A stretch of 64,000 bases of DNA from Phoronis australis. Lineage: Eukaryota; Animalia; Phoronida. Made by a program: the position numbers and the translations under genes. Of this stretch, positions 1 through 64,000 are shown one piece after another; positions within the stretch are counted from its first letter, which is position 1, and each line of letters begins with the position of its first letter. Under the pieces are notes generated by a model. That model made no database searches, was not told where the DNA came from, and was given only the letters and a program-made list of their open reading frames with translations. The DNA is taken from assembly GCA_002633005.1 (NCBI GenBank), contig NMRA01000436.1, positions 321,891 to 385,890 of the forward strand, in the 5' to 3' direction.

Positions 1-870
1 GGATTTCCGGACAAAAAGTGGGAAATCTTGGTCCATGTCAACACGCAAAGAAGAAACGTTCGCCCAGCAGCGTTCTTTGTCAAACGGGAGACGTAACACA
101 GAAAAGTGCCCGACTGCGGATTTTTGTTTTTTAAATCGAATGGTAAATTGTAGGTGCCTAAAAAGCAAATGAAACGCCCCGTTTTTTCCTTTTAGTCGAA
201 CGAGTAAATAGGACCATGTCGCGAGTGAAATTACAATAGTAGATGATGAAATGTCTATTTTACGTGTGTTAATAATCGGGCCATTTTGATGGTGTGGCGG
301 GAAGGTGAGAAAAAATTAAGAAAATGGAAAAATCTACCATGATCGGGACCGTTGGCAAATACAATATACATTGTATTATGTCAGCAGCGCAAAGTATTGG
401 ATTGGATTCTTATCCAAGGTAAATAGGTGAATTTTTCATTTTTTAAATTTTAGTTCACGGGTATAGGTACATGTAAATACCACGGATAACATTCACTGCT
501 CAGAAATCGAATTACCAATAAGTATCTGGGCGACATGTAAGTATTGCAATAACTAATTATCATAGGAATAATTGCAAAGAGTAATAATATATGTATACGG
601 AGGTGATGTAACTACGCTCTGATAGAATATATTGGTCACGTGCGGATTTAACATTCCAGGTGTAGAGTTTTAGGGTCTACATGTACATGTAAGTTGAGAC
701 CAAAGCCCGATTTTGTGGTTCCCAATTTTCGTCTTAGACCTAATGCAGGTCTTAACTGATACAAATATTGGTATGAAAATCATATTTCATAAAATGAGTC
801 CGTTCTTAGTTTAAAGACCATGTGCATGTGCTAAAGAAATTATCACGTGACTGTGAGGCTACTGCTGACA

Positions 871-3800
871 ATGCTTGTTAGCCAACGGACCAATACTGTA
901 GCTGAGTTGGATGCCACGGGTAATTTTTACGAAAATTTCAGTTGTGTTTGCTCAAGGGAGTTTGCACGTCTGTTGAAATCATTATATTGTATACTAGAAA
1001 TTATGACCGTTGTTGAAGTTCTATACGATCGAAGTTATTTTTTGTGTTCTCTGTTGATTTCTTAGTTATGAAGACACCCAAGCAGAACAAGCTGCGTATT
1101 TACGAGTTGCCTGTCGGCCAAGGTGACGGTACAGTGATACAGTGCTCTGACGGTACGGTGACCCTAGTTGACCTCGGCTCATCAACGTCGACATCCAGAG
1201 GATACTGGGGTTTCAATCATATATCCAGCTTTATGACCAGAAGAAATATCAACGAAATTAAACACGTTTTCATAACGCATGGTGACCAAGACCATTTTAA
1301 CCTTATACCTGGCTTGATTAACTCCGTAAACCGCGGTAAAATGAAAATTTACTACTCAGACGTTTTTAATACTTTGGCAAACACGTTTCCAAGAATCTCT
1401 ACCAAACTCATTCGCAGGTGCACGGGGACTCGGTCATGCGAGTCTTTCCCGTTATGTCCTGGTGTTGAGATGCAAGTTGTTGCGTCACAGCTCGGCTCCT
1501 TGCCAAACGAGAAAGGGATTGTACTGCGCTTAAAGCACGGCGGCTTCACCATGTTGTTTGTGGGCGACGTCTCGGAGAAAGCGTCCTCCGATACCCTAAA
1601 GCGGTATCCGTCGGATATCAAGGCCGATGTCTATAAACTTGGACACCATGGGAGTAAACGTGCCAAGACAAACACCATCAGTTTTTTAAACACAGTTCAA
1701 CCGAAAATTGTAATTTCATCTGGAGACCCCTGGTATACCTATAAACACCCAAACTGCATATCATTAGAAACGGCTCTGGACTCGGGAAACATTTTAAGAA
1801 GTTCTGCATCAGGTTTTCGAATAAGAACCCAAACAGACTTCACGTGCGGCGATTCGTCTGGTCGGGCAAACATTGACGGTTTCGGAAAAGCACTGTACAC
1901 GCACGCCCCGACAGAAACTACGTTAAACCTTATAATTATAACTTACGACGCTGTGACGAAAATAACCAAAGTCAAACCTCTGCAAATGTCCACAGACTCG
2001 CATTCTTCTGCCAGCTCGAGAGGGCGTCGTAGTACCGACTCAGAAATTGCTGACGACTCGTCATTTGGTGGCAGTGAGTATAAAGGTTTTTTATCAAATT
2101 CTGAAACATGCCCCACTTAAGAATAAGCGCAAGGCAGCACTGTTTTGAAAGGGCAGTGTTGTCTCGCATTCAGTTTGTTCTAGCATTATAGACTTGTGAA
2201 CATCTCGAAAACGAGGTCATTTGGTACGATTTTTTTATCAAACTAAGCTACTGTATAATCTTATTTTGTATACATATGCCAACCTGTCAGTTTGTGTCTT
2301 ATTTCTCTCATAATGACTTAAGTTACACCGGTTCAGGTTGTGGAAGTACGTTTACATGTCCAGCTGATTTAAATACAACTGTGAACTGAAAAAATGACCA
2401 GTAGAGAACCACTTGTCAGAAATTGTCTAACGCTTTTAGATGCTAGGAATGAGACTAAACGTGTGTAAGGTTTTTCTCGTGAACGTCTCATCTCTTTTTC
2501 TTCATACAGATGATTTTTGAACCTCCCATCTTTATTTCCAATACAGGTGATTTCCCAGACATCAGTTGGTGCTCCAACGAACAACACCCTAACTTACAAC
2601 CAGGCGAAAGTAGACCGCCTAGTAGAACTATGAACGAGGTGTGCAAACCCATTATACAACCGATAGGGCGAAGTGACGAAAGAGTTTACACGTAAGATAT
2701 TGGCAAAACGTGGTTCACAATTATCTCGAACGTAGACTCACAGTTTTTGTAGGCTCACACATGCATGCGCGTTCTCACTGACGTATTTTTTTTGCAATAT
2801 TTTGCATTTTCATATTAACAAGTAGGCGCATTATGCCGCCATCCCTGTCCGTCCGTCCACCCGTTTGGGAGACCCCGGGATCGAATCCTGGCATTACTGG
2901 CTGACAATCTATTGTCGCACAAAGCTGTCTCCTACACCTCCGAGCTCCATCTTACTCGTGAATGTACAGGTACGCAACGGAATGAATGAAAACCTGGGTA
3001 TCATGCAAAAACCATTTCTGGGGCTGGGCTAGTTCAAAACAAACGACGCCATCTCATTTTGGGCGGACTTGATGTAGTCTGCGCAACTCGATTATACTTT
3101 TTTGATTACGTGTTTGACATCACCCTCTCCATCTGCAATACCGCTTGAAGAACAGTATTAAAATTTGGAGATGTGTTGGTGATGAGATGACCGACGCTGA
3201 CGTTGATTTTCGGACGTGTATAACTACTCTGTCAGCCCGTATTGGAAATTTTATTTTTGTTTGCGTTCACGGCTTTATTTCCTTTGCCCTATGCAATAAA
3301 TGTGTTCCTATGGAGATGGCAACAGTTGACGGCCAGTTTCAGACAATCCAACAACAGCTGTGCTCCCTAGTGGCATTACGTTTGCCCTCTTCAGTGTTTC
3401 CTAATGCTTTTTCAAGAAATTTGGCAAAAAATTATATTATAAAGGTGACAGCTCCTTCCCTTTTGTGATAAATTTGACGTATTCTGCACCAACTAGTGGC
3501 CGTTTGAATTATTTGTTTACTCTCTTTTTGTCGCCACCTTCTGCACTTGCCCAACCACGCGAAGGATGATTATGAAAATTGGCAGGTGTGTTCTTACTGA
3601 CAAGAGTATGACTGACGTGGATTTTCAAACGGGTCCAACTACTGTAGTGCCCCACAATGATAGTTTTCGCATCTATGCCTCTATCTTCTTAGTCCCTTAC
3701 GAGATAGTTTTGAAATTTTGCAAATGAATTCCTATGAACTAGAAATTAACACCCCTAGAGGCGAACCGTTTGCGGTTCGGTCGTGGGCGCATTGCAACGC

Positions 3801-6800
3801 TTCGCGTTGCACTTGTATAATGTTATTGTTATTGATTGCGTTTATTGTTGGCGCCAATGTTATTTTTTTGTCATGTTATCGTTATTATCATAATGATTGA
3901 TGATGCTGATGTTACTACTGCTGTTGGATAAAACTTTTTACAGCTGTCTATGGACCATGGAATGTAAATAACATAAATGTCATGGAATGTATTGTCATCT
4001 GCGTGAATCAACTTGCTTACAAAATGCGGAATGAAATGTGTTATTTTCTCGTTGCTTGGCGACATCTAATTTTGCATAGACAGATCGCCGGTTTTCAAGT
4101 AGGCCTACTATTCCGGGTCAGTCACGATCAACGTCATTGCCAAGTTGAAAAATAAATGAGACACCATAGACAGAGGCAATCTGTGTATGTAAGGGCGATA
4201 ACCAGTCTTATTCAAAATCCGCCAACTGCAGTATTTGCCATGTTGTCTATGAGCACCGACAGAGGGCGCAGAAACTAGTCAGTCATAAATCCTCAGTAAA
4301 AGCCAAGAGACTCTGCAAAGTCGGAAATTTTTTGTAGTCAGTTCCAGGAGTGTGATTTTCGGACATCTAATTAATCACCGAGATAATACATGTAGACGGT
4401 GTCCATTATCTAACCAAAGTGCATTTTTCAGTTTGTATTACTACCGCTTTGACGACGTGGTGTTTGGGAATGGAAACAACTCGTGTGATTCAGTGGAAGA
4501 CGATGACATCGCAAATATGTGTGCTAGCAGGGTGATGGCGTTTCGGCTTGCATTTCGACTAAAGCGTTTGGCGTTTTTTGTCGCACAACAGTGGAATGGT
4601 AATACTTGTACTTTACTTTAGAAAAACAAAAAGGTACTGAAGTGTTTTAGTTTCTAAAAAGCAATCAGTTACCACTTGATTGCTTGAAACTTCGAAACGA
4701 AGAAACCTTCAAATATTTAGGGCAAGGTTGAATCTTTCCTTTAAAGGTCTTAAAAACTGAGATTTAATTTTAACGCTTTAGACGAGTAGAGTCAAAACCT
4801 CTGTCTGTAACTACTAATCAATCCAATTTAAGTATAAAGTGTTTCAGAGCAATGATACGGAATTTGGTTCTCGAATACATGNNNNNNNNNNNNNNNNNNN
4901 NNNNNNNNNNNNNNNNNNNNNNNNNNNNNNNNNNNNNNNNNNNNNNNNNNNNNNNNNNNNNNNNNNNNNNNNNNNNNNNNNNNNNNNNNNNNNNNNNNNN
5001 NNNNNNNNNNNNNNNNNNNNNNNNNNNNNNNNNNNNNNNNNNNNNNNNNNNNNNNNNNNNNNNNNNNNNNNNNNNNNNNNNNNNNNNNNNNNNNNNNNNN
5101 NNNNNNNNNNNNNNNNNNNNNNNNNNNNNNNNNNNNNNNNNNNNNNNNNNNNNNNNNNNNNNNNNNNNNNNNNNNNNNNNNNNNNNNNNNNNNNNNNNNN
5201 NNNNNNNNNNNNNNNNNNNNNNNNNNNNNNNNNNNNNNNNNNNNNNNNNNNNNNNNNNNNNNNNNNNNNNNNNNNNNNNNNNNNNNNNNNNNNNNNNNNN
5301 NNNNNNNNNNNNNNNNNNNNNNNNNNNNNNNNNNNNNNNNNNNNNNNNNNNNNNNNNNNNNNNNNNTCCTTGAAAATACATGTGACCTGGAGTTTGAGCA
5401 GCAGAGTTGCGCACCCTGGTGGTTGAGTCATATTGTTCTTATATAGGTTTTCCACGGTGAGGACGCTTAGAATTACGTGACTTTGGTTAGATTTTTCTCG
5501 CCGCGAGACGGCTGACACACAGTAATTACAGGTGGCACTTGAACAGCAATAAACAACTGACAGTCTATAGTTACAGACGTATGTGTTAGTAAGGACTGAC
5601 GTAATGTTTTTTCAGGCACGCTGCACGTTAAGGTGAAAGAGGCATGGCGAGAAAAGACAGGGTTGGAGAAGATCCGTGACAAAAGTTTACATTATGAAGG
5701 AAGGTAAGAAGGCGGAAACCTTTTGCGAAGTTTGCCGCAGCTGCTTGTGTAAAATAATTCCTGTTCTTGTAGTAAAGCATGGTTCTGATCAATCTTCCAC
5801 GAGAAATTGGCAAAATTTCCTCGGATTACTTCGATGTCCTGTGGCAAGTTATTGATTTTCCACTGTATGACGTTGAAGTAAATGAGCTGTAAACTCATTG
5901 TATTAAGAGATAGACCATCGTCATCTCTATTGATAAGTATACGGGCCCGCTTCATTTCATTACAGAGCTCTGAGAATAGGACTAGTAGGTCGTCTGGTCA
6001 CAAACACTGACGTGTCACTGCTCTCTCATCTGGCTCAATGTGCAGGTTTTGACTACGTCACGATCAATAACCACAAAGAGCTGGAACTATGTGGTCTTCT
6101 TCAGGAAAACGTTATTGGTGAATTTGTCTCATTTTACAAGACAAGACTCTATGCAATTGCCGTACCGCCGTATTTGGAAGAAGAGTATGGTTATCCTGAG
6201 GCACTGGTGAACGAAACGAGGAAAACTAGACTATTCGACGGCATTGATGTGACCGAGAAAGTGTCAGACCACATAACTATTGGCGATATTGCACTGCCTG
6301 GAAAACGATTCTTCAGAATTGACCATCTTTTGGTTGAATGTCTCGAAGAGGTCAAAGGTGAAATGAGTGACGCTAAAATAATAAACCCCGTTTATAGAAC
6401 GCTGCTGTTTAATAACCGCGACATCGATACAAGGCACAGCGAAGAAAAGCACCGTTTCCACGCCGGTCAGGCCGCTGAGCTAAAACTGGCCGTTGGTTCT
6501 AAATTTACCCTGTTTGACTTGGCTAAAGTTGTGGTGCGCTCATGTTTGAAGACCTTCAACTTCGAGCAGCTGGTTCTAGGATTAGGAGCTCACCAACATC
6601 ACCTGTACCTTGACTTGCGACCCCAAGAAATAGGAGAAAGTCGACGATTGGTGGTGTGGGAAGCAGAAAATACCAAATGGTTCAATGAACTGCAACCTTT
6701 TGCAAGGGCAATAAACCACGGTAAAGTACATGCATTGCGTCTGTTCCCCATGGCCTGAAAACTCTAAAAATCATCTTTAAATCTCATGTGCTAATAATTC

Positions 6801-9800
6801 TTCCAAACAAATTTGTGTTAAAATTTCAACGTTCTCAAAGCAATCTACATATGCCTGCATAAATTATTTTTCACCCTCTAGAACCTATATTTGTTCCGAA
6901 TTGTGTAAATTTGCCCGCACGTAGTGACCTGCCAGTTTCAAAGATTTATTGGTTACTGTGTCCAGTTTTACAGAGTTATAAAGACGCTTGTTTTCTCATT
7001 GCCGCTTGTTGTATTCATTGCAGGAGGGCCTCTCATTGATCCTGTCAGTCTGGCGCATGCGTGTAGGGAGCCAACACATGGTGAAAAGTTTCCTTTTATC
7101 TCTGAACGATCCAGCTCTGAAAGGTATGATCCTCGTGGCAGCCACTTTATAAAAAAAAGATTGGCCCTACTTGTTTTTAATTTCGTCTTAACTTCTTCTT
7201 TGACCTTTGAAACCAGTCATATGTACCATAATACGTGAACATTGGCAATATGATATGCATCAAATCGTATTTAATTTCTCCTATCCCAGATTATGATTGC
7301 TAGTTACTGTCTTACAGTTCTTGCATTTGACAACACAACATTTGTTTTTCGGGACTACAGTGCAAGTAATGTCTTACTGAACGAATGTGAATGCATGCAC
7401 TTGCGCAAATACACGCACACATGCACACGCGCGCACGTGGCAAACACGCACTTGTATGTGTATGGTTTGTATATTTGTGTGTTTGTATTTATGTATGTAT
7501 GTGCACGTATATACGGATGTAAGTATGCATGTACATGTATTGTTTTATATGTGTATGTATAAGTGTAGATATAGATGACTATAAAGATGTATATGTAACA
7601 CTCGCTATTTTCAGGTCCTGTCTTAACGAGGATGCTGGTTTTTGTCAAGAAACCAAGAAAATTAGACAGCAGGCGGTCAAAGATTTCATGAAGAAACTTA
7701 AGCGACTTGTCCGAGTTTCATCTCAAGTTCGTAGCTCGATTGAAACGTGCTTTGTCACGAGTTGTGGATGCGGAGTTGGCTTTGGTAAGACCAATAGCAT
7801 GGTCGGGTCACTACCATGTCATTAGACCCGAAATCATGCAAGTAGGTGACTGTCAAGGTATGGGAGAAAATTATAATTCATGTTCACCCTACCGTGAACT
7901 TATTACTTTTAAATTCAATTTTGTGGTTCAGCCTTAGGTACCTGAAATATACGAACTTAATGACAGCCACTACATTAAGACAATTGACACCTGTTTAGCG
8001 CTTGGATAGGGTTATAGATGGAGTTTTGACATAGCGCCCTTTCGTACCAGACGTTTGACTTGTTTGCATCCTGCAGCAGTAAAACAATCACCAGGCATTC
8101 TAGTTGTAACTGTACGGAATCTGAAGGTAAGATCAACCCCGCGTTACTATACATGTTTGTCTACTTGTTACTTTAGGTTCTGCGTGGGAAAAAAAGATAA
8201 GGTCGTGCATGGAATTCATTTCCGATTACATCGAATCATCCACTGTACCATTCGCCAAGCAAGACAAAGCTGCGTTCTTCAACACCGCTAACGTAAACTC
8301 TAGTGTTCATTCTCTTGCTTGTGACAATGGGCTTTGTCTGGAAAATAACCAGCTATATTCTTTGCTCAGTAAGTGTCAGATTAGGAAACAAAATCGTTAA
8401 GCGAATTGCTAATCAATGTTGGTTAGAAGAAAAGCTGCTCAGACTTGCTCATTTCGGAATTAACTTTTAATGCCCTACCGGAGTGTGTGAGATAGTTTAA
8501 ATCTAGTGGCATCACTTGGAGATAAACATTCTAATCCACCCACTATTATTCATTGTGTTACTTGTAACTCTTGTAAACGACCTACATGTACCAGTATACC
8601 TTCAAAAATAAAGAATAGATATGTATTTATGCTGCTGGTACTATCTAATATACACCGGATAAGAACATTGGACATATTGAAAAAGCTATTCAGGCTGTCT
8701 TGGTCGCAGTTTCAAATTGATGTTCCTAAAACAATTTGACGAGAAATTCTTAAAAGACTAAATGTATGCATAAAACATACAGTCAGTAAAGCTCCAAACA
8801 GATGTTCAATTTAATTTGTATCTGTCTGGGGACAAACTTGAAGACGTTCACCATGAAAAAATACTACGGGCCACATTTGATTAGAGTTTGACTTGGTCTA
8901 AACAGATACCTTATAGTCTGCCAAAGATTTGACAAAACTGGGTCTTTTGTCCAGAACTGAATGTTATATATTCATTGAATGACAGTTAATAGTTTACTGT
9001 CCATGTATTACGCCACACTTCACAAACTCTAGTACTAAATGTATGCTCTGTCTTTTCTTCTGCTCTTGCGGCAAAAATGGAAAAACTACAGAAATAGGCT
9101 GCCAGATTTTTCTGAGATTGTCCATTTGACACACCCTCTAATCAAATGTTTGCAAATCTGCTATGGCTACAAATGCACAAGTTGTATCATTTTTGGCATA
9201 CAAATATGTTTTCAAATATCGACGTCATGAAATGCAAATCATATATCTCATGCGGTTATTGTCACAATGTTAGAACTAGGTATGCTTTATCTGATAATTG
9301 TGTGATGTCTCGTGTTATACCTATAGTATTTAGCAAACATTTTATTTTTGAGTCTGTCAGAAAATGGAGCATTTCACCACAGAACATCAACTGCATGTTT
9401 TAGTACTTTCAAAAAAATCTTTTATGTATTCTTTAACTACACTAGCCTCTTTACTCTCTCATTTGTTTATAGCCAGACATTTTTTATGTTCAATTCTTAA
9501 TAATAACCATTTTAACTTGAATTTATTTAATTTATTCACACGTTTATATTTCCTGTAGTTGTTTATTCTTTTGTTTTCAAAGGACCGTGTGGTAAATAAG
9601 TTTTTAAACGCGTTGTATCCTGTATAAAACCTATAAGTAAAGTTACAAGTATCTAATCTAATCTAATCTAATTTCACATCGAAATTGTGGTAGCGTTTCT
9701 AAAAATCTGATAGGATTGAACACCTTGAAGCACGTGACCCACTTTTTGATTGCTATCATTTTACACGATTCTAATTGCATACTGGCCGTGTTTTTTTCCT

Positions 9801-12139
9801 TTCAAGCGCAAGAATTCAGTATTTATTGAAGCGAGACCATTCTGGCCCACGGTTCTATTGAGAATCACCTACAAATGAAAAGTATGCACGGGGCTACTAT
9901 CTTCTCGTTTCAGAGCAACTGTTGATCACAACTTACAAGCCCGTTGATGGTGAAAGCATTGAAGAGATGGTCTTCAGCAGTCGAGATAACCCCAACCCGA
10001 CCATCAGTTTGCTTGAACAGTTCATGGCCATGAATGCGAAAGGTCACGTGAATGTCTATATAGAAAAGCGCGGAGACATTTCTGCATTGAGAAAGCCTAT
10101 AAAGGTACAACTATTTCGTATTTAATAGAGAAAATGGTACACAAACATCGTGGATGGTTGTATTTATGTAACTACGACCATGGCAATTGTCGCCCATTTT
10201 GCTGCGATTTGTGTGCAGTTGCCAGGTGAATGACCATGGGTTAAAGCGAAATTTTCAAGTTCACCTTCGAAAAACGCGTTTTGGATCACGGCTGGATGGA
10301 ATACGCTTTATGTAGTTATTTTTTGGATGGGCAGCCTTTTGAAGTTATTTTTGGATGAGAAAGGCTTGTTGAAATTAATGTTGGATCTCACAGACTTGTT
10401 GAAATTATTGATGGATGGGACAGACTTGTTGAAGTTATTGTTGGATGGGATAGACTTGTTGAAGTTATTGTTGGATGTAGTACACGTCTTGAAATAATGC
10501 TGGATTGGACAGACCTGTTTAAGTTATTGCTGGATGGGATAGGCTTGTTGAAGTTATTGTTGCATGAGACAGACTTGTTGAAGTTATTGTTGGATGGGAT
10601 AGGCTTGTTAAATATATTGTTGCATGGAGTACACTTCTTGAAATATTGCTGGATGGGACAGACACTTTTTGAAGTTATTGTTGGATGGGATAGACTTGTT
10701 AAATATATTGTTGCATGGAGTACACTTCTTGAAATATTGCTGTATGGGACAGACACTTTTTGAAGTTATTGTTGGATGGGATAGACTTGTTGAAGTTATT
10801 GTTGGATAGGACAGACTTGTTGAAGTTTTTGTTCGATGAGACAGACTTGTTGAAGTTTTTGTTCGATGAGACAGACTTGTTGAAGGTATTGTTGGATGAG
10901 ACAGACTTGTTGAAGTTATTGTTGGATGAGACAGACTTGTTGAAGTTATTGTTGGATGAGACAGACTTGTTCAAGTTATCAGGTTTGACTACAGCTTAAC
11001 ACAATCCAATCCAATGTGCTTTTGAGAATTTTATTAAACATCTCCAAATTTTCTTGTTGTCCATGACCAAAGATAATTACGTCACCACTTAAATACCCTT
11101 AAGATATGCTGCAACTTTAATCGAATGTTATTTAGCTAGCAATGAGCTTGACTGCATCCGCGAAATTTCCGGAGGCGATTCCTCACAATGGCTAATCCTA
11201 GAAATGTGTCGCCTATATCATTTTAAAAAGCTAATGTAAGATGACCCTGCGAACGTTTTTTATCTGAACAAATCGCCCGGGGCCTCACTTCAGTTTTCGT
11301 TTGGTGAGACAGACAACACAAGTTATATATTCCGACATGGACGTACCACTACCTATCCAAAACCAGATTGACCTATTTGAATAGTGACCGGTGGTCCCGC
11401 TAAACTCGCCACATCAATATGAGCGAACTCAATGGTGTGGGTGATTTTTTCGTTTAAGGACCGCCTATAACTGTTTTTTATGCTCGTAACAATCCTGGAA
11501 ATATCCTTTAAGGCTAAGTAAGTGTTGTATTATTTCACTTGCAAACAGGTTTGAAGTGTCTTGTAATTTTCAAGATATGGTGCCTTTGACTGGGTTGTTT
11601 ATACAAATCACGTACTCACATACTTCCACGAAGCATAACCACCTTTATATGAACACCGATTGTGCAAGTTCGTTAGCAATGATTGTAATTATCCGATCTC
11701 ATCCTTTAGTAACCAAATTTCATGGGATTGGCCCTATATCAATGATTTTCTCTGCACTGAGTGTGCTGGTAATGTTTTTACAATAGATTTGCAAACTACT
11801 GCCCACGGGTGTATTGCCTGTAACGGCGGTATCTTGGAAATCAAATTCTTTGTACATGTGTTTCAGGCTTTGCTGGTGTTCAACAAGCAAGTGAGTAAAG
11901 TAACTATCCACGTTTCTTCGGATGTTCATACCGGTAAAGTTGAGGATGAATTAGCCAGGAAGACGCAGTTTTGGGCTTCTGGGGAGTGCCCCAAGAGAAC
12001 ACGTGTCGCAGTGGCTCCTTTTAACGTTGTCGAAATTCCACACCACAGAATACGACGTAGTATTGAATTATCTCACGTCAGGAATTTGAGAATGACGGAC
12101 ATTCACAACTGGGAGATGGCATGGCTTTCTAGAAATTAA
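871..12139 (+). CDS. Multi-exon multidomain protein: ComEC-like MBL + Hedgehog-N-like (Hedge) + peptidase M15-like + Cys-rich / ADP-ribosyl cyclase-like C-terminus
   Basis: Manual splicing; all junctions are GT-AG and phase-compatible. Exons: (871-919, tentative), 1066-2073, 2547-2691, 4432-4598, 5616-5703, 5966-6720, 7024-7123, 7615-7784, 8177-8368, 9914-10104, 11867-12139 (stop TAA). Exons from 1066 on sum to 3089 nt (2 nt + 1029 codons) with no internal stop. The true start is uncertain. Confidence 0.72.
1066..2073 (+). CDS. Exon encoding ComEC/Rec2-like metallo-beta-lactamase-fold hydrolase domain
   Basis: Motifs PVGQGD, LVDLG, ITHGDQDH, LFVGD, KLGHHGS and ISSG...YKHP occur in ComEC-MBL order. 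Acceptor ttgatttcttag|TT at 1065/1066; donor GGCA|gtgagt at 2073/2074. Unspliced, the ORF runs to a stop at 2120. Confidence 0.88.
2547..2691 (+). CDS. Exon: start of Hedgehog-N-like domain
   Basis: Acceptor tccaatacag|GT, donor AC|gtaaga. LQPGESRPPSRTMNEVCKPIIQPIGRSDERVYT parallels Hh [33 protein letters not shown]. Confidence 0.75.
2830..3817 (+). mobile_element. Helentron/DINE-1-like non-autonomous repeat in intron, possibly with a SINE-like piece near 2870
   Basis: GTCC microsatellite near the 5' end (ctgtccgtccgtcc), degenerate internal repeats (aaattggcag...gacgttgattttc...ccctag), 3' hairpin tgcaacgc-ttc-gcgttgca followed by cttgt. Similar units recur at 48690-49920. Confidence 0.45.
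4432..4598 (+). CDS. Exon: middle of Hedgehog-N-like domain
   Basis: Acceptor tttttcag|T, donor G|gtaata. ASRVMAFRLAFRLKRLAFFVAQQWNG parallels Hh [26 protein letters not shown]. Confidence 0.8.
4882..5366. other. Assembly gap (N run) inside an intron
   Basis: Run of n characters. Confidence 0.99.
5616..5703 (+). CDS. Exon: Hedgehog-N-like core (SLHYEGR)
   Basis: Acceptor ttttttcag|GC, donor AG|gtaaga. GTLHVKVKEAWREKTGLEKIRDKSLHYEGR parallels Hh [26 protein letters not shown]. Confidence 0.88.
5966..6720 (+). CDS. Exon: end of Hedge domain plus second peptidase M15A-like domain
   Basis: LLSHLAQCAGFDYV parallels Hh MLARLAVEAGFDWV. RIDHLLVECLEEV...VYRT...N...FHAGQAAEL...GLG...HLYLDLR follows the M15A pattern (LxxLxxxR..SGYR...N...HxxGxAxD...GxG...HxDxR). 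Acceptor cattacag|A, donor G|gtaaag. Confidence 0.85.
7024..12139 (+). CDS. Five 3' exons (7024-7123, 7615-7784, 8177-8368, 9914-10104, 11867-12139) encoding the Cys-rich / ARC-like C-terminal region
   Basis: Clean polypyrimidine-AG acceptors and GT donors; phases 1-2-1-1-0 chain without stops to TAA at 12137-12139. Confidence 0.78.
7385..7600. repeat. Low-complexity CA/TA/TG dinucleotide-rich tract
   Basis: cacacatgcacacgcgcgcacg...tgtatgtatgtg; intronic. Confidence 0.7.
10290..10980. repeat. 30-bp minisatellite (~22 units), intronic
   Basis: Consensus TTGTTGGATGAGACAGACTTGTTGAAGTTA repeated head-to-tail, most homogeneous at the 3' end. Confidence 0.95.
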
Positions 12140-13642
12140 CTTAACATTAACTTGTTAATAACTAGATGTAACTGGCTTGTGTTATTTTTGAAGAATACTT
12201 AAAACAAATTATTGAGAATGCCGTGTAACCCCATGCAACATCTGCATTTGTAAGATGATCAAAACACTGCTTTAAAGTACGTATAGTTCTTGTCTCCAGT
12301 GTTCTATTGTGCGAATGAGGACCTCCGACACCTTAAAGGATGCATTGGTGTCGTTGAACTGTTTTGACTCAGTGACTTGGTATTAGAAGTGGATAGTCAT
12401 GATTTGCTCCTATAGATGGCGGGGGCTTCGTTACATGTTATTTTGATGAAAACAAATAAGTTGTACAAAACGAAAACAAAACGATTATTTAGAAAACCGT
12501 AACATATGACTTCATCTGTTGAACACTAAAACCAAGCAAAGTTTGGTCATATTAGTGATCTTGCATTGTTTCTTTGAGTGTATCTTTATTTTGTTGCTAA
12601 ATGTTCCCGAAAAAGCAAGGGTATATGGCAGGCACGTACATGTAGCCAGCATTGCACGGGGTGGCTCGAATTTCTAGAACTACGGGTTTGATAGTTTTCG
12701 GTAAGGCCATCGACGCAGCTTTATTTGGAGGAAGGGAAATCTGTACACACAACGATGGCTGTCAGCTCTATGTTCCTGAGCTAAGACGGAATTTGTAATA
12801 CCAGAAATGAGAATGCCGTGACAGTTGGTCGCAAAGAACGGGAGCCGAATTCGGATGCAATGTGGCCCAGGAAGAGAACTTTCTGGCGTTATCCCCTGCC
12901 ATGTTTCTCACAACAAGCGTTATTAAAAGAATGATTACACTTCATTGCATACTCGGGAGAATGACTTGAATTTTTTATCTGGTTGTATTTTGCGTGTTAC
13001 TCAAGTTGCTTACATCGGTGGAAATGGGAACAGCTATTCTGAAGGTTCAGTATTTTGAAAGTTCATTACTCCGAAAATATCTAAAGTTTCTGGACTCTGC
13101 TGTAATTACTATTAATTTACATACAAAATGAACGATAGTTCGGTAATTAGATGGACGGAGTGGTGTACATGTACCAACTCCCGTATTTCGTGCGCATGCG
13201 AAATTGACCGAATGTCTTACGAATACGGAAAAATGAGTACGAACTTGCATTTTTAAAAGCATATGAAATAGGAATATTGATGAATGGGGCCATCCGGATT
13301 ACACAGCGAAACGCAAATCTGATTGTATTTACCTGCAATGGCGAGAACATCCATCAGGCCCATTCAGTGCTACCGCGTGTTAAGGGAGAGCGTGAAAGCC
13401 CATTCATGGGGCTAAGAGTTCGAAACTAGAAGAACATTTCGTGAATACTTTCATTTATTAATAAATATTATCTTCTTGTCTCAAGTGACAAAATATAACG
13501 TATTCATTAAAAAGTCTCATATTTTAATTTGAGCAATTTCTGTAAAAATCCATTGATTACATATGTCGAGTAGTAGAGCAAGCACCGCATTGTCGAATCA
13601 CAGATTGTGACAACCATTTTCCATTGGTATCTTATGTATCAA

Positions 13643-13866
13643 CCGCCCACATTACAGTGTGAAACTATTGGCTGCAATACCGCCCACACTACAGTGTGAA
13701 ACTCTTGGCTGCAATACCGCCACACGACAGTGTGAAACCCTTGGCTGCAATACCTCCCACACTACAGGGTGAAACTCTTTGCTGCAATACCGCCCACACT
13801 ATAGCTAGAGTGAAACCCTCGGCTACAATACCACCCACACGACAGTGTGAAACCCTTGGCTGCAAT
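13643..13866. repeat. ~37-bp minisatellite (6 units)
   Basis: CCGCCCACACTACAGTGTGAAACTCTTGGCTGCAATA units in tandem with no unique spacers. Confidence 0.92.
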
Positions 13867-16800
13867 ATGGTTTAGCCCGAGATGCTAAAGTTGATTATTT
13901 TGTTAAAATAAAATTACAAATGTCTATGCGTGCGAAACATACAGTTGGGTATTTGCGCAGTGTTTCCAAGAGTCTAGAATATAATTACTTTTATAAGACT
14001 GTAATCAGTGAAGAGTAGTCTAGAATTACTCATATCTGTTTGTAAATTCCAAAGGCCGCAACATTTGGCGATAAATACATGTATTATAAATCTGGAATGC
14101 GTTAAAATAAATTTACATGTATTTTGCATAAAGTAACTTGTCGTCGACGGGTAAGAAAAATAACTGGCTTTGACCTGATTAACATAAAATGAGGATGTCA
14201 TGCCACTACTTGCCCAAAGAATTAATTAATTTGAATTCATAGACAAAACGCGCAGAGAGTGGCGTAGATGAAATACCATCCCACGAGACATTATTCCGCG
14301 TATAGACCATGACCGAATTACGTTTATCCCATACGCTTCAAACTCTTAGTTCTTTTTATTTTTCGGCCAATTTTTAAAATACTTCACCAGATTGCTCACG
14401 TGATGATAATGGTCAACATTGCAGTTACCGAGGAATCGGCGCGTCAGTTGCAGATGAATATTTAGCAAATAAAACTAAGGCAGAAATGTTACACAATTAA
14501 ATATTACCAGAAGTTATGTTTGGGACCTGATGGCACGTTGGCTGTTATTTCTACTGCTGCAATTTTATTACGCTGTTATTTCTACTGCTGCAATTTTACT
14601 ACTATTTTGGGAACGTTTGATGATCGAACCGGCTAAGGACATAAAGTAGACATTGATCTGCCATGTCTGAGGGCATTGTTAAAGTACTCCCGGGAGTGCT
14701 GCGCGGAAAACAATACCGCATGACCGTATCGCACTCAACTTATTGAACGCGTGCGGTACAAAGAATGTCTCCACTCACGTCGTGAAGATCTGAAAACAAC
14801 GGCTCTGCCTAAACAAAGAACATTCGATTATCCTTTCTATAATATGACTAATCCCCCAGTCAATAAACAAGCCGTTGGAAGTCATTACATGTACATGTAC
14901 GGAATTTACGTACTAGTCGTTGAAATTCTGCATGTGTCTGCTCAAATCGATCATTCATTGATTCAACGTAATTGTTTTAATCCCTTTTCACTTGGGTTTC
15001 CATCCACTTTGAATTGTGAAAGACGCTTGCACCTCTACATATAGGACATTTATTGACGCTCATTGTTCTGAAATTATTGATCTCACTCTGGTCACCAACC
15101 CTCTTGCTTAAGTCCGTTGTCAGACCTTATTTGAAGAATCAGACTGGGGTAGAATGAAATTAGAATAACAACAAATGAAATATGTGAACTTTGTATAATC
15201 TCTTCATTCATCATGACTGGGTTAGAGGATAGTGTATATTATTGGCAGGTAAGACTTTGACGTAGTTCCCTGCATACATGTAGATCATATGGCAATGCGC
15301 AGTGTTCGCCTTGGAAACATGGCCATATTACAGGTTTTCAGAATTCTGAGGCTGTATTCAAGACTTGCCGGCAGACGCTGGATGAACATTTCTTGTGGCC
15401 ATCGACTAAACTGGTTTGCATTTTAACGCTAATTTTCGGAAGGTGAGCAAATTAAGATGTCTAATGACTAACGGTGTAGCCAGGAGACCCGGATAAGTTG
15501 AACGGTTATGGGTGATATTTCAAGATTTGCGAGTCAACGCATACGACATCTTTTATTGATTAAAAAAATTTTTCACCCGTTCGAACTCAGAGTCAACTGC
15601 GATCAAAAAAACGAAGTTTTCATACGTGTTGATTGAGAAACTATATATCAAGTGCTCCATCTCAACTCCACGTGGTGTGCACCTTGTTAAAGTAACTTGA
15701 GATCACCCTTTACTAAACAATTTGGACATGGGTTACACCGATAATGTGTTCATGACTGAGTGTTGAGTAGTGGTGACATAGATAACTTGTAATTGTTGTT
15801 AAAAATCTTCCAACCTTCTATCTAAATATAAACTTCTGTGGCCCAACTTTTGGTAAAAGAGTCCTTCAACCAATGATTTTGTGAAAAAATTGCTTTGGCC
15901 ACTGGCCGTTAAAAATTATCTTGCCTTGTTTCTTGCTAGAAATGGTCGCAGGATTGGGTCAGATCTGAGAGTTGGTTACATGGGCAAATGGAGCTCACGC
16001 CTTGACATGGAATTTGAAGATCTTGTCTTGTGGAAATAAAGAACCGTCAATTCTTTCCAAGAACAGAAAGCAAATTAAAACTTTGACTTAAGAGCAATTT
16101 GAAACAAATTTCATAACCGGTAAATGGTGTGTATCAAAGCAGCATTTATGTCAACCGAAAGACGCATAAGGTTATGCACATTTGTGACCCTACAAAACTG
16201 ACCAAATGTGGATAACTTCGGAACAGGTTGTCTCATCCATGACTGATCGGACTCACATGTAATTTTCAGACACTATGCCTGTTGCACTGTTCCAAATACG
16301 TAGTTAGGAATTGTTTCACTTTTGCCTGGAAAAATCCAAAAGTTGCATAAAATGAAAATGAAATGAAAGTTAAGAAAATATTAACACATAATACACAGAC
16401 TAGTCGACAACATCTTTCCTGCCTGAAAACAAACACTCCTAATTTGTATGTCAACAACATGGTAAAACACATTCAAATACTTCAATAAAAAACACTTTTA
16501 TTGAACTCAGTCTGAAACAAAGCTCCGATACCCCACATTTATAGGCTCAACTCTCCTAAGCTCAGAAATTTTGATTTTCAACATCAAAGCTACATGTACA
16601 AGTACCCCAATGATTTATATAAGTTCCATGATTTATAAAGTATACTGGAATCAGGTTCTCACAAACTGCTCTGCACCAAAATAAGAGTAAAAACAAAGGT
16701 TGAAGAAGAGTTCATATCTTACATCAGCAAATGTACATGTACGAACGTCGACCAGCGTGCGTGGCGGTGCCTAGTACTAGCTGTGTCACCAAAAGCGGCA

Positions 16801-18069
16801 TTAATTGGGGTGTGAGTGGACTCTTCGTAAACTTCAACCCACCCGACAAGATCTCCTCCATTTCTGCACAATTATTTAGAGACGAGATGACGCGAATTCA
16901 AACTCGGACAAATTTGAGCAAACATTTTACTGTATTGCGACAAAGGTTCGAGCAAACTGCCAAAAAAGTCTAGATTAGAAGAATCTGGCAGAGTAGGTCG
17001 GTGCCCGTCCAGTTACATTTCAAGTGTATAGTAGCTTCTTGTTGAAAGCTATGACTTGTAACCGGATTGTTCTAACCTCACCCCCACCCATACCTTCACA
17101 CCCCAAGACCCCCTCAACTCACAAACCCCTCGACCTGCGGCAATAAATATTCTTTTCGCTTTTTACGCATTTCAAAATCATATAACGTCGCTGAATGACT
17201 TTCCCATGAAATTACCTACAAGCGAATCTGCGCTAGCTCAAGTCTGGTGGTTAGAAACAGAAAGTTGCGTTAGAACAGGACCTGAAATAGCGGACTATGA
17301 GTGTGTTGTCGTTGTCATGGAAATAGTTCCACGAGCGGCTACCAATGGCCCTGTTCTACCAAATTTAGGGAGAAAGTGCGTTAACGTGATTGTACATAAT
17401 TACACGTTTTTATTATTTGCTTCTGTTGTGTACTCGTTTACAATACAGCCTATGTAACATTGAGATACGTTTTAGTTAAGGGTTTGTTTTTCAAATTGTA
17501 TTTACTGAAGAAATTACATACATGTTATTCGACGGTTCATCGCTCTCTACCAAAAATGCTTGAACCCGACATCCACTAAGAGCAAACGACACGTTTACAC
17601 ATTGCCGGAAACGACTTTTGGAACATTGGTAGGTCTTTGATTTGATTTGGCCCCGTTTTTCTTTTTCTGTTTTTGGCTTTCAAACTTGCCGATTCGACTC
17701 TCTCAGGGAAAAGCCAGCCGAGCTCACAGCCCGACTCTTTGGTCCTGCAAGTCAGCGCTTGTTCTATGTTCAGATCGAGTCGAGCTTGTGTAGACTGCGT
17801 CGAGGAGGTTGTGGACCGTGTGTCCAGGAGGTCGTGGGTCAAGAGGGTCGTGGGGTGTGGGGGTCGAGGGGCTTTAGAACAATTCCTTGCAGTGGTAAGA
17901 ACCACTACAATATTGGGACAGTATTGATTTATAATTTCAGAGGTCAGTATGTGTGTTTCATGTAATTATTATGGAATAGTTTTTACTAGTTGTGTGCAAA
18001 GTGTACTGTCAATTAGCACAAGATCAGAAACATTCTCGAAGCAACACCTGATTTTCAGATAAACCCTGA

Positions 18070-20819
18070 TAGTCTAGTCATTCTAGGGCTCAAGAGAGCC
18101 CAACCTAGAAAATATTGCAACAGAAGGTTTTTTGGCGGAAGTCGGTTTTTCAAGATGGCGGAAAAATGGCCGCCAAAACCGGTGTTTACTGCTTTTTGGC
18201 ATGTTACTCTTATTCAACAGCTGGAAATAACACAATGAAGCTTGTAGTCGGTTATATACTTTTCATAACATGCATACCAATCAAAAGATGCCAATTTTCA
18301 ATAAAATAAAACCAATATGGCCTACAAATGGCGGCCGTAACGGCAATTTGTACATATTGAAAAATTTCTTTTCATATTAAAATGGCAAAATATCTATGCA
18401 TTTGTAAGTTAGACAGTTGAAAATATCTGGACCATACCGTTGGTCACTGACTGAAGAGAAAAATATCAGGATGGCTGACGAAATGGTCGCCAACTCACAA
18501 ATAACTCAAATTTACCGCGTGTGCATTCTGCAAACTTTGGTTGTAACCTGAGAAACATTTATACAAAAACATATTTCAATCTGCAGTAGAATGGGAGATA
18601 CGCAGCATGTACTGTGACTGCTTCCCATGCCGGAATGAATGCTCAAGTATAAATGATGCCATGCAGAGTATGACAAACTTGAGTTGCGAAAACAAGGGAG
18701 CAGCATAAAGAATGTATCCTGGCAAGACAGACGCTGGATGACAAAGGCATTGCCACTGTTGTGACAGCATGCACACGCGACAATGCCAGAAATTCCAGTG
18801 TAGCAGGGAAGGCAATTATCTTGTCTATAGAGGGGTCGAGTGTGAAAGACTTCACATTCAGAAAGAAAAACAAGGTTGTTGCAATGACAAGTCCACTAGT
18901 TCATGTTGCCAATAGTGAATTTACACAAGTGGATCCACGACTGCTATTTCAGCGATTACTGACAACTGCAAGACAACAGTGAACGTTCATCAAGCCTTTT
19001 GAAGTTTGGGTTGTGTGCTGTTTCCCGCTCCTTTTGCTACACCTGGTCTTCCCAGAGTCGTTAAGCTGATGCACTATGGTCCAGTGGAGCACGACCTACT
19101 GTACCTGAGGATTATCAGTTTCCAGAAAACACGGTGATGCATGCAATCGACTGTTTTCGATGACCTAGAGGTGCAACGTTTTAGTCAGTTGGTAGAGCTC
19201 ATGTGGATTATGTAAAAAAGTGCAATCAGCTTGCTGTTGTTTTTGATGGTTTTGGAGGTGGCCCATCAATTAAAGATGTCCCCCATGTTCGGAGACTCGG
19301 TGGGGTGGTTGGAACTAAATTTCACTTCAATGGTGACATAGTGATCAAATCAAAGAAGAAAGTTCACATTTTTGGCAAATAGCAAAAACAAACAAAGATT
19401 TATTCACTTCTCGAAATGCTGATTGCACAGTGGTACAAGCTCAAGGTGACGCACATGTTTTAATTGTAGAAATAGCAGCAGAGAATGCACCACAAGCTCC
19501 TACTACCCTCAGTGCAGACGATACAGACTTGTTGGTTCTTTTGTGTTACCATGCTACTTCAAAAAAGTTTCCAACATTCATGATTTGACAAGAGGCACCA
19601 AACGAGAGGAGAGTATGGGACATCAAGAAAAGAGTTGTCTCTTGATGCCGAAACTTGCGCGCTTTTGCCATTAGCGCATGTAATAGGTGGTTGCGATACA
19701 ACATCACGGCTGTTCGGTATTGGCAAGGCTCTCTCATTCAAGAAACTGCGTGATGGAGAAATATGCGAAAAGGCTAGAGTATTCACCAGACCTGATGCAG
19801 CTGAAGCAAGACATATTTGAAGCTGATAAAAGATTTGTTCTTTATGGCGGTACTGGCTCTGTAAATTTAAATGACTTTCAATGCAGGCGATTTGAGGAAA
19901 AGATTTCATCAAGAGTAGCCCAAGTCCAAATACAGTCATTGCCACCAACTGCTTCAGCAGGTAAATTCCATGCTGCGAGGACAAGAACAGATTTCCATGG
20001 CCTAGACCCGCTGGATTGAGGATGGAAACCGACAGGGGGAAAACTCTTTTCCGTGACGACGGCCCAGCCAGCAGTACAAGAGAACCTAGCTGTTGATATT
20101 AAGATGCTCGTGCAAGACCAAGACGTGTGTAGAATGCAGTGATATAAGCTGCAGCAAATTCATTTTCAGTTGAAAGAGATTAGTTATGTAAATACTTGTT
20201 GATTGTGTATAGATTTTAATCACAGACTGAGAATTGCTGCTTTGGAAATACCTGTAACATCACTAAAGAAAGGCCCAGTGGAAGCTGTTCAAGTGGTTGA
20301 AATTGCTAAACATACCCCTGGCGTGTCTCTGGAATCTGAAGTTCTAACACGAACCAACTATTTGATGGCCAATTTAGAAAATGATGGAAACAATCATTCG
20401 AGCCAAACGAAATGAGTCTCAATAGATTAGTCGACCCAGAAAACCCATGATGCAATGTTTGAATCAAGACGATACACTAATCTGTTCGTGCAAAGTTGTG
20501 CCACTCGAAGTAGTTTTGGCGGCCATCTTGGAAAATGGCGGATGGTGTCTCCGCAGCCATGCAAAACTATTTCCAATGGGTTTGTTGAGCCACAGAAGAT
20601 ACGTAAACCGTTTTGGATTTTTACTATATCGAATTCCACCCACACTTACGATGATCATATGCAAATCTGGCGGCCATTTTGTCCGCCATCTTGAAAAAAC
20701 AACTTCCACCACCCCGATTTCGGTAGACGTTTTTCTCACACAAAGGGAGAGGATACGGTTTATGCAATAAAACCTTGAGTTGCAATTATTTCCGGGTTAT
20801 CCGTAGAATGACTGGACTT
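18070..20819 (+). mobile_element. Degenerate, internally deleted Academ (AcademX-type) DNA transposon
   Basis: TIRs TAGTCTAGTCATTCTA (18070) / TAGAATGACTGGACTT (to 20819), flanked by TGA...TGA (3-bp TSD). Subterminal caagatggcgg/ccgccatcttg motifs. Frameshifted coding relics QVDPRLLFQRL, VVFDG..GPSIKD, ADDTDLLVLL, HVIGGCDTTS (XPG/PIN-like nuclease motifs) and QSLPPT. Confidence 0.75.
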
Positions 20820-20898
20820 TGAGTATTGTAAGTGATCTTGAGAAGTTTCATGGTGACAACTCTGTAACTGATAAATGATCACCTTGTATGTGCTTCAG

Positions 20899-23800
20899 GA
20901 TCCTGTTCCGACTCCAAGCACATCCGGGAATGAAGATATAGAGGTAAGAGGAGAGGCAGAATAGTCACGTGGTATGATTAAGAAAGCACAAAGTAGCCTA
21001 CAGTGCACCTGAATATCTGTGTGTATAAACCTACATTCCAAAGTTCAAGCTCTAATTTAGCTACATTTACGTCCCCCAGGAATCTACAAGTAGCAAAACC
21101 AAGAGTAGTGTGATGAGCTACGTCTGGTGACAATCTAGTGTATCTACCCTTTTTATGATAACATTGCATATACTTCAAACACAACTGCAACAAACTTAAG
21201 TAGTCCGTCGATTCAGCTACTTTTATCATTTTAACCGATGCCTGCAATGTTAAATAACATGCCAGTGGCATACATGTACATGTACTTCCTAGATCTTGTA
21301 ACAATGTATAGTTTTCTGTTAGATTTTAATTTCTTACTTTGACTCAAGTATACTTTGAAATCTTTTTTCTGGTTTCCCACACAGCAAACTGAGTAGTTAG
21401 AGGCGTAACGGATTTGTCTGATTGTGTGTGTCTTTCAGTACCTATGTGTAGTCTAAGTGTAATTGTTCGTTCCCATTTTCGGGCTTGAAAAATACGTTTT
21501 CTACGCTTTGTAATGGGCACGTTGTGTGATAATATGCAGGTGGCAGCTCTTCTTACGGTGATGGTTGCGGTGATAGTGGTTGCAGTTACGTCTCTGGTGC
21601 TTTTTTCTTGTTCTCGCTAACTGCAACCTGTGTGACCGTTTTTCTATTACAGGTGACCCTGTCCCTGGATCTTGTCACGATCGCTTGCGTTTCATGCTCT
21701 CTCGCCTGCAACGCAGTCACTCTGTTGGTGCTAGTCATTTACAGGTTAGTATTCTAGCTTAATCACTCTACTGGCAGGCAGTGGTGCATAAAGACGTTTC
21801 TAGAAAAGTGGTTGATGTATTATTATTCATGTTGTAACCTCGAATGCTGGATATAATAGCAGTTTTCACTCTAGCTAGTCACTAAGGGTTTACAACGTTA
21901 CCCGTCAAGTCATGGTCAAATTGTCAGGTCTTGCCAACAACAAAAAATTTCAGGGGTGCGTAAATTTGGCACAAGACACTCTCATAAAAGCAAGATGATG
22001 AGACCGTGCAAAAATTACTTTTATGAAAAACGATTGTTTCGCTAGTACTCTCAGGAGCTTTTTATCAAAATAGCAGCCACTATAGTTCTTGGTCGGCGAG
22101 CCTGGGATGCTTGCTTGCCAGATAAACTCAGGAGGTCCAGTTTCAAAAGGATATCTCCCCTCATGTGCCTTGCGAGGAGCCTTGCGTTCTCGGACCTCCA
22201 TGGTCTGGTGTCCCGAAAAACCCAACTCCAAATTTGATAAATTGCTTGGCATTCTTCGACTGAACTAACATATACAAATGTGCAATCGAATCATGAGGCT
22301 TGATAGACGCAGTTACAAAGTCCCTTCCATCTCAACAAAACGGCTTTTGATGTAGAGCCTTTGCCGTTATAAAATATATCTTTCGTCTTCAATTTCAAGA
22401 ACGATAATTGGACTTCTAAAAATTGACAATTCATTTTTATTTGAAGCTAGACACCACAAATTGACCAGCCACGATAGACAATTTTTGCGCCGAGCTTGTG
22501 AGTCCTCCGCAAGACCAAACTCTGTTTTGACTTTAGTCACGAACAACTTGAGAACTATTTTACAGTACGTGGTCTGAAACAAATGATCTCATTGGTTTAG
22601 TGCCGCTTCAATGGGTTAGTTAATTTGATTTTCGCCTAATAATAAATTCTCACATTTAAATCTTAAAAAAGATATTGTCAACCCTCGAAAATTTGGAACA
22701 AATTTGAAAATTCCTTGAAGAGTTTACTAATTCGGCAAGCGTAACTGACGCTTTACACGAACATACATGTACCATGCAATCATGATATGCAGTCAAATGA
22801 AAAATAAAAAATTATTCATAAACGTCCTTTTCCATTTCAGAGAAGAACATGGTCGCTCAACAACTTTTATAAACATGACAGTGGCACAGATGATGAACCA
22901 GTACTGCTACCTAGCTCTCTTAATGGGTGAACAAAATGAGGTATACGAATTGTTCCCTATCTTGTCCAATAGGTGGACGTTGGTATTCAAATTTGTCAGC
23001 CTCGTCATCATTTCGTGGTCACGTGTTCAAGGCGCAGTGATCATTAGTCTGCAACAAGCGCTTCTATGAAAAACTATTGTTGATGTCAACAATATATTTA
23101 TCGCTATCTTCTTCGAAAACAAAGCCATTTCACCATTAGCAAAATCATCATCAACAAGAAGCGTGTAAATACGTCTATTCTTTTCAAAGATATGTATTTT
23201 TGAAATGTGCCCAATAGTTTTGAAACAATGCTGCTGTATACGCATCGTTTAAACGTTCTTACATATGCTCGCATTGTGGTTTCTTTTAGGTGGCATGCTT
23301 TGCCATGTCGATGGTTTCTCATTATCTCTATGCTGTCATTTACGCGTGGCTGCTGCTGGACGGGATACAACTTCTGTATCACTCCGCGACTGAAAAATCT
23401 CTCAATGGGTGCATATCATTCGCCATTGGCTGGGGTGAGTGAAACACAGTTTTAGACTTTAGGAACAATACAAACTAAAGATCCAAAGGTCTGCTTTGTA
23501 GTGGACATGCACACGAAACTTGCTTGTCTAAGATGTGTCCGGCTTCCCGGTATTCAACCAATTTAAACACCTGTCTAGTTTAATTGTTACAGCTTCCTGT
23601 CATACATGACTTGTCTGAAGTGCGATGATGACTGATATTGACTCATTACAGTGACTCCTGCCGGCATAGTGGGTGGAACAGCTGCTATCAACTTAGAAAA
23701 GCATTACAAAACCGGAGTTTGCTGGCTGTCACGTGATGACCGAGTCATATGGACTTTCATAACACCCCTGATGGTTTGTGGCGTGGTAAGTGACTGAAAG

Positions 23801-26800
23801 AAGATAGTCCGTGTCTACGTATCGTCGCTGATGCAACTTTGCTGTATTTACAGGCTCATTCAGTTGCCGTACAGTTCGCAAGACAATGTCGAATGACCCC
23901 ATGGGACTGGTAACTGTAAAAAAGTGGTTGACTCCCCCTTTAATCAAGACTAAGACCACTGTTCGGAGGGGGATTTTGATCAGTAGCATGGGGCAATGAA
24001 ATCACCTGTTTGCACACCTGCCCCAAACACATGGAAAATGACCATGATTGACAGAAAGTACACTCTATGGAGTTTCACAAAGAGGAGAAGATTCAACAAA
24101 GGCATGAATTTTTACCTTGCTACGTCCCCCGCAAAAAGTGAGATGTCCAAAAATGATTTGGCCATAACAAATTAATTACTGCCCGTATGCAAGAGAAGAA
24201 ACCATAATCCGAATGCTCTTTCACACTAGATTCCAGAAATTTAGGTTAATGTCAGAAGTTGACTGTGAGTTTGTTTAAAAGGTAGCTATGCTTTGAGATT
24301 GTGCGTAGATGATGATTAAATCTAGTTATTAATTTATTATATGATAAATAAGAATTAAAGTAAGTGAAACCTGATGTTAGTAATACGAAACCCAACAACG
24401 AAGAAGAGTAACTACGCTAGCTCCCTCTGGGAGGAACACTTCAATCAATTAAGTATATATAATCAAACGTCTTGTCTGCTATCCAAGCTGTAGGACTCGA
24501 TCGTTGGATGAGTCCTGTTGGTGAATCTTCGAACTAACACGTGCTGTACTGCAACACTGTAGTTGCTGGTCACAGTCCTTCTTTACGCAACACTTGCAAG
24601 CAGTAGGTTATCTTCTACCCACGATTCTTCTTGCTGGTCACAGTCTCTCGTAACGCAACACTCGCAGGCACTATCTCCCACCTACGATTCCACTCGCTGG
24701 TCACAGTACCTCGTGACGCAAAAGTATAAGCAGTATCTTACTACCCACCATGCGAGTAGCAAGCTCTTAGTTAACTTCCTGTTCGTTAACCCTTGCCCTT
24801 ACCAAGATCCTCTTTAGAATCTTCCACGAAATGACTCTGTTGTATCATTTCTTCTGTACACTGTAGCAAGTTTCCTTCAGTAGCTTGAACTACAGAATCC
24901 AGTCTCACTATTTTGCAAACGTCTTCACAAATTATAATAATGTACTTACTTAACGATTGGCTAACAAAAACCACATGTTCTTATCCAATCATATCATCGG
25001 CTGTTAGGATATGCTCCCAAAAAACTCTAAAATCTTTAGAGTGCATTTACCCAGAACCAAACTAGTAAACATCATCTAAAACACATCTTAAGGTCAAAAA
25101 TACACGTAAACAAATTCGATCCTATGGTTTAAAAGTACATACATGTATGCACAAATTTTTGGCAACTTAAACGAAATTTTCTGTACCAATCACTTAATCT
25201 AATCAATATTTATTCTGACAGTTAGCATATGTCATTATGAACCAGATTTTGACAATTTCTACTTGTCTGAAGAGTACCTGGATTCGATCGAAGAATCCAA
25301 CACTGGCAAGATGTGATCTCAAAATGGTGGTACATACGCATCTAAGCAGACACGAGAAAATGCCAAATTTTTGGGATCAGTTTACTCAAAACAACTTCAA
25401 AGAACTAATCAATACCATTTGCGACAATCACGTCCAATTTAGTTCACAAAACTGGCAGTCAAACCTGACACATCCCATTGCCTTCATTTTTAGTGGTCTA
25501 CAAAGACCCGAACCGAGGCCTTACCACTTAACTTTAATGTAAATGACTTGGCCGAGCGTTTAATTATACAAACCAGGGGCGTACCCAGGATTTTGAGTTA
25601 GGAGGGCCAGGGCAGAGTATTAGCTACGCTTTTGCCGTCAGAAATTCCCACCCCCGTACTGCCAAATGGAATCTGGGAGAATTTTAGGAGGCCACGACAC
25701 CCTTGCCCGCNGTATCGTTTAACTTGCGACGTCCATGCGACGGGCGTAAGCGTGTCGCATGTTTATCACCTATTTTACCTTACCATTGTTTCATTTTGTT
25801 GTGGCCTTGTTGGATATAACAATACCATTCGCATGGACATCGTACCTTGGGCGCACATCAGCCGGTTACCGATAAATGCTTGTCATTATCTCTACTATAA
25901 GTAAGAAAAAAGAAAACAAAGTGGACAATGGATACGGCAATCTACCGATCTTCATGCGACGAGCTCGCGACCCAGTTTCCCGCGGGAAATGGCTGGAATG
26001 CAGTTTTATAAGACATAAAGACCATGGTTATTAATTTCTCTTTATTCTGTTTCAGGCGACATTAGTGCTACAGGTCTTCATTATTAAAGCGTACAAAAAT
26101 ACCTCAGGAGTAGGACAGAAGGTTCTGGTGAATCGCCTAAGGTATTTTTTCATCATGATAACTTTGAACGATAATGGATTGCTGCAAAACGACAATGATT
26201 GGCGCTCAGCACCATTTTATGCATTTCAATGGCCATGATATCTGAAATACCGCGAATGCTCGCTGGTTTTCCACTATGCATATTATAGCAAACATCAGGT
26301 ATAGTGTATGTTGCGACGCCATTTGCGCAGGCTGAATCAAAACTAGGCTTTATCTAATCTAAGAAACCATGGCATTGTTCTTTGTACATGTAGCTCAACA
26401 AACGTTTTGGCTTAGCTACATTGTTTCAGCGGGTATGCATCGACTGAAAACCGTGTTACGTTGTGTTTGCTCAAGCGGTTAGAAATGGCATCTTGAACAC
26501 GCGATGTCTCGGCAAAAACAACAACACATTGTCATATCGTCAGTTTCTAAGCCAGCCACCACGGTTGCATTCCGATTGGTGCGTGAAAAGAGCTAATCAC
26601 GCAAGTGAACGCGAGATATTGACCATATTGCCATGCGTTACCAGCAAAGCACGTGATCACAATTGCATTTTCTTTGGAGCTTGTTGCTGAACGTGCCCGT
26701 TTTCTTACAAGCACGTGCACATTTGGGTTAATGAGAGCTACGCACCAGCAAGAGTACAACCCTGTTGATCCATATTTACAGCAAAGTTTGCATGTTTTAT

Positions 26801-26961
26801 TACTTGGTTGACACTTCATTTGTTCATTCATCAGATTATCCGTTGCGACTACTTGGCTACTTCTTCCACTGGTGACATCAGCCTGGGTTATTGGTTTTTA
26901 TTTCTACCACGAGAGGACCTTACTGCTCGAGTATGTTTACACTGGGCTCACGTCCATTCAG
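20899..26961 (+). CDS. Adhesion/secretin-class (7tm_2) G-protein-coupled receptor, 7TM exons
   Basis: Phase-compatible exons: 20899-20943 (DPVPTPSTSGNEDIE), 21653-21744 (TM1 LDLVTIACVSCSLACNAVTLLVLVIY), 22841-22940 (TM2 TFINMTVAQ), 23290-23434 (TM3 C...HYLYAVIYAWLLLDG...IGW), 23652-23785 (P...CWLS...IWTFITP), 26056-26141, 26835-26961 (LLLPLVTSAWVIG...EYVYTGLTSIQ). First and last exons not resolved. Confidence 0.85.
24563..24755. repeat. Degenerate ~60-65-bp tandem repeat (3 units)
   Basis: gctggtcacagt...acgcaa...gcagta/gcacta-tct...accca recurs three times. Confidence 0.7.
25574..25710 (+). mobile_element. Short MITE-like repeat (CAGGGGCG...GGATTTT family), partial copy
   Basis: Shares gggcagagtattagc...ttttgccgtcag...ccaaatggaatctgggagaatttt with copies at 36328, 38388 and 52545. 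Confidence 0.75.
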
Positions 26962-28936
26962 GTAAGTGCTCTGCTAAAGTTTCATTAATGGCCATGAAGA
27001 AAGGTGACGTATCAACCTAATCTCTACGATTCACAACACTGATTTAATCTTAAAAAGTCTGCAATACTAGAAATGCGAAAAAAAATCAATGCTAACGGGG
27101 CGTACGTATTTCATAGAAAGTACAGCGTGAATTTTGGACGTTCCCATGACTAAGACGTAAACGTCCAAACTGATTTCAAAAGTCATAGAATGTAAAGCCT
27201 CAATAACCGAGTAGGACTCAAATGACAGATCAGTACATATATTTAAAAGCTGTGTGATAAACCATCTCATCTCCTCCTTAATGTGCTTCATACTAGTAAG
27301 TGGGTGAGAAGGTTTTACTATTCACCATACATGTAAGCTTGGCACGGGGTTTTGGATGTGTCATTTGAGAGGAACTCAGTTACGCAATTGCTACAGATCG
27401 AGTTCTGCATTATACGCCTCGGCGACTGTGTATTTTTCAGCTTATCGCTGGAGCTTTTAAAGTTGTCGGACTGGATTTTAACCAATGACACGGCTTAAAT
27501 TCTAATAAACCACGTTCTTGTATGCCGTACATCAAAACAAATCCTCGTGGTCTTTGATTCAGGTAAAACAGTGCCCCAAGTCCGAGTCTCCTTGTAATCG
27601 CGTAAAGAAATGGGGGCTTTTTAGAAAAATCCACGATTACTGAGAGAGATATAGCGATGTAAATAGTGCTCAACATACAATCAGGTATCAATCGTAACAT
27701 CATGAGCAGGACTGTTAATTATATGACAGTTCTGTCTCAGTCTTCATTTGCTAAATATTTTATCGTCTGCAACTCAGGCCCCGATTCATTGGTAACTACA
27801 ATATCAAATATTGTTATTATTTAACTATTTCCAGGTGATGTTACACGTTCAATGAAAAGCTACCAATGTTTCCTGGCCATCTTTGTAATCTCTTTTCAAG
27901 TAATAAATCGTTACATTTAAAACTGTTTCTTTTACTACAGAAAACTTGCAACCCACCGTGCAAGTACATACATAGAGGATGTGATCCGTCACGTGAACAG
28001 TCTGAGTGAAGTCTTTAAAAAGATCTGCTGAAAAAATGAAAGAAAGTTAGGAATTCGAAGCGTATGGGATAAATACAAAACGTACCGAGAGTGGCGTACA
28101 TTAAGTCTTATCCCGCTCGACATTATTCCGCGTATCGACCGAGACCAAATATAGATGAATTTTAGCCTTCTTACTCACTTAAATTCGGGTCCAGCAGTTT
28201 TAATTTATTCGCCGCACCTCCATCCTTGTAGGGCTTCGTGATCTTCCTTTTGTTCGTGGCCTTCAATCCCGATCTGTGGATAACACCTTCGGAGGACAGT
28301 TACAAAGGATCGAGACGCTCATCTAAGGTTCACCCTATGAACTTACAACTAGACCCAGGGCATCTCAGTGCCGTTACAAGTAGATTGGTGAGTACGCAAC
28401 TGAGGTGAAACGTCGGGGCTTACGATTAGTGTGACTATTCACTAGGGAAATGATTATGTTTTCATGTACGTTTGTCTGAAAAAAAACTGATATGAATTCA
28501 CCGAGATCATGTTCATTGACGGTGTGGCACATTGAAGAGGCGTGAAACCCGTAAAACAATTTTTAAACAGGTCATGTCAATTCTACGTCTTGAGGACGCA
28601 ATCGTGATGTGAGTTAATCACTTTGAATACTGAACGAATTTCTTAAAAAATCGTCACATTCACTATTTTTGAAACACAAACGAAATAAAAACACTTTTAT
28701 TCCAATTACAGGCCAGCAAATTTATCGATGACTCATAACCGAAATCCATGTATAAGAAACATAAAGGTTGAACAATAAAATAATTTTGCCGAGCCTATAA
28801 GATCCGAACATCAATTGTTTCAAATTCAAATAAAACCTGCGCGCAACACCCTCATATTGGTATTGCCTCAACCACTGAAACAGTATCTTCCCTTAGTCTT
28901 ATTATATTGTCCTTATGAGTGGTGTATTGCCGATGG

Positions 28937-31032
28937 AATTGACCTATCGCAAGCTCCGCCCCTATGCGAAAAGTCACGTGATACCCGACACTCGAACGAG
29001 ATGTCAGAGGCAAATACACTGTCGCTAAACGACGTTCCTGGTGGAATCGATGAGTGTTTTTGCACTATTTGAAAACGCTTCGACAGAGACAAGAGGCGAT
29101 GCTTTTCAATAGAGAATCGTACGTTCATGATATGGGAATTTGTAAAGTTGACGATGAAAAAATAAGTGCTCGAGGAGTCAGCGAAAATCCGAAGAACCCT
29201 CGGCCTCAGGGCTACCTTCAGTGTTCACCTGATAAATGACAAGGCCACTGATACGATATGTTCATGTTAAGCTGGGTATGTACCTTAAAATCGATTTATC
29301 TGTACGATTCCATAGATTTCATGATCTTTCGAATAAAATCAGTGAAGATTCACCGATATTTTTATTTTGTCGTCTGCTAAATTTCGCCAAATGAAAAGTA
29401 GGTCACAACTGGTGGGACTCCTGGAGTAAAGTACGTCATGGATTACAGACAACATATGCACTATAGTCTCTGATTAGGTCGACTCGATAGCACTGTTCAC
29501 GCTTTTCTAATCTTGTAATGAAATATTTTGATCAAAAAATTCAGGTTCATAGCTCAGGTACACACTCGTCTCGTCCTAGGCAAACAGTTAGCTCCGGTAG
29601 GTCTAGGGCTGTGTCTACATGTAAGTCAAATTAATGTCGGGAATTCAGTGGCGGATCTAGGATACCACAGGGGGGCCCAACATATGTTGCCTCGTGGAAT
29701 TGGGCAAAGTGTGATTGTATGTGCACAGACGGCTCAAAAGTTGCAGGGGCCAGGGATGTAGACCGTTGGACCTTCTGTTCAGAAAATCTATTGGTGGACT
29801 AAAAAAACAGGAACACGATTCCGCCGCGATCTGGGGTCTGAGTACCCTCTTCAGCTACCGTTCCTAGTTACTGAACTCAATATTTCCTCAAGCTTCACGC
29901 TCTTGCTGTTTCATTTTGCTTGCGGCAGCCAAGGGGGGGGCCTGCCCCCTCCCTAAATCCGCCTATGGAATTGTCCGTTTGCGCCATTAAAACATTTAAC
30001 GTAGGCCTACCGTCTTATGAACTTGGCATTTTTTTGTAGTTTCATTCCATAAAGGTAGCTTTCATTTAATTTTGAAGGTTGCATGATCACTAAGTCGTGG
30101 TATGGTTACAAAAGATTACAAGTCTGTTGTTGTAGTTGCAAAAATTGGGTATTTACAAAAATAACTCAAATTCTTTTTTAAAGCTTCATAAATCTAAATA
30201 TCATGTTTGAACAACTTCAAAATGAGCTCTCTCTAACTCTACAGACATAGTGTATACTTGAGGTACACGTCGAAAAAGTAATTCAACAGTTTATTTTTAG
30301 TGACAACAGCTCGACCAAGGCTTTGAGTTCCAGCAGTAATCCAGTGCCCTGTGCCGATCGAATCTCTGAACTTTGACCGGGAGAGAAGTTCAGTTGAACG
30401 CCAGCCTACGGTTTATGAATAACAAAAATGTACCTTTGATACGAAACAAAATAATGTCCATTAGGTTGAAATAAACAAAATAAAATAAAATAAAATAAAA
30501 ATGTCCTTGAAAACAACAATTTCCGAGGACTACCGCTAGAGTGCTGAGATCCAGCAGGTGCCGAGACAAAGGCGGCCAGACGTAGGAAACTCCGGTGTTA
30601 AAATCTGAGATAGCTCTGCACCATAGCCACCAACCTGAAAAGTGCGTATCTTGGAACTAATATATTTGTGTTGATTATAGCCTTCGAGTTATCAAGCAAC
30701 ATTGCGAAGTTCAGCTGCTCGTGTGGCCGCGAGTTTGATCGACAGTTTACGCTTTTCAACATAATTTTTCGGCTTAGGACATGCCAAAAAATGACGGGAT
30801 ATTATTCTGGAGCAGCATAACGGCTGTTGGTGCTACACACGCCATATCAACACCGTTTCCCCATTCTTAGCGGACAATTTCTTGAGCTATAGACTAAAGT
30901 AAGTTTTACTCGACTACGTGTGGTTTGTCGGGTAAAATGGCGGCTTGGAAACGCAGACGAAGGTGTGCCAAGAATGCTGCGTTCTGATTGGTCAATTAAG
31001 CCGTCCGTCATAATCCTGGCGATAGGTCAATT
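28937..31032. mobile_element. ISL2EU/PIF-Harbinger-like DNA transposon relic
   Basis: 14-bp TIR AATTGACCTATCGC (28937) / GCGATAGGTCAATT (31032). + strand relic FNRESYVHD...CSC*AG (SWIM-like) at ~29080-29275; convergent - strand THAP relic MGKRC*YGVC...PKPK..VEK...RPH.QLN at ~30690-30865. Confidence 0.6.
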
Positions 31033-32027
31033 TCCAAAACAAGCGCAAAACTCTGAATTCAAACTGAGGCTAAATAGTTAACATGGCGGACGTAAGTTGT
31101 GCTTGAACTCGCACGCATGGTGAAAATAAAAGTTCGAGTTTGAGCCAGCAAAGTTAAGGACGATGACATGAAATTTGTCTTCCGATTTGAAATAACAGAG
31201 TTTAGTAAAAGTGAACTTTGACTGACGTGTAACAGTTACTTCTTCTTTGGGCTCATTTTATCATTTAATCTAGAATGACATTAGGTGGAGTTATCTTGTG
31301 TTTGGTCTTGGCATTATGTGCTATTCTTGCTTGAAGGACAATGAACACTCGGTTTTTGGCGGAGATTTCCGATGTCTGACCGCACGCTCATCACGGGAAA
31401 TCGCCTATCGGCAACTGCCGGATATCGCGGTAGGCTTACCTTTGCAGCAACCCGTGGCTCTTCTGTTCTAAACGTTTGCTTTTTGCAAAATCCGAGTTTA
31501 AATACATTGACACTGTATGATGTGGAGGGCTCTCAAATAACATTCGTGGGCATGCAAAAGCACACTTCCTTCGGGAGAGTCCGTCAAAAATCCGGATGTG
31601 TACGAATGCCGTGTGGCATGAGCGTCAGAGAATAGCCTCGTTGAATTTGTCAAGTCAGCACTTGAAGGCAATTTGATCAAGTGAAAGAAGGGATCCAAGG
31701 ATTTGTTCGATGCTGATTTCGTAGAGTTCCGTGGATGTTTGAGTAAAAAATTCTGAGAACACCGATCTTCATTGCCCAAACTTTATGTTTTATTAGAGTG
31801 AGTTATGTCACTGGTGATCGAGGAACAGTTAGACCCAAGGGCCTGTGATGCCATTACAGTTTTCAAATTCTCTGCCAATATTGTTATATTTGCGCGCATA
31901 CGCTAGATGAAGTCGGAGAGGTTGCCGCTTGAAATCACTCTTTTGTTTACATCTAAGTTCAAAGTTCAAAATGTTCATTTGAGGCAACGCGCTAACTCAA
32001 TATTTTGGCCAGAGAAATCTTAATACT

Positions 32028-34058
32028 ATAGACCGGGTGCACGCGCTACTGCAGCAGATAACTTGACGCCATATTAGAGAGTGCTACTAGTCACGTGACA
32101 CGGCTGATTGCCGTGTAAGCAAACGGGGTAAATTGTCCTTTTCAAAGCGTGTCACCTGACAAATAAAAAAAGCCGAAGAGTGTGTTTTTTTCCAGAAACA
32201 TACAAAAACATGTGATGTAGCACTTACAAGCGTTTTGTAAGAGTTAGTCAGTCGTTAGGGAAAATATCGAACTATTAGAAGATAGCAACCAGTGGCAGAT
32301 TCTCGAAGGGCCTGAGCCGGGGGTCGATCCACTGCGAGCGTTTCGTTTTTTCGTTTTTTTTCAAGAAAAACCACTAAGATCGCGCAAATTTATCATTTAA
32401 TTGGTGTCGCTCGATGCAAATGAATTATATCCAGGAGAAGTGCCGCTCATTCGGGACGTGTACATGTACTTTCGTGGTGCCTCAATAAGAGTTTTCATAG
32501 AGTGTTGAACAATGACCCCGGGTAACTTTGTAAAATTAAAATATGACCAGGGTCGCTTTTAATGGGGGTTTAAATTTAATGTGGACTACTGTGAAAAATG
32601 ACCTCATTGGGGTCATATAAATAAATGACAGGTTTTTAAAATTCATTAGGGCGTTCCCTCGTTCAGTACAGCGGTTGTGAGCTTGTGATTACATCTAGCT
32701 CCTTTCTTAACTTAGTCTTTTGTCTGGTAGGACAACATGCAGATAAAATATCTAACAGGCTTATAACCGATCACATGTGAACACAGTCAAACCCAGTACG
32801 TTGTAATTTAAAAAGCAAAGAACACAGACTCAGTTCCTCTTCTGTGCATCGCTCAGAATTGCCAAAGTACAAATATTCTTCTCTCACGCACGGTATTCCT
32901 CTCTAACAGATCTGAAGACCCACTGGCTATGCACTTGTTGGCGTTTTGTGGCCCACACCGTGTAATTGTGTGCTCTCAAAGAGATCAGCCCCGCTCCCAC
33001 ACATTATTTCGGACCGTTCCTTTCCATCTGATATACCTACTGCGCGACCCTCAACCGAGAAATTTAAAATAAATTCTTCTCTCACAAACGCTGTCTGCTT
33101 ATCCCAACCCCCTATTGCGGGGGAACCGTTGAATAATGACGAGACAGGTTTTCACGGACGTGGGGTCATTTTTTCATTGGCTGAAAATTCTTCACATTAA
33201 ATTTAGACCCTTTAAAAAACTAACCGGGGTAATTTTTCACGGAGTCATAATTAATGCTGCATCGGCTCCGTTGGGTATATTTCCATTCGGTTACGAGTGA
33301 GAAATTATGTTTACTGAGTAAAGGTTGGATGCGCAATCCAGTCGTACAGGTTGCTATGCACTTTACTTTTTGCGCAAGTTTCGTCACAAAACAATGAGCT
33401 ATGCAAATCTAAAAAAAATCCAATATCAACTTCGACACAATTACTGATTTTGCAGGGATTTGTTTGTTTTGATACAGCAGAAAACATCTGATTTTGTAAT
33501 ACATTAAGAAACGAGTTTTGAAAGCAGTATATATTTCAATAGAGAAAACACTATTCACTTAGATGATTGATTTCGATGCCCCGGCTGGCGAGGAAGTTCG
33601 GGGGATGTTATTTTTCAATACAAGTAAAAATACAAATGATTTTTATTAATACTAAATATTTACTTAAATATAATTAGCAAACAGCATCAGCATTGGATAA
33701 CAGCATATGCTGGACAATATTTATATTTTTAATTGATCTTATATGGTCTCAATCGCCAAGACCGATGTGCAAACAACGCAAAAAGTCGCTCCGCGTAAAC
33801 TATGGTGGCAGAACATATAAATCTAGTTGCAGCACCACTTAACTCCATGGCCGAACCAAAAAACCCATGACTCAATGGCAGGACCAAAAAATTAACTCTT
33901 CAGCTGCAAGCACAATACTGCGAGTCCCCGCATTTCCTGACTGATGCCGTAGGGCTCCCAGTGTTTTCCGCCATTTTTGTCTTGTGTAGCACTCTCCAAT
34001 ATGGCGTTATATTGACAACGCGAGCAGCATGTATCTGAGTGGCGCGCGCCCGGTCTAT
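32028..34058. mobile_element. Non-autonomous TIR DNA element with a nested TIR element (~32510-33250)
   Basis: ATAGACCGGGTGCACGCG...GCCATATTAGAGAGTGCTAC at left; GTAGCACTCTCCAATATGGC...GCGCGCCCGGTCTAT at right. Inner inverted pair tttaaatttaatgtg/aaaaatgacc vs ggtcattttt/cacattaaattt. Confidence 0.65.
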
Positions 34059-36327
34059 GTGATGATGCTCGCTGGTTCCCTGCGTGCTTAGCCCAGCCAG
34101 CACGCCGGTATCACCTAGTGGCACGTGCTTTAGCATTGGTCGATGTAATCTTGGCAGTCATTGGTTAGCTTTACAACACCGTGAAAAAATGGCGGACTGT
34201 GAACGATTTTTAGCCTTCGTTTCTGAAGTGATGTTTAATAGCCGCGTGCTTGAAGCACATACATGCACAATAAANTTTTTGTCTTGTGTAGCACTCTCCA
34301 ATATGGCGTTATATTGACAACGCGAGCAGCATGTATCTGAGTGGCGCGCGCCCGGTCTATGTGATGATGTCTATGGTCTTGGCATATCAATTAAGGAGAG
34401 GTGGTTTGCCCAGCGGGAGAAAAACCGGCGAAATGACGAGCAGTTGACAGATCGTTTTGTTTTTTTTTTAATTTGAACTTAAGGAAAATCCCTCGGCATC
34501 AATAAAGATTCAATTTTTTTACGAACAAACAATAAAATATCGGGGAAACAGTTTGATTTCTGTGGCAGTAAAGAACCATTTTGAATAATACAATTTAGTC
34601 TGTTTTTATGCCACCTTAATGAACTTCATCAATCTTGGCTTATAGTTTCTCGGCCACCGAAAAGCGCAGTCTTTCTTCAAGTTTGAAGTTTTTTGGGATC
34701 CGTACTGAAATCCCCAACTATATACTAATACTTGGGTCGGCATTACCCTTGGTAAATGAGAAATTGACCAAATTAATACCAGTATTATTATTTTTTCAGG
34801 AAATATGCCCGGATGATAAGAACATCAAACGTCTAGTCTTCGTCCCATAGTTACATGTATCAGCCCGTGTGTCGTACCGGCGTTCACCCAGACTCACGGT
34901 GGAACGTGCAAGGACTAAACTATAAGAACGTGTTCAGAAACCGCTGGTTATTTGTTTGGTTCAAGTCTACGATTGTGTACTTGTATATCTATGTAAACAA
35001 GAAGTATATATCAGCAATAATTCAGTTGTCCCTTTTTACCTCGTTTAGTTCGTTGAGTGCACCCAAGGTAACTTTCTCAAGAAACGTGTACTGGAGATTA
35101 AGGTGATTTTAAGTGTTCGGTTTGTTGACTTGTAATAAAATAATTGATATTGTTGTGTCGCGTTGGTCTCTGCTTGAGTTAAATATACAGCGTGTCCAAA
35201 ATGTACTAAAACGTGTAATGACAATAACAGACTGATACCATTACGTGCACGTGCGTACGCATCCAATAACGTCACAGGCAACAGTAACGTACAATGTAGA
35301 GCTAAGTTGTCTCCTGGTTATGTGCCAGGAAACTGTGGCCTCTCTTTCTCTATTTAAAGCGTTTGATCCAGTTGTCGGTCCATGCAATATTCTCAGTGCC
35401 GAAAAAAATAAGATTTTGAAAACGGAGCTTTGACAGACAAGAAAAACACTCGTGTGTTACCAAAACAGATGGATGGGACAAAACAGCGTTACTTCTGGCT
35501 GCCAACACTACGTGTTTTTCTACACGCCCTCTATAAAAAAGATGGTTATCGCACTCCTTAACCACCGATTCTTTGTTTTGCATTCCGTGCCTGCAACGTT
35601 CTCCTGTTTTTCTTTTTGGCATCAGCACAATTTGTTTAAACTGCAATGAAAAGGATTTCGTGAAGGCGGAAATCTCGAGATTAAATTCTGCGGTACGTAT
35701 CCCCAACCAGGTCACTAATTGCGTGCGCGGGGTGCGTGAATGAGAGGGCGCCTTATCGAGTACAAGTTGCGTCCATTAGAAAACAGTGGATAAAGCAATA
35801 GAGTTTTGTTAAACGGGCGCATTTGCAAGGAATCGGTGAATTAACAAATCAATGAATTACATGCATGTTCAGTCAATTAGCGCCATTAAATTGAAACATT
35901 GCCGATGCGTTCTTTTTTGGTTTCGCAAAGGATAAAGAACACGCTGCTTACTTTTCTTGACTTGTGTTTTATTAGCTTTCAGCGTACACGTTGTCCAAAC
36001 AAAGTTCACATTCTCGATATGCCACACCACTGTAGACGGTTGGGGGTGGCATCTTGTCACCTGGTCCCAACGACTACCGGCACTGCTACTGCACAACCCG
36101 TATTGCTGTAGGTATCAAATTATGATTATAGCGGGCGTTGGTATTTCCACGTTCTTGTTCTGTACACGTACACATCGCATTGAATTCAGCATTGAGAAGA
36201 CACGAGTACCAAACAACCAGTTAAACACGGTAACAAGTAAAAGTAAGAAAGTTGGTTTAATATAGTTTTTATCTCTCCACGACTGACAACAAAATAAGTT
36301 TTCTTGGACCACGAATCCCCCTCAAAC

Positions 36328-36485
36328 CAGCTGGCGGATTTAGAGGGCGGTCAATGGGCCATGACCTACCCCCCAAAACTCTACCAGGTTCCATTTGGCA
36401 GTTCGGGGGTTCGAATATCTGACGGGCAAAATCCTGGCTAATACTCTGCCCTGTCCGCTGTCACTAAAATTCCTGGATCCCCCTG
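36328..36485 (-). mobile_element. MITE-like repeat copy (same family as 38388 and 52545)
   Basis: Reverse complement of the ggatccaggaatttt...gggcagagtattagccaggattttgcccgtcag core; inverted termini. Confidence 0.8.
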
Positions 36486-38387
36486 CACAAAGAACGTTTT
36501 TGATTTGGGCTTCTGTTATCGTTCACCGCATCAGCAATCGTTGCACACATTCATGAATTAACTACCAAAATAGAACCACTTACCCGAGCAAAACTGTCGT
36601 GACTTATGCGTTTTCTAGGTAGATTTTTATGATATCTGTGGAACGCTTTAACTTTTATAGTAGAATGACGTTCTCATGCGCGAAAAGATTAGTGAGCATA
36701 TAGCTCAACCGTGCACCTGAGAGGGAGTGATTATACCGTTTAATTCTATTTAAGGACGCCGAGTGGTTCCGTAATTCAGGCAGTAAACACTCTGTGGGAG
36801 ACAAATCACACACCAAGGGCGGCGCACCATAGGAGTCTGGGAAGCTATACAGGGCCGTATGAAGCTGACCCCCCAAAAATTTTCAGGTGTCAGGGTTAAA
36901 CTTTGGAAACCGACATAGGCGTGGGGCCGGGGACAATAGAGAAAAGAAAGACTGCGAAATAAGGATAACAGAGAAAATTCTAGAACATTTAACAACAGTG
37001 CAAGGTTTATCTTTTGAGGATCCTGGCCAGGACATTATTAGGGTCTCCGCTTTTGCAGCACAGGTCGTCTAAACGCTCTTGAAAATGTGCATGTAATCAT
37101 TCATACTCGTAAATTTATTTTGAAAAATGGAGAAATTTGTAAAGTGAAGCTCTTGCAGAGCGTACTAATTTAATGGATTTTTATATTCAATAAGTCAGTT
37201 TTGTGAATTTAAAACTATATTTTTCCAGGGGCCCCTTTCTGGCAAGAGATAACGGAGACAACTTTTGTTTTGTTTTATTGTCGAAACTGTATATCACTTG
37301 AGAAAAAATGATAACCTGACAGCTAACAACAATTGCTGCACATTTCCTGATTTTCGAAAAATGTAGATAATTTTATGTTTAAAAGCCCCACCCTCGAAGG
37401 AGGGCATTCATGATATTGAAGTGGCCACTCCTTTTGTGCTTTTTGACAAATTCTAAAGGGGCCGCACACGGAGAGAGGGCCTAATGCTGGAATCGCTTAC
37501 CTCCATTGTGCTTCTTTTTATGAAATCGTGCAACCGGCTTTCATGTTGAAGGCCAGTGCTGTGCCATCTATATGGTTATGGGCGGCGCTTCATAGGGGGC
37601 TCAGGAAGGCTATAGCGCCACACCTATTTCAGTCTGCGCCACCCATGCATACTGTTGTATTACAGCATCGATAAGCACGATTAGTTCGAGCATAAAATCA
37701 CGGCATTAATAAAACAGATTTATTGGTTGTATTCATAATTGACAAAATTGCACTCGAGTTCTTTTTATGGGTTTTGATTATGTGATATATGCAATGTGAG
37801 GTCGTCACACTTCGGGCATGTGTCTACTAAAACAGGAACATATAAGGCAGCTCACATTTGCTCATCACTGTGGATCGAATTTTCTAGTTCAAAGAAGGTC
37901 TGTGACCAAATGTTGTTGATAAAGATTCTGGCGAGGCGTGGGTGAGTTACATGTAGGCTGGAGCTTTTGTGTTTTCACGTCGACCAACGACGGTCAGGAA
38001 GACCTGCCTGGGACACACTAGAATAACTGTACCGTAGCTGGTCAGTCGATCAGTCGAGTACGTGTGCATTGGCATCAGTAGTTAATAAAAAGACACGCAC
38101 ACGTAACTTTGCTTTTGTCACATGACTCCAGTATAGGTGCATCTCAGTGGTGCCACGAGGTTAACGGCTCGCCGATTGGTCTCGTTTCCCGGCCATCCGC
38201 AGAAGACACGGTTTCACGGCGTCGCCGGGTATAAGTTAAGTGGGTGTCCCGACTGAGCTTTTTGTTACCCTGGCGTGCGTTGAAAAATTCAAGAACTTCG
38301 CGAAAACGCAAGATCACGCTACTTAGTAGACTCCGTGAGATATGCAGTTTATTACAAGCCAAGTATCTGGTCATACTTGGCAGTTCC

Positions 38388-38535
38388 CATGGGCGGATCC
38401 GGGATTTTGAGTTGGGGGGCAGGGCAGAGTGCTAGCCAGGATTTTGTCTGTCAGACATTGGCACTCCCGAACTGCCCAATGGAATCTTGGAGAATTGGGA
38501 TTGGCCCCCTTGGCCCCCCTCAAAATCCGCCACTG
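38388..38535 (+). mobile_element. MITE-like repeat copy
   Basis: CATGGGCGGATCC...AATCCGCCACTG inverted termini and the shared core. Confidence 0.8.
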
Positions 38536-41500
38536 GTTCCCGGCACTGCCGCGGTGCTCAGCGGGCCGGCGCATAGGACCTACGGAATTCAAGAATTCAC
38601 GCCCCTTCGTATCGGATTTTCTTGTCTCCCTACCAATTACTCAACACTCAATCGTTAAGTGTTCAGTGTCGAGGATAAAGGTTTACCAATATCCCCTCTT
38701 CACAAATTTTCGCGCCCACGACGCGGTTCGGCATCAACGTATGATGCGTAAAGTCCACGTTGGAGGGCGCTACGCAATGATCAAAGCCAAAGGCCTACAA
38801 CATATATAGGTCAATAATAAATGACCCAAATGCACTTGTAATGTTTGTCTGCTCGGTCAGTCAATGCCTTGTGTGTTTTCGATTGCTGAGCAGTTACCGT
38901 CGTGGTGACCGCCCCGGCGTGTCGACTACCTGAAAGCGATGATGGGTGCACGTTGATACTCTATAGTAGACCTGTACCATTGCGTGACAGCTGGCGTGTG
39001 GGCATGGTTTAACACGGCAACTGAAACATCGAGTTATCAGGTTAGCAGGTGCTATGCAGCGTGAGGCAATCTATAAGTTTACAAACAGAAGGCTAAACCT
39101 AAGCTGGGTAGACTTCATAGCTGTCTTGCGGCGATTAAAAAAATCTAACCAAGATCACGCACTGCCCACGCATTGAAAATACACGGTGATATTTCACAAA
39201 ATATCAGAAAATTATGCTTCTCTCAATAGCAAGGTATTTCTGCATAATTTCTCAGTGGCGTTGTTGAACTCGACCGACCCTGACCTCTGATAAATTATTT
39301 ACCACGCACTGACGTGATATATGCCATCAGTTCAGTCTGGAAACTGGCGGGTTCAATACAGTTCGTCAGCTGTGCAGTGTCCTGATGTCGATCGAGACTG
39401 GCTCATATTTAGCTGACACATAGCTGAGACGGCGGATTTCAAAAGTTATTTTATTTTGCTGCGTGAGGGGTCACTTCAAGCTAGCTTGGCCTTGATATTC
39501 AGTGAACCCTGGGCCGTGTTAGGACGAGTCCATGGACTATCGGTCGGCCACAGTAATATTGACCGTAGTAGTGACTGACGTTTGTACAATATTCCAGCAC
39601 ATGGACTGAACTTCCCTCCAATGTCAGGGCCTGTGATTTTTGGATCCAGACTAATGTCTAATCTTACCGTATTAGCTAGTATTCAGTAGTCCTTGTTTTT
39701 TGTTTTAATTTTAAATTTATTTTTGTTACTTGTGTATTTATTTGTCGGCTGTACTTGCCTGTGGCTAATGTTTTCTCTTATTTTACTTAAACCGACTATA
39801 AATATAGACTTGACTTGATTACATAATAACATAACATACAAGTTGACACCGTCAGGTCAATGTTGTGTAAAGAGATACAGATAGGTTCACCTTGCGTGCG
39901 TGTCAAACATGCGACCTAGTAGACGTGGCGCTGCGTTTGATTAGTCAGTACGTTTTCGCCTGACCCACATCCATGTTTTACTATTCTACAGAGTCAGATA
40001 GGCCACGATCCGAAACTTGCGACACTCAACAATGACAGAAGCTGTCAAAAAGGTAAGGTGTTGTTATGTACATGTATACAACAATTAAAAGGTTGCTCTA
40101 TTAATCTTGCAAGCCTATTGTGGGACTGCGCGGCCTATGTTCAATGATGTCAGTGAATGAAAAGTGGTCAAATTTGTGCAGTGACTTTAGTTATCGTAGT
40201 GGATTAATTTAGCGGCGCTGCTGGTCGATACCCGATTTAACGTATGTAAAAATAATTCCAAATGGAGGTAACAACAGAAGGGGTAAATGCCCCGCTGCTC
40301 AGTACTGGGCGCAAGAACTAAAGCGGCCAACAATGATGAGATGACTGAACATGTCTAAGTGAAAGTTCGTACGTAAAAACAATTGTGCCATTGTGGGTAA
40401 TTAACAGTGTCATTTTGTTGGGTGCGACGATTTGATTACAGCTGTACTTGGTTTGATACTCTCCTAGCACAATGTCTGGTCAGTTGTTCACTCCCTTGTG
40501 ATGGTCTGGTGAAACAATAGAAAGCCAGACCATTTGGTCAGATTTTTTTACAAAGCTATGATATGCATAAATATTCACCATCTCGATCAAACTGTCTCCT
40601 CTCATTCTTTGCGCTAATTTTCTCGAAACTTTCTGAGGTGCGAAAATCGATGCACAGTTGCTCTGTAATCGAAACAAAAGTGATCTGGTTTTAGCCGGGG
40701 AGTGACGTGTGAGCGGATATACATGTATGGCGGTGGCAAGTTTTATCCCCACGATTATCATCTTGATGTAGCTCAAGTTAGGCCAATCGATGATATCAGA
40801 GATTTGCAACAGACTCATATGATAACGAAGTCTGGGTTCGATATTGAGATTTGATTTGTTATGGCGACATCCGACTCCGCAAACCAACTAGGTTTCCCGT
40901 TCCGTAGACGCAATACACTCGCGAAACGCGAGATCACCCAAGTCTTCGCAAGATTTCGCCATGCATTACAAGAGAAACTCGTGATCTCTAACGCCCTCGA
41001 AATGCAGTTCAGTGTGGAGTTTAATAGATGTATCTCCGCCAGAAAAATCTAGCTAAATCAGTCACGTGGCCGTCGTTTAAAATACACGGCAATATCTCGG
41101 CGCGTACTGAATTTCGCGGAATCATGCCTTTCTAGCGAGGTCCTATAGTTTTTTGAACTCTACCCAGATCATCAAATGTCAAGTTTGTTTGTTAGCCAGG
41201 ATAAACTGTCCTTACCTAGTGAGCAAATCTAACGTAAGAACCTATGTTTTCTCAGCTTGCATTTTTGAAAGCCATACTGATTGGAGACACTAAGAAGTTC
41301 TGGTTCGGTTGTAAAAGTTACTTAAGGCATACACGTATGCGTTTGAAATCGGATATTCTGTAGTGCGATGGGCCTGACCTATTTGCCCTGCGCACGTCCG
41401 ACCTACTAATTCAGTTATCGGGGACCACACATATATTGTTTATAAGCTCGTGATCACCAAGTTTGAGAAGTAATTTTGACTTTGAACATGAACTTCTAAA

Positions 41501-42407
41501 ACACGGAAACTGTAATTAACTTTTGTGTTTCAATTATTTGTATCCACTGTCAGTACACAGGGAACCCTTTCTCAAATTTTTATATTTTCAGTATAACGAC
41601 GGAGATGTCAGCCAACAAATTTAAATCGTCACCAGTTTTTACGGATTTTGGATGGTCGATACCTCAGGTGTTCGGAGCAAAATAGCATTCCCGGTTCTCT
41701 TTTACCAATGGGGCATAACATAAAGTAAATTTTCAGGCTAATTGACCTACTCCTTACTAATAAATTTATGCTCAAAGCTGTTAGAAGTGCCAAACATCAA
41801 AAGGTCTGAAAATGGCTGATAATGACTTCTCTTGTACTTAAAATCCACTGAAGTCTTCCCAAGAAACTCGCACATTTGACGCCTAAATAATGCATTTTTA
41901 AAATGTAGAGTAGGCCTAGCAATGGAAATTATAGACAATACGGAATGTCAATATTGAATTTTGGGGGAAATGTCATCAAAAGTTAGTAATTACAATTGTA
42001 GCCACTGGATCAATGGTAACACGTTTGGGACAAATTAACTGACACTGATGTTTTGGTGAGTCAACCGAAACTTGTGGGAAAGACCTTCTATTCACTTCGA
42101 ATCACAGAATAGCGGATTTGCAGCGACGCCATAATGAAATTAGGTTAAAATGGTGCATTTGGGGTGCTCTGGTCAGGATTCCGAAAGCGGCCATAGTAAC
42201 AAGCGTAATACGCGGTATGAGCGCGAAGAAAACTTACGGCGGATACACTTGTTGTGTTCCTGGCTGCTTCAAAAAAACAAGAGATAAAAAATCTGAGCTT
42301 TTATGTGTTCCCTGCAAACCAAGAACTTCGTGAAAAATGGATAAACAAGATTAAGAGAGCTGGGAGTAAGGGGAGATTTAGCGCATTCAAACCAACGCGG
42401 GGCCATC

Positions 42408-43321
42408 TAGTAGGCAACACGTAAGGGCTACAATACTTCCATTCGCTTTCTGTACTCAGTTCGTTACTTCAGTGTATTTTAAACGGGCCGTGACCGGATT
42501 TGGGTTACCGATTTCGAGTTTTCACCTCGTCAAAAATACATTCTACACTTAAAGCTATCATTTAAAAAACGCTTACTTTCACCATTGGTCCTTTCTACTT
42601 CTACATTGTATACATGTCTTTGATGAAGCTTAGTTGTGAGAATTAAGTTGACTTTGACGAAGAATTACAACTCCACTTTTTTGGTTGCCGTTAATTTTAT
42701 CACCGCGTGCGCAGTAACCACAAAGCATGTCAACTGAATCACGTGAGTTAGGCAAAGATTAGCGCGAGACTGAGCGAAACGCGTGACCATTGCGCGTGAC
42801 GCTAGCGCGTGACGCTAGCGCGTGACGCTAGCGCGTGACGCTACCGCGTGACGCTACCGCGTGACGCTACCGCGTGACGCTACCGCGTGACGCTACCGCG
42901 TGACGCTACCGCGTGACGCTACCGCGTGACGCTACCGCGTGACGCTACCGCGTGACGCTACCGCGTGACGCTACCGCGCGACACTTGTAAAATACCATTA
43001 GAAGGTATTGGATGAAACTTGTAAGATGTGTGTCCCTTGGACTTTTTATTCGTCAACATGCGTAATTTCACGTAACTTCCTCAAAATGGCACCCGGTAAC
43101 TGTGAGAAACTCGAGCAAACCGCGACAGATTTTCATCGATTTGTTCAAGTTTTGCTAACTAAATTGTATCCAGAGTCGTGGTATGTGTTAATTATAACTT
43201 TGTGTTCCTAGATATATGGTTCATTTGATTTTATTTGCTGTATTTTGAAATGAGCAACTTTTTGTGAGGATGTATTATCACCCCTGAATGCCAGCGGCAT
43301 CCAGTGCGATGTAATTGCCTA
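42408..43321. mobile_element. Insertion with 9-bp TSD (GGGGCCATC) and TAG...CTA ends
   Basis: GGGGCCATC at 42399-42407 and 43322-43330; ends TAGTAGGCAA / TTGCCTA. Confidence 0.7.
42793..42980. repeat. 13-bp GC-rich minisatellite (CGCGTGACGCTAC)n, ~14 units
   Basis: Directly visible near-perfect array; the first units read GCTAG, the later ones GCTAC. Confidence 0.97.
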
Positions 43322-45208
43322 GGGGCCATCGTGTGTGCAGCGAACATTACCTGGTGGAAATAAGACGTATGAGAATAACATTCCGACGGAGTTTTCTCTT
43401 AAAATTAACGTCTCTAGCATATCCACGTCGAAAGCTAGAAAAGTTAAGCAACCCAAGAACTCTCAACTTGTCTGAAACCGGAGGAGATTTCGAAATCAAC
43501 GCCGATAGCCCCAATACTGAACATGACGACAGTCGTGCCCTCGGTCACTGATCATAGCTACGCTGTGTTTACAAACGAGAGAGAGGACTTGCTTGGTATT
43601 GTAAAGCAAAAAAATGAAACATGGTTTTTAGTTTGAAAATCACTCCAAATGCACATACTATCCAGCCTGACCACAAGCTATCCCATGAGCCTTCGCGCAG
43701 GAAGTAACTCGCATATGCGCAATGCGTAGTTCGTTTGCGCTGCAAATACCCTGTTACTCTGGTTTCAATGAGATTTTATGAATAACAGTGAAATGCTTTC
43801 ATCTCACAGACGAAGTAACTATTGTGCATAAGCTAGTGACTCCAAACTACCAATATCCAATTGTAGCCGGTGTGTTCCAAAGGGCCTGTGAAGTTGCTCT
43901 AATTGTCCAAACACAACAGGACATGTCTCATTGCTCATGTTTTCCAAGATGTCCATACGGCCACAAGATAAAATTTCTATATGCCTGCTGTCTGTTAGAC
44001 ACATTCTGATCGTCACTGGTATCAGTGCCATCATACCATTTCGTTGCAGTTTGTCGATAGCAAGTACAACTTCATCCAGGCAAAAGATTTGGAAATCCTG
44101 AAAATATTGATAAAATATATTTTCATGAGGTTTTATCACTATTTCAAATTTGACAAGGAGCTGAATAATTACATTTGTCGCTTGTTAATGATTTATAAGC
44201 AACAACTGGTTTTTTTTTTTAAAATTCAAGTAACTACTCAATTTCCGTGATCGAAAGGCATGCGGGCAATTTGGCATGTGCCTGAAATCCGGGCATTGTT
44301 TGTGCATAGGTACACCACCTCGTGCATCTAACAACCGAAGTGTCGTTCATTGTTTCTGGTGAAAGCATATCTGTTACACCCAAGTCCAAAATTTAAGATC
44401 TGTTCGAAGTAGTGAACCTTCGGAATAGTGAACCATCAGAGTAGTGAACCTCTGGAATAGTGGGCTGTTCCCATTTCCAGCGATGCAAGCAAGTTAACTA
44501 ACATGCAAAGAACAAGATCTAAATATCCAAGTCATTCTCCGATTAAATATTTCCGTCCGAGTATGAGGATCACTCATCTAAGCACGCCCTGTTTGAAATT
44601 TTGGCAGGGGGTAACGCTGGAACGTTTTCTTTCTGGACTGCATTACATCCGAATTTGGGTCCCTCTTTTTGCAAGCAACCGTCACGGCATCCCCGTTTCT
44701 GTTATTACGAATTCTTTCTGATCTTGGGAACATAGACTTGAGAGTCGTTGTTGTATATTTAGACCCCCCCTCCAGTTAAGCTTCGTCAAGGGCCTTACCG
44801 AAAACTCTACAGTGTCGACGCTTGCAAAATACAAGTATCAGCCTTACTGTATGTTCGAAGCACACCCGCGTAATGTTGGCTACGCCTTAGGCATGATAAA
44901 AATGTGGCGACACGTTGCTTTGGAGAAGCTAACGTGCCTGTGGAAAAATTTCACGTTTTTAACACCAGACAGCGCTCAAAACAGGCGAACATGCTTTATG
45001 ACGATTTGCTCTTGTGAAATGTCGGAAGGCTTACTTTCCCTTTTGAAATGTATATACATGTATTTGTAGATTCACGTAGATGTATGTACCATGGTAATTT
45101 GATATCGTCAAATAAACTTAAAACTCGATATTCTAATGATTGTTTGATTTTATTTATTAAGTGCCATAACAGTTTGCACGATGTGCCCTAAACTTGTTTT
45201 CATTTCAG

Positions 45209-48200
45209 GAGGAGGTTCCGCACTTGGTATTTGCCGTCACTCTGGCATATTTTGGTGTTACGTTCCTTCTAACGCGAATGGCCAGAAGTGTGTTGGTCCA
45301 ATGGACTAGCAAGGAAGTACACCCGTTTGCAAACGATATTTTGTCGACGTTTCAAGTTATCGCCTGCTCACTTGAAAACAGATCCACAAAACAAACTTAC
45401 GGTGACCTTGCTTTCACTTTTCAACTTTTCGTGGTAGGCATGTTACATTCGTTCACTTTAACTGGTTGTGGAAACCCGTGCGGTAACATGGTGCGGATGT
45501 TAACAAGAAAGGACAGTTTGGCCGTTGGATGTCTTAAAATGGCGCTACAGCTTCTAGGAGGAGTTATGGCTTGGTTCTACGCTAAACGGATCTGGAGCCT
45601 TGGCTTATCTGAGCTTCATGCGCAACGTTATGTCGAAAAAGAATGCCTGACAGACTTAAATACAGACGTTGGATCAGGGTGTTTGCTAGAGTTTGGAGCC
45701 GCTCTTTGTCTGTTGGTAATATCACGTGATGGCAGGTTACCACTTGTTGTTCAAATGGCCTTGGACTCCCTTATAACTGTGTCAGGTAAAACTGCACTTG
45801 CTTCAGATATAACAGTAAAAATACAGCTTCCACTCAGTCTTGAAGTGGTTAGCTTTTGATTAATTGTCTTTTAGGCTAATTGTGAAATAAGATGGTCGCG
45901 TGTTTTATTACAATAACCATGATTGTGAAAAAACAAGCACCACTGACATTGCCGTACAGTAATGCCCCGACGGCATGAATACACATCACTACTTCGTTGG
46001 TTAACTGCGAATTTTCACTATCACGAAACTATTTAAAATGTCGGACTCTGGTGTAATGTATGTGTTTCTGTACGCAGAAACGCACATTCTTCGGTTAGTA
46101 GATGCATCGATGTACCTGCCGAATACAACTCCCGGGTACTCATCACCAGAAATTCGTGAACTAGGCCATCCGCGAGGTGGCGATCGTCGTGTGAGTGTTT
46201 ATTATTAACTATTTTATAGTTGCAATGGTCTGAAATGTGTTTTAATATAGCCTGATTACGTCTTCTACACTTTCCCACTCAACGAATTCATTTCTGCACG
46301 TATGTACTATTAAACTTGCAACAAAAGCACTGAGCTGTCTGACCTCAGTCCTCAGGCTTAAAATAAGTAGTCAGTGTCTTTAGGTCAGCATAATGGCATT
46401 ATGCTGTAAAACAAATTAATTTCCATTCAGACTAACAAAATGCCGATGTGGTTGATTTATTCTATAAATCTGGAGATTCTGCTGCTGATACGTTGCTTTT
46501 ATTTTTAGGTTGGCTGGACCTTTTGCTTACATAATTCGCCAGAGAGACTGCAGTTGGGAACCAGAGTGCCTTTAACACCAGACTTTGTACTTCTGTACAC
46601 CACGCTATTGCTCCCTCTCAAAATCAAGAGGCGGTCAAAAAGAGCACTTTTTGCAGTATTGTACTGACCATTGGTAGATGATTCCAATCTTAGTTAGGGT
46701 AAAGTTGGTATTATCCCAACACTATATTCATTGCATGCAGGGCTCGACATAATTAAGTGTGTACATGCTCGAAAATACGATTTAAAAAGTTAAGTATTAA
46801 TGGGAACTTGACCTCACCCGTACAATCTAACATGTACGGAGCGAAAGTTCAGCATTTTTTTAGGTCGTCACCTTTTGTGAGTCCAAATCCGGGAACACGA
46901 GTGCAGAATTTGCGGTCACTCGTATTTTGGAGCAGGCATTTTCGCCCGTGTCGAGGGCTGGCATGAATATGTTTGTTTTATTTTTTTATTTTTGAAGTGC
47001 ATCAGATGTCATCTATGACACCGTGCAAAAGTTAAAGTTGCCAGTGCTGATATATTTTACTCTAGATTTTATTTTTTTACTTGATCTCATGATTATTTTC
47101 ACATGTGTTGAAATTCAGTAATTCCTCGTGGTAGAAATTTTTAACATTTGTATTTTTTGTATTCATTTATGATGTTCATTTCGTGTAAGTGATGTTGCTG
47201 TTTTCACAACAATCTCTTATTGCATGCAAACATGTCATATGAATTGGCTAAATCTTCCATTCTGGTCAGTTACTATTTAAATCTGAACACTGCTATTTAA
47301 AGCAGCATTGGTGGTATTTTGTATGCTTAGCGTTATAAAAAATAAAGTTTTGAACAAAAATTACTCATTGTTTCTGGCTATTATATGAACTCCTGTTTCT
47401 GTTTCTGGAAATTCCATTCCATATTATTTACTTGTACATTTACCGGCGCAATCTGTTTTGAAACCAAACTTTCCACTGCATAAGTGGATTTAGGCTTCCC
47501 TTTCGCACACGATAAAAATGGCATTGACATGTAGTTTTCAGTTCCTGAAATCCTTAGCCATTTCTGATACCTACTACTGATTCAGGAATGATAAAATTTT
47601 GTTCCATATTATTTATCTGTACACTCACCAGCACAGTCTGTTTTGAAACCAAACGCAGGGGCGGATCCAGGTTTTTTTTAAAAAAGGGGGCCAAGTCAAC
47701 AATTCGAAAATTTACATAACTAAAAGCAAGGGAAAAAGGGATCCGAAATCCTTTGACTCCCCTGGATCCGCCTATCAAACCGTGACGGTACGCTGCATAG
47801 ATGGATATAGGGGGGTCCGAGGGGGCCCAGGGCTTTCTCATTCTGCACACGATAAAAAATAGCGCCGACCTTTCGTTTTCAGGGATCTCACGAGGGTTTG
47901 TCCTACAAAAATTGACGTCACGCCCCTCGCAAGTCTATTATGAAGGTTTATCCTTCAGAAATTGAGGTCGGGGCCCCCATCATCTTAATTCCATGGATCC
48001 GTCTATGGGTATGAGTTCTTTTTTAATAAATGTGATACCTTCAACACAGCATAAATTAAAGACAGCAATATAATGTTAAAAAGAACTAGTACAACCTTAA
48101 CCTAGCTGCGTCTCATGAAGTGCTCTGTGCAATAATTTCAGAATTCATTTTTTTAGCAAAATACATGACCGACTACTTCTTGTTGCACTCTGGGAATTAA

Positions 48201-50576
48201 CATAATAATTCCGGGCTAAATATTCCTCATTAGAGCTTGCAAATCGTACTACAGACCACGAAACTTTAAGTGACTGCTTTTTACATTTCTGGCCGTGAAC
48301 CCGTTTTCAACACCCTGTTGGACACCGTTTTTTTTCAGAAAATTCGTTCGGAAACAGCATTTATGATATCTAGGTCACACTGTTCGTGACCTCCGCTATC
48401 GGCAAACAAGGGAACTGAATTATGCTCTCCACAGATTTGATTTGAAAATGGGTTTGGGCTCAAATATTGCCTTCCGGACGATTGGCTGTGACCATCAACA
48501 TGGGCAAACTTCAAACTTCAATGGACACAGTATGTTTTTCTCGCTAGCTATCGGCAAATTGCAGAGTTGTCTCTCCTAAATCAAAATTCCTCGGAAAACC
48601 CCTTCTTGTGTGTATTTCTGTGGGGGAATAGTTAGCTGCTGGCTGCGCATGCGCACTGCCTATGTCAGATATTTCTGGTACACTTTGTTTGGGTTTCCTG
48701 TGGGCGTCCGTCTTTTGGCGTCCGCTGCTTATCTCCTAAAACCCTTACCAGGTCTTGTTGAAATTTGCTAGTTGTGCTCCTATGAAGCTGACGCAACATG
48801 ACAAGTTTCGGACGTATCCGACTACCGCTGTGCCCCCTAGTGGTAATTTTAGCTTTGCACGTTTACCTCCGTATCTTCACAGTTCCTCGATGAATTTTCA
48901 CGAAATTTGGTGTATAATTTTATTTTATTAATTATGATGCCACTCTCTTTAAGGGTGGATTTGGCGTATTTTACGCCACCTTGCGTCTAGTTTTGTTATT
49001 TCTATGTCCTTTTTCTGGCGTCCGCCCTCTATCTGCCAAACCGCTGAAAGGAACATTATAATGACAGATGTGTTCGTGATCAGAAGGCCACGACAGACGT
49101 TGATTTTCAGACCTGTCCGACACGAACTGCGTCGCCCCTAGTGACGGTTTTGTTTTGCATCTGCCGCCGAATCACGTTATCCCTTTAAAAGATCTTTGTG
49201 AAATTTGAAAAAATGTGTTTCAATGGAGCCGACAAGAGATAACTAAGAGTTTGGGACGGATGAGACTACCGCTGTGACAATTTTAGCTCGTTGAAGTATC
49301 CTCCGAGTTCCTTGATGCATTTAATGGACGTCTGTTAAGAAGACGACAATGCCTTTCCATTTTCGGACAGATTTGATGTTTCTGCTGCTCATGTTAGCCT
49401 CTCTATCTGCCAAACCACAGAAAGGAACATTATGAAAATTGCCGTTTAAGCACCTTATGCGAAGACCGCGACTGGCATTGATTTTCGTTGCGTTTCGACT
49501 ACTCTGGCGTCACCTGGTGACAATTTTACTTTTTGAGTCTACGGGTGTATTCCCTTTACCTTTGAAGGATCTTTACAAAATTTGGCGTATGTGTTCCTTT
49601 GGAGATGGCAACAGTTGACGACGAGTTCCAGACCAGTCAGTCTGTAGTTGTGCCTTCTGGTGTCAATTTCAGTTTTTTTACGTCAGCTTCTGGAGCTCCT
49701 TAGGTTTTTTCATGAAGTAATAAAATAATTTTGTATCAAATAGACGATGCCTCCTTTATTTCTGACGAGGTAATGACATATTCTGCGGCATCTAATGGCC
49801 ATTTTTATAAAACATTATCCTCTGCGCATCACCCTCACCTTGCATTGGAATCACAAGCACGGCCGGGTCGAAATTTCATGCAGCAATCTATGCTGCCCCT
49901 AACGGTCTTCACTACATGGACACAGCACTACATTATGCATACCAGTTCCGCCCCATTAGCAGACATTCAGAACATTGATCTTTACTAGTAGAGAACCTGC
50001 ATAGTAGTGAATCTTCAAGTAGTGACATGTACATGTAAATAACTTACAAAATCTCAATTGTTTTAAATCAAGAGGCGGAGTCCTTATTAATGCCCTCTAC
50101 GTTTAGAGGTACAAGTGAACCACCACCTGGCTTTGAGCGTCCCGTTTCGTCCAAAGACGACTGACGAATGTTTCAGATTTAATTTGGCGGCTGTCACAAA
50201 AAAAGTTTCGTGGATAAAGCAACCTAACGCTTAACGTTTGCAATAGTGTGGTCAGCTTCAATGTTACATTCATTTTACCAAATTCTGAAAAGAGCTAATT
50301 TTGGCCAGCCGTTGTTGCGCGCAGTGTAACAATTCATCGTTGCTTCTGCAACCTCCATGTCTTGCTAAGCGTTATGTTTTTGTTTCAGCTGTGCATCTGA
50401 CCGGCATGTACTATAACCCAGCCAACGCAACCATCCAGACGTTTGGCTGTAGCGGCGCCACCAACTTGCAGTTCTTTGCTGTTTACTGGATAGCTCCTTT
50501 AGCGGCGTGTTATTTAACAATACTCGCTGATGGCTTGGGAATGACCTATAGGGAGACGAAGTTGAAAACATCTTAA
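45209..50576 (+). CDS. Unorthodox aquaporin (AQP11/AQP12-like superaquaporin)
   Basis: Exons 45209-45785 (STFQVIACSLEN...GNPCG...LQLLGG..A..YAKRIWSLGLSELH...C..DL...G.LLE) and 50389-50576 (LTGMYYNPANAT..TFGC.G...FAVYWIAP); phase 1-1. NPC first box, NPA second box; AATAAA at ~50640. The start exon lies upstream (candidates at 40032 or 31083). Confidence 0.9.
47656..48008. mobile_element. Two adjacent GGCGGATCC-terminated MITE-like repeats in the aquaporin intron
   Basis: caggggcggatccagg...ctggatccgcc (47656-47772) and catagatggatatagg...tggatccgtctatg (47796-48007). Confidence 0.6.
48690..49920 (+). mobile_element. Helentron/DINE-1-like repeat with degenerate internal tandem units
   Basis: gcgtccgtc 5' motif; repeated ctctatctgccaaacc...gaaaggaacattat and gaaatttg...gactac...cccctagtg units; 3' hairpin gcagca-atcta-tgctgc. 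Related to 2830-3817. Confidence 0.5.
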
Positions 50577-51577
50577 CTGCGCCCATTGGATCTCCATAGG
50601 AGGTGACGGGAAAAAGAACAGGGGTCTCCTTATCCGGTTAATAAAACATTTGTTATTGAACTTTCCTCTAATGGCGGAGATGGGGACTTGCAGTACATGA
50701 TTAAGCTCATGCAACTTCAATGTGGCAAATGCACTTTAGTTTGACAATTCCCGACAAAAGTTAATGAGCAATCAAGGCGGTTTGGTCGGGCATTGGTACA
50801 TGTATACAGAGAGGTGTGGCTAGAATTACGCTATATTTATCATTCTGACCAACTGTGGTGCTTGATTGGCTCATTGGGTGTTAAGTACAGTAATCTACAT
50901 AGGCGGGCCCGGCCCCCCCCCCCCTCCACCCCTTGGCTGCCGCAAAAAAATAAAACAGCAAGAGCGAAGCGGAAATGTTGAGTTTATTAATTAACCCCGG
51001 TAATTAAAATTATGCGGATGAAACAAGATTTCATTGTGTGAACTTTTAGTGTTGGGGGGTTCAGATCCAATTTCAAGTGTCAAAGTCCGAACACGGCGCA
51101 ATCGTAACGGAACACTATGGCTAAGTATAGGCTCTCCCGCGATATCCCAGGCTACCGGCAGTGGCGCTGCGCACAACGACTCCGTTTCCGTCGTCTGCTC
51201 CACTGTGCAATGAAAAAAATTACTTCATTTTGTAAAGAAAATGGAAGCTGAGTGACGATGAAAAAACAGAAGCTGCTGGTAAGATATGAATTTTAATCGA
51301 AGCCTTAGTGAATCACTCAGAAACTCATAATCTCATAATTCTCTCTTTGTCAAACCATAACTGTGACGATTTCCAAGGCAATCGCGTCATTATTGCCAAC
51401 ACGAAAAACGGATTTGGTCTTTTGGGCAATTGAAGACTATTTTAAATACAACAAATTTGTTACGAACCGATTGCACAAAATATAAAACGTGTACTAAGAA
51501 TTACAAAAAGTAGGCTTCGCGCGCAAACGCTGTGGACCATAAACAAGTAGGTCTCTTTGAGTCTAATGAAGAGATAA

Positions 51578-51645
51578 ATCGTGGTGGTGTAGTGGTAAAG
51601 CACGCGCGCTCTATCCGCCAGGTCGTGGGTTCGAGTCTGTGGTTA
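51578..51645 (+). mobile_element. tRNA-derived SINE head or tRNA pseudogene
   Basis: A-box-like TGGTGTAGTGG and B-box GGTTCGAGTC at tRNA-like spacing; no convincing acceptor or anticodon stems. Confidence 0.45.
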
Positions 51646-52544
51646 ATGCAGTTGATCCTGTTGGACACGTTCACCGTGTATTTTTTTGCCTTTTTTCTTG
51701 GATAATACTTCAGGAATCAAGGAAAATGCTTGATTTTTAGAGTAAAATACAGAAAAATTGTCCTGGCGGCAGGGGGGCAAACACCCCTCCCGGCCTCTCC
51801 CCATTTGGTGCTACATGTATGCGCATCTACAATCGTGCTTTGCGCAAATGCTTACGGACAAAATGTTATGTTGCCCCCCCCCTTGTGATTTCCTAGATCC
51901 GCCACTGATCTAAGCTGCACAGCGGATGGGTGTCAATGGAATAACTTATGGTTGAATTACTTCCGGTTCAGGAGAGCTAGGCTGCCATCCTCCCTTGCTG
52001 CAGATGCCTGAGTTATAGATCGGCCCAATGAAGCCCCGTACCTTATGTAATATCACCTTTATGCAGCTTACACAATTCCATTAAAAACAAGACTATGGCC
52101 ATTGTTGCTGATCTTTTTCCTCACCTATTCATAATAAGGGGAATGTATTATAACATGAGGAGACATTTCTCCGCATATTTTTTGAAACGTCAGTGTTGGA
52201 GAAATGACGACCCTCGGTAAAATATTAATTAGTGAATACATTCCAGTGCGTCGGCCAACCATGCCAATCGATGAAATCTGACCGAGGGTCTGCTTCTCAA
52301 ATGCTAATGTACACATTGTACACTTTGGGGGGGGGGTTGAATGACGTGAGTTTTGTCTGATCACTAGTAGAACTTGTATTTCATGCACGTCGCTGAGCAA
52401 GAGTGCTACACATTCTGCCAGCTTTCACAAATATTGCCTTAGTCACTTAAAAGTCGAGAAAAGTTGTGTACAATGATAAACAGTACCAACTGGTGTAATT
52501 CACTTACCTACCACTTGTCGTTGTTTGCAGGTTAATAGACAAGC

Positions 52545-52706
52545 CAGGGGTGGATCCAGGATTTTGAGCTGGGGCGGGGCAGGGCAGAGTATTAGCCAGG
52601 ATTTTGCCCGTCAGTCATTTGCACCCCCAAACTACCAAATGGAATCTGGGAGAATTTTAGGGGGGCATGGCCCCCTTGCCCCCCTCCCCCTCTAAATCCG
52701 CTTCTG
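52545..52706 (+). mobile_element. MITE-like repeat copy
   Basis: CAGGGGTGGATCCAGGATTTT...AATCCGCTTCTG; core near-identical to the 36328 and 38388 copies. Confidence 0.8.
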
Positions 52707-55210
52707 CAGAGCGTAGCTTAGACACGAGAACCTCGCAAAACTGCGAGATGTTGCCGTGTATGTATTCACTTGCTTCCTTCTCAAATCTCGTGTCTACGGA
52801 ATTCTGCCTGGCATAATGTATTTTCCCTGGCCTAGTGAATTTCGCGGACTCAGGGAACTGTCTGAGCGCAAAGAGCTTCGTTTGCGAGAAGCATAAGCAT
52901 AATACATGTAGGCTTTGTCCGAATGTTGAATTCCACCGAAGTTGTCTGGGCACGTGTGTCTTCATGCTCATGGTAAAGGGTTTCTGCTACACGTTTGGTA
53001 AGCGAGAACGTCAACGTGTGACGTTGCATTGATTGTTTGCTTACTGCGTCACTTACATTTTCACGGAGACTCGGCGTTCACAACGCGGAAACAATAGTTT
53101 AGATATAATGTAGGTTCCCAACGATTTTTCCTTAGAGTTCCCACCATTCATTTTCTTAGATTTCGAGGTTTCAGTTAGCTAATATGAAATGAATACCATA
53201 GAATCTAATTAAATAAGCACCTTCGATGTCAAATAGTCGTGATGTTTTTTTTTGTTTGTTTTTTTATTTTTTTTAATTTTGAGCGAGAACTGGACTATTG
53301 GTATGCAGGCAGAGAAGAGAGTGGATACGCAGCATCGCATTCAAGTATTTGATTCCTACTTAGCGAATTTTCGTGGGCTTTGAGGCCGTATACGAATTCC
53401 GCCCACTTGCACAAGAAATGATGCAGACATAGGCTATGTGAGCCACAACCAACTGAATCAAGAGGTGGTCAATATTCACAAATTAGACACTTAATAATCA
53501 CTGACAAAGGTCACAGTAAACCTGAGTCACTCGTATTCACCATTGCCATGATGGCATGAGCACGGCCTGAACGCAATGCACAAGCCTACATGTCGTAGCT
53601 CTCGATCTGGGCCGAGATAGAGAGCTTGGCATCATTCGCCCTAGAATGCAGTCGGTTTCTCCGTTATTTGTAAAATTTGCAAATACACTTAACAGGTGGC
53701 GAGTCGTTCATCGTAACGCCGCTTTTGTGTTTGGTCGAAACACGATTCCTTGAAACGTGCTGAACAAAGTGTAGCTCACAACTGAATCGCATGTTCCACA
53801 ACGACATTCCACACTCTCGTGCGGCGCACAAACCGATGCTATTTCTGTGTGTGAGGGGACGTTAGTAACTGTACGCTTATTGTTATTCTTATTTAGTTAT
53901 AATTATTCAGTTATTCTTATGCTAATGTTTTTGTTGCGTCTCAGTGCGCCTTTTTTACGTGGATAGTACATGTATGCGGGCGTGACAGTAGGGCCTATGT
54001 GTCGGGGACTTTTCTAGCGACAGGCTTCGGAGAAGGGTGTTTCCTTCCTTTGCCTACATGTATGTGGAATTGAGCGTTATCATTATGTGTAACTGAACTG
54101 AAATGTATGCGTGACGAGGTGAAATACACATTTTTGGTGTTTGGAGACTTGCTCTGTTACATGTGCAGCTTTCACGTATTTAGGAAATTTGAAAACAGAG
54201 ACGTTCTAATTCAAGTTGCTGTTGCTGCAGTCTTTTCATGTCTGAAAAAGGCACTGGTAAAAACAACGGCGGAGACGGTCTTCCACCCATTACGTACAGA
54301 AAAATATTTGTTAAGTTTTTTTTATTGGCTTATTTCTTAGCGACAGGTATTAAATACTAAAGGCCATTAAATCTTTTAAGATGTACAGTGTATTAATGAA
54401 ATTCTTTTTAGGCGCAAGGTAATGGTGGCATTTCTTTGAAGGGCGTCAAGTAAGTGCAATAGTTTAGTGTTTATCCAGGAGATACTACAAGTTAGCAACC
54501 ATCGAGTGCCTAACCGGTGATCGCGATCTACGGAGTCACCAGCGCTACTGCCGCAGTCTGCGGATAGAGCATGCGCTTCTTTAATTGTTAATATTTGGTC
54601 TACTTTTCGTCAGACTTTCCAGGGTGACACCTGGGGCGGTCCACCCCAGGTCGTGTTATTTGGGCATGTCGCTACTACTGTACACAGGTCTGTTACCACG
54701 CCCAAACCTTTGCCGCACATGTAAATCGATTGTGGTCAGATCTGCATGTGTGTCAGTCGGGGACGACAATGGACGAAACTAGGGTTGCTCGAAAGTCGTC
54801 CAGTACAGCAATGAATGTGAAAGTGACCGAGAAGGTAAGTTCGACTGCCTGTAAGGCTCTTAGATCCCGCAAGAGGATTGTAGGTTTCTACGCGGTGCGG
54901 TTTAGAGCATTTAGGCCTAGTAGAACGCTTTTTACATGTATCTCTGCTTGCGCAGTATGGTCGAACACTTCCAGCCCCGTCAACGTGCTCCTCGTCATTG
55001 GAACGGCAGATGATTGTTTTAGAGGATATATGGTTTACCTAGACAGTTCTTTACAAGTTTCACTAGGCTTGATAAAGTGACTGTTCATACGCATGCGTTA
55101 AAAACTCTTGACAGCGTGTCACACGTAAAGCCCGTGGGCATTTATTCACAGGCTAGGCCACATTGCCTCCACTGAAGGTACACTCGTTACATGTACCGGT
55201 ACGTTATATA

Positions 55211-58200
55211 CGGTAAAGTCGCGTGATTTTCGGACACTGAAAATTAATTCCAATAGAAAAAATTCATTCTTGGACGAATCTCGCGAAATATCATTTTGTG
55301 GTGTCCGAATTTGGCGGACCTCCAAATTTGGGTTTCCGATAGTGTCCGAATTTCGTGGGTGTACATTATTTCGACCAGCGGTCGTAGTATCAACAATGCT
55401 GGCTTGGTCATTTGATAGCAGTATAATTGCAGGTAAATGAGACTCAAATGGTCTGAGCGATTAATTTTTGAAAATCTGGCTTTCCCAATAAGAAATGTGC
55501 GTCGTCGACGCACAAAGAACGTTCCCAACAAGTGTTGCTTCTTCTTTTCAAAGATGTGCTTTCTCAATATGAAATATTCGGCTTGCATTGCCGATGCTCA
55601 AAAACCGTTCTCGGCAAGAGACGGAATCTTTTCAAAACTGCGCTATCTCACTTGAAATATCGGCCGGGCTGCGTTGTGGAGAGTCTTCCTGGTGACAAAT
55701 ATGGGCTTTTCAATGAGTGGGTCTGGTTTGCGTTGTTGACGCACATGAAACGTTACAGACAACCGATTCTCTTTTGTAAAAATGCGATTTCTCAATAAAA
55801 ATGTCGAGTTTGCGCTGTCAACGCATGGTTTCCCAATAAAAAGCTGGACTTGCGTATTCGGCGCACAAAGAGGGTTCCCGACCATCGAAACATGCGCTTT
55901 CTCAATTTTAACGAATTTTGCATTAAACGTAACAGTAATGGATGTGGGAACGAGTTCAGTGAAGAAAGTAACGAACAATGACAAGAACATAGCATATATT
56001 TATGTTTTTTAAACGTATCCATGCATTGTCTGCTGGTTACAAACCGAAACGCAAGTTAACTCTGACACGTTTATTTCCATATTATCTGAAAGCTCAGTGT
56101 CAACATAAAAACTTTGATTGAATAATTACCCAAAACAGATTAAAAAGACAATCATGATTATAAAACGAGTAGTTTCTCATCTACTCGTGATCCCCATTTG
56201 TCGTCCTGGTAGTCGTCTGAATTGTTGAAGAAGCGNTCAACATAAAAACTTTGATTGAACAATTACCCAAAACAGATTAAAAAGACAATCATGATAATAA
56301 AACGAGTAGTTTTTCATCTACTCGTGATCCCCATTTGTCGTCCTGGTAGTCGTCTGAATTGTTGAAGAAGCGCTGTCGTTCTACATGTTTAGGCCAACTG
56401 CAAACGATGGGAATGCGTCGACTAGTATAGTGCTGCGCGGCTGGAGACACGATTAACTAACATATTGTATATATAAGGGCGTTGACTAGAAAGCAAATGC
56501 AATTTCAAATGCTACCAACATCAAATTCACCCAACCTTTTTTTACCATTAAAACCTTTCTCATCCACAGCCTTTGAAACACCCGATATTAACTCAGTGAT
56601 ACACTGGCGCGTCTTCATACAACTGAGGTGACCTAACACATCTGGGTTCACTTACGTTTTCAACCACAGTGAAAACTGACTTGTGAAATCTGTTTGTGGA
56701 TGAAATGAAACTGATAATTGTTAGCATTTTCTGATAATCTGCGAGGAAGATAACAGGGCCGTTTCTTCTGGTCGTCACCAGTTTAGCGCCATCCACGGTC
56801 ATCACCAATTTCGCGCAGCTTAGTCTCCCTCAGTCACTACTAATTTACGCCGCCACCCCTCCCCCCCTCGGCCTCCTGCTGCACACCAATGTCGATTTTG
56901 TGCCACTAATTCTAAGGGAGTCTGCTAGGTGCAACCCCCTGCCAAGACCGTTGTTGCACACGTTGATACAATAGGCTACTGGGCAGATCACGACTGTTAG
57001 AAGAATCGAATAGTGACGACCTGAAAAGAAAAACGAAAGCACTCAATTTGGGACAGGTAAACTCATGAAGGACGTAAACCAGGCAATTCAAGAACCGGTC
57101 TACTATTTATATACTTGCTTTTCTTTCTTAATATACATTTAACCAATTACAATTCATCTATGTCGACCGTTTTCATTTCATTGCGTCATATATTTGCTAC
57201 AGTTACGGAAAATAGTTCTTCCCACAGGTCTCTGCTGATGGACACTACACACTTCTGCTAACAATTAAAGTATGAACAGTCGCGAGTTTACTGAAGTCTC
57301 ATTATAAGTACAGAAATGTTGTTGAAGAATAACAGTGACTATCTGAAGACAGGAATACATAACAAAATAAAATATAGAAGCACCAAACAAAAATCAATAC
57401 AACACTTACCTGTTGCAATAACGCCTTAAATGCGAACGTACTGACCGACTTGCATGAACGGAATGTTAGTTGAACATGTTAGTAGAACAAAACTGTCTCA
57501 ATGAAATTTTCATGGTTTACAGGTTTGAGAAGATCCACCGTAAATTTCCGTATATAAATCCAGAAGAAAATATGGCCAATTTACGTATCTTAAATTTTTT
57601 CCTAAAATATACCTAGGATGCATATCTGAGAATAAAAATGCATGCTTGAAATCTAAAAAATTCATGGTTTACAGGTTTAAGAAGATCCACCGTAAATTTC
57701 CGTATATAAATCCAGAAGAAAATATGGCCAATTTGCATATCTTAAATTTTTTCCTAAAATATACCTAGGATGCATATCTGAGAATAAAAATGCATGCCTG
57801 AAATCTAAAAATAATGCTATTCCCACTAGGATATAATTAGGGTGAGCTACAGTATTTATACTGTGTTCATGTATTTGGCATTGCTGAGTATAGGCCCTAG
57901 TGTATTTTTACATAAGACGTTTGGTTTCCCCAACTTATATACGGAAATCGCTGGTAATACTTCCCAAAATTATTTACCCTTGCTGCAAGTAAGGCATCAC
58001 CTCGGGTAAAAATAGAACAAAAATAATTAGCAATGTAACAGTCAACACAACTAAACACACTTACAACTGAAATGCCTCTAAAACTATATTAAGTAATACA
58101 AAAAGCATGGTCTGTAGTTTAAGATCACGTTTCTTTTTTGTCTCAAAACTATCAACTGAAGGCGGTAACATGGACAAGAAGGCAAGGTCTTGTGGAAAGT

Positions 58201-59818
58201 AGATATCGAACTCCGGGTCGGAAACACTTATCAGGTTCCAAGCCCGTTGCATCGAACTCCAGGTCCTGTATTCTTGTTAGCCTACCCAGGACCACAAGAA
58301 GCAACGACTACCAAATCTGATTCAACTGACTTGTCATTTTTCGAAATGATTGGTGGAGGATTTTCTTAGCCGCCGCAGACAGAGAGTGACACAGGGTCCC
58401 GGTGTCCTTGTCGGTATTCATCTTAATCTCGGGACACCATGGAGTTCAGGGTGTTGTACCTCAGACGGTACAGGGTGTGTATTAACAAGACCACAAGTAC
58501 ACAGACCAGTGGATGTGCAAGCAAAATTGGGTCGCCGCAAGTTAAATCTTTTTTAGGTTTACATCTGGGGTAAAGCTCGTAACGCTAGAACTTCGCTAAA
58601 AAGCAAGAATTCGTGAAATTACCTGATGTATTGTGTTTTTGAATTGAAAGCGTGATTTTGGCTAGATTTTTGTATTTCCCAAGACATCTACTGAACTCTA
58701 CCCTAGTCTGCGACCAGGGGCGCAAGGGTGAGAATCTCACGAACACACTAGACTGAAGACGTCGAGACGTTTGGTGAGGCATTGCAAACGAAGCACACGA
58801 TCACACTATCTTCTTTAGCGAGATTCTTGCATCTGCGATGCTTATCAGAGAGCAACAGACAATTTGTAAGGGTAATAAAACGTGGTTACGTGGATGTACA
58901 TTAGTTTTTGATATGTGTTATAGCACACCGGCGTTTACACAACATAGGACAGGGATGCAATGTCTCTGTAACAATTGCGTGTGCGCCGCGCCCCTTTCTG
59001 AGTGCTGGGCCTTGCACTATGTTTGATTTTTAACCAGCTTTACTTTGGCTCTGTCTCATTCGGCTGCTGCTGTTCACTATCTATACTACTTTGAACGCGC
59101 GATATCCTACGGACAAACTTAGCTTTGGCCTATTGTGAATGGGGGCCTAAACAAAAAATATTTCTCATCACATCAAGAATAAAATCGGGACACGTCGCCG
59201 GAGATTTTAGCCACTAACAAGGGCATTTGCAAAGGCCAGGACGTTTTAAAAATAAAAACATTTCGTAAACACGCAAGTTGATGTCAGGCGTGCAAGTTCA
59301 ATGTCACAGTCCGAAGTCGAACAACACGGTCTAATTAAACCAGAGCACATGTTACGCTACAACAAAAAACTGCAGCTTTCGGTGCATTTCCCATTTGTAT
59401 TTTCATCAGAAATTTTCGTCATGCGGGACTCGGTGATTCTTTCCATAGCTAAAGCGCCAAACACAAGCTAAACGCAAGACAATCGAGCAACGATCATGAC
59501 ATCGTCAAGACAAGGTAAAAATTACAAAGCCCGTTACACCAATTCTCAGATTCAAGCCTTATAGAGTAGTAATCATCCGCTGAACGCTTTAGTGACACGG
59601 GAGTTGCGTCGATCCCAAATTAGCGTTTCTAAAATTTTCCTTGTCCGAAAGTCGCGGGGCAAAAATCCGACGTTTATGACATTGTCTGAAGTTCGAAGAT
59701 CATTAAAAAACAGTTTTTGGACCTTGTCCGAATTTCGTGGACTATGAAAAACTCATTTCGGAAATATTTATTCTTGGTCGAAAATGGCGGGCTGTCCGAA
59801 AATCACGCGACTTTACCG
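55211..59818. mobile_element. 4.6-kb non-autonomous Tc1/mariner-pogo-like TIR element
   Basis: Perfect 26-bp TIR CGGTAAAGTCGCGTGATTTTCGGACA / TGTCCGAAAATCACGCGACTTTACCG, TA on both sides, repeated tgtccgaa subterminal motifs at both ends. No transposase ORF seen. Confidence 0.8.
57511..57810. repeat. 150-bp near-perfect tandem duplication
   Basis: catggtttacaggttt...gaaatctaaaa occurs twice with a few substitutions. Confidence 0.9.
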
Positions 59819-61130
59819 TACCATGCGTCTCCTTAGTGTTTAAATCATAGTGATCATAGCACTTGAAGTTTGGACTGCCAGTATTGCCTTTTGTGAATAT
59901 TTGGTAGAGTATAAATTTGTACGTTGAACAAAATAATTAATTTTCTCGTGCCACACTGGATATTTTTGCCTTTGTGTGCAACTTAAGCAAGTTGTTTCTG
60001 AATTAACAAAAAGCAAGATTGTGTTAGGAGGCAAAAACGTAATTCAGCTCAATTTGTCCGATTTTTTATCTTTGTTCAAATAGAAACCTGATTTGTCTGT
60101 GTTATGGCATTACCTGTAACCTCATGGTATGCGAAAAAAATGCTTAGAAAAATCTAAACAACAAATAATTATGTCAAGCTCTTCTTTCGGGCTGTTGAAT
60201 AACGTGATAAAGATGTTCTGCCAAAGGTTAAAACATATTAAACCCACATATAGTGCCATCTTTAAAAAAATGTCTAATTTTGTTTGTTGAGATTCTGTAC
60301 ATGGTAAAATAGTCTGTGACTGATTTAACTATTATCCTTCATTATCATTATGGATCAATGGGTTTCACTGTCTACTTCTTCGGTGTGTTAAGTCACTGTC
60401 ACAAACTTGAATTATTCTACACAAAGTGTCTAATATTGGAAAATTTGATTTGATTGATGTTCATTTGTGGTGCTAAGGATGTATGAAATGGCCTTTTCTT
60501 ATCATTTGAATAGGCTGAGAACAGCTTACCAGCATGAGCCATTCTTGGGATGAGGGCCCCATTTGACCTGAATGGATTTCTGCTTGCACAATCGTTGTTT
60601 ACCTATCATGACAGAGTGAATTTCAAGTTCTTCATTGTGGTTGTATGTGGCTTTATTAAAACGATGCACTGCCTTTTAAGTTAGTGAGAGGAGGCAGTGT
60701 TCCCGTTTTCTTTACTCGAGGTCATGGGTACGAGTCCCACCAGGTCACACTGCTAAACCCTTGAGCCAGGTTTCTAGCTACTCAGCTCGGTTTTAACCAT
60801 ATATTAATAAAGCATAATAATATTTCCAGGTGATCAGTGCAATGGGCCCACATGCGAGGCCTGCGCACGTCTGGTACAACGTGTATCAGACCGCCTGCAA
60901 TTATTTTTTTTATATTTAAGTTAGTGTATGTTACTGATACTGTAGGCAGTGAGGCAATAATCACTTATGGGGGTCTTGTTTTTTTTGCTTTTTGAGAACC
61001 AGCTATGACACCTGTTATTCAGTGGAGAAAGCTGGTTCTCAAAATTCAGGACCCCTGTGGCTAATACAAGCATCGACAAACAGCTTATTGCATCATTGTG
61101 TTAAATAAAATAATGTTCATTTGCCTACAG

Positions 61131-64000
61131 GATGGTGCTGGTAAGAGGGTGGGTAACCCGCTGGCCAAGGACTACCTGAGTAAACTGGAAGATGGCACCC
61201 TAGTGGCCTACGGTGGTCTGCAGGCAAAGGAGACATTGCAGCTAAGTAAGATGTGCTCCTATTGGAAGAACGCCCGCGAGAGGATCGTCAATCAGATGGT
61301 GATACAGCTGGACAAGAGTCATCTGCCTCCTGCTGTTACGCAGTACGTAGATGGACTAATTACGGTAAAATCTCAGCGGCCGACAAGTGAAATTTTGTTG
61401 TATCAGTTACAAAACGTTATTGCTGTTTGATTCAGACTACTTGCAATCGTATTTATTTGTTTGCAGGAGTCCTGATTATGACGTAAATGGTTTCTATGGT
61501 GCTATAATTCCTCGAGTGGTCAGTGCCGGGACGGTAACTCGACGAGCTGTTGAACCAACATGGCTGACTGCCAGTAATGCTTATGTAAGATCAGTCACTT
61601 GACTTAGGATGAAAATTGTTTAATAAAAATCCTGGCCTGATGGTAACTTCAATCTGTCAATTGTATGGAGGGTGTATTTTTGAAAAATGCGTTATTGTTA
61701 GGCCACCATGTATGTTTTGGACATTTTGATGAGACCATCTACTGGGTAGTTTGCTTGTAGTTTCTTTAGCTTAATCCTAATGTATTACCTTTACAAGGTG
61801 ATGTATTACCTTTACAAGGTGATGCTAACGAGCAAAGGTTCTTTGTCTGATTGCTGAAAGAGTATGAAGCTGTTCATGGGGACCTTTGTGCATTAAACAT
61901 CCCACATGACCTGAAAGCTGCTGTTTTTACTGCAATCACTTCTCTTTATCTACCATCATCATGTGAATTTCAAGTTCTCTTTTAATGAACACTAAAAGCT
62001 GAAATGTATCTCCATAAGGGCCTATTTTTCTCAGAACACTGGAGTCTCTCTCTCTCTCCCTCCCTCCCTCCCTCCCTCCCTCCTATTATAAAACCAATCG
62101 TATNGCATTGAGCAATCTTTGGTAGATGAACACTGTTTTCATTGTCATGATTCTTTTTAACACTCAGGAAGATCGTGTCGGGAGTGAGTTGAAAGCTATG
62201 GTTCAAGCGCCACCTGGTTATCATTTTATCGGAGCAGATGTGGATTCGCAAGAACTTTGGATAGCAGCCATCTTGGGTGACTCATATTTTGGTGGCATGC
62301 ATGGTAGGCATCTGCTGATCAAGGCCTGTTGAATTGTTAGGCCATAGTAGTTTAACTCAGTCATCTGTTCAAATGTAAGTTATATTGAAACAGATTTAGT
62401 GTTAACTTCTTAAAGCCACGTTTATCATGTCTGTAGAAGTTGTCAGGATTCAAAAGATCTATGGCATTACGAAATTTCACACTTTATCATTTCATGCGCT
62501 TAATACTTGATGAAAGGTTTGACTCTTTTTTAGTATCTTATCGATTATATTAAAGTTGAATCACCGTGTTCCGTCATAGTAGTTAATTGAACTGTATAAC
62601 CTTGGTCGTTCAAGGCAGTACAGCCTTTGGTTGGATGACTCTGCAAGGTAAGAAGAGCGCTGGCACCGACCTGCACAGTAAGACTGCAGCCATGGTGGGA
62701 ATAAGCAGGGACAATGCTAAGGTGAGGCCACTCGTATTTCTTTAGTTTTTGCATGTGTTGGTATAGCTCACAGATAACATAGGGTCATTTTGCTGTGGCG
62801 CCATCTATTGAGGTCACTTTTGCTTAATGTAGTTGTTGCATTGTGTGGGTAGGATTTTCTTAAATCCACACAACATAGTTGCAGCCCCATCTATCTAGAG
62901 TGGCCACTTGTGCTATTGTAGCTGTTGCATGGTGTGGGTAGGATTTTCTTAAAGCCACAGAACACAGTAGCAGCTCCATCTATTGGCAGCAGCCATTTGT
63001 GCTTCTGTTGTTGCATTATGTGGGTACAATTTTCTTTTAGCCACAGAACATGGTGGCAGCTCCATCTAGTGAGGCCACTTGCACTGCTGATCTTGTTCAT
63101 GTGCTAGAATTTAGTTATGGCAACAAAACGCCATCTAATATTCATACAGGAACCAGTCGATACCTTGAGTTGTTATTGATGCTATTGTTTCTTGGGCATA
63201 AAACTGAATAGTGATCAACGGGAGGTCAACTATTGAGTTCAGTTCCAAGCAACAATGTGTTTTTCATCCTTCTGCACACCTGTCCTTGTTATGAAACTAG
63301 TATTGAGATCTGTGTTTTTGGCGGTAAGTTGTTTAATTTTAAATTTGTTTTGGCTTCAATTCCAAACACTGCAAAACTAACGTGTGGACATCCTTGGTCT
63401 TGTCTGTCATTTTGAAACAGTTGAGAAGTCGTTGCCTAGAATGGTGGCTAAGTTATGAAATGTTTTCTTGAGAAGAGTCCTCTTATCAAGTCAGAAAGGT
63501 GAAAGTTCATCCTTTTAGTGTCTTTTATCTGACCGTTTTAAGTTCAGGTGAACTGATAATATTTCATATTATCTAGGGCATGTCTGACTAATGACAATTA
63601 GTGAGATCCACCTACTGTTTGTTGAAGATTTCTGAAACCAAACACAAAGAAGTGTCAAAGTGCTAGTGATGAACCTTTCTTATTTTAAAAACCTAAAATG
63701 GATTTTTTTATATTTAGGATCAAATCATTTCTAGAAATCGAGTAATTAATAGTGTTCTCGAACGGAAAATACAATTGACTTGTCTCTAATTAAAGTCAAT
63801 GAAGATTTCTGTTTCTTGTGGCAAGTTTCAAATTACGGGTAGTCTATCCTAAAATTCACTTGTTTATTATGTAGCCATGTATTTAGGGTTTTCATGGGTA
63901 TAGCAATGAGTCTTTATCAATATCGACTCTGTTGATTGTTACAGGTGTTTAATTATGGTCGAATATATGGTGCTGGCCGTTTGTTTGCGGAGAAATTACT
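61131..64000 (+). CDS. POLG: Mitochondrial DNA polymerase gamma catalytic subunit, polymerase-domain exons (partial, runs off window)
   Basis: Exons 61131-61342 (DG...VGNPLAKD...[10 protein letters not shown]), 61467-61584 ([27 protein letters not shown]), 62168-62303 ([29 protein letters not shown]), 62615-62721 ([28 protein letters not shown]), 63945-64000+ ([11 protein letters not shown]). All phases compatible. Confidence 0.97.
62835..63085. repeat. Degenerate ~85-bp tandem repeat (3 units) in POLG intron
   Basis: ttgcat.gtgtgggta..attttctt...ccaca.aaca...gcagc.ccatcta recurs three times. Confidence 0.75.

Follow-up and report, generated by a model that had tools for sequence, protein, structure and literature searches.

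A single spliced gene of the phoronid Phoronis australis encodes a metallo-beta-lactamase (MBL) domain of the ComEC type fused to a core in which a predicted Hedgehog-N-like (Hh-N) domain is followed by an M15 DD-peptidase fold and by a fold resembling ADP-ribosyl cyclase (ARC) and CD38. The gene lies on the forward strand of contig NMRA01000436.1, within the window, by which is meant the whole stretch of 64,000 nucleotides that was analyzed (GC ~41%, with one 485-base gap at 4882-5366). The fusion is real at the level of RNA. Its architecture is new within an ancient family that apparently has not been described before, and the function proposed below is inferred.

The transcript was examined in three stranded RNA-seq runs of one study (X2, X3 and X4), from which read counts were drawn using 18-19% of each raw run, and in one older contig set (X1), which is RNA by guess only. 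A preliminary description had proposed from the sequence that a donor at 2073, which precedes the end (2120) of the stop codon of the MBL frame by 47 nt, is spliced in matching phase to an acceptor at 2547. The joint exists exactly in this form (GT..AG) and is crossed by 17, 23 and 25 reads with 13, 17 and 19 distinct starts in X2, X3 and X4, respectively, numbers about equal to the depth at 2034 (16, 24 and 31). All loose read ends listed at 2547 consist of MBL-exon sequence, and one X1 contig (record 2, 2,935 nt) covers the MBL exon from 1506 onward and the downstream exons as far as 12424, a position beyond which the 3' UTR continues. The nine introns are all of the GT-AG type and each is read-supported in all three raw runs (Table 1); the joined frame is open over 1,028 residues from the Met at 1068. 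RNA depth was zero in all four runs across 2080-2493 (six of six bins) and across 700-1044 (five of five bins), and the fused form is therefore the sole form seen in these samples. For these samples the zero depth across 2080-2493 eliminates a stand-alone MBL product of 358 residues, and zero reads in all four runs likewise eliminate a separate first exon of the Hedge part near 2276-2336, named in the preliminary description as the case that would speak for separate genes. Two adjacent genes connected by rare read-through, a view favored by the stop of the MBL frame at 2120 and by the stand-alone genes of its relatives, are refuted for these samples and have a negligible probability, since the junction reads equal the local depth, three runs contain no reads over 2080-2493, and one contig covers both halves.

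Table 1. Features of the fused gene; read numbers are given in the order X2/X3/X4
Feature	Position	Strand	Basis
Exon, 1,008 nt, phase 1-1: whole ComEC-type MBL domain and Ser-rich linker	1066..2073	+	RNA, Lactamase_B
RGRR, furin-type R-x-R-R site (cleavage predicted), between MBL and core	2019..2030	+	sequence
Fusion intron, GT-AG, 473 nt; holds unused stop 2118-2120	2074..2546	+	junction reads, zero depth 2080-2493
Exon: linker and start of Hedgehog-N-like domain	2547..2691	+	RNA, alignment
Splice joint	2691->4432	+	8/21/10 reads
Exon: Hedgehog-N-like domain	4432..4598	+	RNA; HH_signal E 0.18 (this piece alone)
Splice joint	4598->5616	+	12/15/14 reads
Exon: Hedgehog-N-like domain, H465; R472 at the zinc Asp position, seven residues further	5616..5703	+	RNA
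Splice joint	5703->5966	+	9/10/18 reads
Exon: end of Hh-N-like domain and whole M15 DD-peptidase-fold domain (F633, E640, Y683)	5966..6720	+	RNA, homologue model
Splice joint	6720->7024	+	20/16/20 reads
Exon: Cys-containing connector	7024..7123	+	RNA
Splice joint	7123->7615	+	15/16/26 reads
Exon: Cys-rich helical part, leads into ADP-ribosyl-cyclase-like domain	7615..7784	+	RNA, homologue model
Splice joint	7784->8177	+	4/17/24 reads
Exon: ARC/CD38-like domain	8177..8368	+	RNA, homologue model
Splice joint	8368->9914	+	12/33/29 reads
Exon: ARC/CD38-like domain	9914..10104	+	RNA, homologue model
Splice joint	10104->11867	+	12/7/38 reads
Final coding exon: last part of the ARC-like domain, then RIRR (12047-12058), conserved 26-residue tail, stop	11867..12139	+	RNA

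The ATG at 871, originally taken as the start codon, is not used: no reads cover 700-1044, and reads enter at 1066 from another exon. The entering sequence shows the same upstream exon end in all four runs (17, 3 and 13 reads plus one contig); the last ten codons of this exon end are open in frame, and two short words of it are absent from both strands of the window. The exon 1066-2073 is an internal exon, the preceding one lies outside the window, and so does the true N-terminus, so that the full protein exceeds 1,028 residues. Of the product of ~1,040 residues that had been predicted, the open spliced frame thus holds, whereas its length must be corrected to 1,028 residues from Met 1068 within a longer protein. 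Synonymous and nonsynonymous changes amount to 15 and 10 (3 and 2 in the MBL domain alone) among 25 coding differences, counted in 40 of 198 rows listed, and are too few for use.

The MBL domain comprises residues 1 to ~305, numbered from the Met at 1068. It is recognized by Pfam Lactamase_B (E 7e-10) and by TIGR00361 (ComEC/Rec2), the latter with E 1e-20 and 73 bits, below the cut-off of 190, and its best sequence matches in the PDB are ComEC C-terminal domains, with E values from 4e-10 (9ic4) to 1e-3. The ligands of the ComEC type are intact (D20, H71, D73, D75, H76, N147, D167, H193/H194 and H227), including the H-x-D-x-D-H motif (H71-D73-D75-H76) and the Asn of motif III (N147). According to PMC8579336, the Asp within this motif and the motif III Asn are the two changes that set ComEC apart from the phosphorylcholine esterase CbpE, the ComEC C-terminal domain's closest structural relative, and the ComEC MBL domain is a Mn-dependent phosphodiesterase/nuclease. 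The ComEC-type identity of the domain, already assigned in the preliminary description, is supported by these matches and by the complete ligand set. With the ComEC C-terminal domain (TIGR00361; 9ic4, 9vc6, 30bt) it has in common the MBL fold signature, GQGD, H-x-D-x-D-H, the motif III Asn, GD, HHGS and HP. It differs in its identity of only ~29%, in its extra cysteines and a C-terminal extension, both common to a stand-alone secreted clade, and in being encoded in a spliced animal gene. Moreover, the 1,028 residues in the window, to which an exon outside the window must be added at the 5' end, contain neither a Competence (PF03772) membrane domain nor an OB domain. As far as the window shows, the protein is not ComEC.

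When the MBL domain was compared with proteins of 588-2,000 residues, the 120 listed of 171 matches were exclusively ComEC-type prokaryotic proteins with 22-32% identity. The four best matches to the MBL domain were P0181-184 (ENA/Logan records), to which five MBLs on metagenome contigs (L007-L011) can be added. These nine proteins stand alone, begin with hydrophobic leaders and carry extra cysteines together with a common C-terminal extension; in a tree from which three rows were dropped (one long branch, two near-duplicates) they form one clade with the window MBL (SH-aLRT 99), apart from membrane ComEC. Their leaders, cysteines and UTR-like flanks suggest that they are eukaryotic. The metal motif is mixed within the clade, with H-x-D-x-D-H in the window protein and P0181-184 versus H-x-H-x-D-H in L007-L011. 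Scans with alignment A3 confirmed none of 176 pattern matches on metagenome contigs and none of 40 on viral contigs, and identified six loci in prokaryote genomes with 27-43% identity over part of the domain. None of the four longest of these loci, when placed in the tree, fell inside the clade of the window MBL. The scans thus point to no particular donor lineage, although the clade may plausibly have arisen from bacteria.

The preliminary description had regarded the whole protein as a multi-module effector built from bacterial-type folds; the Hedge-M15-ARC part behind the MBL domain is, however, no fresh assembly but belongs to an ancient family of animals and choanoflagellates. A full HMMER scan with exon 5966-6720 yielded 51 proteins at E≤0.001; a word-based search with the same exon among longer proteins yielded no matches. 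The relatives are collinear with window residues ~350-1028 at 25-35% identity and have the cysteines and the tail in common. Members occur in the molluscs Haliotis, Sinanodonta, Octopus, Argonauta, Saccostrea, Batillaria, Ylistrum, Pecten, Pinctada, Solemya and Potamilus, outside the molluscs in Lingula, Owenia, the echinoderms Asterias and Anneissia, the hemichordates Glandiceps and Saccoglossus and the amphioxus Branchiostoma, and furthermore in a sponge (Oscarella) and in a craspedid choanoflagellate; every member named here is uncharacterized. Among 31 scanned relatives, HH_signal was found in 25, Lactamase_B and Hint in none. Conservation in the core extends to a set of cysteines, to an NP-x-P motif and to a basic site ([KR]R[SA] in 22 of 26) that is followed by a W-E-x-x-W tail. 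What precedes the core varies: of two apparent subfamilies, the short forms of ~920-960 residues have an extra N-terminal M15-like domain and the mollusc forms of ~1,400 residues an extended N-terminal region plus a second Hh-N, the sponge member has trypsin and PLAT domains, and the choanoflagellate member C2 and M15_4. In a quick tree using 29 of 32 rows, the window core clusters with the long forms of Lingula and molluscs (SH-aLRT 99), a position suggestive of a lophotrochozoan host.

Folds were predicted on a homologue rather than on the window protein, namely, the oyster protein P0130, which is 33% identical over window residues 344-1027 and was modeled from a 32-row alignment with a pLDDT of 82.6; a single-sequence fold of exon 5966-6720 (pLDDT 39) was set aside. 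In the model, residues 202-379 match Shh-N (Z 19.0, rmsd 2.2) and residues 391-578 the Zn DD-peptidase 1lbu (Z 10.2, rmsd 2.4). Residues 637-882 match CD38 (5bnf, Z 11.1), an Aplysia-type cyclase (3zwm, Z 11.0) and CD157 (1isf, Z 10.1), with 187-204 residues aligned at 10-13% identity, whereas unrelated structures reach at most Z 6 with this part. Foldseek on the P0130 model agrees for Hh-N and for CD38 (E 2.5e-4). At the sequence level the family profile recovers Shh-N in the PDB with E 4e-24; the PDB search with the core family found Hedgehog and not CD38, and the ARC-like domain has no sequence match in Pfam or the PDB. The homologue model thus predicts the three folds in the order in which they had originally been claimed.

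The zinc motif that defines Hedgehog and DD-peptidases (LAS), H-x6-D and H-x-H according to PMC6027127, is broken in the Hh-N domain, which retains H465 but has Arg at 472 and no His pair in the H-x-H strand; the zinc Asp is kept in one of 31 relatives. The M15 part aligns with the true M15_3 domain of P0169 (E 1e-12), and comparison with this intact M15 places F633, E640 and Y683 at the zinc positions H, D and H; the second His occurs in none of 31 relatives. Both domains are likely inactive, as judged from these replacements. For the ARC-like domain, window residues 930-947 presumably form the helix where the catalytic Glu226 of CD38 would fall, with a register set by CD38 motifs and not by a superposition. 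No conserved acidic residue is present there, the best candidate, K938, being K in 19, Q in 6 and E in 2 of 31 relatives, and the catalytic site has probably been lost. The multi-module effector envisaged in the preliminary description is therefore retained only in part: the MBL site looks intact, but the Hh-N and M15 motifs are broken and the ARC site probably is too, which makes the protein one enzyme on a pseudo-enzyme scaffold, not a multi-enzyme effector.

The core resembles several known proteins without being one of them. It shares the Hh-N fold with Hedgehog but has no Hint/Hog, and its Hh-N is internal, followed by M15 and then the ARC-like domain. Hedgling, as described in PMC6027127 and PMC2362128, is a Hog-less Hedge-vWA-cadherin mosaic of sponges, cnidarians and choanoflagellates with an incomplete peptidase motif. 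The window protein resembles it as a large mosaic whose Hedge domain lacks Hog and whose peptidase motif is incomplete, but its core has no vWA, cadherin or transmembrane part, continues with M15 and ARC-like domains, and is found in bilaterians. Peptidase M15A (Zn DD-carboxypeptidase; PF08291, 1lbu) has the fold of the M15 part but retains the zinc ligands. Without Hog, vWA/cadherin and zinc ligands, the protein is not Hedgehog, Hedgling or an M15 peptidase. With ADP-ribosyl cyclase, CD38, CD157 and Tox-ARC the predicted ARC-like fold agrees in order and size, but there is no sequence match to ADP-ribosyl cyclase or CD38 and the catalytic Glu is apparently absent in the register set by CD38 motifs. 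The nearest relatives are uncharacterized 'Hedgehog N-terminal signalling domain-containing proteins' that occur in molluscs, Lingula, echinoderms and amphioxus (for example XP_067685171, KAL3857350 and XP_035662269), which are collinear with the core but contain no whole MBL; only a Lingula gene model, probably 5'-truncated, starts with an MBL tail. In the open-licence PMC and bioRxiv literature no description was found of the core family, the fusion or an animal MBL of the ComEC type, although supplementary gene lists could mention them; the accessible portions of PMC11377751, PMC9695228, PMC2362128, PMC3482391 and bioRxiv 2025.01.14.632903 do not include the core family or the fusion. The core thus appears to be a further, apparently undescribed Hog-less Hedge family that extends from a choanoflagellate to amphioxus and in which Hh-N adjoins its structural cousin M15 and a CD38-like fold.

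Secretion of the protein is likely in view of the hydrophobic leaders of its relatives and the conserved cysteines; its own signal peptide would lie outside the window. A 10-residue hydropathy peak of at least 2.3 is present in 15 of 21 family N-termini tested, all four of P0181-184 have hydrophobic leaders, and the 1,028 residues in the window contain no transmembrane stretch (no KD19 window above 1.6). Both furin-type sites noted earlier are present in the spliced protein, RGRR at residues 318-321 and RIRR at 999-1002. R-x-R/K-R also occurs in the matching linker of four of 12 long-form relatives; the Lingula linker is dibasic only, with no R-x-R/K-R. From these motifs, cleavage by furin at RGRR and RIRR is fairly probable.

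In the model that we tentatively prefer, and to which we give somewhat less than an even chance, a secreted proprotein with a core that is likely inactive would be cut by furin at the two sites and would thereby set free a metal-dependent phosphodiesterase, which most likely serves as a nuclease on extracellular DNA. Folds such as those of the core bind matrix glycans or bacterial wall material; for this reason the core may act as a binding or carrier scaffold for such ligands and may deliver an exchangeable enzyme at its N-terminus to mucus, to matrix or to the surfaces of microbes. The protein would then combine the action of a ComEC-type phosphodiesterase with a Hog-less Hedge protein of the Hedgling kind. 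Its complete ligand set makes the MBL domain likely to be an active phosphodiesterase. DNA as the substrate, suggested by analogy with ComEC, carries about half of that confidence and is a guess because the clade mixes two motifs and the identity to ComEC is only ~29%; a DNA or microbial target of the whole protein is likewise putative.

Instead of DNA, the MBL domain could hydrolyze a different phosphodiester or an ester, for example phosphocholine at the surface of microbes or parasites, in the manner of Pce/CbpE, or nucleotide messengers, with the gene structure and secretion unchanged. This is unlikely but retains appreciable weight. It is consistent with the weak match of CbpE (E 0.09) and its structural proximity to the ComEC C-terminal domain (PMC8579336), with the canonical H-x-H-x-D-H of five clade members, and with the adjoining ARC-like fold, which is a nucleotide-binding fold. 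Arguing against it are the presence of both ComEC-type substitutions in the window MBL (D73, N147) and the scores of ComEC chains, eight orders of magnitude better than that of CbpE. Through the RNA-proven fusion the family gains one domain whose activity can be tested, as nuclease versus phosphocholine esterase.

Rather unlikely, and somewhat more so, is that the core is the functional product, as a Hedgehog-like ligand, a ligand sink or a matrix protein, and that the MBL domain, secreted with it as a passenger, is freed by furin and acts separately. Across animals and in a choanoflagellate the core is conserved with no MBL attached, its predicted Hh-N fold is near Shh-N, a furin-type site lies between the halves, and the Hh of Drosophila signals although its zinc motif is broken (PMC6027127). 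However, Hint/Hog is absent from all 31 relatives scanned, so that cholesterol modification would not occur, and Hh-N is embedded between other domains; furthermore, the N-terminal partners elsewhere in the family are also of hydrolase type or lipid/surface-binding, which fits the carrier role of the preferred model.

It is very unlikely that the ARC-like domain is an active, divergent NADase/cyclase and the protein a two-enzyme ectoenzyme for nucleotides: the fold matches at Z 10-11 over ~200 residues, and a CLENNQL stretch, whose Glu is kept in 16 of 31 relatives and replaced by Asp in 5, resembles TLEDTL, the ADP-ribosyl cyclase signature in PMC6368836, but a conserved acidic residue is missing at 930-947 in the register set by CD38 motifs.

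The carrier model can be extended, in a reading that is possible but unlikely, to a third, overlooked Hedge lineage of animals and choanoflagellates besides Hedgehog and Hedgling, in which a secreted scaffold of three dead bacterial-type folds would carry interchangeable N-terminal hydrolases to microbial or matrix targets. The hydrolases would be trypsin in the sponge, an M15 peptidase in the choanoflagellate and a ComEC-type nuclease in Phoronis and Lingula, following the logic of polymorphic effectors. If true, this would reveal a role of the Hedge domain that preceded signaling and was directed at microbes, and the MBL would be the first animal example of an extracellular nuclease of the ComEC type.

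Whether the fusion is unique was judged from searches with the separate halves, which had been suggested as a means of distinguishing fused from split architectures. None of 76 core-family proteins contains a whole MBL and none of 240 MBL matches contains the core, the MBL relatives being stand-alone, but one Lingula protein (XP_013386061; 524 residues, no leader) begins exactly with the C-terminal extension of the MBL domain. Its residues 2-51 match a profile made without the window protein at E 8.5e-6 and 16.9 bits, in a stretch of ~50 residues chosen after the alignment had been inspected; the next best of 77 sequences reaches 0.9 bits. Against window residues 251-310 the Lingula protein scores 62, a value attained by none of 20,000 shuffles, and the best of 29 other family proteins scores 38 against the MBL tail of the window protein. 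A profile from four MBL tails alone was too weak, with E 1.1 for the window protein and E 1.5 for Lingula, and hhalign gave the match a probability of 6% and E 0.006. Judged from these alignments, it is likely that Lingula has the same fusion and that its gene model is truncated at the 5' end, which makes the fusion probably older than Phoronis australis. Symmetric phase-1 introns on both sides are typical of shuffled extracellular modules, and with its 1-1 phase the MBL exon likely entered the gene by exon shuffling, with a stand-alone gene for a secreted MBL as its source and probably at a time preceding the split from Lingula. GC3 is similar in both parts, with 0.50 in the MBL exon and 0.46 in the core.

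Reads from RNA use the acceptor at window 2547 and no other. The acceptor region (2480-2553) is itself made up of a 38-bp tandem duplication, which creates another AG some 38 bases before the one used. At the 5' end of the exon encoding the metallo-beta-lactamase (MBL) domain, RNA sequence entering at 1066 derives from an upstream exon outside the window, 124 bases of which are carried by one contig. The frame is open through its final ten codons, which are polar and could be the end of a leader region or of another domain. A one-base loss at 1743, inside a T run, was observed in 4 of 30 reads (two starts) from the stranded RNA-seq run X4 and is probably an artefact. The 3' UTR of the fusion gene (12140-13000) is long and polymorphic: X4 depth runs on to 13000, and a contig departs from the window sequence past 12531.

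Among the relatives of the MBL domain, five proteins of 400-430 aa encoded on short metagenome contigs (L007-L011) possess leaders and many cysteines and bear the canonical H-x-H-x-D-H motif. The contig L012 (558-1059) also belongs to the clade of the window MBL, and in it Cys-Cys-rich repeats precede the MBL in frame. L012, which as a contig stops within the MBL domain, is a second instance of this MBL type joined to another module.

P0157, a relative from the core family taken from a Logan record, stands apart from the other members: its first, N-terminal M15-like domain retains H, D and H-x-D at the zinc positions. A choanoflagellate-like protein of this family could therefore still work as a wall peptidase.

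The aquaporin AQP11/12-like and DNA polymerase gamma-like labels of two further open frames (see table) are presumptive; neither frame matched Pfam at E 0.01. In the mapping of RNA reads to the window, the 30-bp minisatellite draws in reads from elsewhere, on both strands.

Repeats and further open frames in the window
Feature	Copies	Window positions	Strand	Location or remark
30-bp minisatellite	22	10314-10979		last intron of fusion gene
37-bp repeat	6	13642-13867		downstream of fusion gene
Interspersed repeats		2827-2907 and 3300-3816		intronic; numerous partial read matches with loose ends
Open frame		45170-45856	+	by-eye likeness to unorthodox aquaporin (AQP11/12) exon
Open frame		61065-61427	+	by-eye likeness to DNA polymerase gamma exon
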